Below are positions 1-64,000 of a stretch of DNA of 64,000 bases, one piece after another. The number at the start of each line of letters is the position of its first letter. Within the stretch, counting starts at the first letter, position 1. The notes below the pieces were generated by a model, which did no database searches, had not been told where the DNA came from, and saw only the letters and a list, made by a program, of their open reading frames with translations. The DNA lies in the NCBI GenBank assembly GCA_041653935.1, contig JBAZEO010000006.1, positions 6,504-70,503 of the forward strand, read 5' to 3'. Both the position numbers and the translations under genes were made by a program. Source of the DNA: Dehalococcoidia bacterium. GTDB lineage: Bacteria; Chloroflexota; Dehalococcoidia; E44-bin15.

Positions 1-1732
1 GCATGATGCGTCCGTAGCTAGTACGTCCACACCACAACGGATAGCCGTGATCAGGATCCACGGTCTTGTCAGGCATGGTTTCCACATAACCATACTTCTC
101 AGCGTAGGCAATCTGCTGTGCATTCAGTTTCTTGATACGGTTGAACCGGCTCTGGATCCTAGCCTGTGCTCCAGGCACATGATAGGCACGATCCGCCGTA
201 CCGCTCTCTAGCACAGCTCCGTACTGCACAGCGAAGTCACCGTTCTTGGTCCACTGGTACCACGTGCTAGCGTAGGCCTCCTTGCTCTCCATACCATGTT
301 TCGCAAACAACTTGGGATGCAGCGTATCAAAGATGAGCATGTGATAACTGCCGTAGTAAGGCGGATCGTTAGGATGCTCAAACAGGTACACCATCTCTGG
401 CTCGTTGGCCTCGTAAGCTGGGAACCGCAGCTCTAGGTTCTTTGCATCACAGGAGTACCACACCCTACCCGGCGCAGGCCCAAAGCAGTACCGAAGATTG
501 AAGCCCTCCTTCTTGCTGATATTCTGCTCGTTCGGGTTCTGTGACGACCACCGCAGCGTGTCAGTGCCCGTGGGATTCAGTGACGGATGCAGTCTGTACC
601 ACACCCTATCACGGTGCTCCGTGTGTACCCAGAACTTCTTGTAGCTCTCCAGGTACCCATAAGCCGTGTCACGCTTGCGCTTGCCCATCAGTGCCGTCAC
701 GAACATCAGCGGCTTGCTGTTGCGTGGCAACGTGACTGAGTACTGCTCCAATACGGTCTTGTCCAGCGACGGTACCCCAGTCTTCTTGCTCTTCTTGAGT
801 GGGGGTAGATGCATCCCCTCCTCGCTGAACACAAACTCCGTGAGCGACTTGTTGTTGCCGCTCTTAGGCAGCGTCAACTCGTAGCCGTATCGCTTGGCTA
901 TGTTGAGGCACGTACGATGAGCGTCTTGACTGGCCTCGGCATACTCCGTACGTTTCTCCTCCAACCGTCCAGCGTGTAGCGTCACGCCGTAGTTTTCTAT
1001 AGCGGCTACCACGGGCAGCACCTTGAGCCGTTCCTCGTAGATCCGCCAGAGGTGCTTTTGCTTCAGGATCTGCTGTTGCCGCTTGAACAGCGGTAGCGTC
1101 ACGCTCGCGTCGCTGTCACCGTACTCACTCAGCACGGTCTCCCAGGTCTCGTCGCCACCACCCTCCTCGTGCACCAGTCGCGGCATCCAGCAGTCGTACT
1201 TCCACACGGTACTCTTCGCACTAGGCATCTCAGGCAAGCCTTCCTTGGCCTGTCGCCAGTCTGGCCTGTTAGTTCGTGCCCAGCTACGAGCCGCCAGCGT
1301 CACCTTCCTCAGCCTGTCCTCGTACGGCTGTACGTTAGCTTGCAAGTACACCATGGCCATCGTGGTCAGGTCATGGGGCTGATTGCTAGCCAGCAAGTGC
1401 CCTGCCAACAATGTATCGTAGATCTTAGCCCAGTCCCACCTCAGCTCCATGCTGTAGTCATTGAACAGCAGGCTCAAGGCCATGAAGTCAAACTTGGGAT
1501 TCTGTAATACGATCTTATCAGCACCGTCTATCTTGCGTTGCAGGTCCTTCAGGTCGCCGCGGTCTGCCACCACCCTACGCGTCAACGGATCCACTCGCCA
1601 CTCCCACGACACGTTGCACCCATCCTCGTCACAGGTGCTCACGTAGTAGGGCCTCGCTCCGTGCCGTAGATCCAGTCCCGTAGTTTCACTGTCTAGGCTG
1701 ATCATGCCTCCCTGTCGTGGTCGCTTAGGCAT
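1..1732 (-). CDS. DNA polymerase, family A (Pol I-like with 3'-5' exonuclease domain); C-terminus runs off the left edge
   Basis: Own minus-strand translation from ATG 1732 (alternative 1705): MPKRPRQGGMISLDSETTGLDLRHGARPYYVSTCDEDG (ExoI DxE). Further on, PAPGRVWYSCDAKNLELRF (motif A-like, ~430-480) and YQWTKNGDFAVQYGAV (motif B-like, ~215-260). The frame stays open to base 1, so it is absent from the ORF track. Only low-complexity + ORFs overlap it. Confidence 0.8.
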   Translation of the reverse strand, partial: MPKRPRQGGMISLDSETTGLDLRHGARPYYVSTCDEDGCNVSWEWRVDPLTRRVVADRGDLKDLQRKIDGADKIVLQNPKFDFMALSLLFNDYSMELRWDWAKIYDTLLAGHLLASNQPHDLTTMAMVYLQANVQPYEDRLRKVTLAARSWARTNRPDWRQAKEGLPEMPSAKSTVWKYDCWMPRLVHEEGGGDETWETVLSEYGDSDASVTLPLFKRQQQILKQKHLWRIYEERLKVLPVVAAIENYGVTLHAGRLEEKRTEYAEASQDAHRTCLNIAKRYGYELTLPKSGNNKSLTEFVFSEEGMHLPPLKKSKKTGVPSLDKTVLEQYSVTLPRNSKPLMFVTALMGKRKRDTAYGYLESYKKFWVHTEHRDRVWYRLHPSLNPTGTDTLRWSSQNPNEQNISKKEGFNLRYCFGPAPGRVWYSCDAKNLELRFPAYEANEPEMVYLFEHPNDPPYYGSYHMLIFDTLHPKLFAKHGMESKEAYASTWYQWTKNGDFAVQYGAVLESGTADRAYHVPGAQARIQSRFNRIKKLNAQQIAYAEKYGYVETMPDKTVDPDHGYPLWCGRTSYGRIM

Positions 1733-1842
1733 CACTCTACTCCAGCAATACTGAAAACGCACTTCCAGAACACAGAACCAACGGCACATCCTGCAAGGAA
1801 AGAGATAGTCCATAGCAGCCACGGCACTTTTCTAATAGACAT
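1732..1842 (-). CDS. small membrane protein (36 aa)
   Basis: MSIRKVPWLLWTISFLAGCAVGSVFWKCVFSIAGVE, preceded by AAGGAGGAG. Its stop overlaps the polymerase ATG (TGATG). One hydrophobic helix. Confidence 0.5.
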   Translation of the reverse strand: MSIRKVPWLLWTISFLAGCAVGSVFWKCVFSIAGVE

Positions 1843-2467
1843 CGCGTTGCTCCTCCTTCTTGGTGGCTTTGACCCATGCAGCATAGGTCCTGAACTTGGG
1901 TGGATACCGACGCCCATTCAGTATAAGCCGCCACTTACCCCACGGGGCTATTAACCCCTCAGCATTGGCAGCCAGAATGAGCCTGTCACGCTCAGCGTGC
2001 GATAGCCTGAAGAGGCCAGCAGACTCTAGCACACGGTCACCGTGCTGTAAGACAGACACGTACCGTCCCTGAGTGATCTGGCCTCGCTGTAGCAGCCAGA
2101 GCAGCCGTCCATCGTGGATGTGGTTGTGGCAGTAGTGGCAGAGGGGCACGGTTTCTATGTAGGTCCACAGACCTTGTTGATAATCTGCCTTGTATATCTC
2201 GTGCCCCTCTAGCCACTGGTGCGCCTTGGCCTGATACTTACTTACTCCGCAGGCCACGCAATGGAACGCCGTCGACTCGTAGGCAGCCTGTCGCGTAGCG
2301 TTCCACCAGCGAGAGCCCAGGATCTCTCGTGGCACTACTCCGTGCATCGGTTGAGGTGTGTTGGGACACAACAGCACCTCTGGCCTCAACGACCACTTGA
2401 TCGGCTTCTTGTTCCCAACGGCTTCGCGAATCGTTTCAGCAAGCCCTTTCCGTTGCACGGCAGACAC
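1832..2467 (-). CDS. HNH-like endonuclease / zinc-binding protein
   Basis: 211 aa ORF with HCVACG...LEGHEIY...LCHYCHNHIHDG, an HNH-like Cys/His pattern. Start uncertain because the 5' end overlaps the 2386..2580 ORF. Confidence 0.5.
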   Translation of the reverse strand: MSAVQRKGLAETIREAVGNKKPIKWSLRPEVLLCPNTPQPMHGVVPREILGSRWWNATRQAAYESTAFHCVACGVSKYQAKAHQWLEGHEIYKADYQQGLWTYIETVPLCHYCHNHIHDGRLLWLLQRGQITQGRYVSVLQHGDRVLESAGLFRLSHAERDRLILAANAEGLIAPWGKWRLILNGRRYPPKFRTYAAWVKATKKEEQRDVY

Positions 2468-2580
2468 CTCCCGCCTTTGCTACTGACGCCCGTACCACCA
2501 CAGGCAATACACTTGACCCGTGGTACAGGTCTGGTTATGCGTGGCCTAGGCTTAGGAGGCATCGCTGTGGTTCCTACCAC
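2386..2580 (-). CDS. small DnaJ-type zinc-finger protein
   Basis: Two CxxCxGxG motifs (CIACGGTG, CLPCNGKG). Overlaps the neighbouring ORFs at both ends, so exact boundaries are uncertain. Confidence 0.4.
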   Translation of the reverse strand: MVGTTAMPPKPRPRITRPVPRVKCIACGGTGVSSKGGRCLPCNGKGLLKRFAKPLGTRSRSSGR

Positions 2581-2767
2581 TCTTGTTCACAAGAATCGTG
2601 GCATTACCGGACGACGGCTTGCTGCACTGGAACGAAACCTGAGCACCACCCCCCACATAGGCGATCTTGGCTCCACCGACCTTGCTCCCGGCGAACGTCT
2701 TGGCCTTCTCAATCACGGCGTCGTCCACTTCCTTCTTGCTCAACGATACGACTTGCACGGATTCCAC
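2552..2767 (-). CDS. hypothetical protein
   Basis: 71 aa ORF directly downstream of a terminator hairpin. No motif recognised. Confidence 0.4.
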   Translation of the reverse strand: MESVQVVSLSKKEVDDAVIEKAKTFAGSKVGGAKIAYVGGGAQVSFQCSKPSSGNATILVNKSGRNHSDAS

Positions 2768-2786
2768 GGCTAGCTCCTTTACACTA

Positions 2787-2836
2787 CTTAAGAAACAAGC
2801 AGCCCTGCCGTCTGGCTAACTACGGACAGGGCTGCT
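2787..2836 (-). terminator. rho-independent terminator-like hairpin after the acidic protein gene
   Basis: 10 bp perfect stem agcagccctg (2798-2807) / cagggctgct (2827-2836). On the minus strand it is followed by TTGTTTCTT. Confidence 0.5.
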
Positions 2837-2879
2837 GAACCACGAACCACAAACACACTACGCAGAAGGAGACAACGCG

Positions 2880-3986
2880 CTATTCGTCGCCGACCAGTTC
2901 GTCCCACGAAACGAGCTTGAACGCCTTCTGGTCATCCAGCGATTCCAGGTTGCAGGTGCGCTTCGGCTTGAATACCTTCTTCACCTCAACCTCGATTGCC
3001 TTCTTGGCCTTCGGGGGCTTGTACTTGTACACGTCGCCCACGGCAGGCTCCCACTCGGCCTCTTCCTCTTCGGCTTCGGCTTCCTCTCCTTCCTCCTCTT
3101 CAACAGGCGGGGCCTTTTTACCCTTGGTCTTGCTCTTGCCCGCACCCTCAATGGCGGCAGCGCAGTCGGCCCACGTGTCGTAGGACTCGGGGTCCAAGCC
3201 ACAAGCCTCAGCACGGTTGCTGATCTCGGTGGCAGCATCCTCGTCGCCTTCCTCGTCGGCTGCGGTAGCCAAGTCTTCCAGACTCACTTCCTCATCGGAG
3301 GCTTCCTCTTCCGCGGCCTCTTCCTCTTCCTCGGCGTCTACTACGTCTTCGACCTCTTCGTCGTCGTCTTCAACGTAGTCCACGGCACCGTTCCACACCT
3401 CGTTGGTGCGCGGCTCAGTGCCCACGTAGGGGTTCGCCGCCTTGGCAGCAGCCTCGGTCTTGTACTTCTTGTCACCCACGTAGAACGCACCATCGCGTTC
3501 CTCGATCTCCTGCTTGGCCCCCTTCCACGTACGGAAGCGGAAGTGCGGAGCCAGCTCCTTGATCGTGGCAGCCGTGGCTTCCAACTCGTCGTAGCCCACG
3601 TCGTCCAGGTCCAGGTCCGGCACCAGCTTTTTCCACTCGTTGAGGATCCAACCCATGTGGTCGCTGATTGTCTGCCGGCTGCGGCTGGGGGTGTCGCACA
3701 TGGGCTCCATGATACTGGTGCGCAGGCCAGCTATCGGAACGCCGTCGTGCTCCGTGGGCTTCTTTACAATACCGGCCGCATAGAAAAAGAATTGCCCCTT
3801 GTTGGTACCCTTCTCGTACGGCTTGAAGTAGCAGTCCACGAGCTGAGCGATGCCGTTTTCGATCCCACCGGGTAGTGAACCGCCGGCATCAAACACAACC
3901 TCGTCGTCCTTGTGCCCTTCGTAGGCTTCCTTCAACTTGGTTCCAAGTTTGGCAGCCAGTGCACTCTTCGTAACCTTCTTCACCAT
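2880..3986 (-). CDS. acidic protein of unknown function (possible ssDNA-binding analogue, by context only)
   Basis: 368 aa with long D/E runs (DDDEEVEDVVDAEEEEEAAEEE, EEEEGEEAEAEEEEAE) and an acidic C-terminus. Sits in the recombination module next to the ATPase and nuclease. Confidence 0.35.
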   Translation of the reverse strand: MVKKVTKSALAAKLGTKLKEAYEGHKDDEVVFDAGGSLPGGIENGIAQLVDCYFKPYEKGTNKGQFFFYAAGIVKKPTEHDGVPIAGLRTSIMEPMCDTPSRSRQTISDHMGWILNEWKKLVPDLDLDDVGYDELEATAATIKELAPHFRFRTWKGAKQEIEERDGAFYVGDKKYKTEAAAKAANPYVGTEPRTNEVWNGAVDYVEDDDEEVEDVVDAEEEEEAAEEEASDEEVSLEDLATAADEEGDEDAATEISNRAEACGLDPESYDTWADCAAAIEGAGKSKTKGKKAPPVEEEEGEEAEAEEEEAEWEPAVGDVYKYKPPKAKKAIEVEVKKVFKPKRTCNLESLDDQKAFKLVSWDELVGDE

Positions 3987-4018
3987 GGTAGACCTTTCAC
4001 ACTGTGTAGAACTAGTAA

Positions 4019-4198
4019 CTAGTCACCGACATACTCACGATTGCGGCGAGCAGCGATCTGCTCGCTGCGACGGATAGACACCTCCTTGGGGGCTTCTATG
4101 CCCAGCTTGACCTTGCCGTCGTGCACTTCCAACACATGGACCACGACGTTGTCGTTGATCACGATGAATGAGCCAAGCTTCCTTTTCAACACTAGCAT
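4019..4198 (-). CDS. csrA: CsrA/RsmA-family RNA-binding regulator homologue (59 aa)
   Basis: Not in the ORF track (under 60 aa). Own translation: MLVLKRKLGSFIVINDNVVVHVLEVHDGKVKLGIEAPKEVSIRRSEQIAARRNREYVGD. It matches the CsrA pattern MLxLxRKxGExxxIGDDxxxxVLxxxGxxVRxGIxAPKxVxxxRxE over its full length. Confidence 0.8.
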   Translation of the reverse strand: MLVLKRKLGSFIVINDNVVVHVLEVHDGKVKLGIEAPKEVSIRRSEQIAARRNREYVGD

Positions 4199-4202
4199 CC
4201 TG

Positions 4203-5027
4203 CTACCCTTTGCCGTTAATGATCTCCATCACAGCCTCAAACGATGGATCCACGATTTCTTCTGGCAGCGTTCGCCCACGAGGTACTCTGAACTTCGTGG
4301 TGAACACATCATGCGGTCCGGTGCGTAGGCAGTATTCTACCCCCTTCACCCGTACTCGCTGCCGTAGCGTCTTCTTACCTGACTTGATCACCTTCTCAAT
4401 GGTCTTGCCACGGATGAAGGTTTCGCCTATATAGTCACAGGCAGGATTCAACCATCCTACCAGCGACGGTGTCATAGCAGCACCGATGCATGGAGCAATC
4501 ACATCCTGATTGTTGCCGTCGCCTTCAAACGACCGCTCCTGAGCGACAATAACGCGATGCTGTGGCAAGTTCAGCATGGCTCGCATGATCTCCTTGCACT
4601 GCTGCGTGCACTGGCCGTACTGCTGCTGACTGGCGAGGCCCCAGCTCTTCTGAGCCGGTAGCTCATCCAATCCCAGCACCTCCTTGAGCACCAGATCTTG
4701 CAAGCCGCTACCGTGGTCCAGCACCACCGTCGCGAAGTCACCCGCTGTCTCCAGTAGGTCCCTCACGTCGGTACTCTCCTTGACCACCCAAGCCTTGATG
4801 GTCTTGCGGTATTCCGGCGTGTTGATGCTCTTCAGCTCACCGGGTCTGATACCACCACTACAGATGATGGCCAGTATAGGCTTCGGGAAGGTGGCCCACA
4901 GCGTCGTCTTGCCCGTACCGCTCCGACCATACAACAGCAGACTGATGGAGTCAGTATAGTCCCACGCTGAGGCCATGCTGCTCTTGGCTGCCTTCTTCTT
5001 CATACTCTGCTTCTTGACGATGGGCAC
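4203..5027 (-). CDS. AAA_24 / Sak4-like RecA-fold ATPase
   Basis: Walker A LLLYGRSGTGKTT near the N-terminus and Walker B-like VVLDHGS. Size and neighbourhood (nuclease, SSB-like gene) are typical of phage Sak4-type recombination modules. Confidence 0.6.
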   Translation of the reverse strand: MPIVKKQSMKKKAAKSSMASAWDYTDSISLLLYGRSGTGKTTLWATFPKPILAIICSGGIRPGELKSINTPEYRKTIKAWVVKESTDVRDLLETAGDFATVVLDHGSGLQDLVLKEVLGLDELPAQKSWGLASQQQYGQCTQQCKEIMRAMLNLPQHRVIVAQERSFEGDGNNQDVIAPCIGAAMTPSLVGWLNPACDYIGETFIRGKTIEKVIKSGKKTLRQRVRVKGVEYCLRTGPHDVFTTKFRVPRGRTLPEEIVDPSFEAVMEIINGKG

Positions 5028-5030
5028 AGT

Positions 5031-5324
5031 TTAATCTCCTTTTGACACGTCCGTATACGTTTCGCCAGCTATCTCGTAAAGAAGCAGCGACTCTTCGTTT
5101 GTGAGGGCTGTAAACGGCTCCAGTGGGATAGTTCCACCGTAGTCGGATACGATGGCTACCTTATCGGAATGATCCCACTCACCAGAAGCAACTAGCTCCT
5201 CAATTCGTCGCAGCACACGAGAGTCTGGGTGATTCCACTCAGCCAGCTTGAGTCCACAATCCAACCTGTGCGGATGGACGAACTCATTCTTGGTCAGGTT
5301 GACCGGCTTCCAGTACTCGCCCAT
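5031..5324 (-). CDS. hypothetical protein
   Basis: 97 aa ORF tightly packed between neighbours. Confidence 0.5.
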   Translation of the reverse strand: MGEYWKPVNLTKNEFVHPHRLDCGLKLAEWNHPDSRVLRRIEELVASGEWDHSDKVAIVSDYGGTIPLEPFTALTNEESLLLYEIAGETYTDVSKGD

Positions 5325-5326
5325 GA

Positions 5327-6454
5327 CTACTCCTCCAGTTCACTGAACAAGGTAACATCGCGGCTCAAGCCGACTGTGCTACCGTTGGAAAGATACTCAT
5401 CATACTCGGTGCTGCCGCCCTCCAGCAGCACATTGTAAACACCGTACGGCAACCGCCAGTGGATGGCATAGCCGTCATACATCCTGCCATCGCCGGACGT
5501 GTTCACACCGTATGGGTCGCCGGGATTGGCTTGCATCCACTCCCACCAGTCACAGATCTGTTCCAGTAGTGGGATCAGGCATTGTAGCTCAAACTTGCCC
5601 ACGTCTGTCGGTGTCAGGTCTACGTTCCATCGCATGAAGAAGAAGGATGGGTCAGCAGCGATCGTGGACTGCAGTCGCTCGTAGAACTGATCACGCGTCT
5701 CGGCACCGACGATGCCCTTCTTGGTTTTGCGACCCTTGTGCTGCGTGATGCTGTACTTGCCGCCTGCCAGGGGCCTACGCACTACATTATAGCGGATACC
5801 GCAGACCGGCTCGTGCATTTCAGTCTGTAGTGCGATCACGTAGAGCATGGTCTGCAGGTCAAACAGCAACTGCCGTTGCATCTGCTGCTCGTCTACGTCG
5901 CCCTTGGTCTTGTTTTCCTGCAACCACAGCCGACCCTTCACGCGGTCCACGCTGTCGCGCTTGCCGCGCAGCCGTACCACGCGACCGGACGGTAGCTCGT
6001 ACGGTACGTTGAACACTTCCTCCTGACTCACTGGCTTCCGCTGCATCACATCCTTGTGCTTGCGCCAGTACTCCACGTAGACTGGGAACTGCAACGCGCA
6101 AACTCGCATCCAGTGCACGACCTGCTCTTGCTGCATAGGGTACTTCTGGCAGAGGCCCTTGGCGTACGCCCTCAGCGGAGCATTCCAGTCCTCGTCGCGA
6201 CCGTGGTACTCCTCACACACGTGCCACATGGACCCATATTCCAGTCGATGATTGAACGTCTGTGGTGGTGCGAGGCCCTCAATCACTAGTAGCCTGAACC
6301 GCTCACGGTCCACAATGAACCTACTCAGCATGGACTGCGTGATACCATCCACGGCAGGCCCTTTCCACAGTGGCTCGCGTGGCTTCTTAGCCTTGACCAT
6401 GGGCTTCTTGCTGCTCTTCTTAAGCACCGTTGCCATTTTAGTCTTCGTCTTCAT
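5327..6454 (-). CDS. PD-(D/E)XK family nuclease (RecB/Cas4-like exonuclease)
   Basis: 375 aa with GKRDSVDRVKGRLWLQENKTKG, which fits D...ExK. Adjacent to the Sak4-like ATPase. Confidence 0.5.
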   Translation of the reverse strand: MKTKTKMATVLKKSSKKPMVKAKKPREPLWKGPAVDGITQSMLSRFIVDRERFRLLVIEGLAPPQTFNHRLEYGSMWHVCEEYHGRDEDWNAPLRAYAKGLCQKYPMQQEQVVHWMRVCALQFPVYVEYWRKHKDVMQRKPVSQEEVFNVPYELPSGRVVRLRGKRDSVDRVKGRLWLQENKTKGDVDEQQMQRQLLFDLQTMLYVIALQTEMHEPVCGIRYNVVRRPLAGGKYSITQHKGRKTKKGIVGAETRDQFYERLQSTIAADPSFFFMRWNVDLTPTDVGKFELQCLIPLLEQICDWWEWMQANPGDPYGVNTSGDGRMYDGYAIHWRLPYGVYNVLLEGGSTEYDEYLSNGSTVGLSRDVTLFSELEE

Positions 6455-6467
6455 CTGGATTCTTTCC

Positions 6468-6878
6468 TTAAGGTTGAACGCACTCTATGGGAACCCAGTA
6501 CTCTTTAGTACCTTCTTCCCGACGTGCCTTGACTGCCCCCATCATCACTGATACGTCGTTGACGTAAACGACTTCTCCCACCCCAAAATCCACACATCTA
6601 CCAGCCGCCAACCCCTCTGTCATGAAATTACCAAATCCTTCAAGGTCACCCGCTGCCACGTACTGCAGGCACTGATTGTAGTCCTCACTGGAAACCCAGC
6701 CTTGTAGATTCTTTCGGACTACCTTTCGCCCCAGGATGCTCTCCGTGGTGTTGCTACTGCTGCTGATGCCCACAGCCACGAGGCCAAGACCACCACATAC
6801 GATCACCATCATTAGCACGCTTGCAACAGCACAGCATCCAAGACCAACAATCACATCGCCAGTATTACTCTTGCCCAT
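6468..6878 (-). CDS. membrane protein
   Basis: 136 aa with N-terminal TM segment VIVGLGCCAVASVLMMVIVCGGLGLVAVGI. Confidence 0.5.
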   Translation of the reverse strand: MGKSNTGDVIVGLGCCAVASVLMMVIVCGGLGLVAVGISSSSNTTESILGRKVVRKNLQGWVSSEDYNQCLQYVAAGDLEGFGNFMTEGLAAGRCVDFGVGEVVYVNDVSVMMGAVKARREEGTKEYWVPIECVQP

Positions 6879-6899
6879 TAGATTCTTTCCTTGGGTTGA

Positions 6900-7279
6900 C
6901 CCGCAAACTGTCTATCGGTTACACTTGCCGTTTCGCGGGATTTGGTTTGTGAGAAGCATCGCTGGTCTCGGTTACAACGCGCCTATCGCTTCTCGTTGGT
7001 TTGTCCTGACACGTTGTCCATCGGTTACAACGAGCACATCGTCAGGAGTTTGGATTGGGCTCTCAATGTGATGCTCGGTTGCATACGTACAATCGAGGGC
7101 CGTTTGTATTGGGGCTGTCCAGGTGCTCTTTCGGTTACAAGTCGATGATCGGACAGCCGTTGGATTGGGCCTAGCACCAGTCAAATCGGTTACAGGTTGA
7201 TGTTCGCTAGGCTTTGTAAGGTGCCTGACAGGGGTGGAGTCGGTTACAATTCCCGTCTCGTCAGGCTTTGTACGGTTTG
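6900..7279. repeat. array A: 7 tandem hairpin units (53-56 nt period) with covarying stems and invariant loop nonamer TCGGTTACA
   Basis: Nonamer starts at 6915, 6968, 7021, 7075 (TCGGTTGCA), 7131, 7186 and 7240. Arm pairs: cccgc/gcggg 6900/6935, gagaagc/gcttctc 6951/6988, tcctgac/gtcagga 7004/7041, gctctc/gagggc 7059/7095 (one T-G), ggctgtcc/ggacagcc 7113/7151, gcctagc/gctaggc 7169/7206, gcctgac/gtcaggc 7223/7260. G/T-rich linkers (GTTTGG, TTTGTA). Fills the whole intergenic space; the last unit overlaps the stop of CDS 7261..8151. Confidence 0.9.
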
Positions 7280-8151
7280 AAGGGTGTATGAGTCCATTCC
7301 AGCCAGAGGTTCTTGAGTAGGAGTTTGGTAGCCAGCAGCATACCGTGACGGTGAGCGTGTCCACACTTCTCGCCAATACCTCCGCAGGTCATACACTTCT
7401 TCTTGGCTGGGTTCTTGCCCTTGCACTTGTCGCAGGGCTTCCACTCCCACTCTGGGTGTGTTTCGTGAGCCCTTATTTTAGCGTTCAGCCAACGTGTGCG
7501 GTACGGTCCCTCGCCGTTTTGCTTGATGATGTTTTCGCCTATCACGTAGGCAATGCTACGGCGTCGCGGACTGTAGCCGAAGTCAGTCCAGTCCTCTGCC
7601 GTCAGCTTGGTCACGGTCTTCTTGCCGCCACGGCTGCGCCACGAGGAACCCATCAGCGTCACATCGTCCTTCGTGTACGGTGCGCAGCCTAACCTACGCC
7701 ACACCTTCGCGGGATTGGCATAGTTGTTCAGGTCACCGGTCTCGCCGATGATAACAGCCAACGACATGATTCCGAAGCCAGCCTGCTCCGGCTCCGCGAC
7801 CCACTTGGCCACGGGCATCCGCTTGGCCACACTGAGCATCTCCTTCTCGTAGATGGCCTGCTGCGCATCAAAGCCGTCCACAGCCAAGCACGTGGTCATG
7901 ATGAGACTACGGATCTCATGCTCGTCGCCCTCTATTACGCCCTTGATCACCTTGGTGGCTTCGCTGTACAGCTTCAGCCGTTCGCTCTCCTTCAGTCCAC
8001 TACTGTAGCCCATCGTTCCAGCCACGGTAGCTTGGAGCCTATTGGCGATCATGATCCTAGACTTGATCACCCATGCTCGCTGTCGCTGCAAGGCTTGGAG
8101 TTCCGCGGACATGTCGGCCACTTCTTGCTTCTTCATAACAAACTCCTTCAT
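7261..8151 (-). CDS. IS110-family recombinase-like protein lacking the N-terminal DEDD/RuvC domain (coiled-coil + Tnp/Transposase_20-like domain + C-terminal zinc finger)
   Basis: LQALQRQRAWVIKSRIMIANRLQATV resembles the IS110 coiled-coil. AEPEQAGFGIMSLAVIIGETGDLNNYANPAKVWRRLGCAPY...MGSSWRSRGG...GYSPRRRSIAYVIGENII resembles sIPGIGxxtAaxLLaeIGdxxRFxsaxqlaayaGLxPrxxxSGSSxRG...GnxxLRrxLyxaA. The C-terminus is CDKCKGKN..CMTCGGIG. No IGxDxxK / DEDD region is present. AAGGAG 6 nt upstream of the second ATG suggests the true start is 8136. Confidence 0.6.
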   Translation of the reverse strand: MKEFVMKKQEVADMSAELQALQRQRAWVIKSRIMIANRLQATVAGTMGYSSGLKESERLKLYSEATKVIKGVIEGDEHEIRSLIMTTCLAVDGFDAQQAIYEKEMLSVAKRMPVAKWVAEPEQAGFGIMSLAVIIGETGDLNNYANPAKVWRRLGCAPYTKDDVTLMGSSWRSRGGKKTVTKLTAEDWTDFGYSPRRRSIAYVIGENIIKQNGEGPYRTRWLNAKIRAHETHPEWEWKPCDKCKGKNPAKKKCMTCGGIGEKCGHAHRHGMLLATKLLLKNLWLEWTHTPFKPYKA

Positions 8152-8161
8152 AGAGTAAAAG

Positions 8162-15032: not shown

Positions 15033-15440
15033 ATGGCACGAACGAAAGTTGGCAACGGTTACGTGTCCAAGAACCACGAAGGCTACACGGTCTTCACGTC
15101 CAAGACTGGCAGCCCAGTCGGCAGCATCGCCAAGGGACTTGCGAACGCATACGCCTTTCGCTTGTTCGGCTGCTACGGCTGGCATCAGTCCACCACACGA
15201 GCCGAGGCCGTCAATGCCTTGTTGGACCACGTTCGCTCGCTCAAGCGTGCCAAGGCGTACCGCAAGGCTCACGCCAAGTGCCTGTGTCGCGAACCCAAGC
15301 GGCACCGCGACTGCATGTATTGCGGAAGCGGGTACTGGGGCGAGGTGGTCTGCGGCGTCTGCAAGGAGCAGGGCATCGACGGCAAGGTGATCCGGGGCAC
15401 CGAGCGGAGGGTGTGTTCCAAGCATAAGGCCAGCCAATGA
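15033..15440 (+). CDS. Cys-rich hypothetical protein
   Basis: Internal ATG of the listed ORF 14946..15440 (MARTKVGNGY...). C-terminal CMYCGSGYWGEVVCGVCKEQG. Confidence 0.5.
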   Translation: MARTKVGNGYVSKNHEGYTVFTSKTGSPVGSIAKGLANAYAFRLFGCYGWHQSTTRAEAVNALLDHVRSLKRAKAYRKAHAKCLCREPKRHRDCMYCGSGYWGEVVCGVCKEQGIDGKVIRGTERRVCSKHKASQ

Positions 15441-15652
15441 AATCCAAGCACATCACAACCAAGGAAGCCGCAGCGATCATAGGGTGCAACGCTCGCCACG
15501 TACGCTCTATGATCGCTGACGGTACACTGCCTGCCACTCGCCATGATATGCCGGGTGGCTATTACTACACCGTCGTAGAGGACCACGCTGTAGCCCTCCG
15601 CAACACCAAACAATCCAAGGGATGGCCGCGTGGCGTATCCCGCAACCAGTGA
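15437..15652 (+). CDS. helix-turn-helix DNA-binding protein (excisionase/MerR-like HTH)
   Basis: ITTKEAAAIIGCNARHVRSMIADGTLPA. ATGA overlap with the upstream gene. Confidence 0.55.
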   Translation: MKSKHITTKEAAAIIGCNARHVRSMIADGTLPATRHDMPGGYYYTVVEDHAVALRNTKQSKGWPRGVSRNQ

Positions 15653-15681
15653 TCACACCACACACTACCAGGAGCAAACCG

Positions 15682-17586
15682 ATGAAGAAGAACGAAATCA
15701 AAGTCAAGGGCCTCTACCGTGCCAAGGTCAGCGGCAATCTGGTCACCGTTCGCGTGGACGCCATCCGCGAGCGTTACAACTCGCTGACCAAGAAGGAAAC
15801 CACGGTCTACGACGTGACGAACCTCACCACCAAACGCAAGACCACATTCCTGTCTGCCATGCGTTTCCGTGGGCCTGCTGCCATCAACGACCCTGCTCGC
15901 AAGCCCGTGGGCAAGCCGTTGGTTGAGGTGCTGGCGGAAGAGAAGCCTGTCAAGACTGCCCGCAAGCCCAAGATGGTGGTCGTGGAAGAGGTTGTTGCAG
16001 AGCCTGTGACGAAGACCTGTGGTGACAAGCAAGCTACGCTGGCCGACAAGCTGCGGCAACGCAAAGACACGGGTGTGGACAAGGCCCCCCACGTGATCGT
16101 GGAAGCCCGTGCCGGTACGGGCAAGACCACCACGCTCGTTGAGGGCCTGAAGCTACTCCGTGGCTTCGACACTGTGCTGAAGCCATCGCCCCAGCAGCAA
16201 GCCGTGTGGGATGCGATCGGTCTCAGCAAGGATAAGGCGAACAGCGTGTGCTTCGTAGCGTTCAACAAGGACATTGCCGCTGAGCTGAAGCGACGCGTGC
16301 CGCAAGGCTGCGACGCCATGACGATGCACGGTATGGGCTTCCGCGCCGTAGCCCGTCGCTTTGAACAGGGTGGTCGCCGCCTGGAAGTCAACGACCGTCG
16401 CGTGGACGCCATCATTGCGGAGCTGATGGATATGCCTCTCAAGGATCTGCGGTGGAAGGAGCCCCTTCTGCTGAAGGCCACGGTCCAACTGGTCAGCCTG
16501 TGCAAGATCAACTTGGTTTGCCCCGCTGATGCCAGCCTGGACGAGTTGGCAGCCTACTATGACGTAGACTGCAACGGTGACCGCCTCCGCGTCTACGACA
16601 TGGTAGCCCGCGTGCTGGAGCAGTGCAAGCGGGTGGACCTGGACAACACGATCGACTACGACGACATGATCTGGTTGCCGGTTGCGTTGGGTCTAAACAC
16701 CTACATCTACGATTTGCTTCTAGTCGACGAAGCGCAAGATCTATCTCGTTGCCAGCAAGCCCTAGCCAAGAAGTGTGGTCGCCGCCTGATCCTGTGTGGA
16801 GACCCCAAGCAAGCCATCTACGGCTTCGCTGGTGCCGACGCCGAGAGCATGCCACGCATGGAACGCGAGCTGGCTGCTACGGAGCGTGGGTGCATCCACC
16901 TGCCCCTCACGGTTACCCGTCGCTGCGGCAAGGCCATCGTTGCTGCGGCTCAGCGGTACGTGCCTGACTTTGAGGCCCACGAGTCCAACAGTGTGGGCAT
17001 CGTGAGCAACAACACGCTCGTGGGCTACCGTACCAAGGTGGCCGACGGCGATATGGTATTGTGCCGCACCAACGGTCCGCTCGTGTCCGAGTGCTTCAAG
17101 TTCCTTGCACAGGACCGCAAGGCCACCATCCAGGGACGCAACATCGGTAAGGGCCTGATCACCACAGTGGAACGGCTGAAGGCCACCACCATCATCGAGT
17201 TGATCGACAAGCTGGCTGCGTGGGAAGAGGTGGAGCGTGCCAAGGAAGAAGCCAAGAAGAATCCCAGCGAGGTGAAGCTGCAGAACATTACCGACAAGGT
17301 GGACTGCCTGCACGCCTTCATCAACAGCGGTGACATCAAGTCCGTAAACGACCTGATCACCAAGATCAACAGCATCTTCACGGACAACGCTGACGTACAA
17401 GGTATTCGCCTCAGCAGCATCCACAAGGCCAAGGGCCTGGAGGCCGAGCGAGTCTTCTTCATCAACAACAAAGATGCACCGTGCCCCCATCCCATGGCCA
17501 AGACTGCATGGGCCAGAGAACAAGAATCTAACCTCCTATATGTGGGAATTACACGTGCCAGAGCCGAGCTGGTTTTCGTTGCGTGA
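15682..17586 (+). CDS. UvrD/Rep-like SF1 DNA helicase
   Basis: EARAGTGKTTT (Walker A), LLLVDEAQDLS (motif II), LCGDPKQAIYGFAGAD (motif III), SSIHKAKGLEAERVF (motif V), NLLYVGITRARAEL (motif VI). Start taken at MKKNEIK, preceded by AGGAG. Confidence 0.85.
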   Translation: MKKNEIKVKGLYRAKVSGNLVTVRVDAIRERYNSLTKKETTVYDVTNLTTKRKTTFLSAMRFRGPAAINDPARKPVGKPLVEVLAEEKPVKTARKPKMVVVEEVVAEPVTKTCGDKQATLADKLRQRKDTGVDKAPHVIVEARAGTGKTTTLVEGLKLLRGFDTVLKPSPQQQAVWDAIGLSKDKANSVCFVAFNKDIAAELKRRVPQGCDAMTMHGMGFRAVARRFEQGGRRLEVNDRRVDAIIAELMDMPLKDLRWKEPLLLKATVQLVSLCKINLVCPADASLDELAAYYDVDCNGDRLRVYDMVARVLEQCKRVDLDNTIDYDDMIWLPVALGLNTYIYDLLLVDEAQDLSRCQQALAKKCGRRLILCGDPKQAIYGFAGADAESMPRMERELAATERGCIHLPLTVTRRCGKAIVAAAQRYVPDFEAHESNSVGIVSNNTLVGYRTKVADGDMVLCRTNGPLVSECFKFLAQDRKATIQGRNIGKGLITTVERLKATTIIELIDKLAAWEEVERAKEEAKKNPSEVKLQNITDKVDCLHAFINSGDIKSVNDLITKINSIFTDNADVQGIRLSSIHKAKGLEAERVFFINNKDAPCPHPMAKTAWAREQESNLLYVGITRARAELVFVA

Positions 17587-17750
17587 TTAGTAACTACTAC
17601 GAACCGAGGGGCGGACCACCACGCCCCCCACCACACTACCAAGGACAACTACAATGGAACGATGGATCATCGAGGGCCTGAAGGTTATGGCTGCGTTCTG
17701 TGCAGGAGCCGCCTTCAGTGCTTGGCTGTACGGTTAGGAGCCACCCTATA

Positions 17751-18056
17751 ATGAGCGAACCACTCAGCGTCCAGTGCCCCACGTGCCTACGGTGGCACGT
17801 AGATCAAGGTAGGCGGCAGACGTGCCGGTACTGCGGTCTACAACCACTGCCCAGTTTCAGTTACAGCTACGGCAGTGTTTTCTACCCTGTGATAGGAAAG
17901 GATCCAGCAGATGACGAAGCTAAGAGACTCAGACATAAGATCCGTGATCGTCTGGCTCCGGAACCTACGCAAGCAGTACGGGTGGCGGCAATCACTGCGA
18001 AGCTTGAAGAAAGCCGCCGGAGAGCAGGATCGCGTGGCCGTCGTCCTGCTCAATGA
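17751..18056 (+). CDS. zinc-ribbon protein
   Basis: MSEPLSVQCPTCLRW...CRYCG. TAGGAG lies upstream. The 3' half overlaps ORF 17911..18147 in another frame. Confidence 0.4.
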   Translation: MSEPLSVQCPTCLRWHVDQGRRQTCRYCGLQPLPSFSYSYGSVFYPVIGKDPADDEAKRLRHKIRDRLAPEPTQAVRVAAITAKLEESRRRAGSRGRRPAQ

Positions 18057-18147
18057 CTACACCCACCTCGTAGACAACGGCCTTTCACCCTACCAAGCGA
18101 TTCACACCGTGTTGGCATCGTGCTGCACGGACAAGCGACCCTCGTAA
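17911..18147 (+). CDS. hypothetical protein
   Basis: 78 aa helical-looking ORF overlapping the previous ORF by 146 nt. It is uncertain whether both are expressed. Confidence 0.35.
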   Translation: MTKLRDSDIRSVIVWLRNLRKQYGWRQSLRSLKKAAGEQDRVAVVLLNDYTHLVDNGLSPYQAIHTVLASCCTDKRPS

Positions 18148-18162
18148 CCTAGGAGCTACGTC

Positions 18163-18360
18163 ATGAGTTTGAAAAGCTGCGTCGTCGACAAGAAGGCCAA
18201 GACCATCACCATCGTCATGGACTTGGAAGACCCGAAGCCCTCATCCAGTGGCAAGACCCTCGTGGTAGCTAGTACCCACGGGAACACCCCCACGGCTGCC
18301 GTCGTGGATGGCAAGCCCCTCGTGGTCGGCCTCAACGCCTACATCAAGGCTGCTGGCTAG
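18163..18360 (+). CDS. hypothetical protein
   Basis: 65 aa with TAGGAG upstream. Last gene of the rightward block. Confidence 0.5.
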   Translation: MSLKSCVVDKKAKTITIVMDLEDPKPSSSGKTLVVASTHGNTPTAAVVDGKPLVVGLNAYIKAAG

Positions 18361-18392
18361 CCTACGGCTGCCGTGTCTGCCACAGCTCCCAC

Positions 18393-18428
18393 GCCCTACT
18401 CGGCTCACGCTGGGTAGGGCATTTTTTG
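18393..18428 (+). terminator. rho-independent terminator
   Basis: gccctac (18393-18399) / gtagggc (18414-18420), followed by ATTTTTTG. Confidence 0.6.
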
Positions 18429-18594
18429 TTGGTATTAAGATAGTTAAGATGGGTAAGCTGGGGCGTACCGTTTTTAAGGCCCCTGGGGGCTCTGTTTACG
18501 CGGGGGTAGGCCCTAGGCGTAGTTTGGGGCCAACCTAGGCCCTGTAAGCGGCAAATGGCCGACCCTGCCACGCCACAGGCCCCTCCCGCCCCTC

Positions 18595-18649
18595 GGCTAC
18601 CGGGAGCAAGCGGTAGCCAAGGGTGCTAGGTGCTGCCTGGGGCACCTAG
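18595..18649 (-). terminator. two GC-rich hairpins at the end of the leftward late block
   Basis: ggctaccg/cggtagcc (18595/18611) and ctaggtgc/gcacctag (18626/18642). No clear U tract. Convergent with the + block terminator. Confidence 0.35.
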
Positions 18650-19644
18650 GAGGGGGGTAACAAGGTAAGCAGGGCACGGCAGGCGTTGTCCACATCATCC
18701 TCCGTCATGGTCTCGGTCACGGGTAAGTAGAACACACTACGGCTGAGGCGGAAGGCCATAGTGTTCTGCCGGTTGAAGTATTCGGGTTGCTCGGTCATGG
18801 GCCTGAAGCCGCACCGTGCCTGGATGCCAGCCTCGTTCAGCTCGCGGACGATGTGATGCTGCATGGACAAGGTCATACCTGGTACATTCACATCATAGAC
18901 CCACACAGACTCTCGCTGGGGCATGTGCCAGGGTCTAGGGATGCGAGCGTCGTACCAGCCCTCCACGAACTTGCGGTGTCGCAGATTGGCTTCCATGTGC
19001 AACAGGCTGTCTATGATCGGTGTGGCCAACAAGTCGGCGAGCCGGTAGTTGTGCCCACGTGGTCTATGGACAAAGTCGTGGTCTGGTGTGAAACCTAGAC
19101 ACCGTAGCTGACGGGCGAATACTGCCTTGGCTGCGTCACGGAAGTAGACTGCGCCACCCTCTTCGCCGTGGACCACCTTGTTACGGTAGAAGCTCCAACA
19201 GGCTGCGTCGGTGTGTGGATGTGGCTTGGTACCGTGCAGCTCTGCCATATCCTCTACGATATACATACCGTGTGCATCTAGGGCAGAGAGAGCGTCCATG
19301 TTGCAACGGCGACCGTAGATGTGCACAGCCATGAGAGCCTGCGCGTGTGTGGCCAAGCGATGGGCTCGTAGTGGTGCTATGAGTAGATCACGGTCACAGT
19401 CCACGAAGACGGGCGTGTGGCCTGCCAGGGTTACGGCTCTAGCACATGCAACCATCGTGTAGTCGGGTACCAACACGTTGGAGCCACGCTGTAGGCCACT
19501 GGCTTCTAGGGCAAGATGGAGGGCTGCGGTACCGCTACTGCAAGCTACCACGTTATCGGGTGAGCAGCCTAACCAGTCGGCCAACTTGTGTTCTAAGACT
19601 TGGTGGGCTTGCATACTAGTGATCCTGTTCACGGAGGAAGGCAT
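18646..19644 (-). CDS. DegT/DnrJ/EryC1-type PLP-dependent sugar aminotransferase
   Basis: VVACSSGTAALHLALEASGL, VLVPDYTMVACARAV, and SFYRNKVVHGEEGG (the active-site Lys context SFxxxKxxxxGEGG). Confidence 0.75.
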   Translation of the reverse strand: MPSSVNRITSMQAHQVLEHKLADWLGCSPDNVVACSSGTAALHLALEASGLQRGSNVLVPDYTMVACARAVTLAGHTPVFVDCDRDLLIAPLRAHRLATHAQALMAVHIYGRRCNMDALSALDAHGMYIVEDMAELHGTKPHPHTDAACWSFYRNKVVHGEEGGAVYFRDAAKAVFARQLRCLGFTPDHDFVHRPRGHNYRLADLLATPIIDSLLHMEANLRHRKFVEGWYDARIPRPWHMPQRESVWVYDVNVPGMTLSMQHHIVRELNEAGIQARCGFRPMTEQPEYFNRQNTMAFRLSRSVFYLPVTETMTEDDVDNACRALLTLLPPS

Positions 19645-20755
19645 CGTTGATCATACGTTCGCAGCTAGCGGCACAACGCGGACAACCGTCTGCCGTATGG
19701 GGCCACGCATTAACGTAGCGACGCCACGCTGACGAGAAGGACTCGGTTTGTAGGTCACCGTAAGCGAGGTGGTCATACTGACGGAAGCTGATGCCTTGAC
19801 AGGGGAACAGCTTGCCCGTGGCTGCTACTGCGGCGAATAGGAGGCCGTTGTAGCAGAGCGAACCGTTGTAGGAACTGGCCTCTACGTCACGGAAGCTGAT
19901 GCGTGATGGGTCGAACCGTGCTGCCTTGGTTGCTGCCTTGATACTACGTTCAGCAGTGATGGCGTCTACATACACGTTAGTAAGAAACCATCTGCGGTAG
20001 GCTTCCGGAGCACTGGAGGGCATGTAGTCTGTCGTGAAGCGTATGCTCACGGTGTCAGGCAGGCACTGCATCCACTGAAGCAGATGGGTCAACTGTGCAG
20101 AGGTGCCGTTGATACGAGTGACGCGGCAGTTGAGGCGGATGGTCAGGGGGGCATTGCACTCGGATGCCAGTTCACATAATGAGATGATGTTGCCTTCTTC
20201 AGCCTTGATGCCCGGATTCAGGCCCCACACGGGACGACACAGATCTACGTACGTGAGCAGATCGTGCGTACACTTGGAGATGGTCACGTAGGAGCCGCTT
20301 GTAGGTGAGGCGAGGGCTGCTGCCACGATAGCTTGGCGTACGGCTGGCGTTAGGCCAAGACCGTAGGTGTGCAGCTTGACGCCCCAGTGTGGCCCGCCTT
20401 CCTGAAGAAAATGGCAGAGCAGGTCAGCGTTCGTAGACGGGTCGCTGTAAGTACCCGACAGCACTACGGAAGGAACCTGCATCTCTATGAGGTCGTCTAT
20501 GAGGCTGTCGTAGTGCTGTCGGGTGAGGGATCCGTATTCACGGTGGAATTGGCCATGGCAGTCCACACAACGCTGTAAACACACGGGCGAGCCTAGTAGA
20601 GCAGGATGCACTTCCACTTGGTAGGGCCTACACGGTGGCGGGCCATTGCCGCGCACGTAGGCAGACACGGCGTCCCAGTAGCCTCGGCTCCGTTGCTTGA
20701 ACTCGCTGGCGTAGTCGTTGTGTTGATAGGCTGTCATGGCTGCTCCTTCAGTCAA
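19616..20755 (-). CDS. radical SAM protein (possible SPASM-type C-terminus)
   Basis: CLQRCVDCH is a CxxxCxxC cluster. C-terminal CPRCAASC. Confidence 0.6.
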   Translation of the reverse strand: MTEGAAMTAYQHNDYASEFKQRSRGYWDAVSAYVRGNGPPPCRPYQVEVHPALLGSPVCLQRCVDCHGQFHREYGSLTRQHYDSLIDDLIEMQVPSVVLSGTYSDPSTNADLLCHFLQEGGPHWGVKLHTYGLGLTPAVRQAIVAAALASPTSGSYVTISKCTHDLLTYVDLCRPVWGLNPGIKAEEGNIISLCELASECNAPLTIRLNCRVTRINGTSAQLTHLLQWMQCLPDTVSIRFTTDYMPSSAPEAYRRWFLTNVYVDAITAERSIKAATKAARFDPSRISFRDVEASSYNGSLCYNGLLFAAVAATGKLFPCQGISFRQYDHLAYGDLQTESFSSAWRRYVNAWPHTADGCPRCAASCERMINDAFLREQDH

Positions 20756-21369
20756 GTCTGTTTTCTTCTAAAGATTACATCGCGGCGGTATCTGTCTTTC
20801 TTTGGGCTTAGAAACTCACAATTCCACTCCTTGACTACTTCAAAGCCCAGAGGATCTAAGTAATCCTTGAATCTGTTGAGCTCAGCCTCCATCCCAAGTT
20901 CAGCCGTTTCGATGATCTCGATGTTCATGAGCCGAATACTTCCCCCTTGCAACAAATCTCTTCCGCCGACTAGGGCTGGCATCTCACTCCCTTCGATATC
21001 CATCCACAAAATCGCATCCTGAAACGGTCCGAAGTAACAGTTCAGCCATTCTAGAGTCACAACTGGAACTAGATAAGCTGACCCAGGCATGTCAACCAGT
21101 TTTCCCTGACCGATTACGGACAGCCGCATTCCAGACATTTCTACGGCTTGTCCGATGGCCATAGGCAACAGCATTCCAGGGAATTGTTCCTGGACCTGAT
21201 ATTGGAATCCCCCTTGATGGGGCTCCAATCCTATGATAGGAACTGATGGGTAGACTTCATGAAAGATTTGCCCTTCATTGCCATTAGCCGGTCCTGCCAA
21301 AATGAAATGGCTCGGTTGAAAGTTGATGTGAGGAAACAGATTCCTAACCTGTCCAGGTTCATAGATCAT
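20752..21369 (-). CDS. FkbM-family methyltransferase
   Basis: ILWMDIEGSEMPALVGGRDLL matches the lKiDvEGaExxvLxG hallmark. The DNA here is visibly more AT-rich than its surroundings. Confidence 0.55.
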   Translation of the reverse strand: MIYEPGQVRNLFPHINFQPSHFILAGPANGNEGQIFHEVYPSVPIIGLEPHQGGFQYQVQEQFPGMLLPMAIGQAVEMSGMRLSVIGQGKLVDMPGSAYLVPVVTLEWLNCYFGPFQDAILWMDIEGSEMPALVGGRDLLQGGSIRLMNIEIIETAELGMEAELNRFKDYLDPLGFEVVKEWNCEFLSPKKDRYRRDVIFRRKQT

Positions 21370-21390
21370 TTGACATTTACTTTCTAATTG

Positions 21391-22194
21391 CTAGACGTAG
21401 CCCATCAAGTTTCTCTTCTTCCAGTAGCCGAGATCTTCTGGGTTTGCATACAAACGAGCCCTCCATTCTCTCTGCCCCCCAATCCCGACAAAAGCATCCC
21501 AGATACTGCCACAATCAAGAAAAGTACAATCAGGCATTTCTTTCCAGAGTTCGGATATGATTAGAGCTGCGCTGAGGCCAGCACAAACGACAAAGACCGT
21601 GCAAGGGGCGTAGTTCTGCTTGGATTCCTGCACTACTCGGCTAATCCCTGCAGAATCTAAGTGAAAGTTAGGACCGTGGATCTCAATAAATCCTGCATAG
21701 TTAAGGAAGTCTAACCCGCGCAGTGCCGAGTTCCCAATAATGATCGTTCTTTGATTCTGTAGGCAACTGATCAAAGGATACAATCCCCCGCGCTCCGCCA
21801 GATGATCAGTCACAATATCTCTCTCGTAGAAAGGGAGCCTGTAATCTATTTCGCTTACGAACTCCTCAATTCTTCTGGGGATCCCTGCATTATAGAAGTC
21901 TGCTAAATCCCACATGCAAGAAGGAACAGCGACAAGAAAATCAGGATCCTTCCGATAGTCCTCAAGAACCCTTCGCAGCTTCTGCCCTGTTTCTGCAGTC
22001 ATTAGTTGTCCAAGCCCGGTCTTCTTGCCTAGATCGTGCGACAGAATGCAAAACCACTCTGCGTCAGAGAATCCCGGGAATGCAAATGAAATTCCATTGT
22101 TGATCCTCTCAATATAGTAATCGATAGTTCGAATTTCAAATTGCATTGAATGCCTCCGGTATAGGGCCTCTGTATTCTTGTACTCTTGCCCCAC
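21391..22194 (-). CDS. putative glycosyltransferase (GT-D / DUF1792-like)
   Basis: FAFPGFSDAEWFCIL and VFVVCAGLSAALII...FLDCGSIWD resemble the DUF1792 pattern. AT-rich segment. Confidence 0.35.
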   Translation of the reverse strand: MGQEYKNTEALYRRHSMQFEIRTIDYYIERINNGISFAFPGFSDAEWFCILSHDLGKKTGLGQLMTAETGQKLRRVLEDYRKDPDFLVAVPSCMWDLADFYNAGIPRRIEEFVSEIDYRLPFYERDIVTDHLAERGGLYPLISCLQNQRTIIIGNSALRGLDFLNYAGFIEIHGPNFHLDSAGISRVVQESKQNYAPCTVFVVCAGLSAALIISELWKEMPDCTFLDCGSIWDAFVGIGGQREWRARLYANPEDLGYWKKRNLMGYV

Positions 22195-22975
22195 GAGGTA
22201 GATTCATACCGGGACTCCAGGTACGAAACATGTCACGAGAGTCGACGTACCATTGGCGACCGTCAACGACTCCCTCCCCACGGTTGATGTAGTAGGTATG
22301 CTTAGCTTCTCGCATCGCAGGATTGGAAGCGAACGCCATATGAATACAATGTGGCTTATTGAAGGTAGCCATAGCACCACGTTCATTGCCGACTTCAGGT
22401 CGCTGATGATTTGTACTGTAGCGTAGGTCCTTGTTCCAGCGGATACCCTTTGTGTGTCTCATATCCCAGAAACCCCCAGTGACCTCATATTGGAATAGGG
22501 GAGCATAGTCAATGCTCTGCGGATGCCAGATATGTGTAAACTGAAAGCAGAAGTGACGATATTTGCCGCCACTAACCCGCAATCGTTGGTTGATTGCAGA
22601 TTGGTCAGATCGCATGTAGAACTCATCAGCGTCAAGGATCATCAGAAACTCAGGTGCAACGTCCAGGAGTGCGTCAAGGTACTGCTGTCGAGCCTCTATC
22701 TTGCCCAGTGCTGGGTTACTGTTGGAACAGAAGCCATAGGGTATGTAGATAATCCTAGGGTCACAGAAGGCTAGGTCTTGTAGGAATTGTGAGGTACCGT
22801 CCACACTGAGGCCCTCGGTAGTTACCATGTGTGGTGATGTGGCAGCATAGACACGGTCTGCAGATTCCACGAAGATCCACTTGGTCAGATTGGGCCAATC
22901 CTTGTGCTGCTCGTACAGTTTGGGCAGCCACTCCATCTCGTTGAGTACGAGGGTGCATAGAGCTATGCTAGGCAT
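22136..22975 (-). CDS. glycosyltransferase, GT-A fold (family 2-like)
   Basis: SIALCTLVLNEMEWLPKL at the N-terminus and a MILDADEF (DxD) motif. Confidence 0.55.
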   Translation of the reverse strand: MPSIALCTLVLNEMEWLPKLYEQHKDWPNLTKWIFVESADRVYAATSPHMVTTEGLSVDGTSQFLQDLAFCDPRIIYIPYGFCSNSNPALGKIEARQQYLDALLDVAPEFLMILDADEFYMRSDQSAINQRLRVSGGKYRHFCFQFTHIWHPQSIDYAPLFQYEVTGGFWDMRHTKGIRWNKDLRYSTNHQRPEVGNERGAMATFNKPHCIHMAFASNPAMREAKHTYYINRGEGVVDGRQWYVDSRDMFRTWSPGMNLPRGARVQEYRGPIPEAFNAI

Positions 22976-23958
22976 TCAAGCGTTTCCTGGTAGATGGGCT
23001 TGAGGGCTTCCCACGAGTGAGCCTGAGCCCACTGGCGTCCCTGTAGTGAGAAGGAGGTTATGTCACGACCGTACCATGCGTCTATAGATTCTGCTATGGC
23101 ACGTGGGTCTACGATAGCACGGTCAAACTCCACGGCCTGTGAGTCACAGACGTAGTGGTTCACGGGCAGCAACGGCTCGCACGGTAGCCACGTGTTAGTG
23201 GGGTAGCGGTCAGTGGTCATGACGAGCATGCCGCTCGCGTAGGCCTCCTGAAGCGGAAGGCTCATACCGTTGTATTGCTCTGCATTGATGAACACATCAC
23301 ACTCAGCAGGGTAGAGGTGGTCGTCGTCAAACTCACCGAACTGGAACTCTACGCGAGGGTTGCCCTTCTCGGCGTCAAACAACTCGCGGATACGCTTCTC
23401 ACCCGGTTGGCCACGCACGATCAGCTTGATGGGTGATTGAACATATTGCATGGCTTCTACGAGCTGAGGTGTTCCCTTAGCAAAGCCTCGTTGACCGTGG
23501 CCTGCATTATGGATGAATGTGTGGGCCTTCTCGCGCAGTCGCCACGGAAAGCGATCTACCTCCACGGGCATCGTCAAGAACTTGGTGTTGTAGAGGCTCT
23601 TGTAGTAATCCACATCCAGCAATGAGCCGCATAACACGAGGTCGGGCTTGACGGGTATGGGGAACGGTGTGTACTCGTAGTTTGGTATCATGACGACCTT
23701 GGTGCCCTGTACACGCGATCGCTTGGGTATGTCCCACACGAAGGCGTTCTCAAAGAGTATGAGTACGTCTAGGCCCTGTAGGAACGCCTTGTACTTCTCA
23801 CGTGGGAACCTGCGGTCAGCAGGATACCAACTGCTGTAGTTCTGGTAGTGAGGGTGTCGGATGATGAGGACACGGTTGACCAAGCCAGCCTGATAGAAGG
23901 ATCGCATAAGGTGCCCTAGACCGCTGTGTACCTCGTAGCCGATCGCACCAACGTTCAT
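22963..23958 (-). CDS. glycosyltransferase, GT-B fold (group 1 / GT4-like)
   Basis: 331 aa with C-terminal LQEAYASGMLVMTTD, matching the ExxxxGxPVIxxd pattern. Confidence 0.55.
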   Translation of the reverse strand: MNVGAIGYEVHSGLGHLMRSFYQAGLVNRVLIIRHPHYQNYSSWYPADRRFPREKYKAFLQGLDVLILFENAFVWDIPKRSRVQGTKVVMIPNYEYTPFPIPVKPDLVLCGSLLDVDYYKSLYNTKFLTMPVEVDRFPWRLREKAHTFIHNAGHGQRGFAKGTPQLVEAMQYVQSPIKLIVRGQPGEKRIRELFDAEKGNPRVEFQFGEFDDDHLYPAECDVFINAEQYNGMSLPLQEAYASGMLVMTTDRYPTNTWLPCEPLLPVNHYVCDSQAVEFDRAIVDPRAIAESIDAWYGRDITSFSLQGRQWAQAHSWEALKPIYQETLECLA

Positions 23959-23959
23959 G

Positions 23960-24871
23960 TTAGAGCCCTCTGTGCTTGTTAATGACCAGCTCTACGAGGA
24001 GCGCCGTGTCAATCCTACTTACTTTACGGAGTGTGTCTGTGAGTTGGCCAATGTCCCCGACCAACGGCGCAGGCTGCGCACCGACCCCAGTCGTATTGAT
24101 GGGCAGGTCTGTCTTGAGTATGTCCGCTGCCATCTGCACTAGCTTGCGAGGCGTCATGGGCTTGCCAGTACAGACTTGCACGTCACACGGTGGAGCCTCT
24201 TCCAGTAGGTTGACGGCGTCTACCATGTAGTCGTAGGCGTAGCCTAGGTCTAGGAAGGCTCCTGGATAACGGAGTGAGATGTGCTGCTGCTTGCCGCTTG
24301 CTACGGCTAGGGCCTGCTCGCACACTTCCTGGAGGAGATAGCCAGAGCTGCGTCGCGGTGAGTCGTGGTTAAACATGATGCCACACGTGATCCGCAGTCC
24401 GTGGACTGCGCGGTAGTGCGTGCAAATCAAGTAGGCCGCATACTTGGCGATCGCGTAGGGGCTCTTAGGTGCGATCGCGTAGCTGCTGTTCTCATACATG
24501 CTGCTGGAACATGGCTGGAACACCTTGATCCTGTCATCTACGTGCCGCACAGCCTCCAGCAAGTTGATCACGCCCTTGGTCGTAACGTCAAAGGCGTAGG
24601 ACGGTAATGTGTAGCTCCATCGTATGTCGTCCTGGTCTGCTTCGTTGAAGATGAGTGACGGTTGCACATCGTCGATAATCCGCAGCAGCGAGTTAGGCTC
24701 CGTCAGGTCGCCTTGGTGGGGGTGTACACTGCCAAGGCAGTGCTCGATCCGCTGGAGGTTGTTCACACTGCTGCGACGGTAGAGGCCGTGCACCTCGTAG
24801 CCCTTGGCTAGCAGTATGTCTGCTAAGTAGCTGCCGTCCTGCCCACCGATACCTAAGATGAGTGCCCTCAC
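23960..24871 (-). CDS. NDP-sugar 4,6-dehydratase (GDP-mannose 4,6-dehydratase-like SDR)
   Basis: MRALILGIGGQDGSYLADILLAKGYEVHGLYRRSS matches the Gmd N-terminus. YAIAKYAAY supplies YxxxK. Confidence 0.7.
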   Translation of the reverse strand: MRALILGIGGQDGSYLADILLAKGYEVHGLYRRSSVNNLQRIEHCLGSVHPHQGDLTEPNSLLRIIDDVQPSLIFNEADQDDIRWSYTLPSYAFDVTTKGVINLLEAVRHVDDRIKVFQPCSSSMYENSSYAIAPKSPYAIAKYAAYLICTHYRAVHGLRITCGIMFNHDSPRRSSGYLLQEVCEQALAVASGKQQHISLRYPGAFLDLGYAYDYMVDAVNLLEEAPPCDVQVCTGKPMTPRKLVQMAADILKTDLPINTTGVGAQPAPLVGDIGQLTDTLRKVSRIDTALLVELVINKHRGL

Positions 24872-26145
24872 AGAATGTACTCCTTTCTGAGAAGTGGATG
24901 CAATCCACCTTCATAGCCGATTACGTAAGGTCGTGGTAGAGGGACAATGAACTTGCCACCATGTTGGATCTGCCATGCCTTCTCGCGTTCTAAGAACTCG
25001 CTGATAAAGGCATAGGGCAAGACTAGGAAGTAGTCAGGCTTCTGCTTGCGAGCCTCCTCTTCGCTGTAGATGGGAATACCCGTGCCTACCGTGACGCGAC
25101 CCCACTTCTCTGGTGACCGTTCTGCTGCACCTTCAATCATAGATGAGTTGAGGTGGTAATACTGTAGGATTACGTTGCCCTTGGTGGAAGCGCCATACAC
25201 CCAGACGCGTTTACCCTGGGTCAATGCACGGCGCACAAATCTAACAACACGATCCTTATTCAGCTCTAGTCTAAGGTGAAAGTCACGATAGAACTCTGGA
25301 TTGTTCAAGGATGACTCCGCCTTGAGGGCTTGCTCTACGCGCAGGTGTGCACCTCGCTTTGGCGCAACAGACAAGACGCCACGGTGGCGACAGTAGAGCC
25401 GGTAGCTCTGGCCGTTGACGGTGTTGGTTTCTACGTCGATGATTTCCAGTCCGTGCTTCCTGAAAAGAAATTGCAGGCTCCTGAGAGAATAGAACTCCAA
25501 GTGCTCATGGGCGAAGTTGCCCACATCGCCGAGCTCCACCATGTTTTGCAGGCACATGAGCTGAGCCACAAACAAGCCGTCGTCGGCAAGGTTCTCAGCG
25601 ATAGCGGCGATGAATGGGTTCGGGTCCTCCAGGTCATAGAACATGCCGATGGCCGTGATCGCCTTGGCTGGCTTGCACTTGTAGACGGCAGAGGGCCAGA
25701 AGTCGCTGATGAAGGTGTGCACGCCCTTTGCACCCTCTTCAGCCAGATTGGTAGCAGGCTCGACACCCACAGTGTGAAGACCTGGGACGGAGTAGGATCG
25801 TAAGAGCGTTCCGTCGTTGCTGCCGATGTCCAGCACTACGTCACCAGCACGTAGGTCTACGAGGCCTTCGATGGTCGCTGTGATGTCCCGTAGGGCTACT
25901 CTCATGGTGTCAGTGACGCCGCTACGGTACCAGTAGTGCCGCGTGTAGAGCAGGTCTTGTGGTGCTGTGTGCCGTAGCTGAACCATCGTGCAGTCGTTGC
26001 ACAGGTCTAGGGTGATCGGTACTCGCGGGGCCTTGTACACATCAGCAGGCAACGGAAAGTCGTTGACGTACTGGCTGCCCAGCGAGAACAGAGGGGTCAG
26101 ATTGTTAGAGTAGCAGGCACGACAGGTAGAACGCTCCGAGATCAT
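24868..26145 (-). CDS. SAM-dependent sugar C-methyltransferase (zinc-ribbon + class I MTase + C-MT domain type)
   Basis: N-terminal CRACYSNNLTPLFSLGSQYVNDF, a VLDIGSNDG SAM motif, and 425 aa length as in NDP-hexose C-methyltransferases. Confidence 0.6.
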   Translation of the reverse strand: MISERSTCRACYSNNLTPLFSLGSQYVNDFPLPADVYKAPRVPITLDLCNDCTMVQLRHTAPQDLLYTRHYWYRSGVTDTMRVALRDITATIEGLVDLRAGDVVLDIGSNDGTLLRSYSVPGLHTVGVEPATNLAEEGAKGVHTFISDFWPSAVYKCKPAKAITAIGMFYDLEDPNPFIAAIAENLADDGLFVAQLMCLQNMVELGDVGNFAHEHLEFYSLRSLQFLFRKHGLEIIDVETNTVNGQSYRLYCRHRGVLSVAPKRGAHLRVEQALKAESSLNNPEFYRDFHLRLELNKDRVVRFVRRALTQGKRVWVYGASTKGNVILQYYHLNSSMIEGAAERSPEKWGRVTVGTGIPIYSEEEARKQKPDYFLVLPYAFISEFLEREKAWQIQHGGKFIVPLPRPYVIGYEGGLHPLLRKEYIL

Positions 26146-26846
26146 TTCAGTAGCTCCAAGGCGTCAAAGTTTACTCCAGGAAAGTGTTCAGTAGGATTTT
26201 GCCAGACGTGACTATTGTTGTCCAGGGTGCTTTGCATGGTACCGATATGCTGCACCAAGGATGGATTGTGAACGTACTCGTGGATGCCAAACGCCTTCAA
26301 GCCAGACACGATGCCGCCGTCTAGGGCCTTCCAGGACCGCTTATTGTTTGCTGATGCAGGCTTGCGGATCATGTGCCCGCTCTCCATCAACTTCTGAGCT
26401 ACGTCACGGTTGAATACTAGGCCCAGTGCGCCTAGCCCACGCTGATTGGAACGGTTCCATCCCGCCTTGCCCTTCGTGAATGCAAAGTTCTCATGGAAGG
26501 TATACAGATTGAGGTAACCGTCCCTTGGGTAGGGTGATTGGCTCAGGTACTCACGCAGGTTGCTGACACAGACTACATCGTCCTGAAACATAGCATAGCG
26601 GTCAGCCAGTGGGTTGCGCACGTACAGCTCCGCTAAGCCCAGCATGAAATTACCAACGATGCGTAGGGGCGGTGTGGGGCGACACGTGACCGGTCGTTGG
26701 AAGGCGTCGTAGTCGCTAGGGTTATCACATCCGTCGACGAACAGGCGTGGCTCACCGAACCCAGCATCGCAGAGCGAGTGCAGCGTCTTGGGTAGTGTGG
26801 TGTCCTTGCGGGAAGGCACCGTGGTCACACCATAGGCCCACTTCAT
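26142..26846 (-). CDS. putative glycosyltransferase (GT-A-like)
   Basis: MKWAYGVTTVPSRKDTTLPKTLHSLCDAGF..PRLFVDG resembles N-termini of small GT-A enzymes. Weak. Confidence 0.35.
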   Translation of the reverse strand: MKWAYGVTTVPSRKDTTLPKTLHSLCDAGFGEPRLFVDGCDNPSDYDAFQRPVTCRPTPPLRIVGNFMLGLAELYVRNPLADRYAMFQDDVVCVSNLREYLSQSPYPRDGYLNLYTFHENFAFTKGKAGWNRSNQRGLGALGLVFNRDVAQKLMESGHMIRKPASANNKRSWKALDGGIVSGLKAFGIHEYVHNPSLVQHIGTMQSTLDNNSHVWQNPTEHFPGVNFDALELLK

Positions 26847-27532
26847 GACTTGAAAATCTCCTCTACCTTGGCGGCAGCCTCTTCCGGCGGAGTCTCTCCT
26901 ATGGAGCGTGCCCAGCTAAACAGGCGGTTGAGACGCTCCTTACGTTCAGCACAGCCACACGGGCGACCCAGCCACGCGTCTACACGGTCATGGGTGATGC
27001 CTACCTTGGATAGGGCTGCCTCCAGTACGTCGCCTAGGCCCCTTGACTTTGCTGCCTTGGCCTGCGTTATTATGGGGGGTAGCTTTGTCATCTGTTCTCT
27101 GTGGGAGGGTCGGCGCATTGCATGGTCTTTCATGGAAACACGTGGATTCCAGTGCGGACAAGTCCACTCCGCATCGTTCAGCCGCTCCGCCCATTTCCCG
27201 ACCCAGGTGCACTTTCCGCCGCCCACCCCCGTGCACCGAATTGATTCCTCGACCGGCAGCATCATCCCGCACTTTGCGTCGCGGCATCGCTGGAGACGGT
27301 CAATGCCTGCGGTAGTGAGGCGTCCAAGCACCGGGGAGAATGGACACGCCTGAGTAGGCGTCAGTAATCGCACACCGTTATTGCATGAGCAATAAATCGG
27401 GAGAATTTTAGGGCGTATTATGAATCCCAGATTTACACACCGATACTCGTTGGGGCCGATTTGTTCTATGCATGGTGAATTCACGCAACAACCCCCGTAA
27501 CTTCTACGCTCTCTGGGGCGTAATCGCGACAT
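26843..27532 (-). CDS. Cys-rich hypothetical protein
   Basis: 229 aa ORF. The start is uncertain because it overlaps the upstream ORF by 52 nt. Confidence 0.4.
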   Translation of the reverse strand: MSRLRPRERRSYGGCCVNSPCIEQIGPNEYRCVNLGFIIRPKILPIYCSCNNGVRLLTPTQACPFSPVLGRLTTAGIDRLQRCRDAKCGMMLPVEESIRCTGVGGGKCTWVGKWAERLNDAEWTCPHWNPRVSMKDHAMRRPSHREQMTKLPPIITQAKAAKSRGLGDVLEAALSKVGITHDRVDAWLGRPCGCAERKERLNRLFSWARSIGETPPEEAAAKVEEIFKS

Positions 27533-28077
27533 TCGATATCACTGTTGGCATATTTCCACAATGCCAGCGAGACCTCAAAGCCGCCACAAGCGATATAGTC
27601 ACCGTTTGCGCCGAGTGGTATAGTGGTTTTATACCATACGTGCGAATAGTTAGATGTAGGTTTTACGATAAGCTCCACGTCGCCGCGAACATACGAGTCT
27701 CCTCCAACAGTGGTGTTTGTGCACCAGACCCGCAACGTAAAAGCTACATTATTGCCGTTGTAACTCCCGTTGTATCCTCCCTGGCAGTACGTATCTGGTG
27801 ATTCGCCGATTATGTACGCCGAACTCGGCTGATCGCGCAAGAGATATGTTCCTGCCGCCGGCCCGCAAAACGCGTCACTGAACCCAGGCCATGCCAGCGA
27901 TACCCAAATATCGACATCGCAACAATAACATTCCGTACCGCCCGTAGCTTCGTTGCAGCAGCACGGCACCTGTCCCCACTTCTGAATATACCGTCTCGTC
28001 GGCAGCACTGGCCGCCTCGGCACAATCACCCCACCAGGCGTGCGTTCCCACAACTCATCTCGTCGAGGCCGTCTCAT
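27481..28077 (-). CDS. hypothetical protein (virion-associated, by position)
   Basis: 198 aa with Cys clusters CCCNE..CYCC. Confidence 0.45.
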   Translation of the reverse strand: MRRPRRDELWERTPGGVIVPRRPVLPTRRYIQKWGQVPCCCNEATGGTECYCCDVDIWVSLAWPGFSDAFCGPAAGTYLLRDQPSSAYIIGESPDTYCQGGYNGSYNGNNVAFTLRVWCTNTTVGGDSYVRGDVELIVKPTSNYSHVWYKTTIPLGANGDYIACGGFEVSLALWKYANSDIECRDYAPESVEVTGVVA

Positions 28078-28736
28078 TAAGTAGCCGTTCCTGTTTGGTT
28101 TGTTTCACACGCAAACGGCAGTAGAAACACATATTCATCCGCCGCGAGGGACACGTCTGGGTCTTTGATGATGCGGCACGTGACTCCGTTCGCGATCATC
28201 TTGCCGGTCGTTATTGACGTTGGAATATCAAATACAGTGATGATTTCGCCGTTTTCGTTTTTGGCAGGTCCGATCAACAGAATCGCCGAAGCCGAATCGC
28301 CCGGCAAAAGATTCTCTGTCAATTCGCACGTGAAGATCTGGAGGCCACTAAGAGCCAACCAATGACCAAACTTATCCCTTAGGACGGGAAAGAACTGTTC
28401 TAGGCACTGATTGCTCACGTTGTAGACATGCTTGAAGCACTCGTCCTGGTTGTCTCCGCCGCACAGGGGGCGTAGCTCTGGCTCATTTACAACGTCCTCA
28501 ACGATGCGGTAGATATTGCACTTGGCCTTTCCTGGACGATAGTACAAATCACCGTCAGCCTTGGTAATCCCGGGTAGAACACCGACCTGGGGATGAGCAA
28601 CGTAAACTTCAGGGGCTTGATGTTCATCAATCTCCTGCCTCCGCATAGGCTGCTTAGCTGTGCTGCGGTAGTCACGAAGCACACGGCTGAGGACTTCAAC
28701 ATCGTTCTCTGTGAGGTAGAATGCTTTGTTGGCCAT
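28077..28736 (-). CDS. hypothetical protein
   Basis: 219 aa ORF, abutting its neighbours. Confidence 0.5.
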   Translation of the reverse strand: MANKAFYLTENDVEVLSRVLRDYRSTAKQPMRRQEIDEHQAPEVYVAHPQVGVLPGITKADGDLYYRPGKAKCNIYRIVEDVVNEPELRPLCGGDNQDECFKHVYNVSNQCLEQFFPVLRDKFGHWLALSGLQIFTCELTENLLPGDSASAILLIGPAKNENGEIITVFDIPTSITTGKMIANGVTCRIIKDPDVSLAADEYVFLLPFACETNQTGTAT

Positions 28737-28739
28737 GGA

Positions 28740-29123
28740 TCACCTAGGAATGGCAGTGAGAGTGTATTGACCAATGCCTTCCTGGCGACGAATTCGGAGC
28801 CGTGTAGCATCGGGCACGGTAAGGCGTTGAGTTTCACTGGGAAGAACGAGCAGTCGATCCATAACAGCTCCACCAAGGAACATGATCTCAATGGTGCCTT
28901 CCTTGGCGTCATTGCAAATAAAGATCATGCTGGGGTCTTTGACCCAGCCCGTGTCGAGAGGCTCCCATTCAGTGCTGAGACCCTTGGGAGACTTGCGGGT
29001 GTAGACTTGCTCTGTCTCAGTGACTTCTCTGGTGAAGACTGAGTCAATAGCAGTAGGATCGTGGCCCGCTACCTGATGGTAGACATGCTCAACGACCGTG
29101 ATACGATTGGTTGTGTTTGGCAT
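28740..29123 (-). CDS. hypothetical protein
   Basis: 127 aa ORF. Confidence 0.5.
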   Translation of the reverse strand: MPNTTNRITVVEHVYHQVAGHDPTAIDSVFTREVTETEQVYTRKSPKGLSTEWEPLDTGWVKDPSMIFICNDAKEGTIEIMFLGGAVMDRLLVLPSETQRLTVPDATRLRIRRQEGIGQYTLTAIPR

Positions 29124-29152
29124 AGATTGCTCCTTCTATTGCCAGGACAGTG

Positions 29153-30244
29153 TTAGTCGAGTGTCGCCGTTCCAAAGTCAATGTCGGTTGGGATGCCTAA
29201 CTGGAAGAGATTGGCTTCCGGATAGTATTCTACCTTCCACACGGCCATGTCCCCCGTCAGTGCCGTACCGTAGCCAGCCGAGCCAGCCGAGGGATACCAG
29301 TCGACAACCTCACTAGTATATGCAGGCTTTCCTGATCCGTTGAGAATGACGCGAGTGTTTTCGCCGTTGAGATCCTTATAGCGGATGAAGTGCTGTGGAT
29401 TGGAGGGGTCCGGTGCAGCACCACACACATCCACACTCTTCCACAAATCCACTTGATCACATCCAGGTTCTGTGCTTGTAGACGTCTTGTCATCTGCCCT
29501 GATCCAGCGACCGTTTAGAACCTTAGTACCCTCGTCCACAATGTCTGGGTCAAATGGATCTTGGTCATTGTTGCGGATGTCAAAGTCAAAGACACGCTTG
29601 TAGTAGGATGTACAGGTACCGTACCACAACTCTTCCCACGTGAAGTTACTGAGCTTGACATGGCGAGCAGCGAGGCCCCACATGGTGTCGTCGTTGACAT
29701 GGTCCATCAGCGAGGAGCATAGGTCTAGCTGTAGTGTAGATACATTCTGCTCAACGCGCACCGTAGGCCTCGACGAGTCAAACTCCAGCTTGGGTCCACG
29801 GAGCGGTTCGTGCGCAGAGTTCTTGATGAGCACACCATTGCGGTCCTTGGCTGCCTCGATGCTGTGCTTGACAAAGGTGCCGCTGATCTTCTGAGGTTCA
29901 GCGAGGGGGTCACCCCACTCCATCGTCATACACCGCTTCATTGGGCGAGTGCTGAACAACACCTCTACGGTGTACGTCTTGATGGGATCACCGCTGAGCT
30001 GGCCTTGAGGCTTGATAGAACGGTTCGGGTGGCACATGGCCCAAGGGTCGCTGTCATTGCCAAAGCTGTAGGGTGTGCCTATAGTAGGCAACGCAGCGGC
30101 AGTACCGACTGTACGGGGGCCATCGCCCACACCATTCTGGTAGGGAGTGTTGGTTTGGACTAGGTAGGTGACCCAATAATTGCGGTGACCGTACTCGTCC
30201 TGCTCAGCCCGTACTGTATAGGGAGCACACTTGGTGATCGACAT
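29153..30244 (-). CDS. putative distal tail / baseplate protein (by position)
   Basis: 363 aa ORF starting at the stop of the tape measure gene (ATGTCGATCACC overlaps 30244). Confidence 0.4.
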   Translation of the reverse strand: MSITKCAPYTVRAEQDEYGHRNYWVTYLVQTNTPYQNGVGDGPRTVGTAAALPTIGTPYSFGNDSDPWAMCHPNRSIKPQGQLSGDPIKTYTVEVLFSTRPMKRCMTMEWGDPLAEPQKISGTFVKHSIEAAKDRNGVLIKNSAHEPLRGPKLEFDSSRPTVRVEQNVSTLQLDLCSSLMDHVNDDTMWGLAARHVKLSNFTWEELWYGTCTSYYKRVFDFDIRNNDQDPFDPDIVDEGTKVLNGRWIRADDKTSTSTEPGCDQVDLWKSVDVCGAAPDPSNPQHFIRYKDLNGENTRVILNGSGKPAYTSEVVDWYPSAGSAGYGTALTGDMAVWKVEYYPEANLFQLGIPTDIDFGTATLD

Positions 30245-32259
30245 TAGGCTGACTCCGCTAGTGCTGCGGGTGACAGACCGCCACCCATGTCTCGTATCTG
30301 CTCCAGTATGCCCACCACCTCCTCTACGCCCTTGGCTGTACGCTCAGCCGCAGAGCCCTCGCTTAGTGAGCGGTAGGCCGACACCCGTGCCATGGCCTCG
30401 GCAGAGCCCACCGTAGTGGCCTGTACACCCTCGCTGGCGTAGTATTTGCCCTCCTTAAAGGCTGTAGCTGCTGGGCCTGTACCGCCCACGCTTCCACCAG
30501 CAGCATCCGCAGCAGCCTCAGCGGCTGCTTCAGCCCCCTTGCGCAAGGCTTCGTCGGTAAGGCTATTGAGCTTTAACTGGGTGGTGAAGGTCTCTATACC
30601 CAGCTTGACGGTTGTCTTGGAGGCTAGGTCACGGACGATCAAGGCTAGTCCTGGATTGACCAGTGTGAAAAGCTTCATGAACCCCAGCAAGTGCATCGTC
30701 ATATCCGTGATGACCTGCAAGAACGTTAGTTTGATCTGGGTCATGACAATTTCCCAAGCCAGTTCGATCTCACCGGACCGTAGGGCTGCCGTCATACCTG
30801 CGATGGTGTCACTGAAGTATTTCTTGAGGTCGTTGAACACTTCAATGATGGGGCCACGCATGTGGTAGAGAGCCACACCAAGAGCAGCGATGGCTACGAC
30901 GATTCCCATAATCATTGGCGCAAGGGGGAGTAGGAAAGTGATTGCAGATGAGAGGGCAACAAACCCACTTATGACGGATGAGATCATGACAGCCATGGTC
31001 CCGAAGCCAACGAGGAGGGGGCCTATGGCTGCGACTACAGCTAGCACAACCACGGCAACCTTCTGCATCTCTGGTGTGAGCATGTTCCAGACTTCCATGG
31101 CACTGAGGCCCCACTGAGTGAGCTTCTGTACGATGGGGGCTAACATATCACCGAGCTTGATCATCATGGCCTGCGTGCCTGCCATGGCCTTAGCCATCTT
31201 GGCTCCCATGGTTTCTTCCCACTCTTTGTAGCGGGAATTAATGCCTCCTACGGATTGGCTGACGTCATCAACGATGCTTGCAAATTGCTTTGAGTCCCTG
31301 AGGACGTTGAATGCGTTTTCAGCTTCCTTGTCTGAGAAGAATTGGAGTTGTGTGATACCTGTCTTGGCAAACATAGCATCTAGGTATTTAATACCTTCGA
31401 CGATACCCTGATCTGCAAAGACTTTTTGCAACTCCTTCATGGAGTATCCAGAAGCTTCCATCTGTTTGATGATCTTCGGGGAGACTCCAGCTCCACGGAT
31501 CTTACTGATCATGCTACTGAGGGCAGTAGCAGCCGTAGCAGTTTCTCCATAGGCCAGTGTCAGGGCGCTGAGAGTACCAGCAGTCTCTCCGAACTCTAGC
31601 TTAGCAGCTTTAGCGGCGGGCAGGATCTTTCCGAACACTGAGGCGAATCCACTCGCTTCAGCAAGCCCTCTGTCTGCTGCCTTCCAGACCATTTCTATGG
31701 CTTCGGATGCCTTAAGGCTTTCTTCACCGTAGGTTGCAAGAGCTAGTGAGGCTGCCCTACCGATAGTCTGCATATCACCCATCCCAATGGATGATGCTTT
31801 TGCAGAAGCTTCCAATGCGTCGAGAGCAGCAGCCCCTTTTATTCCTCCAGAAGAGATTGACTCAAACGTATTTACTATGTCGATGGGGCTTTGACCGAGG
31901 TTAGCAGCCATCTTGAGAGCTGTTTCTCGAAAGGAGTCGATGTCCTCCCGTGACATGCTAACCAATGATCGCAACCGCTGTAAAGCTTGTTCGAAGCTCA
32001 TAGAGGCGTGGGAGGCGGCACCGCTGATGGCCAAGAGTGGCGTGGTGATAGCAAGGGACATAGCTGCCCCAGCACCACGAACACCTTGGCCAAACGTGCG
32101 GAGACTGGCGGCGAACCGTTCGATACGTTTACCCTCACGCTCAACTGTATCGGCAGTTCTGCGAGCACCTGTTTGAGCATCGTTGAGCATCTTCTGATAA
32201 GAAGTAGCGTCACCCACGAGGCGTACAAGAAGGCGGTCAATCTCAGTCTCGGTTGACAT
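30244..32259 (-). CDS. tail tape measure protein
   Basis: 671 aa and Ala/Gly/Leu-rich helical. Long hydrophobic segment VVVLAVVAAIGPLLVGFGTMAVMISSVISGF... Immediately downstream of the frameshifted chaperone pair. Confidence 0.75.
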   Translation of the reverse strand: MSTETEIDRLLVRLVGDATSYQKMLNDAQTGARRTADTVEREGKRIERFAASLRTFGQGVRGAGAAMSLAITTPLLAISGAASHASMSFEQALQRLRSLVSMSREDIDSFRETALKMAANLGQSPIDIVNTFESISSGGIKGAAALDALEASAKASSIGMGDMQTIGRAASLALATYGEESLKASEAIEMVWKAADRGLAEASGFASVFGKILPAAKAAKLEFGETAGTLSALTLAYGETATAATALSSMISKIRGAGVSPKIIKQMEASGYSMKELQKVFADQGIVEGIKYLDAMFAKTGITQLQFFSDKEAENAFNVLRDSKQFASIVDDVSQSVGGINSRYKEWEETMGAKMAKAMAGTQAMMIKLGDMLAPIVQKLTQWGLSAMEVWNMLTPEMQKVAVVVLAVVAAIGPLLVGFGTMAVMISSVISGFVALSSAITFLLPLAPMIMGIVVAIAALGVALYHMRGPIIEVFNDLKKYFSDTIAGMTAALRSGEIELAWEIVMTQIKLTFLQVITDMTMHLLGFMKLFTLVNPGLALIVRDLASKTTVKLGIETFTTQLKLNSLTDEALRKGAEAAAEAAADAAGGSVGGTGPAATAFKEGKYYASEGVQATTVGSAEAMARVSAYRSLSEGSAAERTAKGVEEVVGILEQIRDMGGGLSPAALAESA

Positions 32260-32967
32260 GTTGGTTCCTTAGTGGAGCTAACCTTGCTTGCCAAACAGCC
32301 TTGGCGACTTCAGCACTGGTCGGAGCCAGTTGGGGACTATTGAACTTGAGGAAGAAGTGTTTGAGCTGGATGGCTTCGCGATTCTTGGCGAGCACTCGAC
32401 GGACCTCACAAGCAATCTGCATGAGATAGAAGTCTGATAGCTTCGGCTCATTCCATTGCTCATCCAGATATTCCATCCATGCAAGGAACTGACGGTGTGT
32501 GTGAGTGCGAAGACACTCATCCAGGCTCATGTGCAGGTGCGAGGCTAGTCGGAACCATCCGCCGTAGACTCGCTTCCTACGTTTTTTGATTCACGCATCT
32601 CCTCAAGACGTTTCTGGAGAGCAGTAATCTGGACCACGATAGCAGCTTCAGTCTCCAGGTCGTCTAAGTGGCTCATCTCCTTGGCACGATCATAGAGCAC
32701 CTTCTGCACGCGAGCAGGCCAGCTACGTACGGTGGCTTCTGGCACGTTCTTGCCAGACTCGTCGAACAAGCATAGTGACACCAGCAGGGGCTCTACGTCG
32801 GCGATGCCACGTACGGTCTGTGGTTTGCCGTCAGGCCCTAGCTTGATACAGCTGAGGCGAGCGTTGGCAAACTTGGTAGCCGCATCGCCCGAGGCTTCCC
32901 TGAGGGAATAGTCCTTTCCGCTCAGCTTGACAGGTTCGGTCTGCGGCGTAAGATCGTCAGTAATCAT
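32243..32967 (-). CDS. tail assembly chaperone frameshift product (G-T-like fusion)
   Basis: A -1 shift at A_AAA_AAC (32581-32587) reads KKRRKRVYGGWFRLASHLH with no stop, then runs into the listed ORF 32243..32530 (MSLDECLRTH...). Frames checked by coordinate arithmetic. Confidence 0.6.
32545..32967 (-). CDS. tail assembly chaperone (G-like)
   Basis: 140 aa, located between the tube and tape measure genes. Contains the slippery site near its 3' end. Confidence 0.65.
   Translation of the reverse strand: MITDDLTPQTEPVKLSGKDYSLREASGDAATKFANARLSCIKLGPDGKPQTVRGIADVEPLLVSLCLFDESGKNVPEATVRSWPARVQKVLYDRAKEMSHLDDLETEAAIVVQITALQKRLEEMRESKNVGSESTADGSD
32581..32587 (-). other. programmed -1 ribosomal frameshift heptamer A_AAA_AAC
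   Basis: In the G frame the sequence is GAA TCA AAA AAC GTA. The stop of G is 12 codons downstream. Confidence 0.6.
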
Positions 32968-33000
32968 CTTGGTTTGCTCCTAGGTTACAGAGTAGCGAAG

Positions 33001-33041
33001 GCAGGCCCCCAGCCCCTTAGTGCTTACAGCTAGGGGCCTGC
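33001..33041 (-). other. stable hairpin downstream of the tail tube gene (attenuator or processing candidate)
   Basis: 9 bp perfect stem gcaggcccc (33001-33009) / ggggcctgc (33033-33041). No U tract. Confidence 0.4.
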
Positions 33042-33062
33042 TGCACGGAGATCGTAGACAAA

Positions 33063-33536
33063 CTATGTGCCAGTTACGGAGGTGACGGTGGGACCTTGCT
33101 CGGCACCAGTCGAGTCCACGTTGGTGGGCACGATGACGATAGCGGCCATCGGCATCGTTCCCTCTTCCATGGCCTCTGGCGTGAAGGACTTCAGGAAGCC
33201 GTAGAAGGCAATCGTGGTGCCGTCAGCGAACTCCACAGTGATCGTGGTTTCGTCGCCAATGATGGCTACGATGGACGTGTACACAGCCGGATCGTAGGCA
33301 GCGTTGATCGTGATCTGTGTGAGGGTGATCAGCTTACGAGCCGTGAACGTACGATACGTCGTGTTGTGCATCGTAGTGGTTTCGATCGCTTCACCGGCGT
33401 CCATGCCCGGAGGCTGTACGGTCTTCTCGAAAAACTCGATGTCAGAGTCAGCGGCCAGCGTGAGCTTGGATGAGAAGCCGTCTTTCAGCTTCAATCCACC
33501 AGGGGTGGAACGTTCAGTTGCGGTAGGGGCAGCCAT
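33063..33536 (-). CDS. major tail (tube) protein
   Basis: 157 aa, beta-rich, directly upstream of the chaperones and tape measure gene, and followed by a hairpin. Confidence 0.6.
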   Translation of the reverse strand: MAAPTATERSTPGGLKLKDGFSSKLTLAADSDIEFFEKTVQPPGMDAGEAIETTTMHNTTYRTFTARKLITLTQITINAAYDPAVYTSIVAIIGDETTITVEFADGTTIAFYGFLKSFTPEAMEEGTMPMAAIVIVPTNVDSTGAEQGPTVTSVTGT

Positions 33537-33547
33537 GAGTGAACCTC

Positions 33548-33970
33548 CTAGGTCAGGGCGACAACAGCGTTAACAGTAAACAAGTAGCGTTTGCTGGTAG
33601 GCGTCTCAGTCCCTGCCTTCAGCACTCCGCTCTTACGGGTAATTGCGTGAACAACGTACGATGTGGTGTCAACCGTCACAGACACGTTCTGGACTGTGTC
33701 CATGGCCACAGCGATCGCATCAGCCTTGGTGTAGCCTGTGACCCCAGAGCTGCGGACCATGATCTCTATACCGTAGTGCTCCTCCATAACAGAGTCGGCA
33801 CCACTACGACCGTCTAGCAGACCAGCCGTGTCGTAGACAACGACAGCGTTGTCTGGTGTGTCGGGTAGGTTATGGGCGTATATCGGCCACGAACCGTTGG
33901 CTGAGGGCAAGGTGCCCTGAGCTAGGTCTATGAGCATGTGGCGGATTACGTCTGCGACGGTGTGGTTCAT
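33548..33970 (-). CDS. tail completion / tail terminator-like protein
   Basis: 140 aa. Assigned by position between the gp10-like gene and the tube gene. Confidence 0.4.
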   Translation of the reverse strand: MNHTVADVIRHMLIDLAQGTLPSANGSWPIYAHNLPDTPDNAVVVYDTAGLLDGRSGADSVMEEHYGIEIMVRSSGVTGYTKADAIAVAMDTVQNVSVTVDTTSYVVHAITRKSGVLKAGTETPTSKRYLFTVNAVVALT

Positions 33971-34386
33971 TCCTTCTCCGTGAAGGCACTAGCCTTGAGG
34001 TTTCCAGTGTCTACGGGACACAGTCGTTGAGCCTCTCGCTGCAAGCGTAGGCCAGCCACTAGTAGAGCCTTAACCAAGGTGGCTCCATTTCTGACAGCCG
34101 TGGCTATGATGGTCGATAGCTCCTTGCGCATGGTGTGGGCAGGCTGTTCTAGAAACTTGGACTGGCCTCGCCCTGATGGGTCCCAATAGTCGCCCTTCTT
34201 ACGTGTGCCGTCGGTGTGCTTGCCCTTGCGCGGCAGACCTCGCCACTTCATCTCCACATTCTCGTGCACGTAGAGGGCGTACGATGCGTTGAAGCCAACG
34301 ATGACATTGCCGTTGTTCTCTCGCTTGGACTCACGTTCCAGCTTTTCAAGGGCTCGCAGAACTTTGTCTAGTCCGCGTATTTCCAC
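33967..34386 (-). CDS. HK97 gp10-like head-tail joining protein
   Basis: LEKLERESK...VIVGFNASYALYVHE...SKFLEQPA follows the gp10-family pattern. Confidence 0.45.
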   Translation of the reverse strand: MEIRGLDKVLRALEKLERESKRENNGNVIVGFNASYALYVHENVEMKWRGLPRKGKHTDGTRKKGDYWDPSGRGQSKFLEQPAHTMRKELSTIIATAVRNGATLVKALLVAGLRLQREAQRLCPVDTGNLKASAFTEKE

Positions 34387-34388
34387 TG

Positions 34389-34730
34389 TCAGTCCTCCAC
34401 ATCAAATCGCACGTAGCGAACCAACGTTCGCGCAGGTGTGCTGGTGGTTGTGACCGTGATCTTGAGCTTGTATACACCAGTCTCCTTGAGCATACCAGAG
34501 ACCTTGAACTGAACAGCTTCTCCAATAGGCACATCTACCTCATTGATCTCGAGGACGGCTGTGCTGACTGTCTTGTTGGACAGAGTCAGATCCGTCGTAT
34601 TAACTTCGACAACCAACGGCGTGCCTGTGAGGGTTTCACCTGCGTCAAGCTGATTGGAGAATGACACAGATCCAAGGTCCGTATCACCCTCAGCGCATAC
34701 AGGTCGCTCAGGCGCAACTATCTTGCTCAT
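34389..34730 (-). CDS. hypothetical beta-rich (Ig-like?) protein
   Basis: 113 aa ORF. Confidence 0.45.
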   Translation of the reverse strand: MSKIVAPERPVCAEGDTDLGSVSFSNQLDAGETLTGTPLVVEVNTTDLTLSNKTVSTAVLEINEVDVPIGEAVQFKVSGMLKETGVYKLKITVTTTSTPARTLVRYVRFDVED

Positions 34731-34924
34731 TGGTCATCCTCTGGTAATGTCCAGTGCATTCGCGACTTAGGCATAGTCCACTGTGTTATGCGATCCTTCA
34801 TGGTCCAGTGCAGCCTGTTCTTCTTCAGGGTCCATTCCATTCCGGGCACATCTGGTGGAGGTACGACACCCCCAGTGATCCTGCTGAATGGTAGGAATAT
34901 CTGTATCAGGCTACTCAGTTTCAT
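34727..34924 (-). CDS. hypothetical protein
   Basis: 65 aa ORF with 4-nt overlaps at both ends. Internal repeat WTLKKNRLHWTM / WTMPKSRMHWTL. Confidence 0.35.
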   Translation of the reverse strand: MKLSSLIQIFLPFSRITGGVVPPPDVPGMEWTLKKNRLHWTMKDRITQWTMPKSRMHWTLPEDDQ

Positions 34925-35595
34925 GCTGGTGGGCCCATTGTCTCAGTACCGGCTCCGTCGTCAGTAATCGCCTGCGTCGTAAGTGTTGCCCCTGCACTAT
35001 CCTTCGTAATCAGCTCCGTCGGTGTCTTGGCTGAGTAAAAGAACCGCTGCACGAACCACATGATCCTCTGCGGCCACGTCGTCGGGTTAGCCACGGGCGT
35101 TGCGGAGATCTGATCCAGCCCGTCCGACGCCAGCGAGAATCCCGTCTTATCCGACACAACCATCGCCGAACCAACAGCAGCCGGTGAGGCGGGAATCAGG
35201 TCAGTCTTGGCCTTGATGTCGCCTATTTCTTCCGACAGCGTGATTGCCAATCCGCAAGCATTCGTTACGTCAACAGAGGTTATTCCACCTGGATCATAAT
35301 CCGCCCCGTAAGCCTCCCGATCGTTTACCGCGTAGCTCGTCAGGTACAGCCCGATATGGCAGGGTACAGTGATCCCAACCGGCGTCGTGAATCCGTAGTG
35401 TGAATGCGTCCCTGTCCCGCTGACGACAGCGGTAGTCGTCACCAATCCAACGGCGGTTGCCTGCTGAGCATCAGTCAGTGTATTCTCAGCAACGAATGCG
35501 GAAACACCGTCCCACATATAGCCGTCGCTGTCCCGCGTGATTTTCGCCACGTAGGTTCGGCCGGCTGTATTGTCATCGAGCTTGATTATTGCCAT
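34921..35595 (-). CDS. hypothetical virion protein
   Basis: 224 aa ORF. Confidence 0.5.
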   Translation of the reverse strand: MAIIKLDDNTAGRTYVAKITRDSDGYMWDGVSAFVAENTLTDAQQATAVGLVTTTAVVSGTGTHSHYGFTTPVGITVPCHIGLYLTSYAVNDREAYGADYDPGGITSVDVTNACGLAITLSEEIGDIKAKTDLIPASPAAVGSAMVVSDKTGFSLASDGLDQISATPVANPTTWPQRIMWFVQRFFYSAKTPTELITKDSAGATLTTQAITDDGAGTETMGPPA

Positions 35596-35606
35596 AAATC
35601 ACCTAG

Positions 35607-37508
35607 CTAGGCTATGGATGTCTTGCCGGCATCGCTGAGAAACACATACGTCCCATTGAATCGCCACGATATGCCGTGAAACTCACTTGCCTCGCTGGCA
35701 TCCGTCCACGTTGGCTCTGTCCCGAGCCACACCACTGATTCCGCTGGCAACCACGTAATGTCTCGCGGCGTGGCTCCCTGTTCAATGAAGATCGTTCCGC
35801 CGCACGGTCCTGGCGGCATGGTGATCGTGGCATTGATCGGGTTATTGGCGTCATTTGCCGGAATAGTCCAATGGTTCCCTGCTTGGAGATCGACGGTGCA
35901 TGTGTTCGGGTTCGTCCCGGTCGCGATCGTCGCTTCATTCTCTGCCGTTCCGAAATGGATCGTATGTCCATTGGCGTCCAGATCTCCGCCAATCTGCAAC
36001 GCCTTATTGATCGCCACTCTCGTGCCGTTGCTGCTAATTGTAGTCGTGCCAGCGGAGTCAAGTTTGATGCCGACCACATCAGAAATTACCGTCAGCTCTC
36101 CGGTCTTTTCGACTCTCGCAACGTCTGTCCCAAGTTGCCGAAAAATCAAAGGTCCGGCGTATGTAGAGCACTGGCAATCAATCGCAAATGCGTATCCGTT
36201 CTCGGCAGTAAATGCTAATGCCTCAAAATTCCAAACACGATCTGGCCTACGTGAGCCAATAGTAAATCGAGTTAAACCACCATTTCCCCAAATGCGACCA
36301 TTGACCGCACCTGCGTAGTACACCTCGAATTTGTCTGTGGTGGTCGCTACGCCAACAGCAAGCCGACCTAAAATAGTCGCGTCTTGCGATACGTCGATGT
36401 ACGCCGCATCCAATTCGTTGACCGGCAGATACCCGTATCCGTAATTGTCGTGCGTAACCCAGTCCCCAGGCAGTGCTCGACAAATTGCCAATCCCATTTG
36501 GCGTGTTGATCCACTCTGCCCATCGTGATACAGCCACAATTCATCGCCAGTCACCGTATACGTGTTGCGATATATGTCATCCGTCAGAATGTATGGCGTG
36601 TCGAGATCGTCACTATCGAATCCCGATTGGCTGGTGTGCTTGATAATTCCACACCACTCCCACGTTTCAAAGTCGTTCGGTGTGGTACACTTCCACAGTT
36701 CAAGCACAGCATGATTCGCACCAGCAGCCTCGTATCCATAGTGTGGAACGATTGCCCACCAGATGCCGCGAAAATAGAATACATCGGGACAAAATCTGCC
36801 GCCGGTAAAAATCGGATTTGATGCACTTTTTGTCCATGTCGTCGGATCAGACGCCGATGCAGTCGCTAACCCGATAGCGCGAGCTGTTGACACGTTGCCC
36901 ACCTTGGCTTCGTAAAATGTATACAGCGTGTCTCCTACCCGCCACACGGCCCAGCACTCGGCTCCATACTCATCCCACGCACCTGCGGTCCCATGTGTCA
37001 AAACGGGCGTATTTGCAGCCGACTCAGCCCAAGTGCCAGTCGGAGCAGATGCTGACGCATACCCAGTATCGTCATCTACGCCTGCTGTCGCACTGTTGCC
37101 ACGAAACAGCATGTGCCATACGCCATCCTCCGTCCACACTCTCGCTACGCCACGGGACGTGCTTCCAAATCCCGATCCAGATGGAGTAAAAATAGGATTC
37201 GACGCATATTCCTCGAATGTAACGCCGTCCGTGCTTGTGGCTAACCCGATGGAATAAACGCCGCCGGAATAGTTGGAATAGTATGAGTAAAACGCGTAGT
37301 ACACACCATCATCGTACACGATGGAAGCAAATGTTTTGTGAAGCTCATCGCCTGTCACCGTAAGCAGCGGGTTAGACGGGTGCGAGACGAATGGCCCAAG
37401 GAAGGTATCCAGCCCGAGAGCCGTTCTCATCGCGGCATAATCGTCCGCCTCGACAAGCGAAACGCCGTCGTCGCTGTAGTGGACTGTTTTTTTGAATGCT
37501 TCGCCCAT
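35607..37508 (-). CDS. beta-propeller glycoside hydrolase-like protein (GH43/32/130-like), probable tail-associated depolymerase
   Basis: Repeated blades: DDGVYYAFYSYY, IGLATSTDGVTFEEYASNPIF, EDGVWHMLFRG, GDTLYTFYEA, IGLATASASDPTTWTKSASNPIF. Confidence 0.5.
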   Translation of the reverse strand: MGEAFKKTVHYSDDGVSLVEADDYAAMRTALGLDTFLGPFVSHPSNPLLTVTGDELHKTFASIVYDDGVYYAFYSYYSNYSGGVYSIGLATSTDGVTFEEYASNPIFTPSGSGFGSTSRGVARVWTEDGVWHMLFRGNSATAGVDDDTGYASASAPTGTWAESAANTPVLTHGTAGAWDEYGAECWAVWRVGDTLYTFYEAKVGNVSTARAIGLATASASDPTTWTKSASNPIFTGGRFCPDVFYFRGIWWAIVPHYGYEAAGANHAVLELWKCTTPNDFETWEWCGIIKHTSQSGFDSDDLDTPYILTDDIYRNTYTVTGDELWLYHDGQSGSTRQMGLAICRALPGDWVTHDNYGYGYLPVNELDAAYIDVSQDATILGRLAVGVATTTDKFEVYYAGAVNGRIWGNGGLTRFTIGSRRPDRVWNFEALAFTAENGYAFAIDCQCSTYAGPLIFRQLGTDVARVEKTGELTVISDVVGIKLDSAGTTTISSNGTRVAINKALQIGGDLDANGHTIHFGTAENEATIATGTNPNTCTVDLQAGNHWTIPANDANNPINATITMPPGPCGGTIFIEQGATPRDITWLPAESVVWLGTEPTWTDASEASEFHGISWRFNGTYVFLSDAGKTSIA

Positions 37509-37509
37509 A

Positions 37510-37890
37510 TCACGCCTCGGCGGAATCGTAGGTGAACGATGTCAACGAAACGGTCTGGCCGGAGTTGATCGACGTGTTATCCACGGTCATATCGGCACCG
37601 CTGGTTCCAACTGTGCCGCTGAATATCAACGTGTCGTCGGAATCGTAGACCTTGAAATTGTCGGCTGTCCCATTTCCAGATGCGGTCGCACTTATCGCTG
37701 GATCAACGTCCAGCGTTGCCGTGCCATTCGCGTCCGCTGCACCGAAAGCTGGATCATTGCACGTCAACGTCGCCAGCACATCGGTGCCGTCGCAGATTGT
37801 GATATAGCCAGCTCCAGAGCCAGCATCAACGAGATCGACCACAGCGTTCGTGGCGGCTTGTTTCGCGGCTTGTGAATGAGATATTGCCAT
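37510..37890 (-). CDS. hypothetical protein
   Basis: Internal start MAISHSQAAKQ (37890) of the listed ORF. This avoids overlap with the fibre gene stop at 37901. Confidence 0.45.
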   Translation of the reverse strand: MAISHSQAAKQAATNAVVDLVDAGSGAGYITICDGTDVLATLTCNDPAFGAADANGTATLDVDPAISATASGNGTADNFKVYDSDDTLIFSGTVGTSGADMTVDNTSINSGQTVSLTSFTYDSAEA

Positions 37891-37900
37891 CGTGTTATCC

Positions 37901-40804
37901 TCAACAGACCATGAACATGATTGGTTTATACGTTGCCGCCGACTCACCGAGCCGAGCAACTACAGTAGCATTTGTGCCTACGCATACCGCCGATGCCACT
38001 ATGGCTACCGTTGCAGCCGAAGCAGTAACTGCATTTCCGCCGACTGAAGCACTCGTAGCGGCGACTCTCACGGTAGCAGCAACGACTACCGTAGCATTCG
38101 TGCCTGAGCATATCGCTGTCGCGTGTATCCCTGGCGAAACTACTGTTGCTGCTGCCGCTACTGTTGCATTCGTTCCTACGCATACCGCCGCAGCACTCAC
38201 CGCTACTTTCGCGGCTGCAACTGCGGTGCCATTTGTCCCTGCCGCTACTCCAGCCGCGGCCACGCGAACTGTTGCGGCTGCTGCTACTGTGGCGTTTGTT
38301 CCAGTACAGACGGCACTGGCGGAAATACCGTTCTTCCGGACGAACGGCTCCAGCGGGAGTGACACGGTTGACGTATCTGGCAGCGTGTAGAGCTTCGTCG
38401 GGACCGTCGCACCTACAGACGTAGACTCGCTGGCGAATACAACGGTTACTGCGCCAGCCAAGTCGGCTCCAGACACAGTTACGGTGATTTCCCGCGTTGC
38501 TGTGCGAGTTACGCTCGTGATCGTGCGTGTCCCACTGCCGTCCGTAAGCGACCAAGCCCCGGCAGTGTAGCCACTCTTGGCGGCTTCCAAGTCCTCATTC
38601 ACGGCAATCACCGCTGTGGCACCGCTCGTAGTCACGCTGGTAGCCCGCGGCCCTCGGCCGCCTGATCCACCGTACAGTTGAGTAATCAGCGCAGCAGCCC
38701 ACCGATTACCAACCACCAGCAGGTGTGTATCGGTCGTCGGATGTACGTTATCAATGTAGTCCTGCTCGATCAGATTTGGCCCGTAGCCGATGCTCGCATT
38801 GTCCGCCCAGGCCTCCATGATCGCGTATCGCAACGTGTCGCGCACGCCTGAAACGGTTGTCACCTCACCGAAAATACCCAAATACAGATTGATATCGGCC
38901 TGAACGTCCGCCTGAACGTCCGAGATCCATTCATCGAGTGCCGCGTTGTAGGTGGCTTGTGACAGGGAGGATGAGACTGCGTTTGGTCCCCAGTGAGCAA
39001 GGATCGCCCTAAAACTCGTCCCACATGCCGCCGCCTGAGCCTGCATTTCGACATAGGCGGAATTTCCTTGGACCCATTGTGTATTCCCGGCAACGTCGGT
39101 CGACCCGGTGCCTGTCGTTACGAACGCGACAGGCAATTCGATCTCGTCCATGAGATGTTTAGCGAGTATCGGCCAGTGAGAACCAAGAGATGTATTGCTA
39201 TCACATGGGTCATTCGCCTCAGTCCAAGTGTCGTTCTGGTTGAAGACGCTTGGCTTGAGTGTTGCGTGGTCATGGGTCTGGAGTTGACCGCGCCCCTCCG
39301 CGATGGAGTCTCCAACCACAAGGAATATGTCGCCGATGCCAATATAATCAGACGTGTCGGTCACGTCCGTATCATCCGTAAACCTCACGACGAGGGCACC
39401 TTGACCCGCCGCTTGATCCGCGAGCGAGCCAGAGAATGTTCCATCTGCTGGGGCTGCATCAATCGTGGCATATGCTCCCCCATCCCACGACGCCTCAATC
39501 GCTTCGGGAGTACCAGTATAAGTACCACTGATCGAGATGGCGGCCTGATCGCTACCATCGCGTTGTATGCACTGATAGGCTACCGGGGAGGTAAGCGTAA
39601 TCGTCGCATCGGGGGCTGTCGCTATGTTGCCATAAATCGAGAAAATCTTATCTGCATAAGTTGTAGGACTTGCAATTGTGGACGGTAATGCACCAGACGA
39701 ATACGCGGACGATTTATATTTCCCGTCAAACGCAGCGTTGGTATCCATTCTCATGGCCAACGAGCTTGTGCTGTGGTTCTGCGCCAGCCAATAGGCTGTA
39801 GTATTCGTCACAGCCGCCCCGGAATCACACGTCCAGTAACTCCATGTCGCAGGATCGGTCCCACCACCTGTACCGCTCGGAACCGCCCCATCAGTATCGT
39901 CAATCAGGCTTCCTACCGACCCACTACTGTCCGCATAAATGCCGCATGTCACTTCCTCGGCATCAGCGGTACACATATAGATTTTGTCAACTGTGCCGTC
40001 GCCTCCAGCCGCGTACGGACCATAACACCAGACATAATTAGGGCTTGGGTCGGAACCGCTCGCACCCTTGGTATCGTACCCCACAATGGGATCTAACATC
40101 CACGGCCCAGGATGTTTTCTACACCACGCAATCGGCATCTCGATCAGGAGTTCATGGCCCTCCAGTCGCATCTCACACCACGTCCGCTGTCCATTCGCTG
40201 CAATCATCTCTGGGCGGTAAATATGCCCAAATTTACCTGTGGCCCAATCTACCAATAACTTTCCGGTTCTCCGGTCTGTAACCGTACCACGCTGCGGCAC
40301 GTAGATTGCATAACTGCCGACCACATTTTCGGGTCGGAAGTCGCGGCAAATGATGCTGCCGACGTCATCGCGAGTAACCGTCCACCCATTTTCATCGAGA
40401 TCCCCAACTAGCGGCGGTTGATAGTGCCACTCCAAATCGCTGGGCATGTCCACAATAAACCGCTCAAAAGCTGGGATATCGTCGATGGAACAGTAAGATA
40501 CGTCCCACTCGATAGCATTGCCAGTGAGATCCAGTTGCAATGGTTGATGAAAAGTATGTCGGCATTTCCCGACCGTTATCTCCACGGCATCGGCACTGAC
40601 TATCGGGTCGGATCGACCGCTGGCCAGTTTCTGCCTCGCAGACGTTTCCGCGTGCCGTAACGACATGCAGACGCCAGCGATGAATTTACGTGAGGATACA
40701 TCCGGCAGGAAGAGAGCGTCATCACTTCCCAGAAGCACAGAGGACGCACTGCGAACACGGGCTCGAAACTGCGTGGCGTTGGTTGTGCGGCGAAAGGGCA
40801 TCAT
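37901..40804 (-). CDS. tail fibre/spike protein with SGNH (GDSL) esterase domain and repeat-rich C-terminus
   Basis: IFLVVGDSIAEGRG is the GDS block I. The listed ORF extends to 41044, but the ATG at 40804 overlaps the stop of the upstream GNAT gene (ATGA). The C-terminus has 4 copies of Cx-GTNATV. Confidence 0.6.
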   Translation of the reverse strand: MMPFRRTTNATQFRARVRSASSVLLGSDDALFLPDVSSRKFIAGVCMSLRHAETSARQKLASGRSDPIVSADAVEITVGKCRHTFHQPLQLDLTGNAIEWDVSYCSIDDIPAFERFIVDMPSDLEWHYQPPLVGDLDENGWTVTRDDVGSIICRDFRPENVVGSYAIYVPQRGTVTDRRTGKLLVDWATGKFGHIYRPEMIAANGQRTWCEMRLEGHELLIEMPIAWCRKHPGPWMLDPIVGYDTKGASGSDPSPNYVWCYGPYAAGGDGTVDKIYMCTADAEEVTCGIYADSSGSVGSLIDDTDGAVPSGTGGGTDPATWSYWTCDSGAAVTNTTAYWLAQNHSTSSLAMRMDTNAAFDGKYKSSAYSSGALPSTIASPTTYADKIFSIYGNIATAPDATITLTSPVAYQCIQRDGSDQAAISISGTYTGTPEAIEASWDGGAYATIDAAPADGTFSGSLADQAAGQGALVVRFTDDTDVTDTSDYIGIGDIFLVVGDSIAEGRGQLQTHDHATLKPSVFNQNDTWTEANDPCDSNTSLGSHWPILAKHLMDEIELPVAFVTTGTGSTDVAGNTQWVQGNSAYVEMQAQAAACGTSFRAILAHWGPNAVSSSLSQATYNAALDEWISDVQADVQADINLYLGIFGEVTTVSGVRDTLRYAIMEAWADNASIGYGPNLIEQDYIDNVHPTTDTHLLVVGNRWAAALITQLYGGSGGRGPRATSVTTSGATAVIAVNEDLEAAKSGYTAGAWSLTDGSGTRTITSVTRTATREITVTVSGADLAGAVTVVFASESTSVGATVPTKLYTLPDTSTVSLPLEPFVRKNGISASAVCTGTNATVAAAATVRVAAAGVAAGTNGTAVAAAKVAVSAAAVCVGTNATVAAAATVVSPGIHATAICSGTNATVVVAATVRVAATSASVGGNAVTASAATVAIVASAVCVGTNATVVARLGESAATYKPIMFMVC
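37940..38340 (-). repeat. in-frame tandem repeats in the fibre 3' end (Ala/Val/Thr-rich, C-x-G-T-N-A-T-V core, 4 copies)
   Basis: Peptides CTGTNATVAAAATV, CVGTNATVAAAATV, CSGTNATVVVAATV and CVGTNATVVARLG. DNA copies such as actacagtagcatttgtgcctacgcataccgcc (37960) and ctactgttgcattcgttcctacgcataccgcc (38159). Confidence 0.7.
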
Positions 40805-41364
40805 GTAACGTATTTCAACAACCTCGAATAGCTTCCTGTTCCACCCACCATCAACACTGACGGGGCGTTGGTCAGGCCCGGTGTCTCGTCTCGTTTCGCG
40901 TAAATCTCGAATCCAATTCGCTTGCGATAATACAGGGAGTGCCTCGGGTGGCACTCCATTAGCACGGTTGGCTCTCCATGATCCATCAACATCTTTGCGG
41001 TCGCTGCCATTAACGCCGCCGAAACCGCGTGGGACGAATGGCACTCAATATCCGTCGCCATCCTCCAACACGTCGCCAGCTTGTGCCACATCCTCAACTC
41101 ACCAGTCTCGTCTGGATACTCACTATCTGTCGGCAGTCCTCGTGGCCCGTCGAATGTTGTCGTCATCGTGCCTACCAGCCGCTCGCCATCCACCGCGACA
41201 AGCGGAACGGTGTCGGAAATGCAATCGAGGTGCTGATAGTGGGAAAACATGCCATCCATTTCGGGCGTTATCAATCCTCTGCGTAGGTATTCAGCGTGAA
41301 CCAGCCGCCAGATCCAAGGTAGTTCAGCTTCGGTCGCACGCCGTACGGTGACGGCGGTGGACAT
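40801..41364 (-). CDS. GNAT-fold N-acyltransferase, FeeM / N-acyl amino acid synthase-like
   Basis: VRRATEAELPWIWRLVHAEYLRRGLI...VPLVAVDGERLVGTMTTTFDGPRGLPTDSEY...CHPRHSLYYRKRIGFE follows the Acetyltransf_5/FeeM pattern. Confidence 0.45.
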   Translation of the reverse strand: MSTAVTVRRATEAELPWIWRLVHAEYLRRGLITPEMDGMFSHYQHLDCISDTVPLVAVDGERLVGTMTTTFDGPRGLPTDSEYPDETGELRMWHKLATCWRMATDIECHSSHAVSAALMAATAKMLMDHGEPTVLMECHPRHSLYYRKRIGFEIYAKRDETPGLTNAPSVLMVGGTGSYSRLLKYVT

Positions 41365-41375
41365 GTATTTCCTTT

Positions 41376-41594
41376 CTACACCATGCTAGCAAGGAATTTG
41401 ATTGCGATCACCCCAACGACAACAGCCAATACGATCCAGAAAATGGTCACGATGAACGCTGGAATGACGATGCCGGCCTGCTTAGAAACAACCATGGCAA
41501 TTCCAACGACGCCCGCTACAACAATCGCGATGATTATCCACTGGATGAATCCAATTGCAGCAAAGTTCACAGATAACGGTAACATTTGAATCAC
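41376..41594 (-). CDS. small membrane protein (holin-like, two TM)
   Basis: 72 aa, almost entirely hydrophobic (AAIGFIQWIIIAIVVAGVVGIAMVV...IVTIFWIVLAVVVGVIAI). Confidence 0.5.
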   Translation of the reverse strand: MIQMLPLSVNFAAIGFIQWIIIAIVVAGVVGIAMVVSKQAGIVIPAFIVTIFWIVLAVVVGVIAIKFLASMV

Positions 41595-41875
41595 TCCTTT
41601 AGGCGGTCTAGGATGTCATCAAGACGTAGCATCATGTTTCTCTGACCAGCCACTATCTCCTTCTCCATCTCGTCCTGACGTGTTTCCACACGACCAACTC
41701 TCTCAGCAGTATTGCTCGACATGTTCATGGCTGTACCGACACCACCAAGCATCAGCAAGAAGAAACCACCGAGGAATATCAGGGTCCAGAGTGTGCTCCC
41801 ATGCCGCTCACGGCATCTGGCATGCGTCACATACTCATCATCTCCGTTGGTGCTTGCTTTTGCTCGGGTACTCAT
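41591..41875 (-). CDS. membrane-anchored coiled-coil protein
   Basis: 94 aa with TM segment LWTLIFLGGFFLLMLGGVGTAM followed by a charged helix. Confidence 0.45.
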   Translation of the reverse strand: MSTRAKASTNGDDEYVTHARCRERHGSTLWTLIFLGGFFLLMLGGVGTAMNMSSNTAERVGRVETRQDEMEKEIVAGQRNMMLRLDDILDRLKE

Positions 41876-41887
41876 CCAGCCATCCCT

Positions 41888-42310
41888 TCAGTCTGCCACT
41901 ATAATCGTTCCGTACCAGATGCCCCCCTTGGTCACACCAATCCAGTCTCCGTATCGCTTGTGCGGCTTGCTCACGACCCCCCAATGCCCGCTCGACTGCC
42001 TCCATGCATCATAAAGATTTCGCACTATAACTTCTTCTGGAGCATCTGCTAAGTTAGCATCAGCCTGAGCAGTTACCTCCACGGCCTTCATCTGCAGCTT
42101 GCTACGTATCTCACGGTACCGTGCATCCCACTGAGGATGACCATCCCTTCGGTAGCCCCTAGGCCCCTTCCTGGTAAGAAGCTTCGTGCAATCCTCGGCC
42201 AGCTTGACCAACAAGTCATCCCGAACGCCTTCCTGGAACTGCACGCCCGGATAGAGCCTCGCACCGAGGACCAGCGGAGACTCATCCGTGGGCGGCAGGA
42301 CCTTACTCAT
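41888..42310 (-). CDS. CAP/SCP (YkwD-like) domain protein
   Basis: C-terminal DAWRQSSGHWGVVSKPHKRYGDWIGVTKGGIWYGTIIVA matches WxxSxGHxxxxxxxxxxxxGxG......YWxxxF. Confidence 0.4.
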   Translation of the reverse strand: MSKVLPPTDESPLVLGARLYPGVQFQEGVRDDLLVKLAEDCTKLLTRKGPRGYRRDGHPQWDARYREIRSKLQMKAVEVTAQADANLADAPEEVIVRNLYDAWRQSSGHWGVVSKPHKRYGDWIGVTKGGIWYGTIIVAD

Positions 42311-43062
42311 GAACTAAATCCCAAGTCTACGGCAGTCTGCAGTGCGATCGCACCGTAGCCGAAGTTGATGTCCGAAATGTGCTTCTCGTGGAAGCCGCTT
42401 CCGTTGTAGTAGTCCGATCCGTAGGAACCACAGACCTTCACAATCCCTCCCGGCTTCAGACCGACCAACAGCTCTGAGTGACCGTTCCAACCAATCACCA
42501 CAGGACGCGTCTTGAGAATGGCTGTGCCTACCTCGTCCACGTTCTCGCAGTCGAGTCCCTCAAGGGGCTTGTACTTCTCTGCGGCAGCGTAGGCCTCCGC
42601 AGACGGCTTCTTGTTCGGCCCCATGCTTCTACCCCAGATGTCTTCGGGGCAGCAGCCAATCTTCTGCAGCAGTGTGAAGTTCTCGTCAATACTGGTGCCT
42701 ACGCGCGGTCCGCCACGCCAGTTGACGGCGATGCCGTAGGCGAACCACGGATTGAACTTGGGTACGATCACATCAGCCCCATGGATCAACCGGAGCATAG
42801 TTTCTACGGCCTTATGCCAAGACTCCATGGCGCACGACCCGTAACCATCCTGGTCATAGAACTCGCCGATCCGGTCGCTGAAGTCAACACACCCCCCCGG
42901 AAGATCGGCGAGGATGCTGTCCCACTCTGCACGTGGGATCACTTCCAGCTTGTCTTTGGCTAACGAACAGACCGTACCCGGCTTGTTCTTGCGCGGGAGA
43001 CAGCCTGTAGCCCTCGGCTGTTGAGGAGTCCATACAGAGCCGTCTTCGTATCTGTCGCTCAT
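42307..43062 (-). CDS. papain-like cysteine peptidase (possible endolysin or host-envelope peptidase)
   Basis: DQDGYGSCAMESW resembles the QGxCGSCWAFS Cys motif. The later NGHSELLVGL resembles the His motif. Confidence 0.4.
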   Translation of the reverse strand: MSDRYEDGSVWTPQQPRATGCLPRKNKPGTVCSLAKDKLEVIPRAEWDSILADLPGGCVDFSDRIGEFYDQDGYGSCAMESWHKAVETMLRLIHGADVIVPKFNPWFAYGIAVNWRGGPRVGTSIDENFTLLQKIGCCPEDIWGRSMGPNKKPSAEAYAAAEKYKPLEGLDCENVDEVGTAILKTRPVVIGWNGHSELLVGLKPGGIVKVCGSYGSDYYNGSGFHEKHISDINFGYGAIALQTAVDLGFSS

Positions 43063-43868
43063 TGCAAGGCCTCCTTCAGCTTGGTCAGGGCTTCAGCAGC
43101 CGTGGCAGGCAGCTCACCAGCGTGAACGAAATAGGGGGCGTCCAACTGGTTGGCTTGGTCTGGTAGGACACTGACCAGTATCGCAGGGAGACTTAGGCCC
43201 AGCTCCTGCACCTTTTCCTTGTACGGGGCTCCCCAGTCCCCCAGCGTCGGTGTATCCGGGTCCAGGTAGCGGTAACGGTGGGAGGGGGTGGTCCGCAGGT
43301 AGCTGTCCAGCGACCGTATCACTGCCGCTTGCGACGCCGTCAGGTCCTGTGCCTCTGCCAGTACCAGGGCTAGCCGCGTCCCCTTGGGTATCGGGCCTGG
43401 CTGCGGCTCGGGATCGGGGAAAGGGTCCGGAGAGTCGCCCTCCACGACGACCGTATGCTCTACTAGCTGATTCTGCCCGTAGTTCCAATCCACTAACAGC
43501 CTATACTCCCCAGGTTCAGCTACTCCAAACGTAAGCTGAGGCCGCATGGTGGCCCCCCGAGGAGAAAAGACTATTGTGCCCTCCACGTCCAGCGGAGTCA
43601 TAGCGTGACCCGGCATGGCCACGTAGGCGAACATCCTGTCTTCGCCAGTCAACCACTCAAGTTGATCCACTAGAGGCTGCGATAGGTCAATAGCCGGCGT
43701 GCCAACCAAGCGGAACACGACCACCTCACCAGCATCGGCCTTATCCGGCCCGCTGATACTAATCGGCTCGGCCACGGCAGCCTGTGCCGGACCGAACCCT
43801 TCCACCTTCAGGTCTTGGCCCAGAGCCGGAGTGGCCAGAGCCAAGACCATGATAAGCCTGCTGATCAT
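43059..43868 (-). CDS. secreted protein
   Basis: Signal peptide MISRLIMVLALATPALGQ. Confidence 0.5.
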   Translation of the reverse strand: MISRLIMVLALATPALGQDLKVEGFGPAQAAVAEPISISGPDKADAGEVVVFRLVGTPAIDLSQPLVDQLEWLTGEDRMFAYVAMPGHAMTPLDVEGTIVFSPRGATMRPQLTFGVAEPGEYRLLVDWNYGQNQLVEHTVVVEGDSPDPFPDPEPQPGPIPKGTRLALVLAEAQDLTASQAAVIRSLDSYLRTTPSHRYRYLDPDTPTLGDWGAPYKEKVQELGLSLPAILVSVLPDQANQLDAPYFVHAGELPATAAEALTKLKEALQ

Positions 43869-43911
43869 TTCACGTCTCCTTGTATGATTGCCCCTGACCC
43901 GTGCGGAAATC

Positions 43912-44214
43912 CTAGCCCATGAACATCATGATAAGGGGCAGGATCTTCTCAATGAATGCAATGAGGGCCTCGAAGAATGAAGCCCAATCTCGCTTGTCCT
44001 CGGTAGCACACAGTTCCATCTCGTCGGCATTCTTCGCTGCAATCTCCACGGCGATCGCTGTCGCAATCTCCTTGGATGTCATGTCCTTGTTGATGATGCC
44101 CCGTCGCCGAAGGCTGCGGGCAATCTTGAGGCAATTCCATCGATTGGCCCCGAGCCGTCTTGCATGCTTGTCGCTAATAGGACGAATGGCTTCCACGGTT
44201 GTTCCAACACTCAT
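43912..44214 (-). CDS. hypothetical protein
   Basis: 100 aa ORF with a hydrophobic C-terminus ILPLIMMFMG. Confidence 0.45.
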   Translation of the reverse strand: MSVGTTVEAIRPISDKHARRLGANRWNCLKIARSLRRRGIINKDMTSKEIATAIAVEIAAKNADEMELCATEDKRDWASFFEALIAFIEKILPLIMMFMG

Positions 44215-44465
44215 GACTCGCTCCTTGTTGAAATGTTTGCCCCTACTGGAATTTCAGTCTCTCCGACCTTGGGATTCACATCAATCCCGTTCTTCGCAAT
44301 CGATTGCATCAATGCATTGATCTGCTCAAGGATGCTCTTGGCCACGACCAGCAGCTCCTTGAGTGTGTCAAGTTGCTGATCAGCCTTGCTCAGCGTCTTC
44401 TGGCTTTGAGCGATAGCTTGTCGACCCTGTGCCATCGTTGCTCTTGCTTCTCCCCTAAGTCCCAT
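44211..44465 (-). CDS. coiled-coil protein
   Basis: 84 aa ORF with 4-nt overlap to its neighbour. Confidence 0.45.
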   Translation of the reverse strand: MGLRGEARATMAQGRQAIAQSQKTLSKADQQLDTLKELLVVAKSILEQINALMQSIAKNGIDVNPKVGETEIPVGANISTRSES

Positions 44466-44931
44466 GAATCACCTCTGCTTTGAATCGTGGGCCAGCCAGC
44501 CGAACCCACATCCAGATATTGTGTGCCTTGGTGTGTGACGCACCGTTGGCTATGCAGGCGTTTCGTAGATCACAATGAGCTACAGTTGAATCGCACGGAT
44601 ACGGCGGAGTACACTCCCAATCATGTACCACGAACGCGGGCAGGCAGTCAGACTGATCCGGCGGATACAACCACCAGAACAAGAACGGCACTGAACCACC
44701 ATCGAACACGAATCCATGCTCTACAAGAATCTTGCGACGGTTAGCTGTTATGAATAGTACATCTTCCAGCAGCCGATACTGTGGCTTCTTGACCCAGAAG
44801 AAGATCCATCCCAGCAATCCCCCCAGTCGCTTACCAGCAAGATGTCGCAGTGACACCTCCTGAAAGGCAACCGGAGCCTCAGTGGCCGGATCAGCAAAGT
44901 ATCCGTGGGGGTATTGGTTCATCGTACTCAC
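44455..44931 (-). CDS. DUF1353-like protein
   Basis: GFVFDGGSVPFLFWWLYPP resembles the DUF1353 core (f.tDGaSiP...w). Confidence 0.45.
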   Translation of the reverse strand: MSTMNQYPHGYFADPATEAPVAFQEVSLRHLAGKRLGGLLGWIFFWVKKPQYRLLEDVLFITANRRKILVEHGFVFDGGSVPFLFWWLYPPDQSDCLPAFVVHDWECTPPYPCDSTVAHCDLRNACIANGASHTKAHNIWMWVRLAGPRFKAEVIHGT

Positions 44932-45290
44932 ACGATCGTGGGTAGGGCGTCCTTGTACCGTCGCAACGACACGACTCGTCGATAGTTCCGAGCCTTCAAG
45001 TCCGGCGTCTTCCGCATGCTCACTACTTCGTACAGGTCAGTCGGCGGAGTAGGCAACGCAGACAATCGCCCCAGACGCATGATGCTGTCCAGGGCTATGT
45101 CACGGTCCACTACAACCGTTGCGTCTGCTGCGATAGGCGTGCCACGTGCCGTAGCAGACTGGCTCTCAGCATCGGTCCATCGCACCTTCAGCTCCACGCC
45201 AGCAGACACAGTAGCTTCGCCGTTGTTGTCGTAGCTGCTAAGAGCCCACAACACAGCGTATTCATTCAGCTCTGTAGTTTCTACTGGCAT
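44928..45290 (-). CDS. head-tail adaptor-like protein (by position)
   Basis: 120 aa ORF in the connector cluster. Confidence 0.4.
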   Translation of the reverse strand: MPVETTELNEYAVLWALSSYDNNGEATVSAGVELKVRWTDAESQSATARGTPIAADATVVVDRDIALDSIMRLGRLSALPTPPTDLYEVVSMRKTPDLKARNYRRVVSLRRYKDALPTIV

Positions 45291-45294
45291 GGAC

Positions 45295-45741
45295 CTAGCC
45301 TCTGTCTACATAGTCAGTCTGCTCGCTCTGCTTCAGCCCCAGCCACAGCATGGAGGCCTTCGGCTTGCCCTTGTTGATGGCAGCCAACGTTCCAGTGAAG
45401 TCCATGGTCATGGCATTCTGCCCGTAAGCCGTTCGCTCCAGGTGCATTCCATACTGTCCCTGGAAACTACCGCTAGCACCATCCGTACTCTTGCTCTGGT
45501 AACCCTGATCCAGCGACTGGTAGAAGTGGGCAGCCAGATGCCGCTCAATCTCTTTGAGCAACGCGTCTGACAGGATCCCGTCAGTGTCCAACGTGTCCAC
45601 ACGATCCGTGAGGGCGTTGGCAGCCGTAATGAACGGCGTCATGTCTGTCGTACCGTCGTTGTCTACGATGTCACGGACTTCTGCTTGGGTTACGCGAGCA
45701 GCCATGGTCCTACTCCATTGCCTCACGGATCTTGGCGACAA
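45295..45741 (-). CDS. head-tail connector-like protein (by position)
   Basis: 148 aa ORF downstream of the capsid gene cluster. Confidence 0.4.
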   Translation of the reverse strand: MSPRSVRQWSRTMAARVTQAEVRDIVDNDGTTDMTPFITAANALTDRVDTLDTDGILSDALLKEIERHLAAHFYQSLDQGYQSKSTDGASGSFQGQYGMHLERTAYGQNAMTMDFTGTLAAINKGKPKASMLWLGLKQSEQTDYVDRG

Positions 45742-46039
45742 GCTGCTTGGCCTTCTCTTTGCCCGTCAGCTTGATGCCGTTGCTGTCGGCAAACTCCCGC
45801 AGCTCGTCCTCGCTCATGGCTTCCAGCCCGTCGTCTGGCATTGTTGCGACAGGCTCCGCCGTTGCCACAGCAGCCTCGTCCACAGGGTCTTGAAAAGCCT
45901 CCTCGTCGGTGACCCGCGCATACTTGCGTCCACCGCGATTGTGCTTGAGCAGGTTGCTCTTGCTGTCCACAATGTCACCCTGGCGATACGTAATACCACC
46001 TTCACGGTGACTACCAGCCAACACGCGAAACTTCGTCAT
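45710..46039 (-). CDS. hypothetical protein with C-terminal SAP/Rho-N-like helix pair
   Basis: MSEDELREFADSNGIKLTGKEKAKQLVAKI. Confidence 0.45.
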   Translation of the reverse strand: MTKFRVLAGSHREGGITYRQGDIVDSKSNLLKHNRGGRKYARVTDEEAFQDPVDEAAVATAEPVATMPDDGLEAMSEDELREFADSNGIKLTGKEKAKQLVAKIREAME

Positions 46040-46081
46040 TAGAGTTGCTCCTTGAAGTATTCGTTGTCATAGAATAAGGGG

Positions 46082-46117
46082 CCCTCCCATCGCATAATCG
46101 GCACTACGATGGGAGGG
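46082..46117 (-). terminator. strong hairpin downstream of the major capsid gene
   Basis: 11 bp perfect stem ccctcccatcg (46082-46092) / cgatgggaggg (46107-46117). The minus-strand downstream sequence is moderately U-rich. Confidence 0.5.
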
Positions 46118-46137
46118 CAGGGGCAGGTGGATTACAC

Positions 46138-47310
46138 CTACGAGGTCGTGGCGTGCACGATGCCCGCACGACCGCTGTAGTCAGCACGCAACTGAGGCAC
46201 CATGATCGCCATGACCTTGAAGTTCAGTTGCATTCCGCCACGGGTTTCCCACTGGACCGTGGTGATGTCCATGCCATTGACGGCACGGGCAACGTCCGAG
46301 GTCATCTGGACCAGCAGCAGCGTGAAGTCGTCAGTGAGGAAGTCCAAGCGGCGGACGTCCTGGATACCCTCGATCTTGCGCAACCGTTCGCGCAGCGTCT
46401 GGGTTGGCGCAGCCATGCCCGTCGTGGCCAACGCGAAGTAGTCGTTGTCCAGATAGGTGTCCCAGTCGTCGGAGTGGTAGAGCATGTATGGACCATAGAA
46501 GTGGTCGTCGTACAGCAACTGACGCATCTCCAGAACGTCCTGCACAGTGCTCGACGGATTGCTGCCCGTCGGCGTGGTCAAGTCCGTCTTCTCGTTGCGC
46601 TGCGGGAAGTTGGTGTACCCGTACACCGTGGGAATCTCATAGTCAGCGTAGTTGGCAGCCTTACCGAAGCTGATGCCAGTCTCAGCTCCGATGAGGGTCT
46701 TCTCAACCATCTCAGCGACACGGCGACCGGCAGCCTCAGCCATGGTCAGGTCCAGGGGCGTGCCGCTATTGCGAGACACCGCAAGATTGCGCTGGCTAAA
46801 CCAGAACGAGCTGTGCGTGATCGGCAGAGGCAGACCACGGTTCTTAAACAGTGGACTGTCGGTGCGTCCCTCGGTGAGACCGTCCATGTCCACGATGGCC
46901 TCGCCAGGATCACTCATGGCTTCACTTTCCAGCACGGTCTTGGCCATGCCGTTGAAGCCACCGAAGCTCGACGCAGCCGCAAGATCAGTCCACGCACGCA
47001 GACGCTGACGGGCTTCCTTCAGAATCTGGCGATCCATCTGGATCCACTCGTCCTTGCGCAGGCTGGTGGCATTCCACACGGGCGTGCCCATACCGTTGGA
47101 CGCCAACTGGCTGATTAGTGCCTTCTTGTACTCAGGCACGTACACACCAGTCTTGTCCTTGACCTTGCGTCCCGTATTCACGGTAACGCAACGCTGACCA
47201 CGCTCGTCGAAGTAGGGGCGCATCATGCCGGGATCGAACCGGCAACCAGCGAGGGCACCAGCCACGTCTCCGTAGCCCTGCCCGTTTTGCACGAAGTCTT
47301 GCACGAACAT
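46138..47310 (-). CDS. major capsid protein (HK97-fold, DUF2184/encapsulin-like type)
   Basis: 390 aa. Lies downstream of the scaffold/protease and a small head gene, and is followed by a strong hairpin. The family call is from memory of similar head modules. Confidence 0.6.
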   Translation of the reverse strand: MFVQDFVQNGQGYGDVAGALAGCRFDPGMMRPYFDERGQRCVTVNTGRKVKDKTGVYVPEYKKALISQLASNGMGTPVWNATSLRKDEWIQMDRQILKEARQRLRAWTDLAAASSFGGFNGMAKTVLESEAMSDPGEAIVDMDGLTEGRTDSPLFKNRGLPLPITHSSFWFSQRNLAVSRNSGTPLDLTMAEAAGRRVAEMVEKTLIGAETGISFGKAANYADYEIPTVYGYTNFPQRNEKTDLTTPTGSNPSSTVQDVLEMRQLLYDDHFYGPYMLYHSDDWDTYLDNDYFALATTGMAAPTQTLRERLRKIEGIQDVRRLDFLTDDFTLLLVQMTSDVARAVNGMDITTVQWETRGGMQLNFKVMAIMVPQLRADYSGRAGIVHATTS

Positions 47311-47386
47311 CAGGTTATCTCCTTAAACGGGTTTTCTTATCAGTCGCGGTAGCTTGCTCTAAGCAGACCACCCACAGGGCTACAGA

Positions 47387-47869
47387 CTAGTGACCGGTGT
47401 ACATGCACCACACAAGGGTTCCAGTCAGCACGACGTCGCTGACCGTTTCCAGGCTCTGGAACGGTTCCGACTCAGGCGAGCTAGTTGTGTCAGTGAGCAG
47501 ACCAGTTCCGTCGTCCACAATGCCAAAGTCGCCGATGGCCACAGAGTCGCTCGTGGCGGTACCAGTGGCGAACCACCGTACGTTCAGTTCTTCACCAGCA
47601 ATGGGGAAGTAGAGGAAGCAACGGTCTGCGTCCGCGTAGGCGTCGTCCTTGGTCTTGCCTTGCAGCCGGTCTTCCAGCAGCACAGCCACCACGCGCTGAT
47701 CGCCGTCTGCGTCGTAGTTGGGCACCTCCCACGTGTGACGGCCTCCGATGGGCTCGGTCGCGGCCTTCAGTTGCATGATCGTGCCGGGAAGGGGGGTTCC
47801 GTCGATGATACCCTCCTTGAACACGCCTTTCGGCTCGGCACTCACGATAATGTTATTACCCTTCGCCAT
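47387..47869 (-). CDS. head-associated protein (decoration or accessory, by position)
   Basis: 160 aa ORF between the scaffold/protease and capsid genes. Confidence 0.45.
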   Translation of the reverse strand: MAKGNNIIVSAEPKGVFKEGIIDGTPLPGTIMQLKAATEPIGGRHTWEVPNYDADGDQRVVAVLLEDRLQGKTKDDAYADADRCFLYFPIAGEELNVRWFATGTATSDSVAIGDFGIVDDGTGLLTDTTSSPESEPFQSLETVSDVVLTGTLVWCMYTGH

Positions 47870-47930
47870 GTCTCATATCTCCTTGATCGTGATCGTTGTT
47901 TTGGAGTCGCTACACCTTGGCAGCCGCAGC

Positions 47931-50195
47931 CTACGCTTCGGGCTTGGCCCAGTTCACCGTCGGCAACGGCAGATAGTCGTTGTCATCGTCCTTCGTGCCC
48001 ACGTTGGCCGTAGGCGGTACCGACGCCCCAAAGTAGCTCGGCACGTTCTGGCTCTCGTTCACAAGCGGCTTGGCCAACGCAGCCAAGTTCTGGAGCGTGT
48101 CCAACGGCATGGCGTTGAGCTGTTCCTTCGTGAACTTGTTTTGGGCGTTGCCAGTGATCACACCGATGGCCACGTCCTTGCGCTCCTGCTTGATGCTGCG
48201 CGCAAGGGCGATGTCTTCCATCTGCTCTCGGGTCAGGACGTTGCCCGTGGGTTTCTCTTCGTCCACAACTTCTTCCTCCTCTTCGTCCGCTGCCGCCATC
48301 TTCTTCTTGATGAATTCCGGCATAGCGTTCACGGTGATCTTGGAATCCATGCCGAACCCTTCACGGGCGGCATTTACGACAGCGTCGGCTTGGAGCTGCT
48401 TCTCCAATGCGGTATCCAGCTTGTTGAGCTGGTTGTCCGTCAGGTCCATCAACTCATCGCGATCAGCCTCATCCCAGCAGCAGCTATTCTCGATGAGGTT
48501 ATCCACGATATCTTCGCGGCTTTTGGTCATATCTGACCTCCTTCTACGTTGGTTACGAGTTTGGCCAGACTGGCCTGGATTACCCTTTGACACACGGATG
48601 GTTGTTTCACCATAGCCGAAGTCTACAAGCGTAGCTGTAAGGTCGCCCTTAGACATCGCTTCCTGCACGTTCTTGCCACCGGAGATGCTGGGTATGTTCT
48701 GACTGTGAGTGTGTTTCCACCCGTCATTGATCATCTTGGTTCGTACCTTGCCGATATCTTCCGAGGCTAGAACAGACTCCTTCCCATGTCCGGCACGCAC
48801 ATTAGCATCAGCCACGACCATCTTCTTACTGCCTTGATAGGGATTCTGTGTCGTAGCAATCCCAGCACTGCTTAGCACCTCTGCAGTTTTCTTACTGGGT
48901 AGATCCTTGCGTGCTTTGTGCATCGCAATAGAGATAGGCACTTCGTCAGTACCAGACACGCGTTGAACGGCATCACCCTTGAGTGTTGTAGACTTTGCTT
49001 TCTTAGGGGCAACTGCTTTCGCAGCATCAGCGGCCTCACGACCCTTCCTACTGGCTGCCCCAGACTCTTTCCACAGCTTGCTAGCCTCTTCTTTCTCACC
49101 CTTGTCAGACATCTTGCGAGCCTTGGCTGCCAGCTTGGATGCCTCTGCCTGATACTTCTTGGCATCAGCTCTGAGCGATTCATAGTCAGAGCCACCACCC
49201 GCTTCGCCCTTGTACGACGCCTTCTCGGTCTCAGCGGCAGCACGATCTTCGCTAGCCTTAGACTTAGCGTCTAGTTCAAGTGCCTTCCGCTTGGCGATTG
49301 TTTCACGCAGTGGGCCTTCCTCAATAGCGGCAGCTTTGCCGTACTCTTCCTGCTCTTCAAGATCTGCCATTTCCTTGGTGAGACTGGCCTCTTTCTTCTT
49401 CAGTGAGTCAATCTCACCAGCACCGCTCTTGGCAGCACCATGGGCCTTGGACGCACCCTTGCCGCCAGTAGCTCCACCACCTCCACCTCCGCCCGCACCG
49501 AACTGGCCTTTCGCATCACGGGGTTGATTGGGGTTGTAGGCGTTCTCAACACCTAGCAGCACAGCGAGGCTCTGGAGCACAGACAATTTCTCTTCAAGCG
49601 GCACGGTAGTATCTCCTGTGTGGTTGACCAGCACACCACAGCCGTCCCTGAGGGAACAAGCACCGATCTGATCAGGCAGGATTGCCAAGTGATCCGGTCT
49701 GTAGTTGCGTGCCACGTGCGTATAGAGCTTGCCGTCCGGCGCAGTAGAGCCGTTCTCTGCTGGCTCGTTGTCCGTGTACAGCCCCGTGCTCAGCTCCTGC
49801 GGCTCGTTCCGCAGCAATGCGTCGTACACTCGCTGGTCTACGGTACGTGTGCGCTCTGCGTCAAACCAGCCCTCGGCGGTCAGCTTGCCGTTATAGGCAG
49901 GCCGGCGCACGTAGCCGATCCCTTGCTTGTCCAGCACTCCGGGCGACTGGGCAGACACGTGCGATCCGTCTACCGATTGCGGATGGTAGACCACGATCGG
50001 CATCTCGTTCCATGCCATGAAGTCCCGCTCAATCTCGTCAGCGGGATAGTACAGAGGCCCCTGTGATCCATTCAGGACACCGGGAACGATCAGCGTCAGA
50101 GGGGCAACAAGATACTCGCGTCCGCCACGGAACTGGCGTCGCGTCTTACCTGTCACGTTCGCTGTAATAGAATGGAGCATGCTTTTCCTCGGCAA
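47931..50195 (-). CDS. prohead protease/scaffold fusion protein (DUF2213-like N-domain + long coiled-coil)
   Basis: The N-terminal GREYLVAPLTLIVPGVLNGSQGPLYYPADEI...MPIVVYHP resembles DUF2213. It is followed by AYNPNQPRDAKGQFGAGGGGGGG, then a K/E/A-rich coiled-coil. Confidence 0.55.
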   Translation of the reverse strand: MPRKSMLHSITANVTGKTRRQFRGGREYLVAPLTLIVPGVLNGSQGPLYYPADEIERDFMAWNEMPIVVYHPQSVDGSHVSAQSPGVLDKQGIGYVRRPAYNGKLTAEGWFDAERTRTVDQRVYDALLRNEPQELSTGLYTDNEPAENGSTAPDGKLYTHVARNYRPDHLAILPDQIGACSLRDGCGVLVNHTGDTTVPLEEKLSVLQSLAVLLGVENAYNPNQPRDAKGQFGAGGGGGGGATGGKGASKAHGAAKSGAGEIDSLKKKEASLTKEMADLEEQEEYGKAAAIEEGPLRETIAKRKALELDAKSKASEDRAAAETEKASYKGEAGGGSDYESLRADAKKYQAEASKLAAKARKMSDKGEKEEASKLWKESGAASRKGREAADAAKAVAPKKAKSTTLKGDAVQRVSGTDEVPISIAMHKARKDLPSKKTAEVLSSAGIATTQNPYQGSKKMVVADANVRAGHGKESVLASEDIGKVRTKMINDGWKHTHSQNIPSISGGKNVQEAMSKGDLTATLVDFGYGETTIRVSKGNPGQSGQTRNQRRRRSDMTKSREDIVDNLIENSCCWDEADRDELMDLTDNQLNKLDTALEKQLQADAVVNAAREGFGMDSKITVNAMPEFIKKKMAAADEEEEEVVDEEKPTGNVLTREQMEDIALARSIKQERKDVAIGVITGNAQNKFTKEQLNAMPLDTLQNLAALAKPLVNESQNVPSYFGASVPPTANVGTKDDDNDYLPLPTVNWAKPEA

Positions 50196-50308
50196 TGATC
50201 AGTTACCGACGAAAAGCATAGCCCCCGCTCGTGGGTCTTAGTAGCCCACTTCTACAAGAAGTTTACGTACACATAAACGGGCCAGACGCCCCCTTACCCC
50301 ATGGTACC

Positions 50309-50584
50309 CTACCCGTCCCCCTCGTGCCCCAGCAAGCGCACCCAGCGATACAACCTAGCACGGTCGCGGTACTCGCACAGCACGTCTTGCCCGCGTGGTC
50401 GCAACGCCTTGCGTATCTCGCCTAAGTGCCGACTGATGTTCTTTAGTGGCCCCATCTCATCAGGCAGGCACGCATGCAACTCCGCCTTGCTGTGCGGCAG
50501 TCCATCACTCAGCACCTTCAGCATTGCCGTTTGCGTAGGTGTGAATCCTTCCCTCATCATCTGCTCCTTCTTCAACACCAGCAC
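50309..50584 (-). CDS. stand-alone winged-helix (OmpR/PhoB C-terminal-like) DNA-binding protein
   Basis: FTPTQTAMLKVLSDGLPHSKAELHACL...ISRHLGEIRKALRPRG...YRWV follows the Trans_reg_C pattern. Confidence 0.45.
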   Translation of the reverse strand: MLVLKKEQMMREGFTPTQTAMLKVLSDGLPHSKAELHACLPDEMGPLKNISRHLGEIRKALRPRGQDVLCEYRDRARLYRWVRLLGHEGDG

Positions 50585-50662
50585 TGGTCAGTTCTTCGGG
50601 GGTGGGCCACGGTGTTCTATTAGGAATGTACGGTGTGTCTGGTAACTGCGAGAATGGTTGTG

Positions 50663-53600
50663 TCATAGGAGCCACTCCTTAGACTTAGATGAGACTTGGT
50701 CTACCCACGGCGGAAAGATACCCTGCTTGTACCGTGGATCTGTGGTCAAGGCAAAGATCTCACAGAATGCTTCCTCAGCATTCTTGCCAGCGTAGCTAGT
50801 AACATCTGTCCCAACGGTGCTTGGAACCATGCTTCTCCACTCACGCTGTTGTTCGTTTGACAGCTTACCAAATAGCTTGTGACCGTACTCATGTCGTAGG
50901 ATAGCAGCATAGCCACCAACACCACCAGCCGTAGGTTGACCTGGGACTAGATCAGACCCGCTCTCGCCACGCCAGAACGGACTGTCGTAGACGTGAGTTG
51001 CAGCCCGTTCCTCTGCCGCACATGAACGACCCTTCTCTTGCCTCCTGAAGATAATAGGAACGTCACCATGCTTCTCAGCAAACTCCTGATATGCAGGGTT
51101 CGCCCTATTGGCATTCGCAGCATTCTGTATCTCCAAGTGCAGCTCTGGGTCAAGGTCCTTGAAGGCAGGCTTGTCGCCCTCGTTCCCCTTCTTAGACCGT
51201 AGCACCTTCTTCCAGTTATCCACGATCTCTTCATGGGACGGCCTGTTACTTGCGTCCAACCGTCCTTGCTTGATCATGTGGTCAGCAAATCCCTCAGCCT
51301 CACCAGCAATCAGCTCAGCAGCCTCGTTCACATTAGTCACAACGACTTGACCACCGTGCGTCTTCGCCCACTGCTCGGCTTCCTTCAGTGTGCTAAACTT
51401 CGGCGGAGCGTCTGGTATACTCTCGTGACCCACACCACCTCCCCCACTGCTCCATTGGCCTTTGTAGTCACGTGGTTGATTGGGGTTATAGTTAACCACG
51501 CTGACCGGTCGCTTCTTGGCGATACGCTTGTCAGGGCCTACCCACTTGGTTCGCTTACGTTGCTCCGCCAGCGTACGCTTCTTAGGCTTCTCAGCCTTCA
51601 AGCTCTCGGTGATAGCAGCTTGGATCTCCTCCTTGCGGCGCACCTGTTCCTTCTGCGGCTCGCCCACGTTAGCGGGTAGGTGTGCGCATCTACAGTTGCT
51701 GACTACTAGTCCACCACTATAATACAGGCTAGTTGCTGTTGTGGCATCAAAAGCAAGTCCTTCATACTCGGTAAAGGAAACACTATGAATCCGCTCCCAC
51801 TTGAAGAGGTTAGGCAACGCTACTTGGCTGGAGAAAGTCTGTGTTCTATGCAGCAACGATTCGGGGTCAATCGTAGTGCAATTAAACTCCGTCTCGAGAG
51901 AATGGGGATCGTCCTCAGAAGATACACCCCTGCTGAGAAGGCCAAATTTGCTTACGAAGCTAGAAGGGGCCAGACTGACACTATGGCCACTAAGCTGGCT
52001 AGAGCCACTACTAGATCGAAGCTCGGTCTTGGGGTAGGTTCCTGCGAAGTTGCCCTCTCGCAATTTCTCGACGCCGAAGGAATCCCATACTCCCAGCAAA
52101 CCACGTGCGGGCCATATTGCCTCGACTTTACCCTGACAGAACACCCTATCGCCGTGGAGATCCGAGGACGTGGCTACAATCCCAGAGTTGCCCGTAACTC
52201 TAAGAAGAGACTCAAATATGTTCTCGACCGTTGGAACTTGATTTACATTCAAGCCTGTGGAAGACCCATTCTTCCGGTGGTCGTAGAGTACATAGTCGCC
52301 TTCTCTAAGCTGTGCCGCAGGAACCATTCCTCTAGGGGTGAGTATTGGGTGATTAGGTCCGATGGTCGTCCGAGCCAACCCGCTCCGCAGGGTAAGTACA
52401 ATAGCTGGGCCGCAATACCAAGCCCGGACCAGCTCCTCGCATTCGCCATAAGAAGCAAACGATGATCCAGCAAACACAGCATTAGGATGCCTCGGAATCA
52501 TGCCCCTCGCTTCTTTTATTGTGAGCACTACACCGTCCATGGCTTGACATAGTCTACACACCCTACCGTCGCCAGCCGTATCCCACTCCACCATGACGCC
52601 TACTTCGGTCACGCCTAGTCGCTCCATAGCGTCTAGCTGACCTTCTGCATGGCTGCGAATTACTTCTGTCCTCGCAATAGTCGCAGCCCTATTGGAGCCG
52701 AAGCCTAGCTCGTCCTTGAGCCGTCGTGCTAGAACGTGTGGATTGTCGCCACGTGCGAAGCCTTCAGTCAACTCGCGACTGACTACTACGGCCATCGCTT
52801 CAGTCACGCCCTTCAGATCAGTGAACACGCGACCCGCCATGAGTTGAACCTTCTCAATGCTCATGGGCCTGCCGAAACTGCTCCGTAGGAACTCCTCCTT
52901 CGTGCCGTTGTACCATCGCATATCCTTCTGCACAGCCGGTACTCTCACGTCGTCAAAGGCACGACCCTGTCCCTTCTGGTAGGCCTCCTCCACAAACTTG
53001 CGCCAGTACGCCTCACCCAGTCCGTCGTCCTTGCCAGCCAGCACCTCGTCCTTCAGCACCCCCTGCAACCACTTCAAGAACGCCGCTATCTGCTGCGGCC
53101 TACTCTGAAAGACCCACCGTGCGTTCGTCGCTAGTTGGTTGTGAGTAGCCTTCCACTTCTTACGCTTCGCTTCCCAGATCTTTCTAGCGTCTGGATTGGC
53201 TGGTGCCTTACCACTCAGCCATGTAGGATAATCCACAGACTTTGTAGGTGTGGCCTTCTTGACAACTGGGGGCTTGCTAATCCCAGGGAGGATAGATTTG
53301 CTGGGTTCTACGGTCGACGCGGTCCCAAACTTACGATCCATAAGATCTTTGACTACGGCTGACGACCTTGGTAGTTTGTCTGTGAGTGATTCTGCATGTA
53401 GGTCTGCCCCTAGATGGTACGCTGTCAGATGGGCAAACGATTCATTTCGACCTTGGCTTCTACCAGTCAAGAAATAGTTATGCTGCCCATACTTCTCTGC
53501 GGCACTGATAGATCGCATATCCAGCTTGTACGCTTCAGCAAACGTATCAGAGCTAGACCAATCATTTTCAACATCTAGTACGTGCCCTACTTCGTGGGCT

Positions 53601-55039
53601 ACAGCGTAGAAGTTCCTTTCCTCATCGGTGCTTGTGGGGTCTAGCTTCTTAGCCATGTCACCCGCATGAACCTTCTCAGAGAAGTTCAGTTCCTTCTTGT
53701 CATAGTTGACAAAGGCGTTTGCCCCCTGTTTACGCATCTCTTCGTCTGAGATTGACTTAACAACCCATCCCTTAGATTCTACAAACGCCTTGATGGATGA
53801 TGGTAACTTGTCATAAGCTTCTAAGGTAGTATCAGCAGCTCCACCACCAGAGCCCCATCTACCACGAGCATCCCGTGGTTGATTAGGATTGTATGCGTTC
53901 GCAGTCACGCCCTTGTAATCGCCCACTCTCCACTCTGTCTCGCCCGGATTGTAATAGAGGTCCTTTACGTCGGCGGTCCTGATGAAGATAGTGCTGGCGG
54001 GCTTCGCGTCCTTCAGATGGTCTGGCCAGCCCGTACCCATGAACAGCGGAAACTGCTTGCCTTCCAGCGACACAGCCTGAAGCACAGCGAAGTCGTTGTC
54101 GCCGTGTTGCAGCATCAGGTCGTTCACACGTGCCTCAGACACACCGTGCGTCACGCCAGCACTAACCAGCTCGTCTCTAGTAAGTTCGCCTCTAGCTGCC
54201 TTCCGTGCAATGTTGAGGCCGTCGCGGTACTTCTCAGCGTTGTCTTTCGTGGTAAACGAGATCAGGTTGGAAGCACTGCCGCCCAGCGTCTGCTGACCCA
54301 GCTCGTCGCTGCTCTTCAGGCCCTCTGTCTTGATCTTGTCTGCTGCGAACGTGGCATGATAGAGCTGGTCTGGTGGCTCTACGTAGCCTGGATGCCCCGG
54401 TCGCAAGCCGCTCGGCGTAGCCAGTCCTTCAATCCGTTGCAGCTCCGTAGACTGTCGCTCACGGTCCTTCCAGTACTCCTCTCGCTTGCGTTCCGCCTCT
54501 GCCTTGGTTGCCTCGCTGGACTGCCGCAGCCGTACGTCCTTGATATCCAGTCCCATCTCCTCATGCTCTTTGAGGGCCAGCCTAGCATCCTCAACGGACA
54601 TGGTCGCTACGATGTCGTCGTTGTCGTCCAGGAACTCCACATCGCCGGTCATGTCACTCGGCAGCTTGTCGGCTGTGAACACACCACCAGCTCCACCACC
54701 GCCACTACTCCACTTGCCCTCTGCATCACGTGGTTGCGAAGGGTTGTAGGCGTTCAACGTACTCTCACGCACCAGACCAAACGCGTCCTCTACCAGCAAC
54801 AGGTCTTGGATCTGCTTAGCCACTCGTGCAAACCGCCTACGTAACTCCACCTCAAACAAACGCCGCAACGTAGCAGTCCTACTTGGATCACTACGTAGTG
54901 GGTTCTTGGCCTTGCGTGGATTGCCTGCATTAGAAGTGAGAGGGCTGCCAGGGTGTGACCCTGTGCGTTCCTCGGGTAAGGTACGACCCCTGCTCCCCGA
55001 GGAGACAACAACCCTCTTGCGTGGCTTAGCGATCACCAT
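50663..55039 (-). CDS. polyvalent head protein: MuF/SPP1 gp7-like morphogenesis domain (intein-interrupted) fused to two zincin-like HExxH domains and other modules
   Basis: 1458 aa. HEVGH at about 53583-53597 and HEYGH at about 50879-50893. The MuF hallmark CRLC...HPN|CRC is split by a 262 aa insert. Three copies of YNP(N/S)QPRDxxGxWxSGGGG. Confidence 0.7.
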   Translation of the reverse strand: MVIAKPRKRVVVSSGSRGRTLPEERTGSHPGSPLTSNAGNPRKAKNPLRSDPSRTATLRRLFEVELRRRFARVAKQIQDLLLVEDAFGLVRESTLNAYNPSQPRDAEGKWSSGGGGAGGVFTADKLPSDMTGDVEFLDDNDDIVATMSVEDARLALKEHEEMGLDIKDVRLRQSSEATKAEAERKREEYWKDRERQSTELQRIEGLATPSGLRPGHPGYVEPPDQLYHATFAADKIKTEGLKSSDELGQQTLGGSASNLISFTTKDNAEKYRDGLNIARKAARGELTRDELVSAGVTHGVSEARVNDLMLQHGDNDFAVLQAVSLEGKQFPLFMGTGWPDHLKDAKPASTIFIRTADVKDLYYNPGETEWRVGDYKGVTANAYNPNQPRDARGRWGSGGGAADTTLEAYDKLPSSIKAFVESKGWVVKSISDEEMRKQGANAFVNYDKKELNFSEKVHAGDMAKKLDPTSTDEERNFYAVAHEVGHVLDVENDWSSSDTFAEAYKLDMRSISAAEKYGQHNYFLTGRSQGRNESFAHLTAYHLGADLHAESLTDKLPRSSAVVKDLMDRKFGTASTVEPSKSILPGISKPPVVKKATPTKSVDYPTWLSGKAPANPDARKIWEAKRKKWKATHNQLATNARWVFQSRPQQIAAFLKWLQGVLKDEVLAGKDDGLGEAYWRKFVEEAYQKGQGRAFDDVRVPAVQKDMRWYNGTKEEFLRSSFGRPMSIEKVQLMAGRVFTDLKGVTEAMAVVVSRELTEGFARGDNPHVLARRLKDELGFGSNRAATIARTEVIRSHAEGQLDAMERLGVTEVGVMVEWDTAGDGRVCRLCQAMDGVVLTIKEARGMIPRHPNAVFAGSSFASYGECEELVRAWYCGPAIVLTLRSGLARTTIGPNHPILTPRGMVPAAQLREGDYVLYDHRKNGSSTGLNVNQVPTVENIFESLLRVTGNSGIVATSSDLHGDRVFCQGKVEAIWPARGLLGVWDSFGVEKLREGNFAGTYPKTELRSSSGSSQLSGHSVSLAPSSFVSKFGLLSRGVSSEDDPHSLETEFNCTTIDPESLLHRTQTFSSQVALPNLFKWERIHSVSFTEYEGLAFDATTATSLYYSGGLVVSNCRCAHLPANVGEPQKEQVRRKEEIQAAITESLKAEKPKKRTLAEQRKRTKWVGPDKRIAKKRPVSVVNYNPNQPRDYKGQWSSGGGGVGHESIPDAPPKFSTLKEAEQWAKTHGGQVVVTNVNEAAELIAGEAEGFADHMIKQGRLDASNRPSHEEIVDNWKKVLRSKKGNEGDKPAFKDLDPELHLEIQNAANANRANPAYQEFAEKHGDVPIIFRRQEKGRSCAAEERAATHVYDSPFWRGESGSDLVPGQPTAGGVGGYAAILRHEYGHKLFGKLSNEQQREWRSMVPSTVGTDVTSYAGKNAEEAFCEIFALTTDPRYKQGIFPPWVDQVSSKSKEWLL
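51695..52480 (-). other. intein (Hint domain, 262 aa, Ala-1 ... Ser-Asn / Cys+1) inserted in the HPN|CRC motif of the MuF domain
   Basis: N-side: RHPN-AVFAGSS...LTLRSGLARTTIGPNHPILTPRGMVPAAQLREGDYVL (blocks A/B-like). C-side: YEGLAFDATTATSLYYSGGLVVSN-CRCAHLP (blocks F/G-like). Removing it restores HPNCRC. Confidence 0.7.
51785..52465 (+). CDS. HTH + Vsr/DUF559-like PD-(D/E)XK endonuclease (homing-endonuclease candidate) encoded antisense inside the intein
   Basis: 226 aa with AAGGAA 6 nt upstream of the ATG. N-terminal HTH VRQRYLAGESLCSMQQRFGVNRSAIKLRLERMG. Core EVALSQFLDAEGIPYSQQTTCGPYCLDFTLTEHPIAVEIRGRGYN...RLKYVLDRWNLIYI matches E..l...L...G....Q.....y..Df......iavEidG. AGA/AGG-rich codon usage, unlike the neighbours. 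Confidence 0.55.
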   Translation: MNPLPLEEVRQRYLAGESLCSMQQRFGVNRSAIKLRLERMGIVLRRYTPAEKAKFAYEARRGQTDTMATKLARATTRSKLGLGVGSCEVALSQFLDAEGIPYSQQTTCGPYCLDFTLTEHPIAVEIRGRGYNPRVARNSKKRLKYVLDRWNLIYIQACGRPILPVVVEYIVAFSKLCRRNHSSRGEYWVIRSDGRPSQPAPQGKYNSWAAIPSPDQLLAFAIRSKR

Positions 55040-55326
55040 CAGTCATAGACCTCGTAGTCAAAGTCATCTTCCGGTGGGCAGTAGGCTGGTATCATGGCCT
55101 CGTTGGCACGGCGGATCGCGGCCTTACCTTCCTCAATCTCGTCGTGTGTAGGCTCGTAGCAAGTCTCGTTGCGGCGCATGTTAGCACCTTGCAAACGTAG
55201 GATCCTACACATCCTCGCATGTGAACACCCGTACGCGACCGCCAGCTTGTAGGCAGGCTCGCCGTTGTTGTATCGCCGCAGCATCGTGGCGATCTCTTGC
55301 TTCGTGAACGTTCTGCTCTTGCCCAT
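55039..55326 (-). CDS. small HTH DNA-binding protein
   Basis: TKQEIATMLRRYNNGEPAYKLAVAYGCSHARMCRILRLQG. The stop overlaps the MuF start (TGATG). Confidence 0.5.
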   Translation of the reverse strand: MGKSRTFTKQEIATMLRRYNNGEPAYKLAVAYGCSHARMCRILRLQGANMRRNETCYEPTHDEIEEGKAAIRRANEAMIPAYCPPEDDFDYEVYD

Positions 55327-55345
55327 GGCTCAGTCTAATGTCACT

Positions 55346-57514
55346 TCAGTTTTTCTGATTGGGGTTCCAGTTGTCGGTGGGTTTCAGTTTGTCTGTCACG
55401 TCCACTATCTTTAGGCCACCACCATCCATAAGCTGATAACCCCAGGCCCTAGAAGCACTGGACAGCGGAACAGATCCATGAGATTCAGCGTACAGATCCT
55501 TTGACCCCCAATAGAACTTTGGATCCACTAAGGCTGACTCGTGCACTTCTACGAGCAACCCTGCAGAACCCTTAGCTGCTCCTCCATAGATCGGGATGGG
55601 CTCCTTAGAGAAGTTTGTAGTACCACCGTGATCAGCCGAACGACCAGGACCTAGCTCACCTGTTGTTAGAGCCTTATCAAAGTCTTCCTTTGTAACAAAC
55701 CGATAGACATAGTCTTCTCGCGGTACGACGGTATCGCTGAATCGCTTTGTTACAGGAGCATTGTCGACTTGCTGCTGGATTTCTGCTTTCACGCTTGCTC
55801 CTCCGCCACCGCCCCCACTCCCAAACTTACCATCGGCGTCACGTGGTTGGTTTGGATTGTAGTTCTCAACCTTCTTCTTGCTTGGGAACGCAGCCACCTC
55901 GTCACCCTCAGTCGTGACAACCTTCTCGCCCTCACGCATCTTGATAGTGCCGGGTGCTTCCTCGGGCACTGGAGGCGCAGGCACGTGACCGGGTACGATC
56001 TCGTCCTCGGTGTCTGGGTTGGTCTTCTCGAGCTGGTCCATGGCACCTTCCAGCACTTCGTCAACCTCGTTCTGCGGCATCTCCATGATCCGTGTGAGGA
56101 AGTCGTTGGGAGCAATGAGGGCTTCCACATTGCCGCCGATGTACTTGGCCATGGCGTCCACGCGCTGGACTGCCACCTGTGCCTTCTCCAGCTCACTCAG
56201 TGCTTCCAGGTCTGGCCATACTGCGGAGTAACCCTGAGGCTCAGGCAGCACACCTACCATGATGCAACGGTCCACGAACGGTATGATCATGCGAGGCGTG
56301 AGGTACTTACCCTGCCTAGCACGCATGCGATCGTTCCACGAGTCGCTATCCTGAGAAGAAGCCAGCTCGCCGCGCTCGGATCCTTCGAAGATACGGCGTG
56401 GAACAGCCAGTTCGATGCAGATAGCACCGATCTGAACGTCGATCTGCGGCGTAGGATCCACAACCTGCGGAGCTAGGCTCTTCGCACTCATGCCCATCAG
56501 AGCCATGTATCGCTGCAACCCGTTCATGTACTGCTCCATCTGCTCGCGCAGCGCAGCAGCATCCACGTTCACGTCGCCGCCTAGCTGCGGATGGGTCTCC
56601 AGCGACCAGCCGGGAAACGCTCCACGGAAGTACATTTCGGCACTACCACCATAGAGCTTGCGCAGGTCTAGGATCCTGTGCAATACCGGCTTCATGCGCG
56701 GCGTGCCGAAGATCTCAGAGCTGCCGCAGTTGTCGGCGATGTGAATGACTCTGGTCCAGTGCACCATCTTGGTAGCAAAGGGTAAGCCAATACCACCCTT
56801 GGTCCACTCGTTGGGGTCGTTGAACGTGATGCTGTACATGACCGGCTGACCATATCGCGGCGATGTAGGATTGGTCTCGTACTGAGCAATCTGCACCAAC
56901 GACTCATCAAACGCCCTCATGAACAACAGACGACGACCCTTGGTCTTGTCCTTGTCCACGTTCAGTGTGTACACGTTACCCGTAGGCTTGGCTGGTGCCT
57001 TCACTTCCGCGGGCTGCTCTTGGCCCTTGACTGGAATGTCTACAGGCTCGGACCACTTCTCCTCGACGCCGCGGACTGGCTTGCTCAGCTCTTGGCCGTC
57101 ATCCAGACCTAGCAGCAGCACACCGAAGCAGCCTATTCCACTCAGCACGTCAGCACGGCGCAGGTACTCCCAGATCGGTGAGCCTTCCTCGCCTTGGCCA
57201 CGGTACCAGCTACGTCCACGTAGGCTGTTGCTGAGGTTTTCCCATGCTGTCTCAAACTCCGTGGTCGCCTCGCTGTCCTCGTCCTCGTACACCTCCGGCT
57301 CGTTCTTCCAGGACTCGTTAGGTATCACGTTGACCACGCGATTGCCGATAGGATCCTCGTCGTACAGTTCACGGTAGCCGTTTGGCTCCATGCCGCCGTC
57401 AGGGTAACCGCACTCCACCTTGAGGTCACGCCGTGGATCCAGCAGCTTCTGCAGTAGCTCAGATCGCTGCATCATTGCGTTGAACAGAATTTCGTTGTTG
57501 ATCGCTTCGCTCAT
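55346..57514 (-). CDS. portal protein with C-terminal extension
   Basis: 722 aa, between the large terminase and the MuF gene. After NYNPNQPRDADGKFGSGGGGGG (about 55799-55861) comes an extra domain of about 150 aa. It ends in NWNPNQKN. Confidence 0.65.
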   Translation of the reverse strand: MSEAINNEILFNAMMQRSELLQKLLDPRRDLKVECGYPDGGMEPNGYRELYDEDPIGNRVVNVIPNESWKNEPEVYEDEDSEATTEFETAWENLSNSLRGRSWYRGQGEEGSPIWEYLRRADVLSGIGCFGVLLLGLDDGQELSKPVRGVEEKWSEPVDIPVKGQEQPAEVKAPAKPTGNVYTLNVDKDKTKGRRLLFMRAFDESLVQIAQYETNPTSPRYGQPVMYSITFNDPNEWTKGGIGLPFATKMVHWTRVIHIADNCGSSEIFGTPRMKPVLHRILDLRKLYGGSAEMYFRGAFPGWSLETHPQLGGDVNVDAAALREQMEQYMNGLQRYMALMGMSAKSLAPQVVDPTPQIDVQIGAICIELAVPRRIFEGSERGELASSQDSDSWNDRMRARQGKYLTPRMIIPFVDRCIMVGVLPEPQGYSAVWPDLEALSELEKAQVAVQRVDAMAKYIGGNVEALIAPNDFLTRIMEMPQNEVDEVLEGAMDQLEKTNPDTEDEIVPGHVPAPPVPEEAPGTIKMREGEKVVTTEGDEVAAFPSKKKVENYNPNQPRDADGKFGSGGGGGGASVKAEIQQQVDNAPVTKRFSDTVVPREDYVYRFVTKEDFDKALTTGELGPGRSADHGGTTNFSKEPIPIYGGAAKGSAGLLVEVHESALVDPKFYWGSKDLYAESHGSVPLSSASRAWGYQLMDGGGLKIVDVTDKLKPTDNWNPNQKN

Positions 57515-57525
57515 GATAGTGCCTT

Positions 57526-57714
57526 TCAGGTGGTATACGTGCTAGATCCACCACGTGATTTCAAGTGTGGGATCCGTTGTGGAGTTTTCACTCTGGCGTT
57601 GTAGTCCCGGCACTTCTTGCACAGAAAGAAGAACCGTTGCTCCGGCTCGAACGCCTTCCTACACTTCAGGCAACTACGTGTCTCGATCAGCTTCGTCCCT
57701 TCAACAACACTCAT
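57526..57714 (-). CDS. small zinc-ribbon protein
   Basis: CLKCRK...CKKCRD. GGAGGA upstream of the ATG. Confidence 0.5.
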   Translation of the reverse strand: MSVVEGTKLIETRSCLKCRKAFEPEQRFFFLCKKCRDYNARVKTPQRIPHLKSRGGSSTYTT

Positions 57715-57929
57715 AGATCCTCCAGGTGTGATGCTACTACGGGGTAAATCTGCTTGAGTGTGTGCCAGTTCTCAACTGCCTTAGGCTCTGTAGGACTGTC
57801 ACCTCTCACTTGTATCCTACGCAAGACTCTGGTGGAGTATGATCTACGTGGGCTGACGAATAACCAGTGCTTTGGACGCGGCTTGCGATGGCTGAGGTAC
57901 AGGAATGTGGACTGAATGAACGGCTTCAT
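57711..57929 (-). CDS. hypothetical basic protein
   Basis: 72 aa from the ATG at 57929. Its stop overlaps the next ATG (ATGA). No motif. Upstream, 57930-58039 contains two hairpins. Confidence 0.3.
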   Translation of the reverse strand: MKPFIQSTFLYLSHRKPRPKHWLFVSPRRSYSTRVLRRIQVRGDSPTEPKAVENWHTLKQIYPVVASHLEDL

Positions 57930-58039
57930 ATGGGCGAGCAATTTCGGTTGGTTTCAGCTAACGCTCCAGGACGATCATCGCTTCAAACCGCTGCGGCTCC
58001 CTCGCATCTCCGCAGTTCATCCGGGAGCTACCCGGCCAC

Positions 58040-58993
58040 TCACACTATGGCTCCTGCAGTGCTGCGAGAGGTGCGTCCTGACAAGCCGAACACAGCAAGA
58101 CACACAGCCTCCAGTTCGTCAGGGCTGCAACCTATCAGGTCTACGAGGTTGATCTTGGAGTCAGTCTTGTTCACGGCGTCAGGCTTCTTGTGCTTGGGTG
58201 GTAGATACATTCTACCCTCCTCGTCAAACCACAACGGTATGGGGGCCATCTGCCCGCGTAGGCTGGGGCCACCGTCCAGCCTAGGCTTGTTGGCTATCTC
58301 ACTTGGTATGGCAAACGGTGTGGTCAACGCCTTCGGGTCCAGTCGCTCGCGTACGGTGCCGTAGATCTCAGCTCTGCGGTTCTTGTAGGCCATGCGCACC
58401 TCATCATCACGGTTGCGCTGCTCTAGGGGCTTCAGGCCCCTACGCTTCTCAGCCGTAGCAGGCGAGCCAAACAGGATAGCACGCACCTTGTGACCCGTCG
58501 TACGTAAACGGTCCACGTGTACTTTGCCTCCGCCTCCGTAGTCAAACAACACGTTCTCAGCACGTACGCCAAACCGGCTCATTATACCTAGCGTCAGACT
58601 GGGTATTACGGAAGTGTCCGGCGTCTTGCGGCTCTCCAGATACATGACACCGCTGTCGCTGGCTACGGCCCATGAGGTATTGTCCCCACCCAGAGCACTG
58701 TCCACCCCCATGGTACGGGCTGGTCCCACTGCCCTCCGTAGCTCCGCAGCGTTGAGCCACAACGGTGGAAACAGCAACGCATCCTCGCCCTCGTAGAACT
58801 CAGCGTCTATGCTGATGCACTTGCGTATGGGATCCCACAACTCCGTACGCTTGCAGTATTCGCCATAGCTCAAGACACCCGGTATGATGATCTCGTCAGT
58901 AGGCTCTATGCCTGCCGCAAGCTGCGCCTTGCCGAACCTTACGTTAGGACTATCGTGCCCCGTGATCTTGATGATCTTGCGGTAGTATCGCAT
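58040..58993 (-). CDS. terminase large subunit, C-terminal (nuclease, RNase H-fold) part
   Basis: MGVDSALGGDNTSWAV (first Asp), FDYGGGG, SPDELEAV. It begins with RYYRKIIKITGHDSPN, typical of the region after the ATPase motif III. Confidence 0.7.
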   Translation of the reverse strand: MRYYRKIIKITGHDSPNVRFGKAQLAAGIEPTDEIIIPGVLSYGEYCKRTELWDPIRKCISIDAEFYEGEDALLFPPLWLNAAELRRAVGPARTMGVDSALGGDNTSWAVASDSGVMYLESRKTPDTSVIPSLTLGIMSRFGVRAENVLFDYGGGGKVHVDRLRTTGHKVRAILFGSPATAEKRRGLKPLEQRNRDDEVRMAYKNRRAEIYGTVRERLDPKALTTPFAIPSEIANKPRLDGGPSLRGQMAPIPLWFDEEGRMYLPPKHKKPDAVNKTDSKINLVDLIGCSPDELEAVCLAVFGLSGRTSRSTAGAIV

Positions 58994-59106
58994 CAGCTAC
59001 CCAATGTAGATGTGAAAGCACCTAGCTATAAATTCGGTGAAGCACAGGCGCAGTTTTTCGTACCTGTACCTGATTGGATGTTCTGATTTTTGCTCGTCAA
59101 TAAACG

Positions 59107-59742
59107 TCATACTACCAACGTCTTGGGCTTGACAACCAAGTCACCACCCTTGACGCCTTTCTTGAAGAAGTTGGTGCAGGGGTAAGGGTTGCCGATGATT
59201 AGTTTACGCTCTGCCCACGTGTCCGCACGGTTGTAGCTCTCGTCGTCTACGCCACTAGCCTCGTCAGCCAGGAACAGGGTGCGCGGTATACCATCACCGG
59301 TCTTGGCTATGTGGTGCCCCAGCATACCCTCGCCCTTGGCTGCCACACGTCCTAGCATGTAGCTGAGACCGTCTACCTGCCCGTCTGGCATAACCTTGCG
59401 GAGGTGCATATGGTTGACCAGCAGAGGGCCACCCTTGGTGCTGTCCAGCGGTACCGCACTCTCTTGAATGAACCTACGTATCTCACCCCATAACACGCCC
59501 TCCAGTTGTGTAGCATCCACGCTCGTTGTCACGATGCGACAGGGGTGACGCGACATGAAGAACCACAGTGCTATGAACGCACTAACGAAGTCCTTGCCCA
59601 GCATGTTACCAGCAGGCACGAAGGTCTCGTCGTTGTCGCGTACGCTGTAGATGATCTCACGCTGCTCTCTATAGAAGGTCACGTGAGGCCACAGTACAGA
59701 GGCCATCCGCATAGGATCGGTAGCAGTTGCAATTGGCTTCAC
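59107..59742 (-). CDS. terminase large subunit, N-terminal (ATPase) part
   Basis: PAGNMLGKD (Walker A-like), TLFLADEASGV (Walker B), LIIGNPYP (motif III-like). GTG start overlapping the upstream stop. Confidence 0.7.
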   Translation of the reverse strand: MKPIATATDPMRMASVLWPHVTFYREQREIIYSVRDNDETFVPAGNMLGKDFVSAFIALWFFMSRHPCRIVTTSVDATQLEGVLWGEIRRFIQESAVPLDSTKGGPLLVNHMHLRKVMPDGQVDGLSYMLGRVAAKGEGMLGHHIAKTGDGIPRTLFLADEASGVDDESYNRADTWAERKLIIGNPYPCTNFFKKGVKGGDLVVKPKTLVV

Positions 59743-60008
59743 TGACCCAGCTCCATAATCCGCCTCTCCAGAAGAATCTGCTTGCGTCGTATGGATTCGT
59801 ACTCAGCCTCTGCCTTCTCAACATGCTTCTGCAACTCGTCAATGCTGGCTAACAGTCTATTGGTTTCAAGGCGGGCCATGAGCCAGTAGCCATACATGCA
59901 CAGTAGCACGAACACAACATGCAAGAGTGTAGTCATGATCCAGGTCCAATCATTCGCTTCACTGACCTGCCTCACGCAGCCATGGAAACTCCCTGACCCA
60001 CTCATCAC
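59739..60008 (-). CDS. membrane-anchored coiled-coil protein
   Basis: TM segment TLLHVVFVLLCMYGYWLMA. The likely real start is MTTLL at 59936. Confidence 0.4.
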   Translation of the reverse strand: MMSGSGSFHGCVRQVSEANDWTWIMTTLLHVVFVLLCMYGYWLMARLETNRLLASIDELQKHVEKAEAEYESIRRKQILLERRIMELGQ

Positions 60009-60177
60009 CGTGTTTCAAGGCGAGGAATTCATAGAGTCTTTTCGCCACAAGACGGGCTTCTATGAGGTCTGCCTGCAATGTCGTATGCTGACGGTATAGA
60101 TCTATTAGTGAGTACTGATGACCGTTGGCATCGACCACCGTCTCTGGCAATCCGTCCCAGGACTTAGGGGTATTCAT
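59959..60177 (-). CDS. hypothetical protein
   Basis: 72 aa ORF. Confidence 0.4.
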   Translation of the reverse strand: MNTPKSWDGLPETVVDANGHQYSLIDLYRQHTTLQADLIEARLVAKRLYEFLALKHGDEWVREFPWLREAGQ

Positions 60178-60347
60178 ATTCTAGGCCTCCAAGCCACTAT
60201 GGCCAGCGTGAGGGGCCAGCACAGTGAAAGCACTAGGTACACACCAATGGCTGTCAGATCCAGATCGTTCTTACGATTGTGCCATACTGCAAACCCGAAC
60301 AGTAGACAGACCGGCAGACAGTATCCTATGAGCAACCACCAGATCAT
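60174..60347 (-). CDS. small two-TM membrane protein (57 aa)
   Basis: Not in the ORF track. Own translation: MIWWLLIGYCLPVCLLFGFAVWHNRKNDLDLTAIGVYLVLSLCWPLTLAIVAWRPRI. The stop overlaps the next ATG (ATGA). Confidence 0.45.
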   Translation of the reverse strand: MIWWLLIGYCLPVCLLFGFAVWHNRKNDLDLTAIGVYLVLSLCWPLTLAIVAWRPRI

Positions 60348-60349
60348 TC

Positions 60350-60655
60350 TCAAGGCTCCTCGTTGAATAGTTTACGGTAGAGTTCTGTTAGAATACGGCG
60401 ACTACGACCACACGTACGGCACGGACCTTGATCTTTGATCTTGTCCTTCAGGTGTGCTCGCACACTCTCCTCAAAGGTCTTGTCTGGTAGTGGGGCAACA
60501 CGGTACTCAAATCCATCCCAGTTCCATGTGGGGTTCTCGGCCGTGTCCCAGTATCTTGTCTCTCCATATCTGCGGCACTGAATCGGTTGACCGTCTAAGA
60601 AAGCCTGCATGACCTCAAGGGCCTTGGTCGTATGTAACTTAGTTTCAGGTTCCAT
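60350..60655 (-). CDS. hypothetical protein
   Basis: 101 aa ORF. Confidence 0.45.
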   Translation of the reverse strand: MEPETKLHTTKALEVMQAFLDGQPIQCRRYGETRYWDTAENPTWNWDGFEYRVAPLPDKTFEESVRAHLKDKIKDQGPCRTCGRSRRILTELYRKLFNEEP

Positions 60656-60929
60656 CGCTTTGCTCCTTTGTTGTGTGGTGAATACACCCGAAGTCCTTGC
60701 CCACTAGTATACGCACTGCACAGCCTAAGGCGTCAGTGGCTCCTAGGCCCTCAGAAGGGACTTTGTTCCATGAACTGACCAGCATCTCAGCAGCGTCGTC
60801 CTCATCCAACACTCGTAGTAGTTTACCACTACGACACTCACCAAGGTAATCAACCTGATCGTTGGGCCACGAAACATAGACCCCCGTGTATAGGATCCAG
60901 TGCTTACAGGTTTCGCACGTGTTACTCAC
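60645..60929 (-). CDS. Cys-containing hypothetical protein
   Basis: 94 aa with CETCKHW at the N-terminus. Confidence 0.45.
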   Translation of the reverse strand: MSNTCETCKHWILYTGVYVSWPNDQVDYLGECRSGKLLRVLDEDDAAEMLVSSWNKVPSEGLGATDALGCAVRILVGKDFGCIHHTTKEQSDGT

Positions 60930-61587
60930 TAGTCTGCTCCTTGTGATGTGAAAGGGCTTGTATCTTCTGCTCGATAGGGTCTACATCTAGCGTGAGCGGC
61001 ACGTGCATTTCCTGAAGGAAACGCCTCAAGATCTGGTCGTCCACGCTCACGGTGGTCTCGACCTTCTCTGCTGCGAACAGACCCTTATGGCGCAGTGCCA
61101 TGTCCAACGCCTGCGCCTTGCTGACCAGCTTCACCTCCGTGTCTACTTCCTCTACCTCGGTGCCGTCGTCACGTGTGTAGCGTTTCACCTTCTGCTTGAA
61201 ACCGTCTATGGCCGCAGCAGCAGCGTCGCTTAGATCTGACACTGGCGTCAGCCGATTCTTCTCGTCTACGTAGTCCTTTCCACTCCGTGTGGCACAGGCT
61301 GCGAGATGCCAAAGGATCTCCCATCGCTGGATCTCAAAGGCCTCACGATCCTTCTTCGCTATGGCTTCTATAGCTGCTTTCACATGCGGTCTTTGGAGGA
61401 TGTTGCTCCCAGTCACAGTGCTTCTTCCAGAAGAATATCCGATCGCTCTAGCAGCTCTCGCAGCGTTCCCATCCAACATATACTCCAAGACGAACTTCTG
61501 TTCCTTCACGCTCAGACGATCTACTAGATCCTTCTGATCATGATCATTCTTCGTTTTGACTTTCGCCTTCTTGACTACGCGTGCCAT
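60922..61587 (-). CDS. terminase small subunit (Terminase_2-like)
   Basis: KEQKFVLEYMLDGNAARAARAIGYS is the typical N-terminal HTH of this family. Confidence 0.65.
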   Translation of the reverse strand: MARVVKKAKVKTKNDHDQKDLVDRLSVKEQKFVLEYMLDGNAARAARAIGYSSGRSTVTGSNILQRPHVKAAIEAIAKKDREAFEIQRWEILWHLAACATRSGKDYVDEKNRLTPVSDLSDAAAAAIDGFKQKVKRYTRDDGTEVEEVDTEVKLVSKAQALDMALRHKGLFAAEKVETTVSVDDQILRRFLQEMHVPLTLDVDPIEQKIQALSHHKEQTSE

Positions 61588-61590
61588 ACC

Positions 61591-62064
61591 TTATACTCCC
61601 GCCGATCGACTTATGCTGCGTTTGAAGCCGTCGACCTCTTGTTGCAAGCACCTGATCTGCAGGTTCCGTATCTGCTCTGTCTTCTCCTTCTCCATGATCC
61701 TACGCCTCAGCGACTTCAGCTTTGCACGTAGATGATGGATCTGTGAGATAGCACTCTCGTACTGGGTCCCCAGCCAAAACACCTTATCGTGTAGGCATGG
61801 ACCACTCTGTGGATGGTATGTGTCAACTACATCAGTCGTCGCATCCACAGCCCTACGAAGCCGATAGTTTTCAGACTTCAGCTCATCAAGGCTGGTCGGC
61901 ATAGTCAGTGGGTGATTTGTGCACTCTGGGTACCAGTTGTACATGACCTCGCCGACAAGACCATCATTCAGTCTCTGACATGCTAACTCAGCGTTGCCGC
62001 ATGGAGCATGATCGCCGTTCTCACGCACCACACAGCAGTCCACTACTTTGTACCTGTTACCCAT
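61591..62064 (-). CDS. coiled-coil hypothetical protein
   Basis: 157 aa ORF. Confidence 0.45.
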   Translation of the reverse strand: MGNRYKVVDCCVVRENGDHAPCGNAELACQRLNDGLVGEVMYNWYPECTNHPLTMPTSLDELKSENYRLRRAVDATTDVVDTYHPQSGPCLHDKVFWLGTQYESAISQIHHLRAKLKSLRRRIMEKEKTEQIRNLQIRCLQQEVDGFKRSISRSAGV

Positions 62065-62299
62065 TGATGTACTCCTCGGTTACTACCGTGTTAGTGCTCC
62101 CACACAACGCGCAACCGTTCCGCCACTTGCCGTGACCTTGCTTGCTCCAAGCTATGGGCAACCACTCGTGATGACACTTGAGTTGCTTAGTACGACTCTT
62201 ACGTACAACACAGGTCACTACCTCTTCGTCTGTTGTGTGGTTGTAGCCATCGTGTAGAAAGATCATACCGTTGTGGATGGTCTTGTCCTCGGTACTCAT
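62057..62299 (-). CDS. hypothetical Cys/His-containing protein
   Basis: 80 aa ORF. Confidence 0.4.
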   Translation of the reverse strand: MSTEDKTIHNGMIFLHDGYNHTTDEEVVTCVVRKSRTKQLKCHHEWLPIAWSKQGHGKWRNGCALCGSTNTVVTEEYING

Positions 62300-62781
62300 A
62301 GACCCTCTCCCACGGCCTGTTTGAGCCTGTCATATTGCTGCTGGAGGCGTGCATACTCACTTCTTAGACGCTCGATGGTCTCTGGTCTTATGGCTAGCTG
62401 CTGCTCTAAGGCTATGATGGTTACTGTCCTTGAGGCTGCCTCTTTACACAGTTGAGCAATCTTAACTTGTAGGCCGTCAACTTTCTGAAGGGCGGCATCA
62501 AGCTGGTGTTGTAGCTCATTCACCAGAGCTCGTAGTGTGTTTATTGGCGGTACATCCCCACTGGCTAGAGGCATCTTCTGTTCGTTATCGCAGGGGTCGC
62601 CGTTAGTGTCCTGTCCACAGCGAAAGCACTCGTGCCAATGGCACTCCCATATCTGCTGACTACCCTCGAAGACACACTCGCACCTGTGGCTGAGTGCCTT
62701 CTCAAGCTGACGGATCTTCTTGTCCTTAGTTCCCATCTGAGTCTGGTCCTGTCTGGGGTCCTGAACGTGTGGCAAACCCAT
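62296..62781 (-). CDS. Cys/His-rich coiled-coil protein
   Basis: 161 aa. The likely start is MGTKDKK at 62736. Confidence 0.45.
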   Translation of the reverse strand: MGLPHVQDPRQDQTQMGTKDKKIRQLEKALSHRCECVFEGSQQIWECHWHECFRCGQDTNGDPCDNEQKMPLASGDVPPINTLRALVNELQHQLDAALQKVDGLQVKIAQLCKEAASRTVTIIALEQQLAIRPETIERLRSEYARLQQQYDRLKQAVGEGL

Positions 62782-62923
62782 TCACATACTCCAGTGTGAT
62801 GGCGAAAGACTGCTCTTGATTGAATCCTGATTCCAGGCATCCTTGATGCAGGTTCCATAGGATCCTACCAACTAACCTGATCGCTAAAGAAGCCTTCTCC
62901 ATCTCGTGGTTATCCAAGCCCAT
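62726..62923 (-). CDS. hypothetical protein
   Basis: 65 aa ORF, possibly starting at MEKASL (62902). Confidence 0.35.
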   Translation of the reverse strand: MGLDNHEMEKASLAIRLVGRILWNLHQGCLESGFNQEQSFAITLEYVNGFATRSGPQTGPDSDGN

Positions 62924-63158
62924 ATCTCAAGCTCTCCCTTCTTAGATTACGTACAGCCTGACTGACTACAGCAGCGTCGTACCACGTGAACGATAGATCC
63001 GTGTTGCTGGCGTACCGTGCAAGCCTCCTCAGCATCTCCACAGCATGCTCGTCATCGTAGATGAAGTAGTATCGCTCCTCGTCCTTGGCCAGCACTATGG
63101 AGTAAGTGACCATCTCAGTAGTACATCTTTCCTGTGCCACCACACTTCTCACAATCAA
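62910..63158 (-). CDS. hypothetical protein
   Basis: 82 aa ORF. Confidence 0.4.
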   Translation of the reverse strand: MIVRSVVAQERCTTEMVTYSIVLAKDEERYYFIYDDEHAVEMLRRLARYASNTDLSFTWYDAAVVSQAVRNLRRESLRYGLG

Positions 63159-63417
63159 GCAGATGCCGGTATCCAGATTCCTGCCTTACATAATGCCCCA
63201 GTCCTTCACATGACGGGCAGGGTGACGGCAACGGAGACGGCAATGGTTTGCGAGTCACATCATACATGACCAGCAGGCCACGGACGCACGCCTGCATGTC
63301 AGAGTGTGATTCTGGGTACTGCAAGTCCGGTCGCCATTCCTTGAGGCCTGCTAACAGCGTCTCAATGATCTGACTTTCGTGTAGTTCAAGTTTTGGTGGC
63401 AACGCTGGTTTTGACAT
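63115..63417 (-). CDS. DnaJ-type zinc-finger protein
   Basis: CPSCEGLG and CEKCGGTG (CxxCxGxG, twice). Confidence 0.45.
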   Translation of the reverse strand: MSKPALPPKLELHESQIIETLLAGLKEWRPDLQYPESHSDMQACVRGLLVMYDVTRKPLPSPLPSPCPSCEGLGHYVRQESGYRHLLDCEKCGGTGKMYY

Positions 63418-63430
63418 GACAGCCTCTCCC

Positions 63431-63640
63431 CTAGTTAAACACCCAAGCCACTACGAGCATGATGAGCATAGTCATCACGCACCCTGCCAGTATGACACCA
63501 CTATCAAACAGGTCAGAGGCCTCTCTAGCCCTTACACAGGGATGGGCTGGTACCCACACATATCTATCCGTGCTTTGCATCGTTGATCCTTTCTCGTTAT
63601 AGTATACGCTAACTTTTGCGTTGTGGGCTTTACGCGACAA
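63431..63640 (-). CDS. small membrane protein
   Basis: C-terminal TM segment VILAGCVMTMLIMLVVAWVF. The likely start is MQSTDRY at 63580, preceded by AAAGGA. Confidence 0.4.
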   Translation of the reverse strand: MSRKAHNAKVSVYYNEKGSTMQSTDRYVWVPAHPCVRAREASDLFDSGVILAGCVMTMLIMLVVAWVFN

Positions 63641-63684
63641 AACTGCGCGTTATAATAGCCAACGGCGGGGTATGCTACGCTATA

Positions 63685-63706
63685 ATACTATACTATAGTA
63701 TAGTAT
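63685..63706. promoter_or_regulatory. perfect 22 bp AT-rich palindrome (operator candidate)
   Basis: atactatacta|tagtatagtat. It lies 5 nt from the stop of the wHTH gene. A related copy is at about 12327-12350. Confidence 0.5.
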
Positions 63707-63710
63707 ATAG

Positions 63711-63992
63711 TTAGGTAGTGGATTGAGGAAACACCTCATCAAAGAGCTTGCGTAGCTTAGACGTGAGCCTGTACCGTGGTCTACCCTTGACACCCTTAGA
63801 GACCTTGGGCTGGTACACCTCAGTGACGTGTATAGCCTTCAAGAACCTCAGTAGCGTACGCACTCTACTGTCTTCCTTGGTGAGCAAGTGTGCAAGGCTA
63901 GTAGGTTCCAAGCCTATGTCTCCTGTACCGTGTAGGTGGGCTGCTATGGCTAGGGTCTGGCCTCTACTAGTGTCTAGGGCTACCTGCCTCAC
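63711..63992 (-). CDS. winged-helix DNA-binding protein
   Basis: 93 aa with LLRFLKAIHVTEVYQP...KGRPRYRLTSK (recognition helix plus wing pattern). No open + frame in this region. Confidence 0.45.
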   Translation of the reverse strand: MRQVALDTSRGQTLAIAAHLHGTGDIGLEPTSLAHLLTKEDSRVRTLLRFLKAIHVTEVYQPKVSKGVKGRPRYRLTSKLRKLFDEVFPQSTT

Positions 63993-64000
63993 TCTCCTCA

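Follow-up and report, generated by a model that had tools for sequence, protein, structure and literature searches.

Why would a tailed phage carry a set of sugar-tailoring enzymes and glycosyltransferases beside its tail genes, and what would they decorate? The question is raised by an island of ~ 9 kb in an uncultured 72 kb phage. In the window (the whole 64,000-nucleotide stretch of DNA analysed), the ORF list placed ten co-oriented and mostly overlapping minus-strand ORFs at 18646-27532, directly past the tape-measure and distal-tail genes (Table 1). Nine of the ten encode glycan enzymes, and a nearly gapless ORF chain joins the island to the tape measure gene. The first-pass annotation had described ten consecutive minus-strand genes at the end of the virion module, and its coordinates proved exact. 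Promoter and terminator matches along the island and tail gene chain were not above shuffled expectation; the hairpin terminator of the convergent operon marks the end of the island region. Family searches returned no match for the four distal-tail genes, nor did Pfam, PHROG and NCBIfam searches for the Cys-rich ORF. The latter is present in one of 80 IMG/VR loci, and just its C-terminal part is kept in relative L001; it is probably part of a variable distal-tail slot that separates the conserved tail genes from the GT-A anchor, rather than of the enzyme set.

Table 1. Features of the island and its surroundings, with positions in the window.
Feature	Position	Strand	Evidence or remark
DegT/perosamine-synthase-like PLP sugar aminotransferase, 332 aa	18646..19644	-	PF01041 4.9e-53; PLP Lys156, Asp132
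Radical SAM enzyme, DesII-like fold and SPASM/twitch-like C-terminal cysteine set, 379 aa	19616..20755	-	Alignments, profile search, AF2/Foldseek
FkbM-family methyltransferase, 205 aa	20752..21369	-	PF05050 25.3 bits; within swapped segment
GT-D (DUF1792)-like candidate glycosyltransferase, 267 aa	21391..22194	-	PF22882 22.9 bits, below cut-off
GT2-like GT-A glycosyltransferase (GT-A279), 279 aa	22136..22975	-	DADE at 115; PF00535 in some homologues
GT4-like GT-B glycosyltransferase, 331 aa	22963..23958	-	PF00534 35.4 bits, PF13692 28.3 bits
GMD-family extended SDR without catalytic Glu, 303 aa	23960..24871	-	PF16363 8.8e-53
TylC3/TcaB9-like NDP-sugar C-methyltransferase, 425 aa	24868..26145	-	PF08421, PF13489 and PF08484
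GT-A-fold glycosyltransferase, 234 aa, conserved island anchor	26142..26846	-	AF2/Foldseek; invariant DD 89-90
Cys-rich ORF, 229 aa	26843..27532	-	No family match; 14 Cys
Distal-tail genes, 198, 219, 127 and 363 aa	27481..30244	-	Between tape measure gene and island
Tail tape measure protein	30244..32259	-	phrog_991 9.2e-37 (PHROG)
Swapped AT-rich segment: FkbM, GT-D-like gene, 3' two thirds of GT-A279	20737..22699	.	L049 breakpoints, GC3 trough
Strong hairpin terminator of convergent plus-strand (helicase) operon	18393..18420	+	12 bp stem, 8 GC pairs, T-run

The aminotransferase and radical SAM genes are conserved as neighbours and, as a pair, are similar to DesI/DesII. The former was called DegT-type at first reading, and its PLP lysine is in place; the best PDB match was GDP-perosamine synthase (1.9e-40). 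Its place after the radical SAM gene is kept in L001, L002, L003, L004, L005, L010, L011, L018 and L049. In L018 it is interrupted by an intein, and inteins usually sit in genes important to the phage. Both cysteine motifs expected of the radical SAM enzyme were found, CxxxCxxC at residues 59-66 (Cys59, Cys63 and Cys66) and the C-terminal CxxCxxxC at 358-365. In alignments of its family, Cys173, Cys301, Cys319, Cys358 and Cys361 were invariant, and Cys210 and Cys365 near-invariant. The ORF alone gave no Pfam match; among 23 family members, 10 matched Radical_SAM and 12 matched SPASM. The family profile found DesII (1e-8) and PqqE (1.2e-7) in the PDB, and the AF2 model (pLDDT 86) was matched by Foldseek to DesII (6e-12, TMq 0.63), then to viperin and MoaA. 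The family is rare: a search of 1.84 billion representative proteins gave 16 clusters at E ≤ 1e-30. This bears on the earlier remark that a pathway with a radical SAM step is unusual for a phage of this size.

The likeness to TDP-desosamine biosynthesis lies in a PLP 4-aminotransferase gene adjoining a radical SAM gene, and in DesII being the best structural match of the phage enzyme. As reported for desosamine, the DesI/DesII pair brings about C-4 deoxygenation via an amino intermediate, and DesII holds a single [4Fe-4S] cluster, auxiliary cysteines being absent (PMC11434129). In contrast, the phage enzyme has the invariant and near-invariant auxiliary set and a SPASM-type motif, and shares ~ 14% identity with DesII in the structural alignment. 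Moreover, the phage DegT is closest to perosamine synthase and not to DesI, and the carrier is probably GDP, whereas that of desosamine is TDP. Given a DesI/DesII-like pair, the amino group may belong to an intermediate and not to the product, and the end product may be a deoxygenated sugar instead of an aminated one. The first-pass view of a nucleotide-sugar-tailoring, multi-glycosyltransferase cassette holds, but the amino group of the methylated amino-deoxyhexose proposed with it is in doubt.

The SDR aligned with E. coli GMD (6.3e-47) and has GxxGxxG at 7, YxxxK at 139 and NHDSPRR at 168. At the residue level, however, Ser takes the site of Glu in the STSELY motif of GMD. This site is Ser, Thr or Met in 13 of 13 distinct orthologous sequences, so the protein is probably not a dehydratase, and the conserved Glu-less state points to a retained, different SDR function. 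From its sequence we predict a keto-reductase or another oxidoreductase. The call of a GDP-mannose-4,6-dehydratase-like SDR therefore holds for the family but probably not for the role. Nor can the pathway be called complete, as it had been, since no ORF of the island encodes a nucleotidyltransferase and the catalytic Glu is missing from the GMD-like protein. The GDP-perosamine pathway behind the O-antigens of Caulobacter, Vibrio cholerae O1 and E. coli O157 likewise groups a GMD-family SDR with a Per-like aminotransferase and with GT2 and GT4 enzymes. The phage GMD-like protein differs in being Glu-less and ~ 50-70 residues shorter than GMD, and the phage cluster adds the C-methyltransferase, the radical SAM enzyme and FkbM. 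An N-acetyltransferase is missing from this phage, whereas the variable slot of L001 carries a GNAT fusion.

The predicted sugar C-methyltransferase matched all three Pfam domains of its family and the D-mycarose 3-C-methyltransferase TylC3 (5.4e-50), with the Zn site formed by Cys8, Cys11, Cys49 and Cys52. It shares the full three-domain architecture and Zn Cys4 site with the NDP-hexose 3-C-methyltransferases TylC3, TcaB9 and KijD1. Those enzymes act on TDP-sugars in antibiotic pathways, whereas this one is phage-borne and stands in a GMD-like context. The FkbM assignment also held, its score passing the PF05050 cut-off of 22.7 bits; the genes at the FkbM position in relatives are 31-37% identical to it.

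Three to four glycosyltransferases of different folds had been expected. The GT-B and the GT2-like GT-A were recovered, and a further GT-A-fold protein of 234 aa was added. Pfam, PHROG and NCBIfam searches with the latter gave no match, and its AF2 model (pLDDT 91.7) was matched by Foldseek to POMGnT1 (5e-8), Mimivirus R655, GfsA and KfiA; it has more than 1300 homologues. The GT4-like GT-B has 323 homologues, the closest 98% identical, and in 34 of 80 IMG/VR loci it comes after the 234 aa GT-A. GT-A279 has more than 484 homologues at ~ 50% identity, many on 60-100 kb contigs. The GT-D (DUF1792) call is weak, at 22.9 bits against a PF22882 cut-off of 27, whereas the annotated families of DegT, the C-methyltransferase, the GMD-family SDR, GT-B and FkbM were all borne out by domain searches. 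The GT-D-like gene is an optional module of the variable slot, missing from L001, L002, L011, L012, L018 and L049, with homologues at the same cassette position in 3 of 80 IMG/VR loci. The GT-D fold is known so far from protein O-glycosylation of serine-rich adhesins, which we counted in favour of a virion-protein acceptor. Both R655 and R699, which we take to function in Mimivirus fibril glycosylation, were structural matches of the 234 aa protein. The fibril glycan clusters of Mimivirus also combine virus-encoded sugar tailoring (dehydratase-like SDR, aminotransferase) with GT-A enzymes, although the present case is a 72 kb tailed phage, and the sugars and enzymes differ.

The stretch around FkbM and the GT-D-like gene had been described as more AT-rich than its flanks and possibly acquired separately. 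GC3 was 0.49-0.53 in FkbM, the GT-D-like gene and GT-A279, compared to 0.65-0.71 in the flanking genes. Nucleotide identity to L049 was 94% over 25301-22700 and 92% over 20736-17751, with no similarity exactly over 20737-22699; similarity to L003 begins at 20757. The AT-rich part is a recombinationally swapped segment, as suspected, with a breakpoint inside GT-A279 at 22699/22700 that leaves the C-terminal two thirds of the protein within it. Such a mosaic, together with the weak family scores of FkbM and the GT-D-like protein and the catalytic residue missing from the GMD-like protein, could mean that the cassette yields no coherent product, being a drifting leftover or selfish cargo, or that its product is a soluble glycoconjugate or metabolite with no bearing on virion, envelope or DNA. 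We find this highly improbable: every ORF is intact, and at least six independent contigs share the order of a seven-gene core, with proteins 40-68% identical. Conservation extends to the PLP Lys, the radical SAM Cys triad and its invariant auxiliary Cys, the SDR YxxxK and the DxD motifs, and also to the Glu-less state of the SDR itself.

The island, which had been called unusual for a phage of this size, is also no oddity of this phage. Upstream of the 234 aa GT-A anchor, homologues of the 363, 127 and 219 aa tail genes were found in 65, 42 and 45 of 80 IMG/VR loci, respectively, and variable glycan cassettes come after it. The same order of tail genes and anchor recurs in L019 and L020, the latter with a different cassette (FkbM, GT25, SDR, canonical radical SAM, GT8, GT2 and a GT11-like gene); that of L017 is a smaller gene set. 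Beyond GMD, C-methyltransferase and DegT homologues, the island enzymes have no close counterparts in cultured phages. A large lineage of uncultured phages, whose host is probably Gram-negative or PVC-type, carries a hypervariable glycan island, and the present locus is one of its alleles.

Virion proteins, host surface glycans and DNA had all been named as possible targets. Beyond the window, the contig (C6) encodes a hydroxymethylase-like thymidylate synthase (TS) homologue, which matched CMP 5-hydroxymethylase best in the PDB (4e-16) and among phage proteins is closest to those of Yuavirus and PaMx11 phages. A 5-hmdU DNA kinase helical domain (PF18723, 8e-35) is encoded on the same contig, as are, judging from recognised motifs, presumably a P-loop kinase and a MazG-like protein. 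With this 5-hmdU DNA-modification module at hand, the glycosyltransferases could attach a custom oligosaccharide to 5-hydroxymethyl-pyrimidines of the phage DNA, which would extend sugar hypermodification of the T-even/metavirome type. The kinase, however, presumably points to the phosphate-activated substitution chemistry of thymidine hypermodification pathways and not to glycosylation. Transfer of mono- to trisaccharides to 5hmC by phage GT-A and GT-B enzymes has been documented by Pyle et al., who defined DNA sugar-hypermodification clusters by proximity to ThyS or 5mYOX (bioRxiv 10.1101/2023.12.21.572611). Those clusters resemble the island in having GT-A/GT-B enzymes repurposed from envelope-glycan enzymes, occasional epimerases or secondary glycosyltransferases, and sometimes a place near structural genes. 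Here, in contrast, the module lies in the replication region (C6 ~ 960-6230), more than 20 kb from the island (C6 25149-34035), which is co-oriented with late structural genes, and cassettes are equally frequent in relatives without the ThyS-like gene. Among 37 long relatives with the anchor GT-A, 14 lack any TS-like gene and 19 the kinase domain, among them L114, L068 and L089, which are complete genomes with terminal repeats and have rich cassettes; cassette and module showed no positive association (odds ratios 0.38-0.70, p 0.30-0.74). A Tet_JBP search, run without a positive control, gave no match. DNA as the acceptor is thus disfavoured, and we consider it improbable.

The soluble enzymes could instead change precursors of the infected cell's surface glycans (Und-PP-linked O-antigen, capsule or others), excluding superinfecting phages or keeping progeny from being trapped on debris, with a diversification that parallels host serotypes. 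The gene content (GMD-like SDR, Per-like DegT, GT2, GT4, methyltransferases) is like that of O-antigen and capsule clusters, the hypervariability like that of serotype loci, and the GT-A/GT-B pair has cellular homologues in Planctomycetota chromosomes. The SGNH esterase fibre noted earlier was verified as a SASA/SGNH esterase domain in a 1047 aa fibre, which implies an acetylated polysaccharide receptor, while the supposed 633 aa propeller glycosidase gave no match in the family search. Relative L017 has a weak integrase match and an Imm_superinfect gene nearby. Morons and host-range cassettes, too, are typically found beside tail genes. Moreover, Und-PP-linked O-units can also be made by peripheral cytoplasmic glycosyltransferases that have no transmembrane segment, so missing membrane proteins do not exclude a host glycan. 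Nevertheless, the domain search found no flippase, polymerase or initiating phosphotransferase among the island ORFs, nor a GtrA/B/C-type or acyltransferase membrane protein. Transmembrane-like segments were absent from the island proteins except for a short hydrophobic stretch in the GT-D-like protein, which we read as buried, not membrane-spanning. Contig C6 has its own replication module and neither tyrosine integrase nor ParB_N, so the phage looks virulent and lysogenic conversion is unlikely for it. The anchor is near-core and tied to tail genes in most of the 80 viral loci, with many complete genomes with terminal repeats, unlike the sporadic pattern of a moron. A host envelope target therefore seems to us unlikely, though worth keeping in view.

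We favour glycosylation of virion, probably tail, proteins, to which we give an even chance. It is consistent with the overlapping chain shared with the tape measure and tail genes, the anchor tied to those genes ahead of hypervariable content, the lack of membrane, flippase and polymerase proteins, the independence from the hmU DNA module and the L018 intein. Against it, the absence of the catalytic Glu from the GMD-like protein puts the source of the keto-sugar substrate in question, and we know of no glycosylated virion in this uncultured lineage. In actinobacteriophages, phage-encoded glycosyltransferases and methyltransferases are reported or supposed to glycosylate virion proteins with host nucleotide sugars. 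The passage of PMC13313380 that cites Freeman et al. 2023 (Cell Host Microbe) describes virion glycosylation by such phage-encoded enzymes in actinobacteriophages. The present island, of a different phage lineage, instead has three to four glycosyltransferases and five sugar-tailoring enzymes, including the radical SAM enzyme and the C-methyltransferase, and its acceptor is putative.

If virion proteins are the target, the soluble enzymes of the late-operon cassette would modify a nucleotide sugar of the host, with a 4-keto sugar derived from GDP-mannose as the likeliest candidate. The TylC3-like methyltransferase would add a C-methyl branch, the perosamine-synthase-like DegT would transaminate C-4, and the DesII-like enzyme would deaminate to a 3-keto-4-deoxy sugar or catalyse another radical change. 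Keto-reduction may fall to the Glu-less GMD paralogue and O-methylation to FkbM. A short oligosaccharide would next be assembled on a cytoplasmic acceptor by three to four soluble glycosyltransferases, probably starting with the conserved 234 aa GT-A and continuing with GT-B, GT-A279 and, optionally, the GT-D-like protein. The acceptor would most likely be a virion protein that is modified ahead of lysis and probably belongs to the distal tail or fibre. With enzyme content shuffled in this way, near-identical phages would display different glycans.

The ten minus-strand ORFs that the first-pass annotation had placed after the virion genes were all recovered at exactly the same positions. Starting at the tape measure gene, a chain of ORFs ran over four small tail genes into this island, with stops and starts mostly overlapping, and promoter-like and terminator-like matches inside the region were no commoner than in shuffled sequence. 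The glycosyltransferase genes adjoined the structural operon and were conserved with it, which is the arrangement looked for in phage virion glycosylation. No flippase, polymerase or initiating transferase was found among the island proteins. None of them had a transmembrane-like segment except the GT-D-like protein, whose short hydrophobic stretch we read as buried and not membrane-spanning.

Coordinates of the features discussed (plain numbers refer to the window, the prefix C6 to contig JBAZEO010000006.1, and L018, L020 and L038 to related loci found by database searches)
Feature	Coordinates	Strand	Remarks
Strong terminator of the convergent plus-strand operon	18393-18420		
Island of ten ORFs	18646-27532	minus	
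DegT aminotransferase	18646-19644	minus	
Radical SAM enzyme	19616-20755	minus	
Swapped segment	20737-22699		
GT-A279, 279 aa	22136-22975	minus	
GT-B glycosyltransferase	22963-23958	minus	
GMD-like SDR	23960-24871	minus	
C-methyltransferase (C-MT)	24868-26145	minus	
Anchor, 234 aa GT-A	26142-26846	minus	
Slot between conserved tail genes and anchor	26843-28077		
Tape measure gene	30244-32259		
633 aa ORF	35607-37508		
SASA-esterase fibre	37901-41044		
Thymidine-hypermodification module	C6:960-6230		Upstream of the window
MazG-like protein	C6:966-1454		Presumed from recognised motifs
TS-like pyrimidine hydroxymethylase	C6:2259-3458		Best PDB match CMP 5-hydroxymethylase, 4e-16, vs thymidylate synthases, 1e-7
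P-loop kinase, adjoining the HMUDK_hel protein	C6:4833-5399		Presumed from recognised motifs
HMUDK_hel, 5-hmdU DNA kinase helical domain protein	C6:5402-6226		PF18723, 8e-35
Similar contig ends	C6:1-2099 and C6:71960-73771		
Intein-split DegT gene	L018:15855-18068		
Nine-gene cassette	L020:10528-18075		FkbM, GT25, SDR, canonical radical SAM, GT8, TylF-like, GT2, O-MT-like, GT11-like
Planctomycetota GT-A/GT-B/GT-A triplet (example)	L038:7729-10669		

The 234 aa glycosyltransferase that we call the anchor matched no family in any library searched, including Pfam, PHROG and NCBIfam, and sequence-profile searches of the PDB gave nothing significant for it or for GT-A279. Its AF2 model (pLDDT 91.7) had a GT-A fold, with structural matches to POMGnT1, Mimivirus R655 and R699, GfsA, KfiA and GnT-I. 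At E ≤ 1e-3 the PDB gave 428 matches to the model; those listed, the top 50, were GT-A glycosyltransferases and structurally related sugar nucleotidyltransferases. Asp89 and Asp90, invariant in 29 homologues, provide the acidic motif of that fold, and more than 1300 homologues of the anchor were found. GT-A279 had no family match itself; we assign it as a GT2-like GT-A enzyme from its conserved DxDE motif and more than 484 homologues at ~ 50% identity, a few of which match PF00535. The GT-B protein scored above the Pfam GT1 thresholds, and FkbM lay narrowly over its Pfam cut-off. The GT-D-like protein reached 22.9 bits against a Pfam cut-off of 27 (E 6.1e-5, profile positions 110-208 only) and had no PHROG or NCBIfam match.

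Seven island genes formed a core in the order C-MT (a TylC3-like C-methyltransferase), GMD-like SDR (of the GDP-mannose 4,6-dehydratase family), GT-B, GT-A279, FkbM, radical SAM and DegT. The same order was observed in the related loci L001 (= L008), L002, L011, L012, L018 and L049; protein identities ranged from 31 to 98%, and variable genes were interspersed. L001 carried a methyltransferase-GNAT fusion in place of the GT-D-like gene of the window, and beyond the core L002 also held a second radical SAM gene and a sulfotransferase-like gene, then CAP59 and more GT1 genes. In L018, a 92 kb contig, an intein bearing a LAGLIDADG-type homing endonuclease domain split the DegT gene.

The surroundings of the anchor were counted in 80 IMG/VR loci that carry it. 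Upstream lay homologues of the conserved tail proteins of 363 aa (65 of 80), 127 aa (42) and 219 aa (45). Downstream, GT-B was found in 34 loci, DegT in 15, C-MT and GT-A279 in eight each, GMD-like in seven, FkbM in six, GT-D-like in three, and the radical SAM gene in one. The 64 kb locus L020 kept the anchor behind the tape measure gene and all three conserved tail genes; the cassette after it was unrelated. In L017 (= L019), which adjoins a weak integrase match, the anchor was followed by GT-B, GT-A, a methyltransferase, another SDR and DegT. We class the region as a serotype-like recombining glycan island of a very abundant uncultured phage lineage, with the anchor as a putative undescribed GT-A family; the phage studied here has one of its richest and rarest alleles. 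Cellular relatives, at ~ 33% identity, occurred in many Planctomycetota MAGs (L022-L040) as conserved GT-A/GT-B/GT-A triplets, the first GT-A of which resembles the 234 aa anchor. The one triplet neighbourhood inspected was chromosomal and not phage-like, with kinases, FGE-sulfatase-domain proteins and peptidases, and the phage glycosyltransferase pair may derive from such a cellular triplet.

Side by side with the variation downstream of the anchor, we observed variation in the slot before it. In the window this slot held two small Cys-rich ORFs, of 198 aa (11 Cys) and 229 aa (14 Cys), the latter with no family assignment in the libraries searched. In relatives it was filled by unrelated genes, including those for proteins of 630 and 1891 aa. 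It is probably a variable receptor-binding slot.

Recombination was visible in the AT-rich part of the island, where GC fell to 0.45-0.50 over ~ 20600-22800 and GC3 to 0.49-0.53 in three genes, vs 0.65-0.71 in their neighbours. Identity between L049 and the window was 94.3% over 25301-22700 and 92.5% over 20736-17751, and the stretch in between had no nucleotide similarity; there L049 carried a GT-A gene, a methyltransferase, a 205 aa gene, FkbM and another methyltransferase. The segment swapped in this way coincided with the GC3 trough, and L003 had a breakpoint at 20757, independent of L049. As the conserved GT-A279 gene is cut by one of the breakpoints, homologous recombination with a relative of lower GC is suggested; the GC content of L002-type and L018-type phages is 45-46%. 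The separate acquisition suggested in the first pass is borne out by the L049 break and the GC3 trough, although its boundaries have to be redrawn, as two thirds of GT-A279 are included. A composition specific to these genes was rejected as the source of the AT-richness because the L001 orthologues have no GC3 trough.

Among the sugar-tailoring enzymes, C-MT had the full TylC3-type layout of Zn-binding N-terminal, SAM-binding and C-terminal domains (PF08421, PF13489 and PF08484 at 44.9, 52.5 and 121.5 bits, each over its cut-off), with Zn ligands Cys8, Cys11, Cys49 and Cys52, and it matched TylC3 (4rv9) over its full length at 5.4e-50. The DegT protein matched PF01041 with 181 bits (4.9e-53), and its best solved relative was the Caulobacter GDP-perosamine synthase (1.9e-40), with DesI-type and other aminotransferases far behind. 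The SFYRNK motif contains the PLP lysine, Lys156, and Asp132 is also present, as in fold-type I sugar aminotransferases; dehydratases such as ColD have His in place of this PLP-binding Lys. The substrate specificity of DegT was left unassigned because the protein reached no NCBIfam equivalog cut-off.

The GMD-like SDR clearly descends from GMD, judging by its match to the E. coli enzyme (6.3e-47, vs 7e-15 for RMD) and to PF16363 (180 bits). Its TIGR01472 score of 192.2 bits was below the equivalog cut-off of 415, and it is 50-70 residues shorter than GMD. The Rossmann GxxGxxG motif (GIGGQDG at residue 7), the Ser of an S-S-S motif and YAIAK at residue 139 supply the nucleotide-binding motif and triad of an SDR. 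In the alignment to 1db3, a Ser stands opposite the catalytic Glu of STSELY, which we take to be E. coli GMD Glu135, the base in dehydration. This position was S, T or M in all 13 distinct phage orthologous sequences from related loci, and the resulting S-[SA]-[STM]-x-[YF] motif resembles that of SDR epimerases and reductases. We predict that the protein is a keto-reductase or other oxidoreductase and not a 4,6-dehydratase, and we place the island outside the canonical GMD pathway.

The radical SAM enzyme had CxxxCxxC at residues 59-66 and, towards the C-terminus, Cx13Gx4C and CxxCxxxC, a set that we take to be shorter than the canonical seven-Cys SPASM motif. In an alignment of 11 sequences, Cys59, Cys63, Cys66, Cys173, Cys301, Cys319, Cys358 and Cys361 were invariant and Cys210 and Cys365 nearly so. 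The family is rare: among 1.84 billion representative proteins we found 75 clusters at E ≤ 1e-3 and 16 at E ≤ 1e-30, and the alignment found no relatives in species genomes or in 33 genomes of the family to which the assembly is assigned. PF04055 matched 10 of 23 family members, and the motif and the partial TIM-barrel fold are those of the radical SAM superfamily. SPASM (PF13186) matched 12 of the 23 (best E 2.1e-9); the window protein itself had only weak NCBIfam matches (PapB, 7.6e-4).

Against the PDB, the single protein had no match, and the family profile found DesII (1e-8), PqqE (1.2e-7), SkfB and MoaA. In Foldseek searches with the AF2 model (pLDDT 86), DesII was the best match (6e-12, TMq 0.63), followed by viperins and MoaA, with peptide-modifying SPASM enzymes far lower. 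DesII has one [4Fe-4S] cluster only (PMC11434129) and no auxiliary cluster, whereas the phage family has an invariant or near-invariant auxiliary Cys set; hence, in spite of its DesII-like fold, we do not count the enzyme as a member of the DesII family. DegT followed the radical SAM gene, directly or past one or two small genes, at every locus with enough downstream sequence. This is the arrangement of DesI/DesII, in which transamination and then radical deamination remove the C-4 oxygen. L017 and many IMG/VR loci had DegT but no radical SAM gene, which fits a radical SAM enzyme acting as an optional extra step after DegT. A peptide-modifying role was considered and rejected: the SPASM-type matches to PapB, PqqE and SkfB were both weak and partial, the fold as a whole lies nearer to enzymes that work on nucleotide-linked substrates, and DegT invariably accompanies the gene.

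DNA had been named in the first pass as one possible target of the glycan, and the phage does have a thymidine-hypermodification module. The closest phage homologues of its TS-like protein, 43-45% identical, were in PaMx11 and Yuavirus phages, and the phage DNA probably carries a hypermodified thymidine, a base derived from 5-hmdU; no transferase that would complete this modification was identified. Phage glycosyltransferases acting on 5hmC have been documented (bioRxiv 10.1101/2023.12.21.572611), in clusters defined by proximity to ThyS or 5mYOX. The island is near neither, the ThyS-like gene lying in the replication region at a distance of more than 20 kb, and we place it outside the phage DNA sugar-hypermodification clusters. 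A search for Tet_JBP, run without a positive control, gave no match. The DNA-modification module was absent from L019 and L020. Among 37 anchor-bearing relatives of 57-98 kb, 30 of which had a completeness of 90% or more, 14 had no TS-like gene and 19 no kinase domain, and those without them included terminal-repeat genomes with rich cassettes. Cassette and module showed no positive association across the 37, with all odds ratios below 1. The module is unlinked to the island in position and in distribution, and DNA is disfavoured as the target. The comparison also offers a worked example of how, in one genome, comparative genomics can tell a glycan cassette apart from a DNA-hypermodification module that resides with it.

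The 73.8 kb contig C6, of which the window spans positions 6504-70503, comes from an assembly (G000) of 4.85 Mb in 295 contigs. Its first 2.1 kb and last 1.8 kb matched at ~ 90% identity, not 100%, which suggests that the assembly wrapped round a phage genome of ~ 72 kb and joined two strain variants; we read this genome as either terminally redundant or circularly permuted. Relatives in the genus and family of G000 have genomes of 0.7-2.6 Mb vs 4.85 Mb for G000 itself, which has three rpoB-like loci and many small contigs with integrase and ParB. G000 is probably a mixed bin, so the phage host is not readable from it. MAG labels of related contigs conflict (Opitutaceae, Dehalococcoidales, Caulobacter). 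The closest cultured homologues were those of Brevundimonas siphophages for the capsid, at only 34% identity, and of enterobacterial siphophages for the portal, at ~ 26%; the Brevundimonas phages carried no comparable island. A nucleotide search of the island against cultured phages gave no match. With the concatenated island proteins, the 30 records listed, most of them from cyanophages and huge phages, gave just GMD, C-MT and DegT-type matches and covered at most 24% of the query. A domain search of C6 found no tyrosine integrase and no ParB_N domain, the contig carries its own PolA, helicase, nuclease and UDG, and the phage looks virulent by this gene content.

Remodelling of host glycans in the infected cell is also conceivable, given that peripheral glycosyltransferases can act on lipid-linked units. 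We do not favour it, or a role as a moron, because membrane enzymes are missing, the lifestyle is apparently virulent and the anchor is a near-core gene linked to the tail. Glycosylation of virion proteins is the best-supported reading, to which we give about an even chance; the acceptor is one that we infer. Candidate acceptors would be the distal-tail proteins or the fibre. Residues 913-1028 of the fibre contain four C-x-GTNATV repeats, with N-x-T sequons, within an Ala/Val-rich C-terminus, and these repeats are possible glycan acceptors. The 633 aa ORF, which the first pass had called a propeller glycosidase, had no Pfam or PHROG match.

In concept, actinobacteriophage virion glycosylation is closest to virion glycosylation as proposed here. 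DesI/DesII is closest to the pair of aminotransferase and radical SAM enzyme, and the GDP-perosamine and TylC3 pathways to the individual enzymes; giant-virus glycan clusters are also close, with phage DNA-glycosylation clusters as the rival comparison. We put forward, as a tentative proposal that we think somewhat unlikely to hold in full, that a large, wholly uncultured lineage of 60-100 kb tailed phages has an undescribed virion (tail) glycosylation system, with a new GT-A anchor after the distal-tail genes and then a serotype-like recombining cassette that, in a rare subset to which this phage belongs, encodes a new deoxysugar route. That route would combine a DesII-like radical SAM enzyme with auxiliary clusters, a GMD paralogue without the catalytic Glu, a Per-like aminotransferase and a C-MT acting on a GDP-sugar. 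The radical SAM enzyme, with its DesII-like fold and SPASM-like Cys set, and the Glu-less GMD paralogue are candidates for new nucleotide-sugar chemistry. If the island does decorate virions, virion glycosylation would reach beyond the actinobacteriophages and giant viruses compared here to a very abundant environmental phage lineage, and phages would diversify their surface glycan by cassette swapping, as bacteria do their O-antigens, which would matter for how hosts are recognised, for resistance to enzymes or grazers and for the typing of phages.

Follow-up and report, generated by a model that had tools for sequence, protein, structure and literature searches.

A strongly conserved peptide of 20 residues that leads into a run of glycines, with the consensus [KA][KAN](Y/F)(N/D/S)P(D/N/S)QPRDxxG(R/K)(W/F)(T/S/G)(S/D)GGG(G), serves as the cassette header of phage-head cargo proteins, a reading to which we assign a probability of roughly 0.9. 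In the window, the whole 64,000-nt stretch of DNA analysed here, the peptide recurs in the portal, in a MuF-anchored polyvalent protein and in a prohead protease-scaffold fusion. It probably marks the place where cargo of the capsid interior is released, recognized or both, and is a candidate prohead-protease site. We found no published description of the header peptide; the proteins that carry it form a known class.

Motif copies in the window

A six-frame scan for (N/A)YNP(N/S)QPRDxxGx(W/F)xSGGGG recovered five full copies, all on the minus strand (one in the portal gene, three in the MuF gene and one in the protease-scaffold gene; Table 1), exactly where the original prediction had placed them. 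The truncated copy that it had reported at the portal C-terminus is likewise present, immediately before the stop codon. The five copies agree fully in eleven columns. In the 4.85-Mb assembly, a degenerate DNA pattern for PxQPRDxxG(R/K/Q)(W/F) has five matches, which are these same five copies, and the reversed control pattern has none; no further full copy was found elsewhere in the assembly.

A DNA core of about 25 nt had also been described as conserved, and this holds only in part. Four of the five copies match a 23-nt core with at most three mismatches, where 0 would be expected by chance, but the core carries no signal beyond that of the amino acids: the copies use the same codon in 65 cases where codon usage predicts 57, and their likeness in DNA is therefore essentially a by-product of peptide conservation. 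Because the QPRD codons are free to vary, and track genome G+C, the motif is conserved at the protein level, with selection acting on its amino-acid sequence.

Table 1. Features of the motif-bearing head genes (positions in the window)
Feature	Position	Strand	Basis or remark
Portal gene, 722 aa	55346..57514	-	Pfam Phage_portal_3 7e-17; phrog_146 1e-49
Portal motif copy	55799-55861	-	YNPNQPRDADGKFGSGGGGGG; between portal core and C-terminal add-on
Portal C-terminal add-on, ~140 aa	55373..55792	-	after motif copy
Truncated motif	55349-55372	-	NWNPNQKN; extreme portal C-terminus; first motif half only, then stop codon
MuF-anchored polyvalent protein, 1458 aa	50663..55039	-	Pfam Phage_Mu_F 3e-10, residues 753-845; orthologue segment homologies
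MuF N-terminal leader, residues 33-97	54749..54943	-	aligns with MuF N-termini of L010, L015, L019, L021
MuF motif copy 1	54683-54748	-	YNPSQPRDAEGKWSSGGGGAGG
Module 1, residues 121-382	53894..54679	-	LYHAT, SFTT, GExEW conserved with single homologue
MuF motif copy 2	53834-53893	-	YNPNQPRDARGRWGSGGGAA
HExxH module 1	53147..53824	-	HEVGH at residue 482, nt 53582-53596
MuF (SPP1 gp7-like) domain	52481..53146	-	PF04233 3e-10, TIGR01641, phrog_758 5e-32
Predicted intein, 262 aa, residues 854-1115	51695..52480	-	inserted in MuF HPN|CRC motif
MuF C-terminal tail, residues 1116-1182	51494..51694	-	aligns to orthologues right after their MuF domain
MuF motif copy 3	51428-51490	-	YNPNQPRDYKGQWSSGGGGVG
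HExxH module 2	50666..51421	-	HEYGH at residue 1383, nt 50879-50893
Prohead protease-scaffold fusion, 754 aa	47931..50195	-	phrog_760 2e-22; weak DUF2213
Protease domain, residues ~15-190	49626..50153	-	AF2 pLDDT >95
Protease-scaffold motif copy	49461-49538	-	YNPNQPRDAKGQFGAGGGGGGGATGG; between protease domain plus helix 200-213 and coiled-coil/scaffold part

Spread and polarity of the header

A search of 1.84 billion representatives with a profile of the five copies matched 1,174 protein clusters, and the motif-bearing clusters (>1,000) are proteins of uncultured phages; no cultured phage with both virion proteomics and the motif was found. The best matches are proteins of 300-3,000 aa with 2-9 motif copies each, in which the flanking domains are ADP-ribosyltransferase (ART), NUDIX, zeta-toxin, GNAT, HExxH, MuF and portal. 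Families that co-occur with the motif include MuF, portal, ARTs, NUDIX, zeta toxin and GNAT, with no conjugation domains among them; in some bacterial genomes, CdiA-CT-type RNase and tRNase domains lie downstream of it. Across 418 instances R and G are present in 100%, D and W/F in 99% and Q in 93%.

The motif behaves as a header and not as a symmetric linker, in that a domain nearly always comes after it. Of 149 representative proteins, 85 have their first copy no more than 60 residues from the N-terminus. In the same set, segments between motifs have a median length of 226 aa; past the last copy a median of 274 aa remains, and fewer than 40 aa remain in only 3 proteins. Pfam domains begin at a distance of 14-50 residues past the motif. 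The motif is bound to no single portal, capsid or protease family: the phages that bear it have portals of PF04860 and PF06381, capsids of PF05065 and a DUF6260-like family, and proteases of the S78, DUF2213-like and other PHROG families.

The prohead protease and proposed cargo release

The assignment of the third gene as scaffold/protease was borne out by its fold. Foldseek returned the T4 gp21 protease as the best match to the protease domain (5jbl; probability 1.00, TM 0.57, 170-181 columns) and the HCMV protease as the next, and by this model the "DUF2213" domain is a protease of the T4 gp21/assemblin fold. His71, Ser136 and His169 are invariant in 121 sequences and, from their spacing without superposition, are predicted to form the catalytic triad. 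A head-maturation protease gene of the DUF2213 type adjoins the motif-bearing genes in four related loci (L010, L015, L019 and L021), and one lies next to such genes in three of five other loci checked (L012, L020 and L022).

We propose that the header peptide is the N-terminal start of a portable cargo cassette. In this reading, phages fuse further modules (enzymes, toxins, zinc-protease-like domains) to proteins of the prohead interior, and each such module opens with the header and its glycine run. The carrier is the C-terminus of the portal, the MuF protein associated with it, the protease-scaffold protein or a short leader. The conserved part may act as the recognition element, with the glycine run giving access. 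The most likely role of the motif is then as the place where a prohead protease of the assemblin/gp21 fold would cut the cargo from its anchor, leaving it free in the head to exit with the DNA. Where cargo is encoded by a gene of its own, this cut would take off the short leader, much as the T4 capsid-targeting sequence is removed, and in the protease-scaffold protein the motif would stand where a herpesvirus-type release site parts protease from scaffold. The carriers (portal C-terminus, MuF and protease-scaffold) all face the capsid interior, as the topology of portals and of SPP1 gp7 indicates, and a module fused to the portal would be stuck in the virion unless it were cut off.

As the mechanism, putative cleavage by the prohead protease has, in our estimate, somewhat less than an even chance of being correct. 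In its favor, a gp21-fold protease is encoded at this locus together with the cargo. Against it, the motif occurs in only 8 of 120 protease-scaffold homologues (more than 850 are found in all) and is therefore not a general release site of this protease family. AlphaFold2 gives the motif region a pLDDT of 50-67 and does not dock it onto the protease domain, and no motif copy was found in the major capsid protein. The motif lacks the known site patterns of gp21 (L/I-x-E) and of assemblin (V/L-x-A|S), and its logo shows no conserved (L/I)xE. Moreover, the portal, capsid and protease families of these phages diverge, and a single protease specificity would therefore have to persist across very divergent enzymes.

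The motif could instead be a capsid-targeting or docking tag that is not cut, a hairpin-like peptide whose binding to one shared partner inside the head (scaffold, portal crown, capsid inner face or DNA) loads or holds the module in the prohead, comparable to the cargo-loading peptides of encapsulins. So strictly conserved a sequence suggests that something binds it, and the motif stands ahead of every module, beyond the inter-module sites, and at the N-terminus of stand-alone cargo behind a short variable leader. Docking without cleavage nonetheless appears unlikely. On the portal, MuF and protease-scaffold proteins an extra tag would be redundant because the cargo is already anchored in the head; the motif-bearing phages have no portal, capsid or protease family in common, and ejection of a portal-fused module would be impossible without a cut.

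Module boundaries and cassette swapping

That the motif lies at module boundaries, as predicted, holds for all three proteins. Homology of the portal to its relatives stops at residues 492-548 and the motif begins at residue 551, giving a layout of core (residues ~1-548), motif, C-terminal add-on and truncated motif, and in the protease-scaffold protein the protease domain ends at about residue 190 and the motif begins at residue 218. The MuF protein, whose gene lies between the other two, runs from leader, motif, module 1, motif and HExxH module 1 through the intein-split MuF domain and MuF tail to motif and HExxH module 2. Its MuF domain is 45-54% identical to those of its orthologues, which carry ART-PolyVal or other modules at equivalent motif positions; modules are exchanged at the motif. 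In L010 the leader is followed by the motif, at the position of MuF copy 1, and then by ART-PolyVal; in L015 it is followed by the motif and ADPrib_exo_Tox, and this locus also has a MuF protein with no cassette. L019 has the order MuF tail, motif, ART-PolyVal and also the order leader, motif, zeta toxin; both L019 and L021 have the motif where MuF copy 3 sits, with different modules after it. Module 1 itself is found again at the C-terminus of an unrelated protein, P0255, likewise after a motif (E 2e-60).

Such swapping would also be expected of a structural joint only, in which a turn or hairpin with a glycine spacer insulates domains and doubles as the place of cassette recombination. This would suit a motif that is always at domain boundaries with its glycine run after it, a half-motif at the portal end that resembles a recombination scar, and the other short Gly-tailed motifs that take its place in homologous protease-scaffold proteins. 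We consider the idea improbable, however, because a passive linker would have no need to keep R, D, G and W/F at 99-100% in phages this distant and would not stand at a protein N-terminus, and because the stretches of DNA that the copies share are too short and variable to serve homologous recombination.

Modules of the MuF protein

The two HExxH motifs predicted in the MuF protein are present, 77 and 177 residues past motif copies 2 and 3; HExxH module 1 has only a weak Reprolysin_4 match (E 0.06), and HExxH module 2 has no Pfam match. Autoprocessing, in which the HExxH (zincin-like) modules would cut the motif, is an idea already in the literature, where it was proposed for the MPTase domain of polyvalent proteins (Iyer et al., 2017; PMC5512222). 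It agrees with the position of the motif ahead of each HExxH module and with an enrichment of HExxH, which occurs in 53 of the 149 motif-bearing proteins where 7 would be expected. The zincin link is nevertheless loose, because HExxH is found in only 36% of these proteins and in 8 of 23 viral loci, leaving 64% of proteins and the motif-bearing ORFs of 15 loci without it, and because L010 and L019, two close relatives read across their entire head module, have the motif and no HExxH. MPTase-PolyVal has no match in 53 motif-bearing proteins or in the window protein, and HExxH as a common cargo type would explain the enrichment equally well; we therefore judge autoprocessing distinctly improbable. 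Least credible of all is a self-cleaving peptide whose (N/D)-Pro bond is broken by Asn/Asp cyclisation, much as the FlhB/YscU NPTH site is cleaved by Asn cyclisation: it would suit a motif that is independent of protease, portal and capsid family and has N or D before its first Pro in 70% of instances, but the Ser found there in 26% cannot cyclise in this way, 16 residues hold no evident catalytic scaffold, and an Asx/Ser-Pro turn is the simpler reading.

The portal add-on and module 1 had been predicted to resemble each other and, faintly, ADP-ribosyltransferases, and neither likeness was recovered: BLASTP between the two gives E = 26, neither has a Pfam match (E up to 5) or a significant match to a PDB sequence, and viral contigs hold no relatives of the add-on. 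The AlphaFold2 model of module 1 (mean pLDDT 53) is too poor for a fold search, and the LYHAT, SFTT and GExEW motifs of this module are the sole ART hint.

Residues 854-1115 are best read as an intein that is separate from the motif system. In the intein-free relatives L015, L019 and L021, residue 853 is joined directly to 1115; Hint blocks can be read from the sequence, and the element ends in VVSN|C, a C-terminal Asn and then Cys. Its first residue is Ala (AVFAGSS) and not a nucleophilic Cys, Ser or Thr; its homologues in Gordonia phage Malisha and in a Pseudomonas phage begin with Cys. A small ORF (50309-50584) lies downstream of the MuF gene.

Comparison with known systems

Phage polyvalent proteins are large proteins, encoded beside portal and head genes, that join MuF, ADP-ribosyltransferase, NUDIX and zincin-like domains with further effectors in one chain; packaging, injection and processing into units have been proposed for them (PMC5512222). 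The window MuF ORF shares with this class the multi-domain layout among head genes. The signature domains MPTase-PolyVal, ART-PolyVal and LPD have no Pfam match in the window protein, with ART-PolyVal present in the orthologues L010 and L019. The system differs in that the proposed enzyme, MPTase-PolyVal, is absent and the header is also on the portal and protease-scaffold proteins; a search of Iyer et al. (2017) found no junction peptide.

The MuF polymorphic toxins (Jamet et al., 2017, PMC5576092; Bxa, PMC11699363) have a MuF anchor, proposed as the capsid-targeting part, and variable C-terminal toxin modules, with no mention in either paper of a conserved motif, linker, junction or cleavage site. 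The MuF domain is common to both, but in the window protein modules flank it on either side and there is no recognized toxin domain, its C-terminal module being an HExxH domain with no family match.

Pre-toxin demarcation motifs such as VENN of CdiA and DPxGL of Rhs are likewise short, strongly conserved peptides directly upstream of a variable, swappable module, and here too orthologue homology ends and variable modules begin at the motif. The sequences are unrelated, however, the route is the phage head and not a secretion system, and there are many copies per protein; DxxGR(W/F) bears a mere resemblance to the YDxxGRL hairpin of YD repeats. In herpesviruses, the protease-scaffold precursor contains the assemblin release and maturation sites, and the assemblin site has the pattern (V/L)xA|S. 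As there, the phage protease is fused to a scaffold and a site would be expected where the two meet; the fold and the His/Ser/His set are also common to both. The site differs, and most of the phage-protein homologues have no motif.

In T4, the internal proteins and Alt, an ADP-ribosyltransferase, carry a capsid-targeting sequence that the gp21 prohead protease removes at (L/I)xE. The motif has no sequence similarity to it and is internal as well as N-terminal, repeated before every module. What the two systems share is a short N-terminal element on head-packaged, injected enzymes and a gp21-fold protease encoded beside the cargo.

Results

The motif and its carriers in the window

As originally predicted, the peptide (N/A)YNP(N/S)QPRDxxGx(W/F)xSGGGG (hereafter the motif) stands in five full copies in the portal, the MuF protein and the protease-scaffold protein, each at the position first given for it. 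A six-frame scan of the window yielded these five and no further full copies, and it also confirmed the truncated NWNPNQKN that precedes the portal stop. Eleven columns are invariant across the five copies. A degenerate DNA pattern for the motif core matched the 4.85-Mb assembly five times, each time at a window copy, and a reversed control gave no match. Downstream of the three head genes lie genes for a 160-aa protein and a DUF6260/encapsulin-like major capsid protein, the latter without a motif copy, and upstream lies the large terminase. The alignment of the capsid protein with its relatives begins at residue 1, and there is no long propeptide.

Head-module features of the window phage
Feature	Coordinates	Strand	Description
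Large terminase	58040-59742	-	split: ATPase ORF 59107-59742, nuclease ORF 58040-58993, different frames
Portal	55346-57514	-	722 aa; Phage_portal_3, phrog_146
ORF between portal and MuF	55039-55326	-	95 aa; helix-turn-helix-like
MuF protein	50663-55039	-	1458 aa
Intein in MuF gene	51695-52480	-	262 aa; inserted between HPN and CRC
ORF antisense to intein interior	51785-52465	+	226 aa; resembles HTH + Vsr/DUF559-like endonuclease
ORF between MuF and protease-scaffold	50309-50584	-	91 aa; helix-turn-helix-like
Protease-scaffold protein	47931-50195	-	754 aa; DUF2213 weak, phrog_760 strong
Major capsid protein	46138-47310	-	DUF6260 1e-21, Linocin_M18/encapsulin 1e-5

All three carriers are prohead-interior components; portal C-termini and SPP1 gp7-type MuF proteins face the prohead interior. 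In the protease-scaffold protein, the N-terminal 190 residues are modeled by AlphaFold2 with pLDDT above 95, and the structure of this protease domain matches the T4 gp21 prohead protease (5jbl, probability 1.00, TM 0.57) and next the HCMV protease. Its residues His71, Ser136 and His169 show no variation across 121 homologues. The remainder, a coiled coil followed by a conserved helical C-terminal domain common to most homologues, is consistent with a scaffold. In the AlphaFold2 model of the whole protein the motif is not docked on the protease, and only 8 of 120 homologues have the motif.

Other peptides occur in these homologues. A regular expression for (F/Y)C(P/A)TGxGGG(I/V)DxxC, often with a glycine-rich tail, matches 6 of 120, five just after the protease domain (P0005, P0015, P0022, P0033, P0077) and the sixth at the protein N-terminus, and W(I/V)TxxxGxH stands just after the protease domain in 2 of 120 (P0008, P0069). 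A His-rich HxH mini-domain is present in 10 of 120. These elements appear to be exchangeable with the QPRD motif.

Nor is the motif tied to one head architecture. Twelve unrelated motif-bearing viral loci encode Phage_portal (PF04860) instead of Phage_portal_3, together with an HK97-type Phage_capsid and Peptidase_S78, and at other loci still other PHROG "head maturation protease" families adjoin the motif genes. A prohead protease gene adjoins the motif genes in four related loci and in three of five other loci checked.

A conserved peptide and its spread

The original prediction also described a conserved DNA core. A 23-nt core does recur in four of the five copies with at most three mismatches, where none would be expected by chance; this recurrence is explained at the peptide level. 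At paired identical residues the codon is the same in 65 cases, where the codon usage of these genes predicts 57, and in 47 instances from other phages the Q-P-R-D codons vary freely and track genome G+C, with Arg encoded by both CGN and AGR. Because codons vary freely between phages and identity within the window is not in excess, a DNA-level function, whether recombination signal or RNA element, is rejected. The conserved entity is the peptide.

Searching 1.84 billion representative proteins with a profile of the five copies gave 1,174 matches at E ≤0.001 and 174 at E ≤1e-10; among the best 150, protein length is 284-3,010 aa and the number of copies per protein 2-9. The logo from 418 instances reads [KA][KAN](Y/F)(N/D/S)P(D/N/S)QPRD(E/D/A)xG(R/K)(W/F)(T/G/S)(S/D)GGG(G), with R and G at 100%, D and W/F at 99% and Q at 93%, and no conservation upstream. 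Across 53 motif-bearing proteins, the accompanying Pfam families are ADPrib_exo_Tox, Phage_Mu_F, ART-PolyVal, GNAT, DUF7178, zeta toxin, PARP, Tpt1, NUDIX, portal and DUF2213; conjugation families and MPTase-PolyVal had no match in this set.

A strict DNA pattern found 55 sites in 185,579 species genomes, mostly Alphaproteobacteria, the remainder comprising some Oscillospiraceae, Actinomadura, cyanobacteria, Planctomycetes, Chloroflexota and Acidobacteriota. Cultured strains with a matching genome include Flavonifractor plautii ATCC 29863, Nitrospirillum amazonense BR 12005, Methylocapsa palsarum NE2 and Lichenifustis flavocetrariae BP6-180914. Fifteen portals are found among the motif-bearing ORFs and their neighbours at these sites, as are S78 proteases and CdiA-CT-type nuclease domains. 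Against 50,697 cultured phage records, tblastn with two motif consensus peptides returned nothing at E ≤10, possibly a limit of such short queries, and we do not claim absence; long queries matched MuF or ART domains only and linked the motif to no characterised phage with virion proteomics.

Several paralogous 200-460-aa ORFs with a common conserved stretch and the motif, e.g. AVRLARANDNLAKYSPDQPRD, are present in some bacterial genomes (L055, L070, L033 of Nitrospirillum, L039, L063 and L081), on megabase contigs amid housekeeping genes. They may be what is left of prophages, or the motif may have a use outside phages here.

Header polarity and exchange of cassettes

In 85 of 149 representatives the first motif copy is found in the N-terminal 60 residues. 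Segments between motifs have a median of 226 aa, and the tail behind the last copy a median of 274 aa, falling below 40 aa in only three. Stand-alone cargo genes of related phages run from a variable 27-75-aa leader through the motif to an enzyme, and Pfam domains start 14-50 residues past the motif. First-copy position, segment and tail lengths and stand-alone gene layout all point the same way: the motif is a header and not a symmetric linker.

Four viral contigs (L010, L015/16, L019 and L021) have the same terminase, portal, MuF and protease-scaffold genes as the window phage, and L010 and L019 additionally have the 160-aa and capsid proteins. Compared with them, the window MuF protein is conserved in its leader (33-97), MuF domain (632-853), tail (1116-1182) and motifs. 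The cassettes, each a motif with the cargo module behind it, differ: L015 MuF has none, L010 MuF runs leader, motif, ART-PolyVal, and the MuF tail and motif are followed by ART-PolyVal in L019 versus an HExxH module in the window. Separate genes encode leader-motif-zeta toxin in L019 and leader-motif-ADP-ribosyltransferase in L015. Module 1, the MuF segment behind the first motif copy, recurs (E 2e-60) behind a motif in an unrelated protein of 900 aa, whose C-terminus it forms. A rival account of the motif is a purely structural joint that also serves as a recombination point. All-against-all clustering was uninformative on the inter-motif segments, which fell into a single giant cluster under single linkage.

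Two HExxH motifs had been noted in the MuF protein, and both are present (residues 482 and 1383), in modules that match no Pfam family. It is possible that the motif is a substrate of such modules. HExxH is enriched among motif-bearing proteins (53 of 149, 7 expected), but 64% of them have none, and in 15 of 23 loci, the relatives L010 and L019 among them, no motif-bearing ORF contains it.

Module 1 and the portal add-on, the C-terminal module behind the portal motif, had been thought mutually similar and faintly ADP-ribosyltransferase-like. BLASTP shows no similarity between them (E = 26), and neither has a Pfam or significant PDB sequence match. With its one homologue, module 1 has LYHAT, SFTT and GExEW in common, which would fit an ART; AlphaFold2 on this two-sequence alignment gave a mean pLDDT of 53, too poor for a fold search. 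For homologues of module 1, a region search recovered the protein itself alone, and viral-contig scans found no relatives of either module.

Other features of the head module

The MuF intein begins with Ala and ends with Asn, followed by Cys. Forty-two cultured phages, Gordonia Malisha (gp5) and P. aeruginosa vB_Pae_BR313c among them, have a homologue of the ORF antisense to it, likewise in antisense, within the gene at the MuF position. There the ORF is open and matches at E 1e-22 to 1e-24, better than the sense intein (1e-15), and some 100 codons show conservation in the antisense frame only. Literature searches found no description of this arrangement. At the terminase split, ~113-130 nt of AT-richer sequence, with no Rfam match, occupies the place that ~17 codons of one continuous ORF have in relatives; an insertion, a frameshift or an assembly error may account for this. 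The two helix-turn-helix-like ORFs are unusual inside a head module, and the 91-aa ORF occupies the position of the immunity gene in MuF toxins.

Discussion

We take the motif to be a recognition element that opens every cargo cassette, because selection on its protein sequence is strong, its polarity is fixed and it is confined to capsid-interior proteins. A release and/or recognition signal is a plausible function. The likeliest use of the motif is as the point at which the prohead protease would free the cargo from its anchor: a portal-fused module would have no exit from the virion unless cut off, and in stand-alone genes a cut at the motif would remove the leader. The motif fits no known protease site pattern. 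A rival reading is a docking tag that acts without cleavage. Self-cleavage at (N/D)-Pro is a further rival, at a position that is N, D or S in the logo.

In the broadest reading, to which we give a probability of roughly 0.3, the motif would be a "load and release" signal for the interior of phage capsids, universal and independent of the carrier. A protein placed behind the motif, whether on portal, MuF, protease-scaffold or a short leader, would be packaged and then cut free for injection, and the signal would operate in phages whose portals, capsid proteins and proteases belong to unrelated families. If true, phage-head cargo would have its first general sorting or processing signal, and a tool for loading foreign proteins into capsids would be at hand.

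The header peptide of phage-head cargo cassettes is real and widespread; it is apparently undescribed, and the proteins that host it are a known class. Term searches of the polyvalent-protein (PMC5512222), MuF-toxin (PMC5576092) and Bxa (PMC11699363) papers found no junction motif, and literal motif strings gave unrelated literature matches only. No family covers the motif in Pfam scans or in an NCBIfam scan of the window's proteins, and two PHROG profiles merely start with it. Processing of polyvalent proteins was proposed in 2017 (PMC5512222), with no known site; the motif makes it directly testable. It also offers a sequence to mutate, a motif-only search for head cargo in metagenomes and a candidate handle for capsid packaging.

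Selection, loading and release of injected phage enzymes and toxins are known in few model phages (T4, P1, N4). Here, one short peptide stands in front of each cargo module on any carrier, in more than 1,000 clusters of uncultured phage and prophage proteins. The proposed cut in stand-alone cargo genes would parallel leader removal in T4, and the position of the motif directly after the protease domain would match that of a herpesvirus-type release site.

Follow-up and report, generated by a model that had tools for sequence, protein, structure and literature searches.

A probable mobile intein in a phage MuF head protein, with a Vsr-like homing-endonuclease gene read in codon register on the opposite strand

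Results

An insert divides the conserved motif of a MuF-like head protein

The window (the whole stretch of DNA that was analysed, 64,000 nucleotides) carries on its minus strand a long gene for a MuF-like head protein, in which an in-frame insert divides the HPNCRC motif. The features on this strand are as follows.

50663..55039, minus strand: gene for a MuF-like minor head or head-morphogenesis protein, from the ORF, the Pfam family Phage_Mu_F and PHROG head-morphogenesis families
52481..52489, minus strand: N-extein junction codons His-Pro-Asn (residues 851-853) of the MuF HPNCRC motif, which reads RHPNCRC in intein-less relatives
51695..52480, minus strand: the whole intein insert of 262 residues, from Ala1 (AVFAGSS...) to ...GGLVVSN, in frame within the MuF motif and matched by Foldseek
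52265..52480, minus strand: N-terminal splicing lobe, insert residues 1-72 (substitution scan 0.12-0.27; pLDDT 69-77, beta strands)
52337-52366, minus strand: block B, TIGPNHPILT, inside the N-terminal splicing lobe
51806..52264, minus strand: central in-frame linker, about insert residues 73-225, Ser-rich, stop-free and with no confident fold
51695..51805, minus strand: C-terminal splicing lobe, about insert residues 226-262 (...WERIHSVSFTEYEGLAFDATTATSLYYSGGLVVSN), with the final Asn (substitution scan 0.07-0.16; alignment)
51686..51694, minus strand: C-extein junction codons Cys-Arg-Cys (residues 1116-1118), Cys+1 being the presumed splicing nucleophile

The product of the host ORF has 1458 residues with the insert and 1196 without it, the insert being residues 854-1115, between RHPN and CRCAHLP. 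The minus-strand frame is unbroken throughout 50663..55039, with no stop or start splitting the intein into halves. The initial annotation had placed a 262-residue insert exactly between HPN and CRC, and both the coordinates and the intein-less relatives agree with this. Its description of the central stretch as Ser-rich also holds (Ser is 15.6% in the centre of the intein frame against 6.5% in the exteins), as does the absence of an in-frame LAGLIDADG or HNH domain, neither of which was found in the insert in a Pfam search. The MuF host protein is itself very long and multi-domain.

That the insert at HPN/CRC is an intein, as had been proposed, is supported by its excision in silico, by intein-less relatives, by Foldseek and by the Pfam matches of related inserts. 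On excision of the insert the Phage_Mu_F match in Pfam rose from 41.2 bits (profile positions 3-95 of 112) to 55.9 bits (3-110 of 112), and the resulting junction, ARGMIPRHPN/CRCAHLPANVG, is almost the same as that of the intein-less relative L071, ARGMIPRHPNCRCAHIPANVG. Among the 25 MuF relatives in IMG/VR that are closest, about 20 have a contiguous RHPNCRC, their uninterrupted junction reading RHPNCRCA(H/F)(I/L)PANVG. The insertion into the host motif is precise and the host sequence can be restored, as for an intein. Nearly all of the top 50 Foldseek matches to the model of the insert are inteins or related Hint-type domains (best probability 1.00, best E = 2.6e-3), for a model built from six sequences with an overall pLDDT of 40.9. 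The ends are modelled as Hint-like lobes, the C-terminal one at pLDDT 61-82 with a long beta hairpin, and the centre has a pLDDT of 22-33. While the window's own insert has no Pfam match, relatives match PF14890 (Intein_splicing) with E-values of 2.8e-7 and 1.6e-6, though their scores do not reach the gathering threshold. The N-terminal lobe gives weak matches to the intein-containing proteins PI-MtuI, intein-bearing IF-2 and RtcB: a direct sequence search of both translations against PDB chains returned noise apart from a marginal match of this lobe to PI-MtuI (E = 1), and an NCBIfam search gave weak matches to the intein-containing IF-2 and RtcB models and nothing else.

The plus strand encodes a probable Vsr-like endonuclease with a helix-turn-helix

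Across most of the insert there is an ORF on the opposite strand, which we interpret as a homing-endonuclease (HEN) gene.

51785..52465, plus strand: antisense homing-endonuclease gene, 226 residues and a stop, codon-aligned with the intein (homology, model, substitution scan)
51774..51778, plus strand: Shine-Dalgarno-like AAGGA, 6 nt before the ATG, as observed in the sequence
51785..51919, plus strand: N-terminal helix-turn-helix module of three helices, HEN residues 1-45 (model; phrog_4538 at residues 6-45)
52037..52357, plus strand: Vsr-like PD-(D/E)XK core, HEN residues 85-191 (conservation, fold match)
52124-52126 and 52157-52159, plus strand: D114 and E125, both invariant in 82 sequences
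52265..52462, plus strand: C-terminal tail of the HEN, residues 161-226, antisense to the intein N-terminal lobe, where the intein frame dominates selection

The initial annotation had read here a 226-residue protein with a Shine-Dalgarno site, a helix-turn-helix (HTH) and a Vsr/DUF559-type core, and the AAGGA, the model and the family profiles agree with that reading. In relatives a GGAGG-type site is conserved upstream and is read as L-E-V in the plus frame. The AlphaFold2 model of the ORF has a pLDDT of 89.2 and a pTM of 0.72. Its HTH helices (residues 6-14, 19-26 and 30-39) are modelled at a pLDDT above 90, and HTH_38, HTH_7 and HTH_23 matches are found in 8 of 15 relatives. The top PDB matches are 1vsr (Vsr), 3r3p (I-Bth0305I) and 1cw0 (Vsr), each with a probability of 1.00 and an E-value of about 2e-3. 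In Pfam the ORF itself falls below significance (MTES_1575, 12.2 bits against a cutoff of 38.2, E = 0.19), so that the assignment rests on the family profiles and the predicted structure; the Vsr-type similarity expected of profile searches comes through the relatives, of which 8 of 15 match the MTES_1575 restriction-endonuclease profile (E <= 0.1, best 3.8e-5) and 5 of 15 match DUF559.

Besides D114 and E125, conservation in the 82 sequences reaches 90% or more at Y111, A123 and V124, and R142 and E88 are conserved in the set of 15; the catalytic role of the conserved residues is putative. Two positions depart from a near-invariant family consensus throughout the clade whose inserts begin with Ala (the Ala1 clade): Cys replaces N112, and the GW motif lacks its Gly. 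EDxHD is not found anywhere in the 226 residues, the equivalent stretch being IAVEIRGRG. Scanning the plus strand for promoters and terminators gave a weak sigma-70-like site at 51465-51492, no terminator and nothing convincing.

Within the C-terminal tail a helix (165-179) and a strand (187-191) are modelled confidently. The strand, GEYWVIRSDG, is the reverse-complement reading of block B. As the HEN segment is a confident beta strand and is kept as GEFRVI in a free-standing relative (P0080), the overlap at block B may be truly bifunctional, with T-P-N-H-P-I-L-T on the one strand and G-x-Y-x-V-I-R-G on the other.

Comparative data assign each segment to one strand

The two frames are exactly codon-aligned, as had been noted from the sequence: plus-strand residue j faces insert residue 233-j, and the ORF is antisense to insert residues 6-232. 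An antisense stop in this register needs a sense TTA, CTA or TCA, all of which have synonymous alternatives, so that both frames could be kept open at no amino-acid cost. None of these codons occurs in the plus-strand ORF, in keeping with the initial annotation, Leu being encoded only by TTG, CTT, CTC or CTG and Ser only by TCT, TCC, TCG, AGT or AGC. The ORF is also rich in AGA and AGG, which account for 15 of its 26 Arg codons; in the other genes of the phage their share is 22%. When synonymous codons were resampled with the phage's own usage (11,267 reference codons), the claimed avoidance exceeded expectation in both directions, with P = 0.00125 for an open minus frame given the plus-strand protein and P = 0.00015 for an open plus frame given intein residues 6-232. 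Shadow ORFs of 200-350 codons in the same register abound in this window, which has a GC content of 54% (for instance 46153..47118, and 53879..54844 inside the MuF gene), so openness within the window is weak evidence, and we rejected it as sufficient. GC and AT skew turn toward plus-strand coding at 51650-52400.

The decisive evidence for dual coding is comparative, and comes from a substitution scan and from AT-rich homologues. In the scan, changes silent in the HEN frame were compared with those silent in the intein frame across 33 non-identical related inserts. At insert positions -9 to 65 and 231-272, HEN-silent and intein-silent changes stand in a ratio of 0.07-0.27, and at positions 96-215 in a ratio of 1.5-22; in the extein controls it is 0.06-0.07. 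This switch of frame is unchanged whichever frame guides the alignment and recurs in three other clades. About 55 homologous inserts keep the antisense ORF open in the same codon alignment; 12 of 12 phage loci and about 40 metagenomic loci are codon-aligned and open. Among these relatives are the AT-rich Aaphi23 and two Vibrio phages, for which the chance of openness is 1e-6 to 1e-9 in each direction.

These data bear on whether the plus-strand ORF could be a non-coding shadow, which would have arisen by accident in this register of a moderately GC-rich genome and whose apparent homologues would merely mirror an intein domain conserved in the other frame. Any conserved protein yields a 'conserved' codon-aligned antisense translation, shadow ORFs of this length and register exist even within the same gene, and the window's ORF has no significant Pfam match of its own. 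A shadow would not, however, explain why central substitutions favour plus-frame silence by up to 22:1 where the exteins show the opposite, why the plus-strand protein is modelled in a Vsr-like fold at a pLDDT of 89 against 22-33 for the minus-frame centre, or why the ORF stays open in the AT-rich phages against such odds. Its relatives match MTES_1575, DUF559 and HTH profiles, and in P0080, a free-standing homologue, the antisense frame is closed. We therefore regard a shadow ORF as very improbable and a protein-coding antisense gene as the preferred reading.

The frame switch, together with the low pLDDT of the centre, fits the earlier proposal that the intein frame is merely kept open across the HEN gene, and the amino-acid sequence of the linker mostly follows from what the opposite strand encodes. 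The initial annotation had also held that it is the low-information interior that is shared; the centre is indeed shared, but the sharing is not confined to it, as the last 65 or so HEN codons overlap the conserved N-terminal lobe and there the intein frame dominates selection. A single-protein query found no close relatives of the window's insert in IMG/VR, JGI metagenomes or GTDB genomes, so the evidence for selection applies to the family rather than to this lineage in particular; one family member, P0006, is 82% identical to the insert in the N-terminal lobe.

The insert lacks the canonical splicing nucleophile

The splicing blocks in the insert are placed according to the general intein motifs. 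Residue 1 is Ala (AVFAGSS), and the class 1 nucleophile Cys, Ser or Thr is absent, while sister clades at the same site begin with Cys (CYLPGT, CFPGQ and CVTGE). With Ala at this position splicing is probably non-canonical. Block B has its His but carries Gly instead of Thr three residues earlier, where Cys1 relatives read VTPNHP. At the C-terminus, GGLVVSN/CRC, the terminal Asn is followed by Cys+1, a pair kept in nearly all of about 40 homologous inserts, and is preceded by Ser, not His.

Inteins that splice from Ala1 exist, both in class 2 (KlbA) and in class 3. Like class 2 M. jannaschii KlbA and the class 3 mycobacteriophage Bethlehem DnaB type, the insert has no Cys, Ser or Thr at position 1 and has Cys at +1. 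Class 3 inteins have Trp in block B, Cys at F4 and Thr at G5; this WCT triplet is absent here, the insert having Ile and Leu after the block B His (HPIL, no Trp), Asp at F4 (AFDAT) and Val at G5, before Ser-Asn (VVSN). Class 3 splicing, which a preprint assigns to the minor capsid intein of REQ3 (10.1101/2025.01.02.630785), was accordingly ruled out for the present insert, in which the WCT residues are missing. The Cys of an SLYC motif, present in most Ala1-clade relatives and replaced by Tyr in the window, was considered as the missing nucleophile and dropped because several intact members have Y, N, S or A instead. On these motifs the insert would be assignable to class 2 by elimination only, and the Ala1 clade, lacking WCT, may use a mechanism outside the three defined classes.

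It is also conceivable that the architecture is as described and the intein does not work, the insert being a permanent addition of 262 residues or undergoing C-terminal cleavage only; in the latter case Asn cyclisation would cut the 1458-residue polyprotein into an N-terminal MuF part and a 343-residue C-terminal part, and processing of so long a multi-domain MuF protein is conceivable. Ala1, the Gly for Thr in block B, the Ser before the terminal Asn, the lack of WCT and the Tyr at the SLYC position are all in keeping with such a loss. Ala1 is, however, common to more than 30 diverse inserts, nearly all of which keep the Asn and Cys+1, and purifying selection on their splicing lobes is strong. 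Even among them the Cys of SLYC varies (N, S and A are also seen), and Ala1 is compatible with splicing in class 2 and class 3 inteins. Moreover, the insert splits the most conserved MuF motif, contiguous in most relatives, so its non-removal would probably be costly. A non-working intein thus seems unlikely, and we favour an insert that splices.

The family is widespread and sporadic

A single-sequence search with the plus-strand ORF gave one homologue, P0001, and the other relatives were reached by profile-based scans only. P0001 was rejected as a free-standing endonuclease, as its antisense frame proved to be an intein interrupted by a single stop; the contig has 3x coverage. The profile search gave 82 called homologues, several of them named very-short-patch-repair endonuclease in their source, and a scan of 1.84 billion representatives gave at least 1,857 HTH + Vsr-like clusters (50% identity) at E <= 1e-30. 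Of six called members that were placed on DNA, five lie antisense within inteins; three of these inteins are in MuF, another is in DNA polymerase A and the last is in a small gene of unknown function. Phages of Pseudomonas, Vibrio, Haemophilus/Aggregatibacter and Cronobacter carry the same family, which was also found in a Streptomyces prophage, a Chloroflexi plasmid and many metagenomes. All 11 GenBank phage records that were inspected closely lack an annotation for the antisense ORF.

Presence at the MuF site is sporadic, as homing would predict: about 20 of the 25 closest MuF relatives are empty, and in two the site is occupied by another intein, which starts with Cys1 and also has an antisense HEN. 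The free-standing P0080, with its closed antisense frame, lies directly after an intein-less MuF gene and differs in composition (GC 36% against 53%). In L004 the intein is intact and the HEN frame has a stop, L064 is a natural variant with a shortened centre, and in L001 the HEN is intact and the intein frame has one stop; these loci suggest that the two halves decay independently. The window's MuF gene has no nucleotide match in the phage collection, and the capsid of the host phage is at best 34% identical to those of Brevundimonas phages.

The HEN may nevertheless be intact but domesticated or inactive in this lineage, with the element vertically inherited and no longer homing. No close relatives were found that show recent transfer, the window's clade deviates at N112 and at the GW-motif Gly, and some VSR-like HEN inteins look vertically inherited (10.1101/2025.01.02.630785). 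Both deviations are, however, common to the Ala1 clade, which shows purifying selection in the plus frame; the ORF is full-length with D114, E125, Y111 and R142 conserved, its HTH, either gained or kept, is missing from its nearest relatives, and useless antisense ORFs should decay fast. Domestication is thus the less probable course, though a more serious contender than a non-working intein, and the Vsr-like nuclease is probably what spreads the MuF element.

Discussion

We consider it likely that the locus is a mobile intein in the MuF HPN/CRC motif with an antisense, codon-register HEN gene between its splicing lobes. What the computational analysis shows is the anatomy of the locus, its homology and fold, selection that differs by frame and a sporadic distribution; from these we infer how splicing, expression of the HEN, its cleavage specificity and homing would proceed. 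The ends (52265-52480 and 51695-51805) are selected as a Hint-domain protein on the minus strand and the centre as an HTH + Vsr-like PD-(D/E)XK endonuclease on the plus strand, the minus-strand reading of the centre being a stop-free, disordered, Ser-rich linker that would be lost with the spliced-out intein. Predicted splicing, which may begin by direct attack of Cys+1 in a class-2-like manner, would convert the 1458-residue precursor into a 1196-residue MuF protein with an intact HPNCRC. The HEN would be translated from a plus-strand transcript through its own ribosome-binding site. On co-infection it would cut intein-less MuF alleles near the sequence coding for HPNCRC, and recombinational repair would copy intein and HEN into the cut allele.

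The initial annotation did not recognise such an arrangement, but it has already been described: Gosselin, Arsenault and Gogarten reported antisense VSR-like HEN inteins in actinobacteriophage minor capsid proteins (bioRxiv 10.1101/2025.01.02.630785). Those inteins likewise combine a contiguous intein ORF with an opposite-strand Vsr-like ORF at the usual place of an in-frame HEN, include minor capsid (MuF-like) hosts, and have an in-frame centre without recognisable structure; the HEN model there likewise matches Vsr (1CW0) and 3R3P. The window's plus-strand ORF is 41.7% identical (E = 2e-24) to the antisense of the REQ3 minor capsid gene. Judged by its sequence, the insert is a further antisense VSR-like HEN intein, with an Ala1 start and in a phage unrelated to actinobacteriophages, and its HEN has an N-terminal HTH not found in REQ3 or other Ala1-clade members. 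As the arrangement was preprinted in 2025, what the locus contributes is breadth and detail of mechanism, and the concept itself is not new; the distribution found here is well outside the preprint's dataset.

Similar elements are known in other arrangements. In fractured genes a free-standing Vsr-like or GIY-YIG endonuclease gene lies between the halves of a split intein (Dassa et al. 2009, PMC2677866). These too are phage-borne, with a Vsr-like endonuclease forming a separate ORF where the intein's HEN domain would lie, and the endonuclease is believed to move together with the intein as a single unit; there, however, the intein is split by stop and start codons and the three ORFs are on one strand, whereas here the HEN is on the opposite strand and the intein frame is continuous. 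The group I intron-encoded I-Bth0305I is an EDxHD homing endonuclease (Taylor et al. 2011, PMC3239194; PDB 3R3P) that shares the Vsr-like fold and the phage homing context, and is the second-best structural match (TM 0.60, target-normalised), but the window's HEN lacks EDxHD and the structural alignment has 14% identity. Antisense LAGLIDADG endonuclease ORFs in contiguous inteins (Gorbalenya 1998; Gogarten et al. 2002), as summarised in the preprint (10.1101/2025.01.02.630785), have the same opposite-strand layout with a LAGLIDADG endonuclease in place of the HTH + Vsr-like PD-(D/E)XK protein seen here.

The arrangement may be seen as a step between fractured genes and canonical inteins, in which the HEN domain is in frame. 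Both strands are read in codon register over about 680 bp, and the comparative data name an 'owner' strand for each segment, which makes the locus a natural system for studying two proteins on one DNA sequence. Candidate parts for protein engineering and genome editing are offered by the Ala1 splicing lobes, with about 110 residues of selected sequence, and by the compact HTH-Vsr endonucleases. Members of this widespread family occur in phages of Proteobacteria, Actinobacteria and Chloroflexi, and we suggest tentatively, with the balance somewhat against it, that antisense-HEN inteins are a large class of phage mobile elements that annotation systematically misses, and not a curiosity of actinobacteriophages. 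Annotators overlook these HEN genes; in some cases, such as a Streptomyces prophage (L020), it is the endonuclease that was called and the MuF gene that was missed.

An insert and its antisense ORF in the MuF head protein

The 1458 aa protein that carries the insert matches Phage_Mu_F at aa 753-845 (Pfam) and several PHROG head-morphogenesis families. The insert and the ORF antisense to it (the + ORF) are arranged as follows.

Features of the locus
50663..55039, - strand: MuF host ORF, 1458 aa (ORF call)
52480..51695, - strand: insert, 262 aa (MuF aa 854-1115), flanked by RHPN and CRCAHLP
51785..52465, + strand: + ORF, 226 aa, with AAGGA 6 nt 5' of its ATG

As the initial annotation had it, the insert lies exactly between HPN and CRC of MuF; with the intein removed the empty-allele context reads ...ATTCCGAGGCATCCTAAT joined directly to TGTAGATGCGCACACCTA..., and the MuF protein is 1196 aa, which is unusually long. 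The other features it had listed also hold: the + ORF has a Shine-Dalgarno site and is exactly codon-aligned with the intein frame, + residue j lying opposite insert residue 233-j; TTA, CTA and TCA, said to be avoided, are all absent from the + ORF; 15 of its 26 Arg codons are AGA/AGG (22% in the remaining genes of the phage); and the centre of the intein frame is Ser-rich (15.6%, against 6.5% in the exteins, the MuF sequence flanking the insert).

Predicted folds of the two proteins

The model of the intein frame (pLDDT 40.9) is confident only at insert aa 21-70 and 221-240, which form beta strands, and its centre has a pLDDT of 22-33. Nearly all of the top 50 PDB matches are inteins or related Hint-type domains, two relatives match Pfam Intein_splicing (E ~1e-6 to 1e-7), and on in-silico removal of the 262 aa the Phage_Mu_F match rises from 41.2 to 55.9 bits and spans profile positions 3-110 of 112, all of which supports the assignment of the insert as an intein. 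It departs from the canonical form in having Ala at position 1 (Ala1), Gly where block B usually has Thr, and a C-terminal Ser-Asn; in sister clades at the same MuF site position 1 is Cys. The class-3 WCT residues were looked for in the window insert and are absent. These departures speak for a reading in which the window copy does not splice, or only cleaves, though we think this distinctly improbable beside a splicing intein. Since Ala1 and the lack of WCT residues eliminate the other classes, the most likely path for such an intein would be a class-2-like route with direct attack by Cys+1.

The AlphaFold2 model of the + ORF (pLDDT 89.2, pTM 0.72, 82-sequence alignment) begins with an HTH of three helices (aa 1-45), which a helical linker joins to an alpha/beta core. 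Its top PDB matches are E. coli Vsr (1vsr, 1cw0) and the homing endonuclease I-Bth0305I (3r3p), with probability 1.00 and E ~2e-3, and Asp114 and Glu125 are invariant in all 82 sequences. Among 15 family members, eight match Pfam MTES_1575 (a Vsr/DUF559-type REase), five match DUF559 and eight match HTH families; the window's own match to MTES_1575 is sub-threshold (E = 0.19). Model and relatives together thus agree with the proposed HTH plus Vsr/DUF559-type nuclease.

Openness of the two frames

Codon avoidance was assessed by a resampling test in which each protein was held fixed and its synonymous codons were redrawn from the phage's own usage. In the window the - frame stayed open, given the + protein, in 0.125% of trials, and the + frame, given intein aa 6-232, in 0.015%. 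This openness is not in itself decisive, because codon-aligned shadow ORFs of 200-350 codons abound in the window, and comparative evidence was therefore sought. Two of these, which we take to be ordinary shadow ORFs with translations resembling junk, and which show that openness of an antisense frame is by itself no evidence in this genome, are:

Codon-aligned antisense shadow ORFs
46153..47118, + strand: 321 aa, within the capsid gene
53879..54844, + strand: 321 aa, within the N-terminal part of MuF

In AT-rich members of the family (Aaphi23 and two Vibrio phages; GC 41-45%) such openness would arise by chance, at each phage's own codon usage, with a probability of 1e-6 to 1e-9 for either direction.

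Selection switches frame along the insert

The key result is the frame-resolved pattern of substitution. In this register the third codon position of either frame coincides with the first of the other, so that a change silent in one usually replaces an amino acid in the other. All aligned codon pairs of 33 non-identical inserts were classified, and the number of changes silent in the endonuclease frame alone was divided by the number silent in the intein frame alone.

Substitution ratio (endonuclease-silent/intein-silent) by insert position
-9..5 and 261-272, extein controls: 0.06-0.07
6-65, N-terminal lobe: 0.12-0.27
66-95, transition: 1.1-1.6
96-215, centre: 1.5-22
231-260, C-terminal lobe: 0.07-0.16

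A five-sequence analysis gave the same frame switch with either frame guiding the alignment, and the switch is seen in three other clades, including the close Gordonia pair Fosterous/Vivi2. The pattern indicates that the ends of the insert are selected as intein and its centre as endonuclease, the intein frame there being only kept open. Together with the fold, this frame-specific substitution supports the initial interpretation of the interior as the antisense of a Vsr-like endonuclease.

The last ~65 residues of the endonuclease overlap the N-lobe of the intein, where the endonuclease strand GEYWVIRSDG corresponds to block B (TIGPNHPILT) read in reverse. Selection in the overlap is dominated by the intein frame. 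The overlap may serve both proteins, since the GEYWVIRSDG segment is confidently placed in the endonuclease model, GEFRVI is retained in a free-standing relative (P0080), and the endonuclease extends there in two members of the Ala1 clade. In these, L057 (1390-2277) and L061 (2501-3388), ~50 extra residues in an N-lobe loop correspond in the endonuclease frame to a C-terminal HTH-like extension (...GIPRRQLSNIF... and ...GIPRRLFVRAV...), which suggests that the endonuclease can grow into the splicing lobe.

Homologues of both readings

The intein-frame translation has four full-length metagenomic relatives (38-44% identity), and the inserts of all four carry a codon-aligned antisense ORF with the core LDFxLTE(H/Y)PIAVEIR, broken by a stop in one (L004). 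A single-sequence search with the + ORF retrieved one called protein, P0001. It was rejected as a free-standing endonuclease, being antisense to an intein-like frame with a single stop on a contig of 3x coverage. At this locus (L001) the intein (138-1550, -) and the endonuclease (480-1334, +) lie within a small non-MuF phage gene. The endonuclease ORF is intact (284 aa, two HTH repeats), and the stop falls between N-lobe and centre of the intein, reflecting, at this low coverage, either a true fractured/split state or a sequencing error.

By tblastn against 50,697 phage records, the + ORF matched 34 genomes, from phages of Pseudomonas, Gordonia, Rhodococcus (REQ3), Haemophilus/Aggregatibacter, Vibrio and Cronobacter, plus one environmental virus. 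Among the 30 matches listed, the overlying gene is in every case annotated as minor head, MuF or head morphogenesis, or as a hypothetical protein. In all 11 phage records examined the match is on the strand opposite to that gene, and the antisense frame, codon-aligned and unannotated, runs open from its first start codon for 181-301 codons. A further 43 metagenomic loci and one Prescottella equi prophage came from a profile scan, and nearly all full-length loci among these have the antisense frame open for 194-288 codons. The endonuclease family is large: of 1.84 billion representative sequences scanned, 1,857 matched at E <= 1e-30. A Streptomyces phaeochromogenes prophage (L020, 3001-4011) exemplifies the annotation problems that these elements cause: only the antisense endonuclease (P0007) is in the public annotation, yet the MuF-plus-intein ORF is complete and open on the other strand.

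Empty, alternative, free-standing and decayed forms

The 25 closest MuF relatives in IMG/VR (45-61% identity) include homologues lacking the insert: about 20 have an uninterrupted RHPNCRCA(H/F)(I/L)PANVG, the junction predicted for the spliced product, and one (L071) reads ARGMIPRHPNCRCAHIPANVG, almost the same as the window's predicted product. Two others (L075 and L082) have at the same site a different Cys1-type intein, of 283 or 332 aa; each of these inteins has an HTH-Vsr ORF (258 or 326 codons) antisense to it. The element is not restricted to MuF, since a DNA polymerase A gene (L067, 2501-3220, + and antisense) has a Cys1 intein (CFPGDTV...YIVHN/C) with an antisense endonuclease of the same family.

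P0080 (L022, 3001-3744, +) is a truly free-standing HTH-Vsr member whose GC content is 36%, its neighbour's being 53%. Convergent with an intein-less MuF (3741-4649, -), it ends directly beside the 3' end of that gene, ~15 codons from the ...HPGCDFGCRC motif. It could be a relative of the 'intron-less homing' type, or the form from which the intein-borne one arose.

Either half can decay. The stop is in the endonuclease frame in L004 and in the intein frame in L001; L064 (2501-3085) has lost ~50 central residues and with them the nuclease core, has stops in the antisense frame, and looks like a decaying or mini-intein derivative marking the dispensable region. Such decay would be expected if two functions travel jointly as a homing element but can be separated. 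On the best-supported reading, the intein is mobile and its homing endonuclease is encoded by a separate antisense gene; we infer protein splicing, + ORF expression, target cleavage and homing.

Relation to known systems

Vsr-like endonuclease genes are known between the halves of split inteins, all on one strand (Dassa et al, 2009; PMC2677866), whereas in the window the endonuclease is on the opposite strand and the intein frame is continuous. A preprint (Gosselin, Arsenault, Gogarten; bioRxiv 10.1101/2025.01.02.630785) describes contiguous inteins with 'anti-sense VSR-like' endonucleases in actinobacteriophages, including in minor capsid proteins, in which the in-frame centre lacks structure and the endonuclease matches 1CW0 and 3R3P; the window element shares the unstructured centre and the Vsr and 3R3P matches. 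The preprint names the REQ3 intein, and the antisense translation of the minor capsid gene of REQ3 is a direct homologue of the + ORF (41.7% identity, E = 2e-24). The arrangement, which the initial annotation did not recognise, is therefore already known; our literature search found no report beyond this preprint combining a contiguous intein with an anti-sense VSR-like endonuclease. The window element is thus a striking dual-coding mobile element, well supported and conceptually not new, from an uncultivated phage unrelated to the preprint's actinobacteriophages. Added here are the frame-resolved evidence of selection, a far broader range of hosts, the alleles that have no intein or a different one at this site, and a free-standing relative beside MuF.

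Other motifs of the head proteins

Outside its MuF domain the window's MuF has two HExxH metallopeptidase-like motifs, AVAHEVGHVLD at aa 482 (~53596) and LRHEYGHKLF at aa 1383 (~50893), and Reprolysin_4 is weakly matched at aa 472-499 (Pfam, E = 0.022). MuF is possibly a polyvalent head protein that includes protease modules. The motif (N/A)YNPNQPRDxxG(K/R/Q)(W/F)xSGGGG occurs six times in the window, on the - strand (starts 55858, 55366, 54745, 53890, 51487 and 49535). Two copies lie in the 722 aa ORF upstream of MuF (55346..57514), of which the second is C-terminally truncated; MuF has three copies and a 754 aa protein (47931..50195) has one. It looks like a shared linker, processing site or module boundary of the head proteins.
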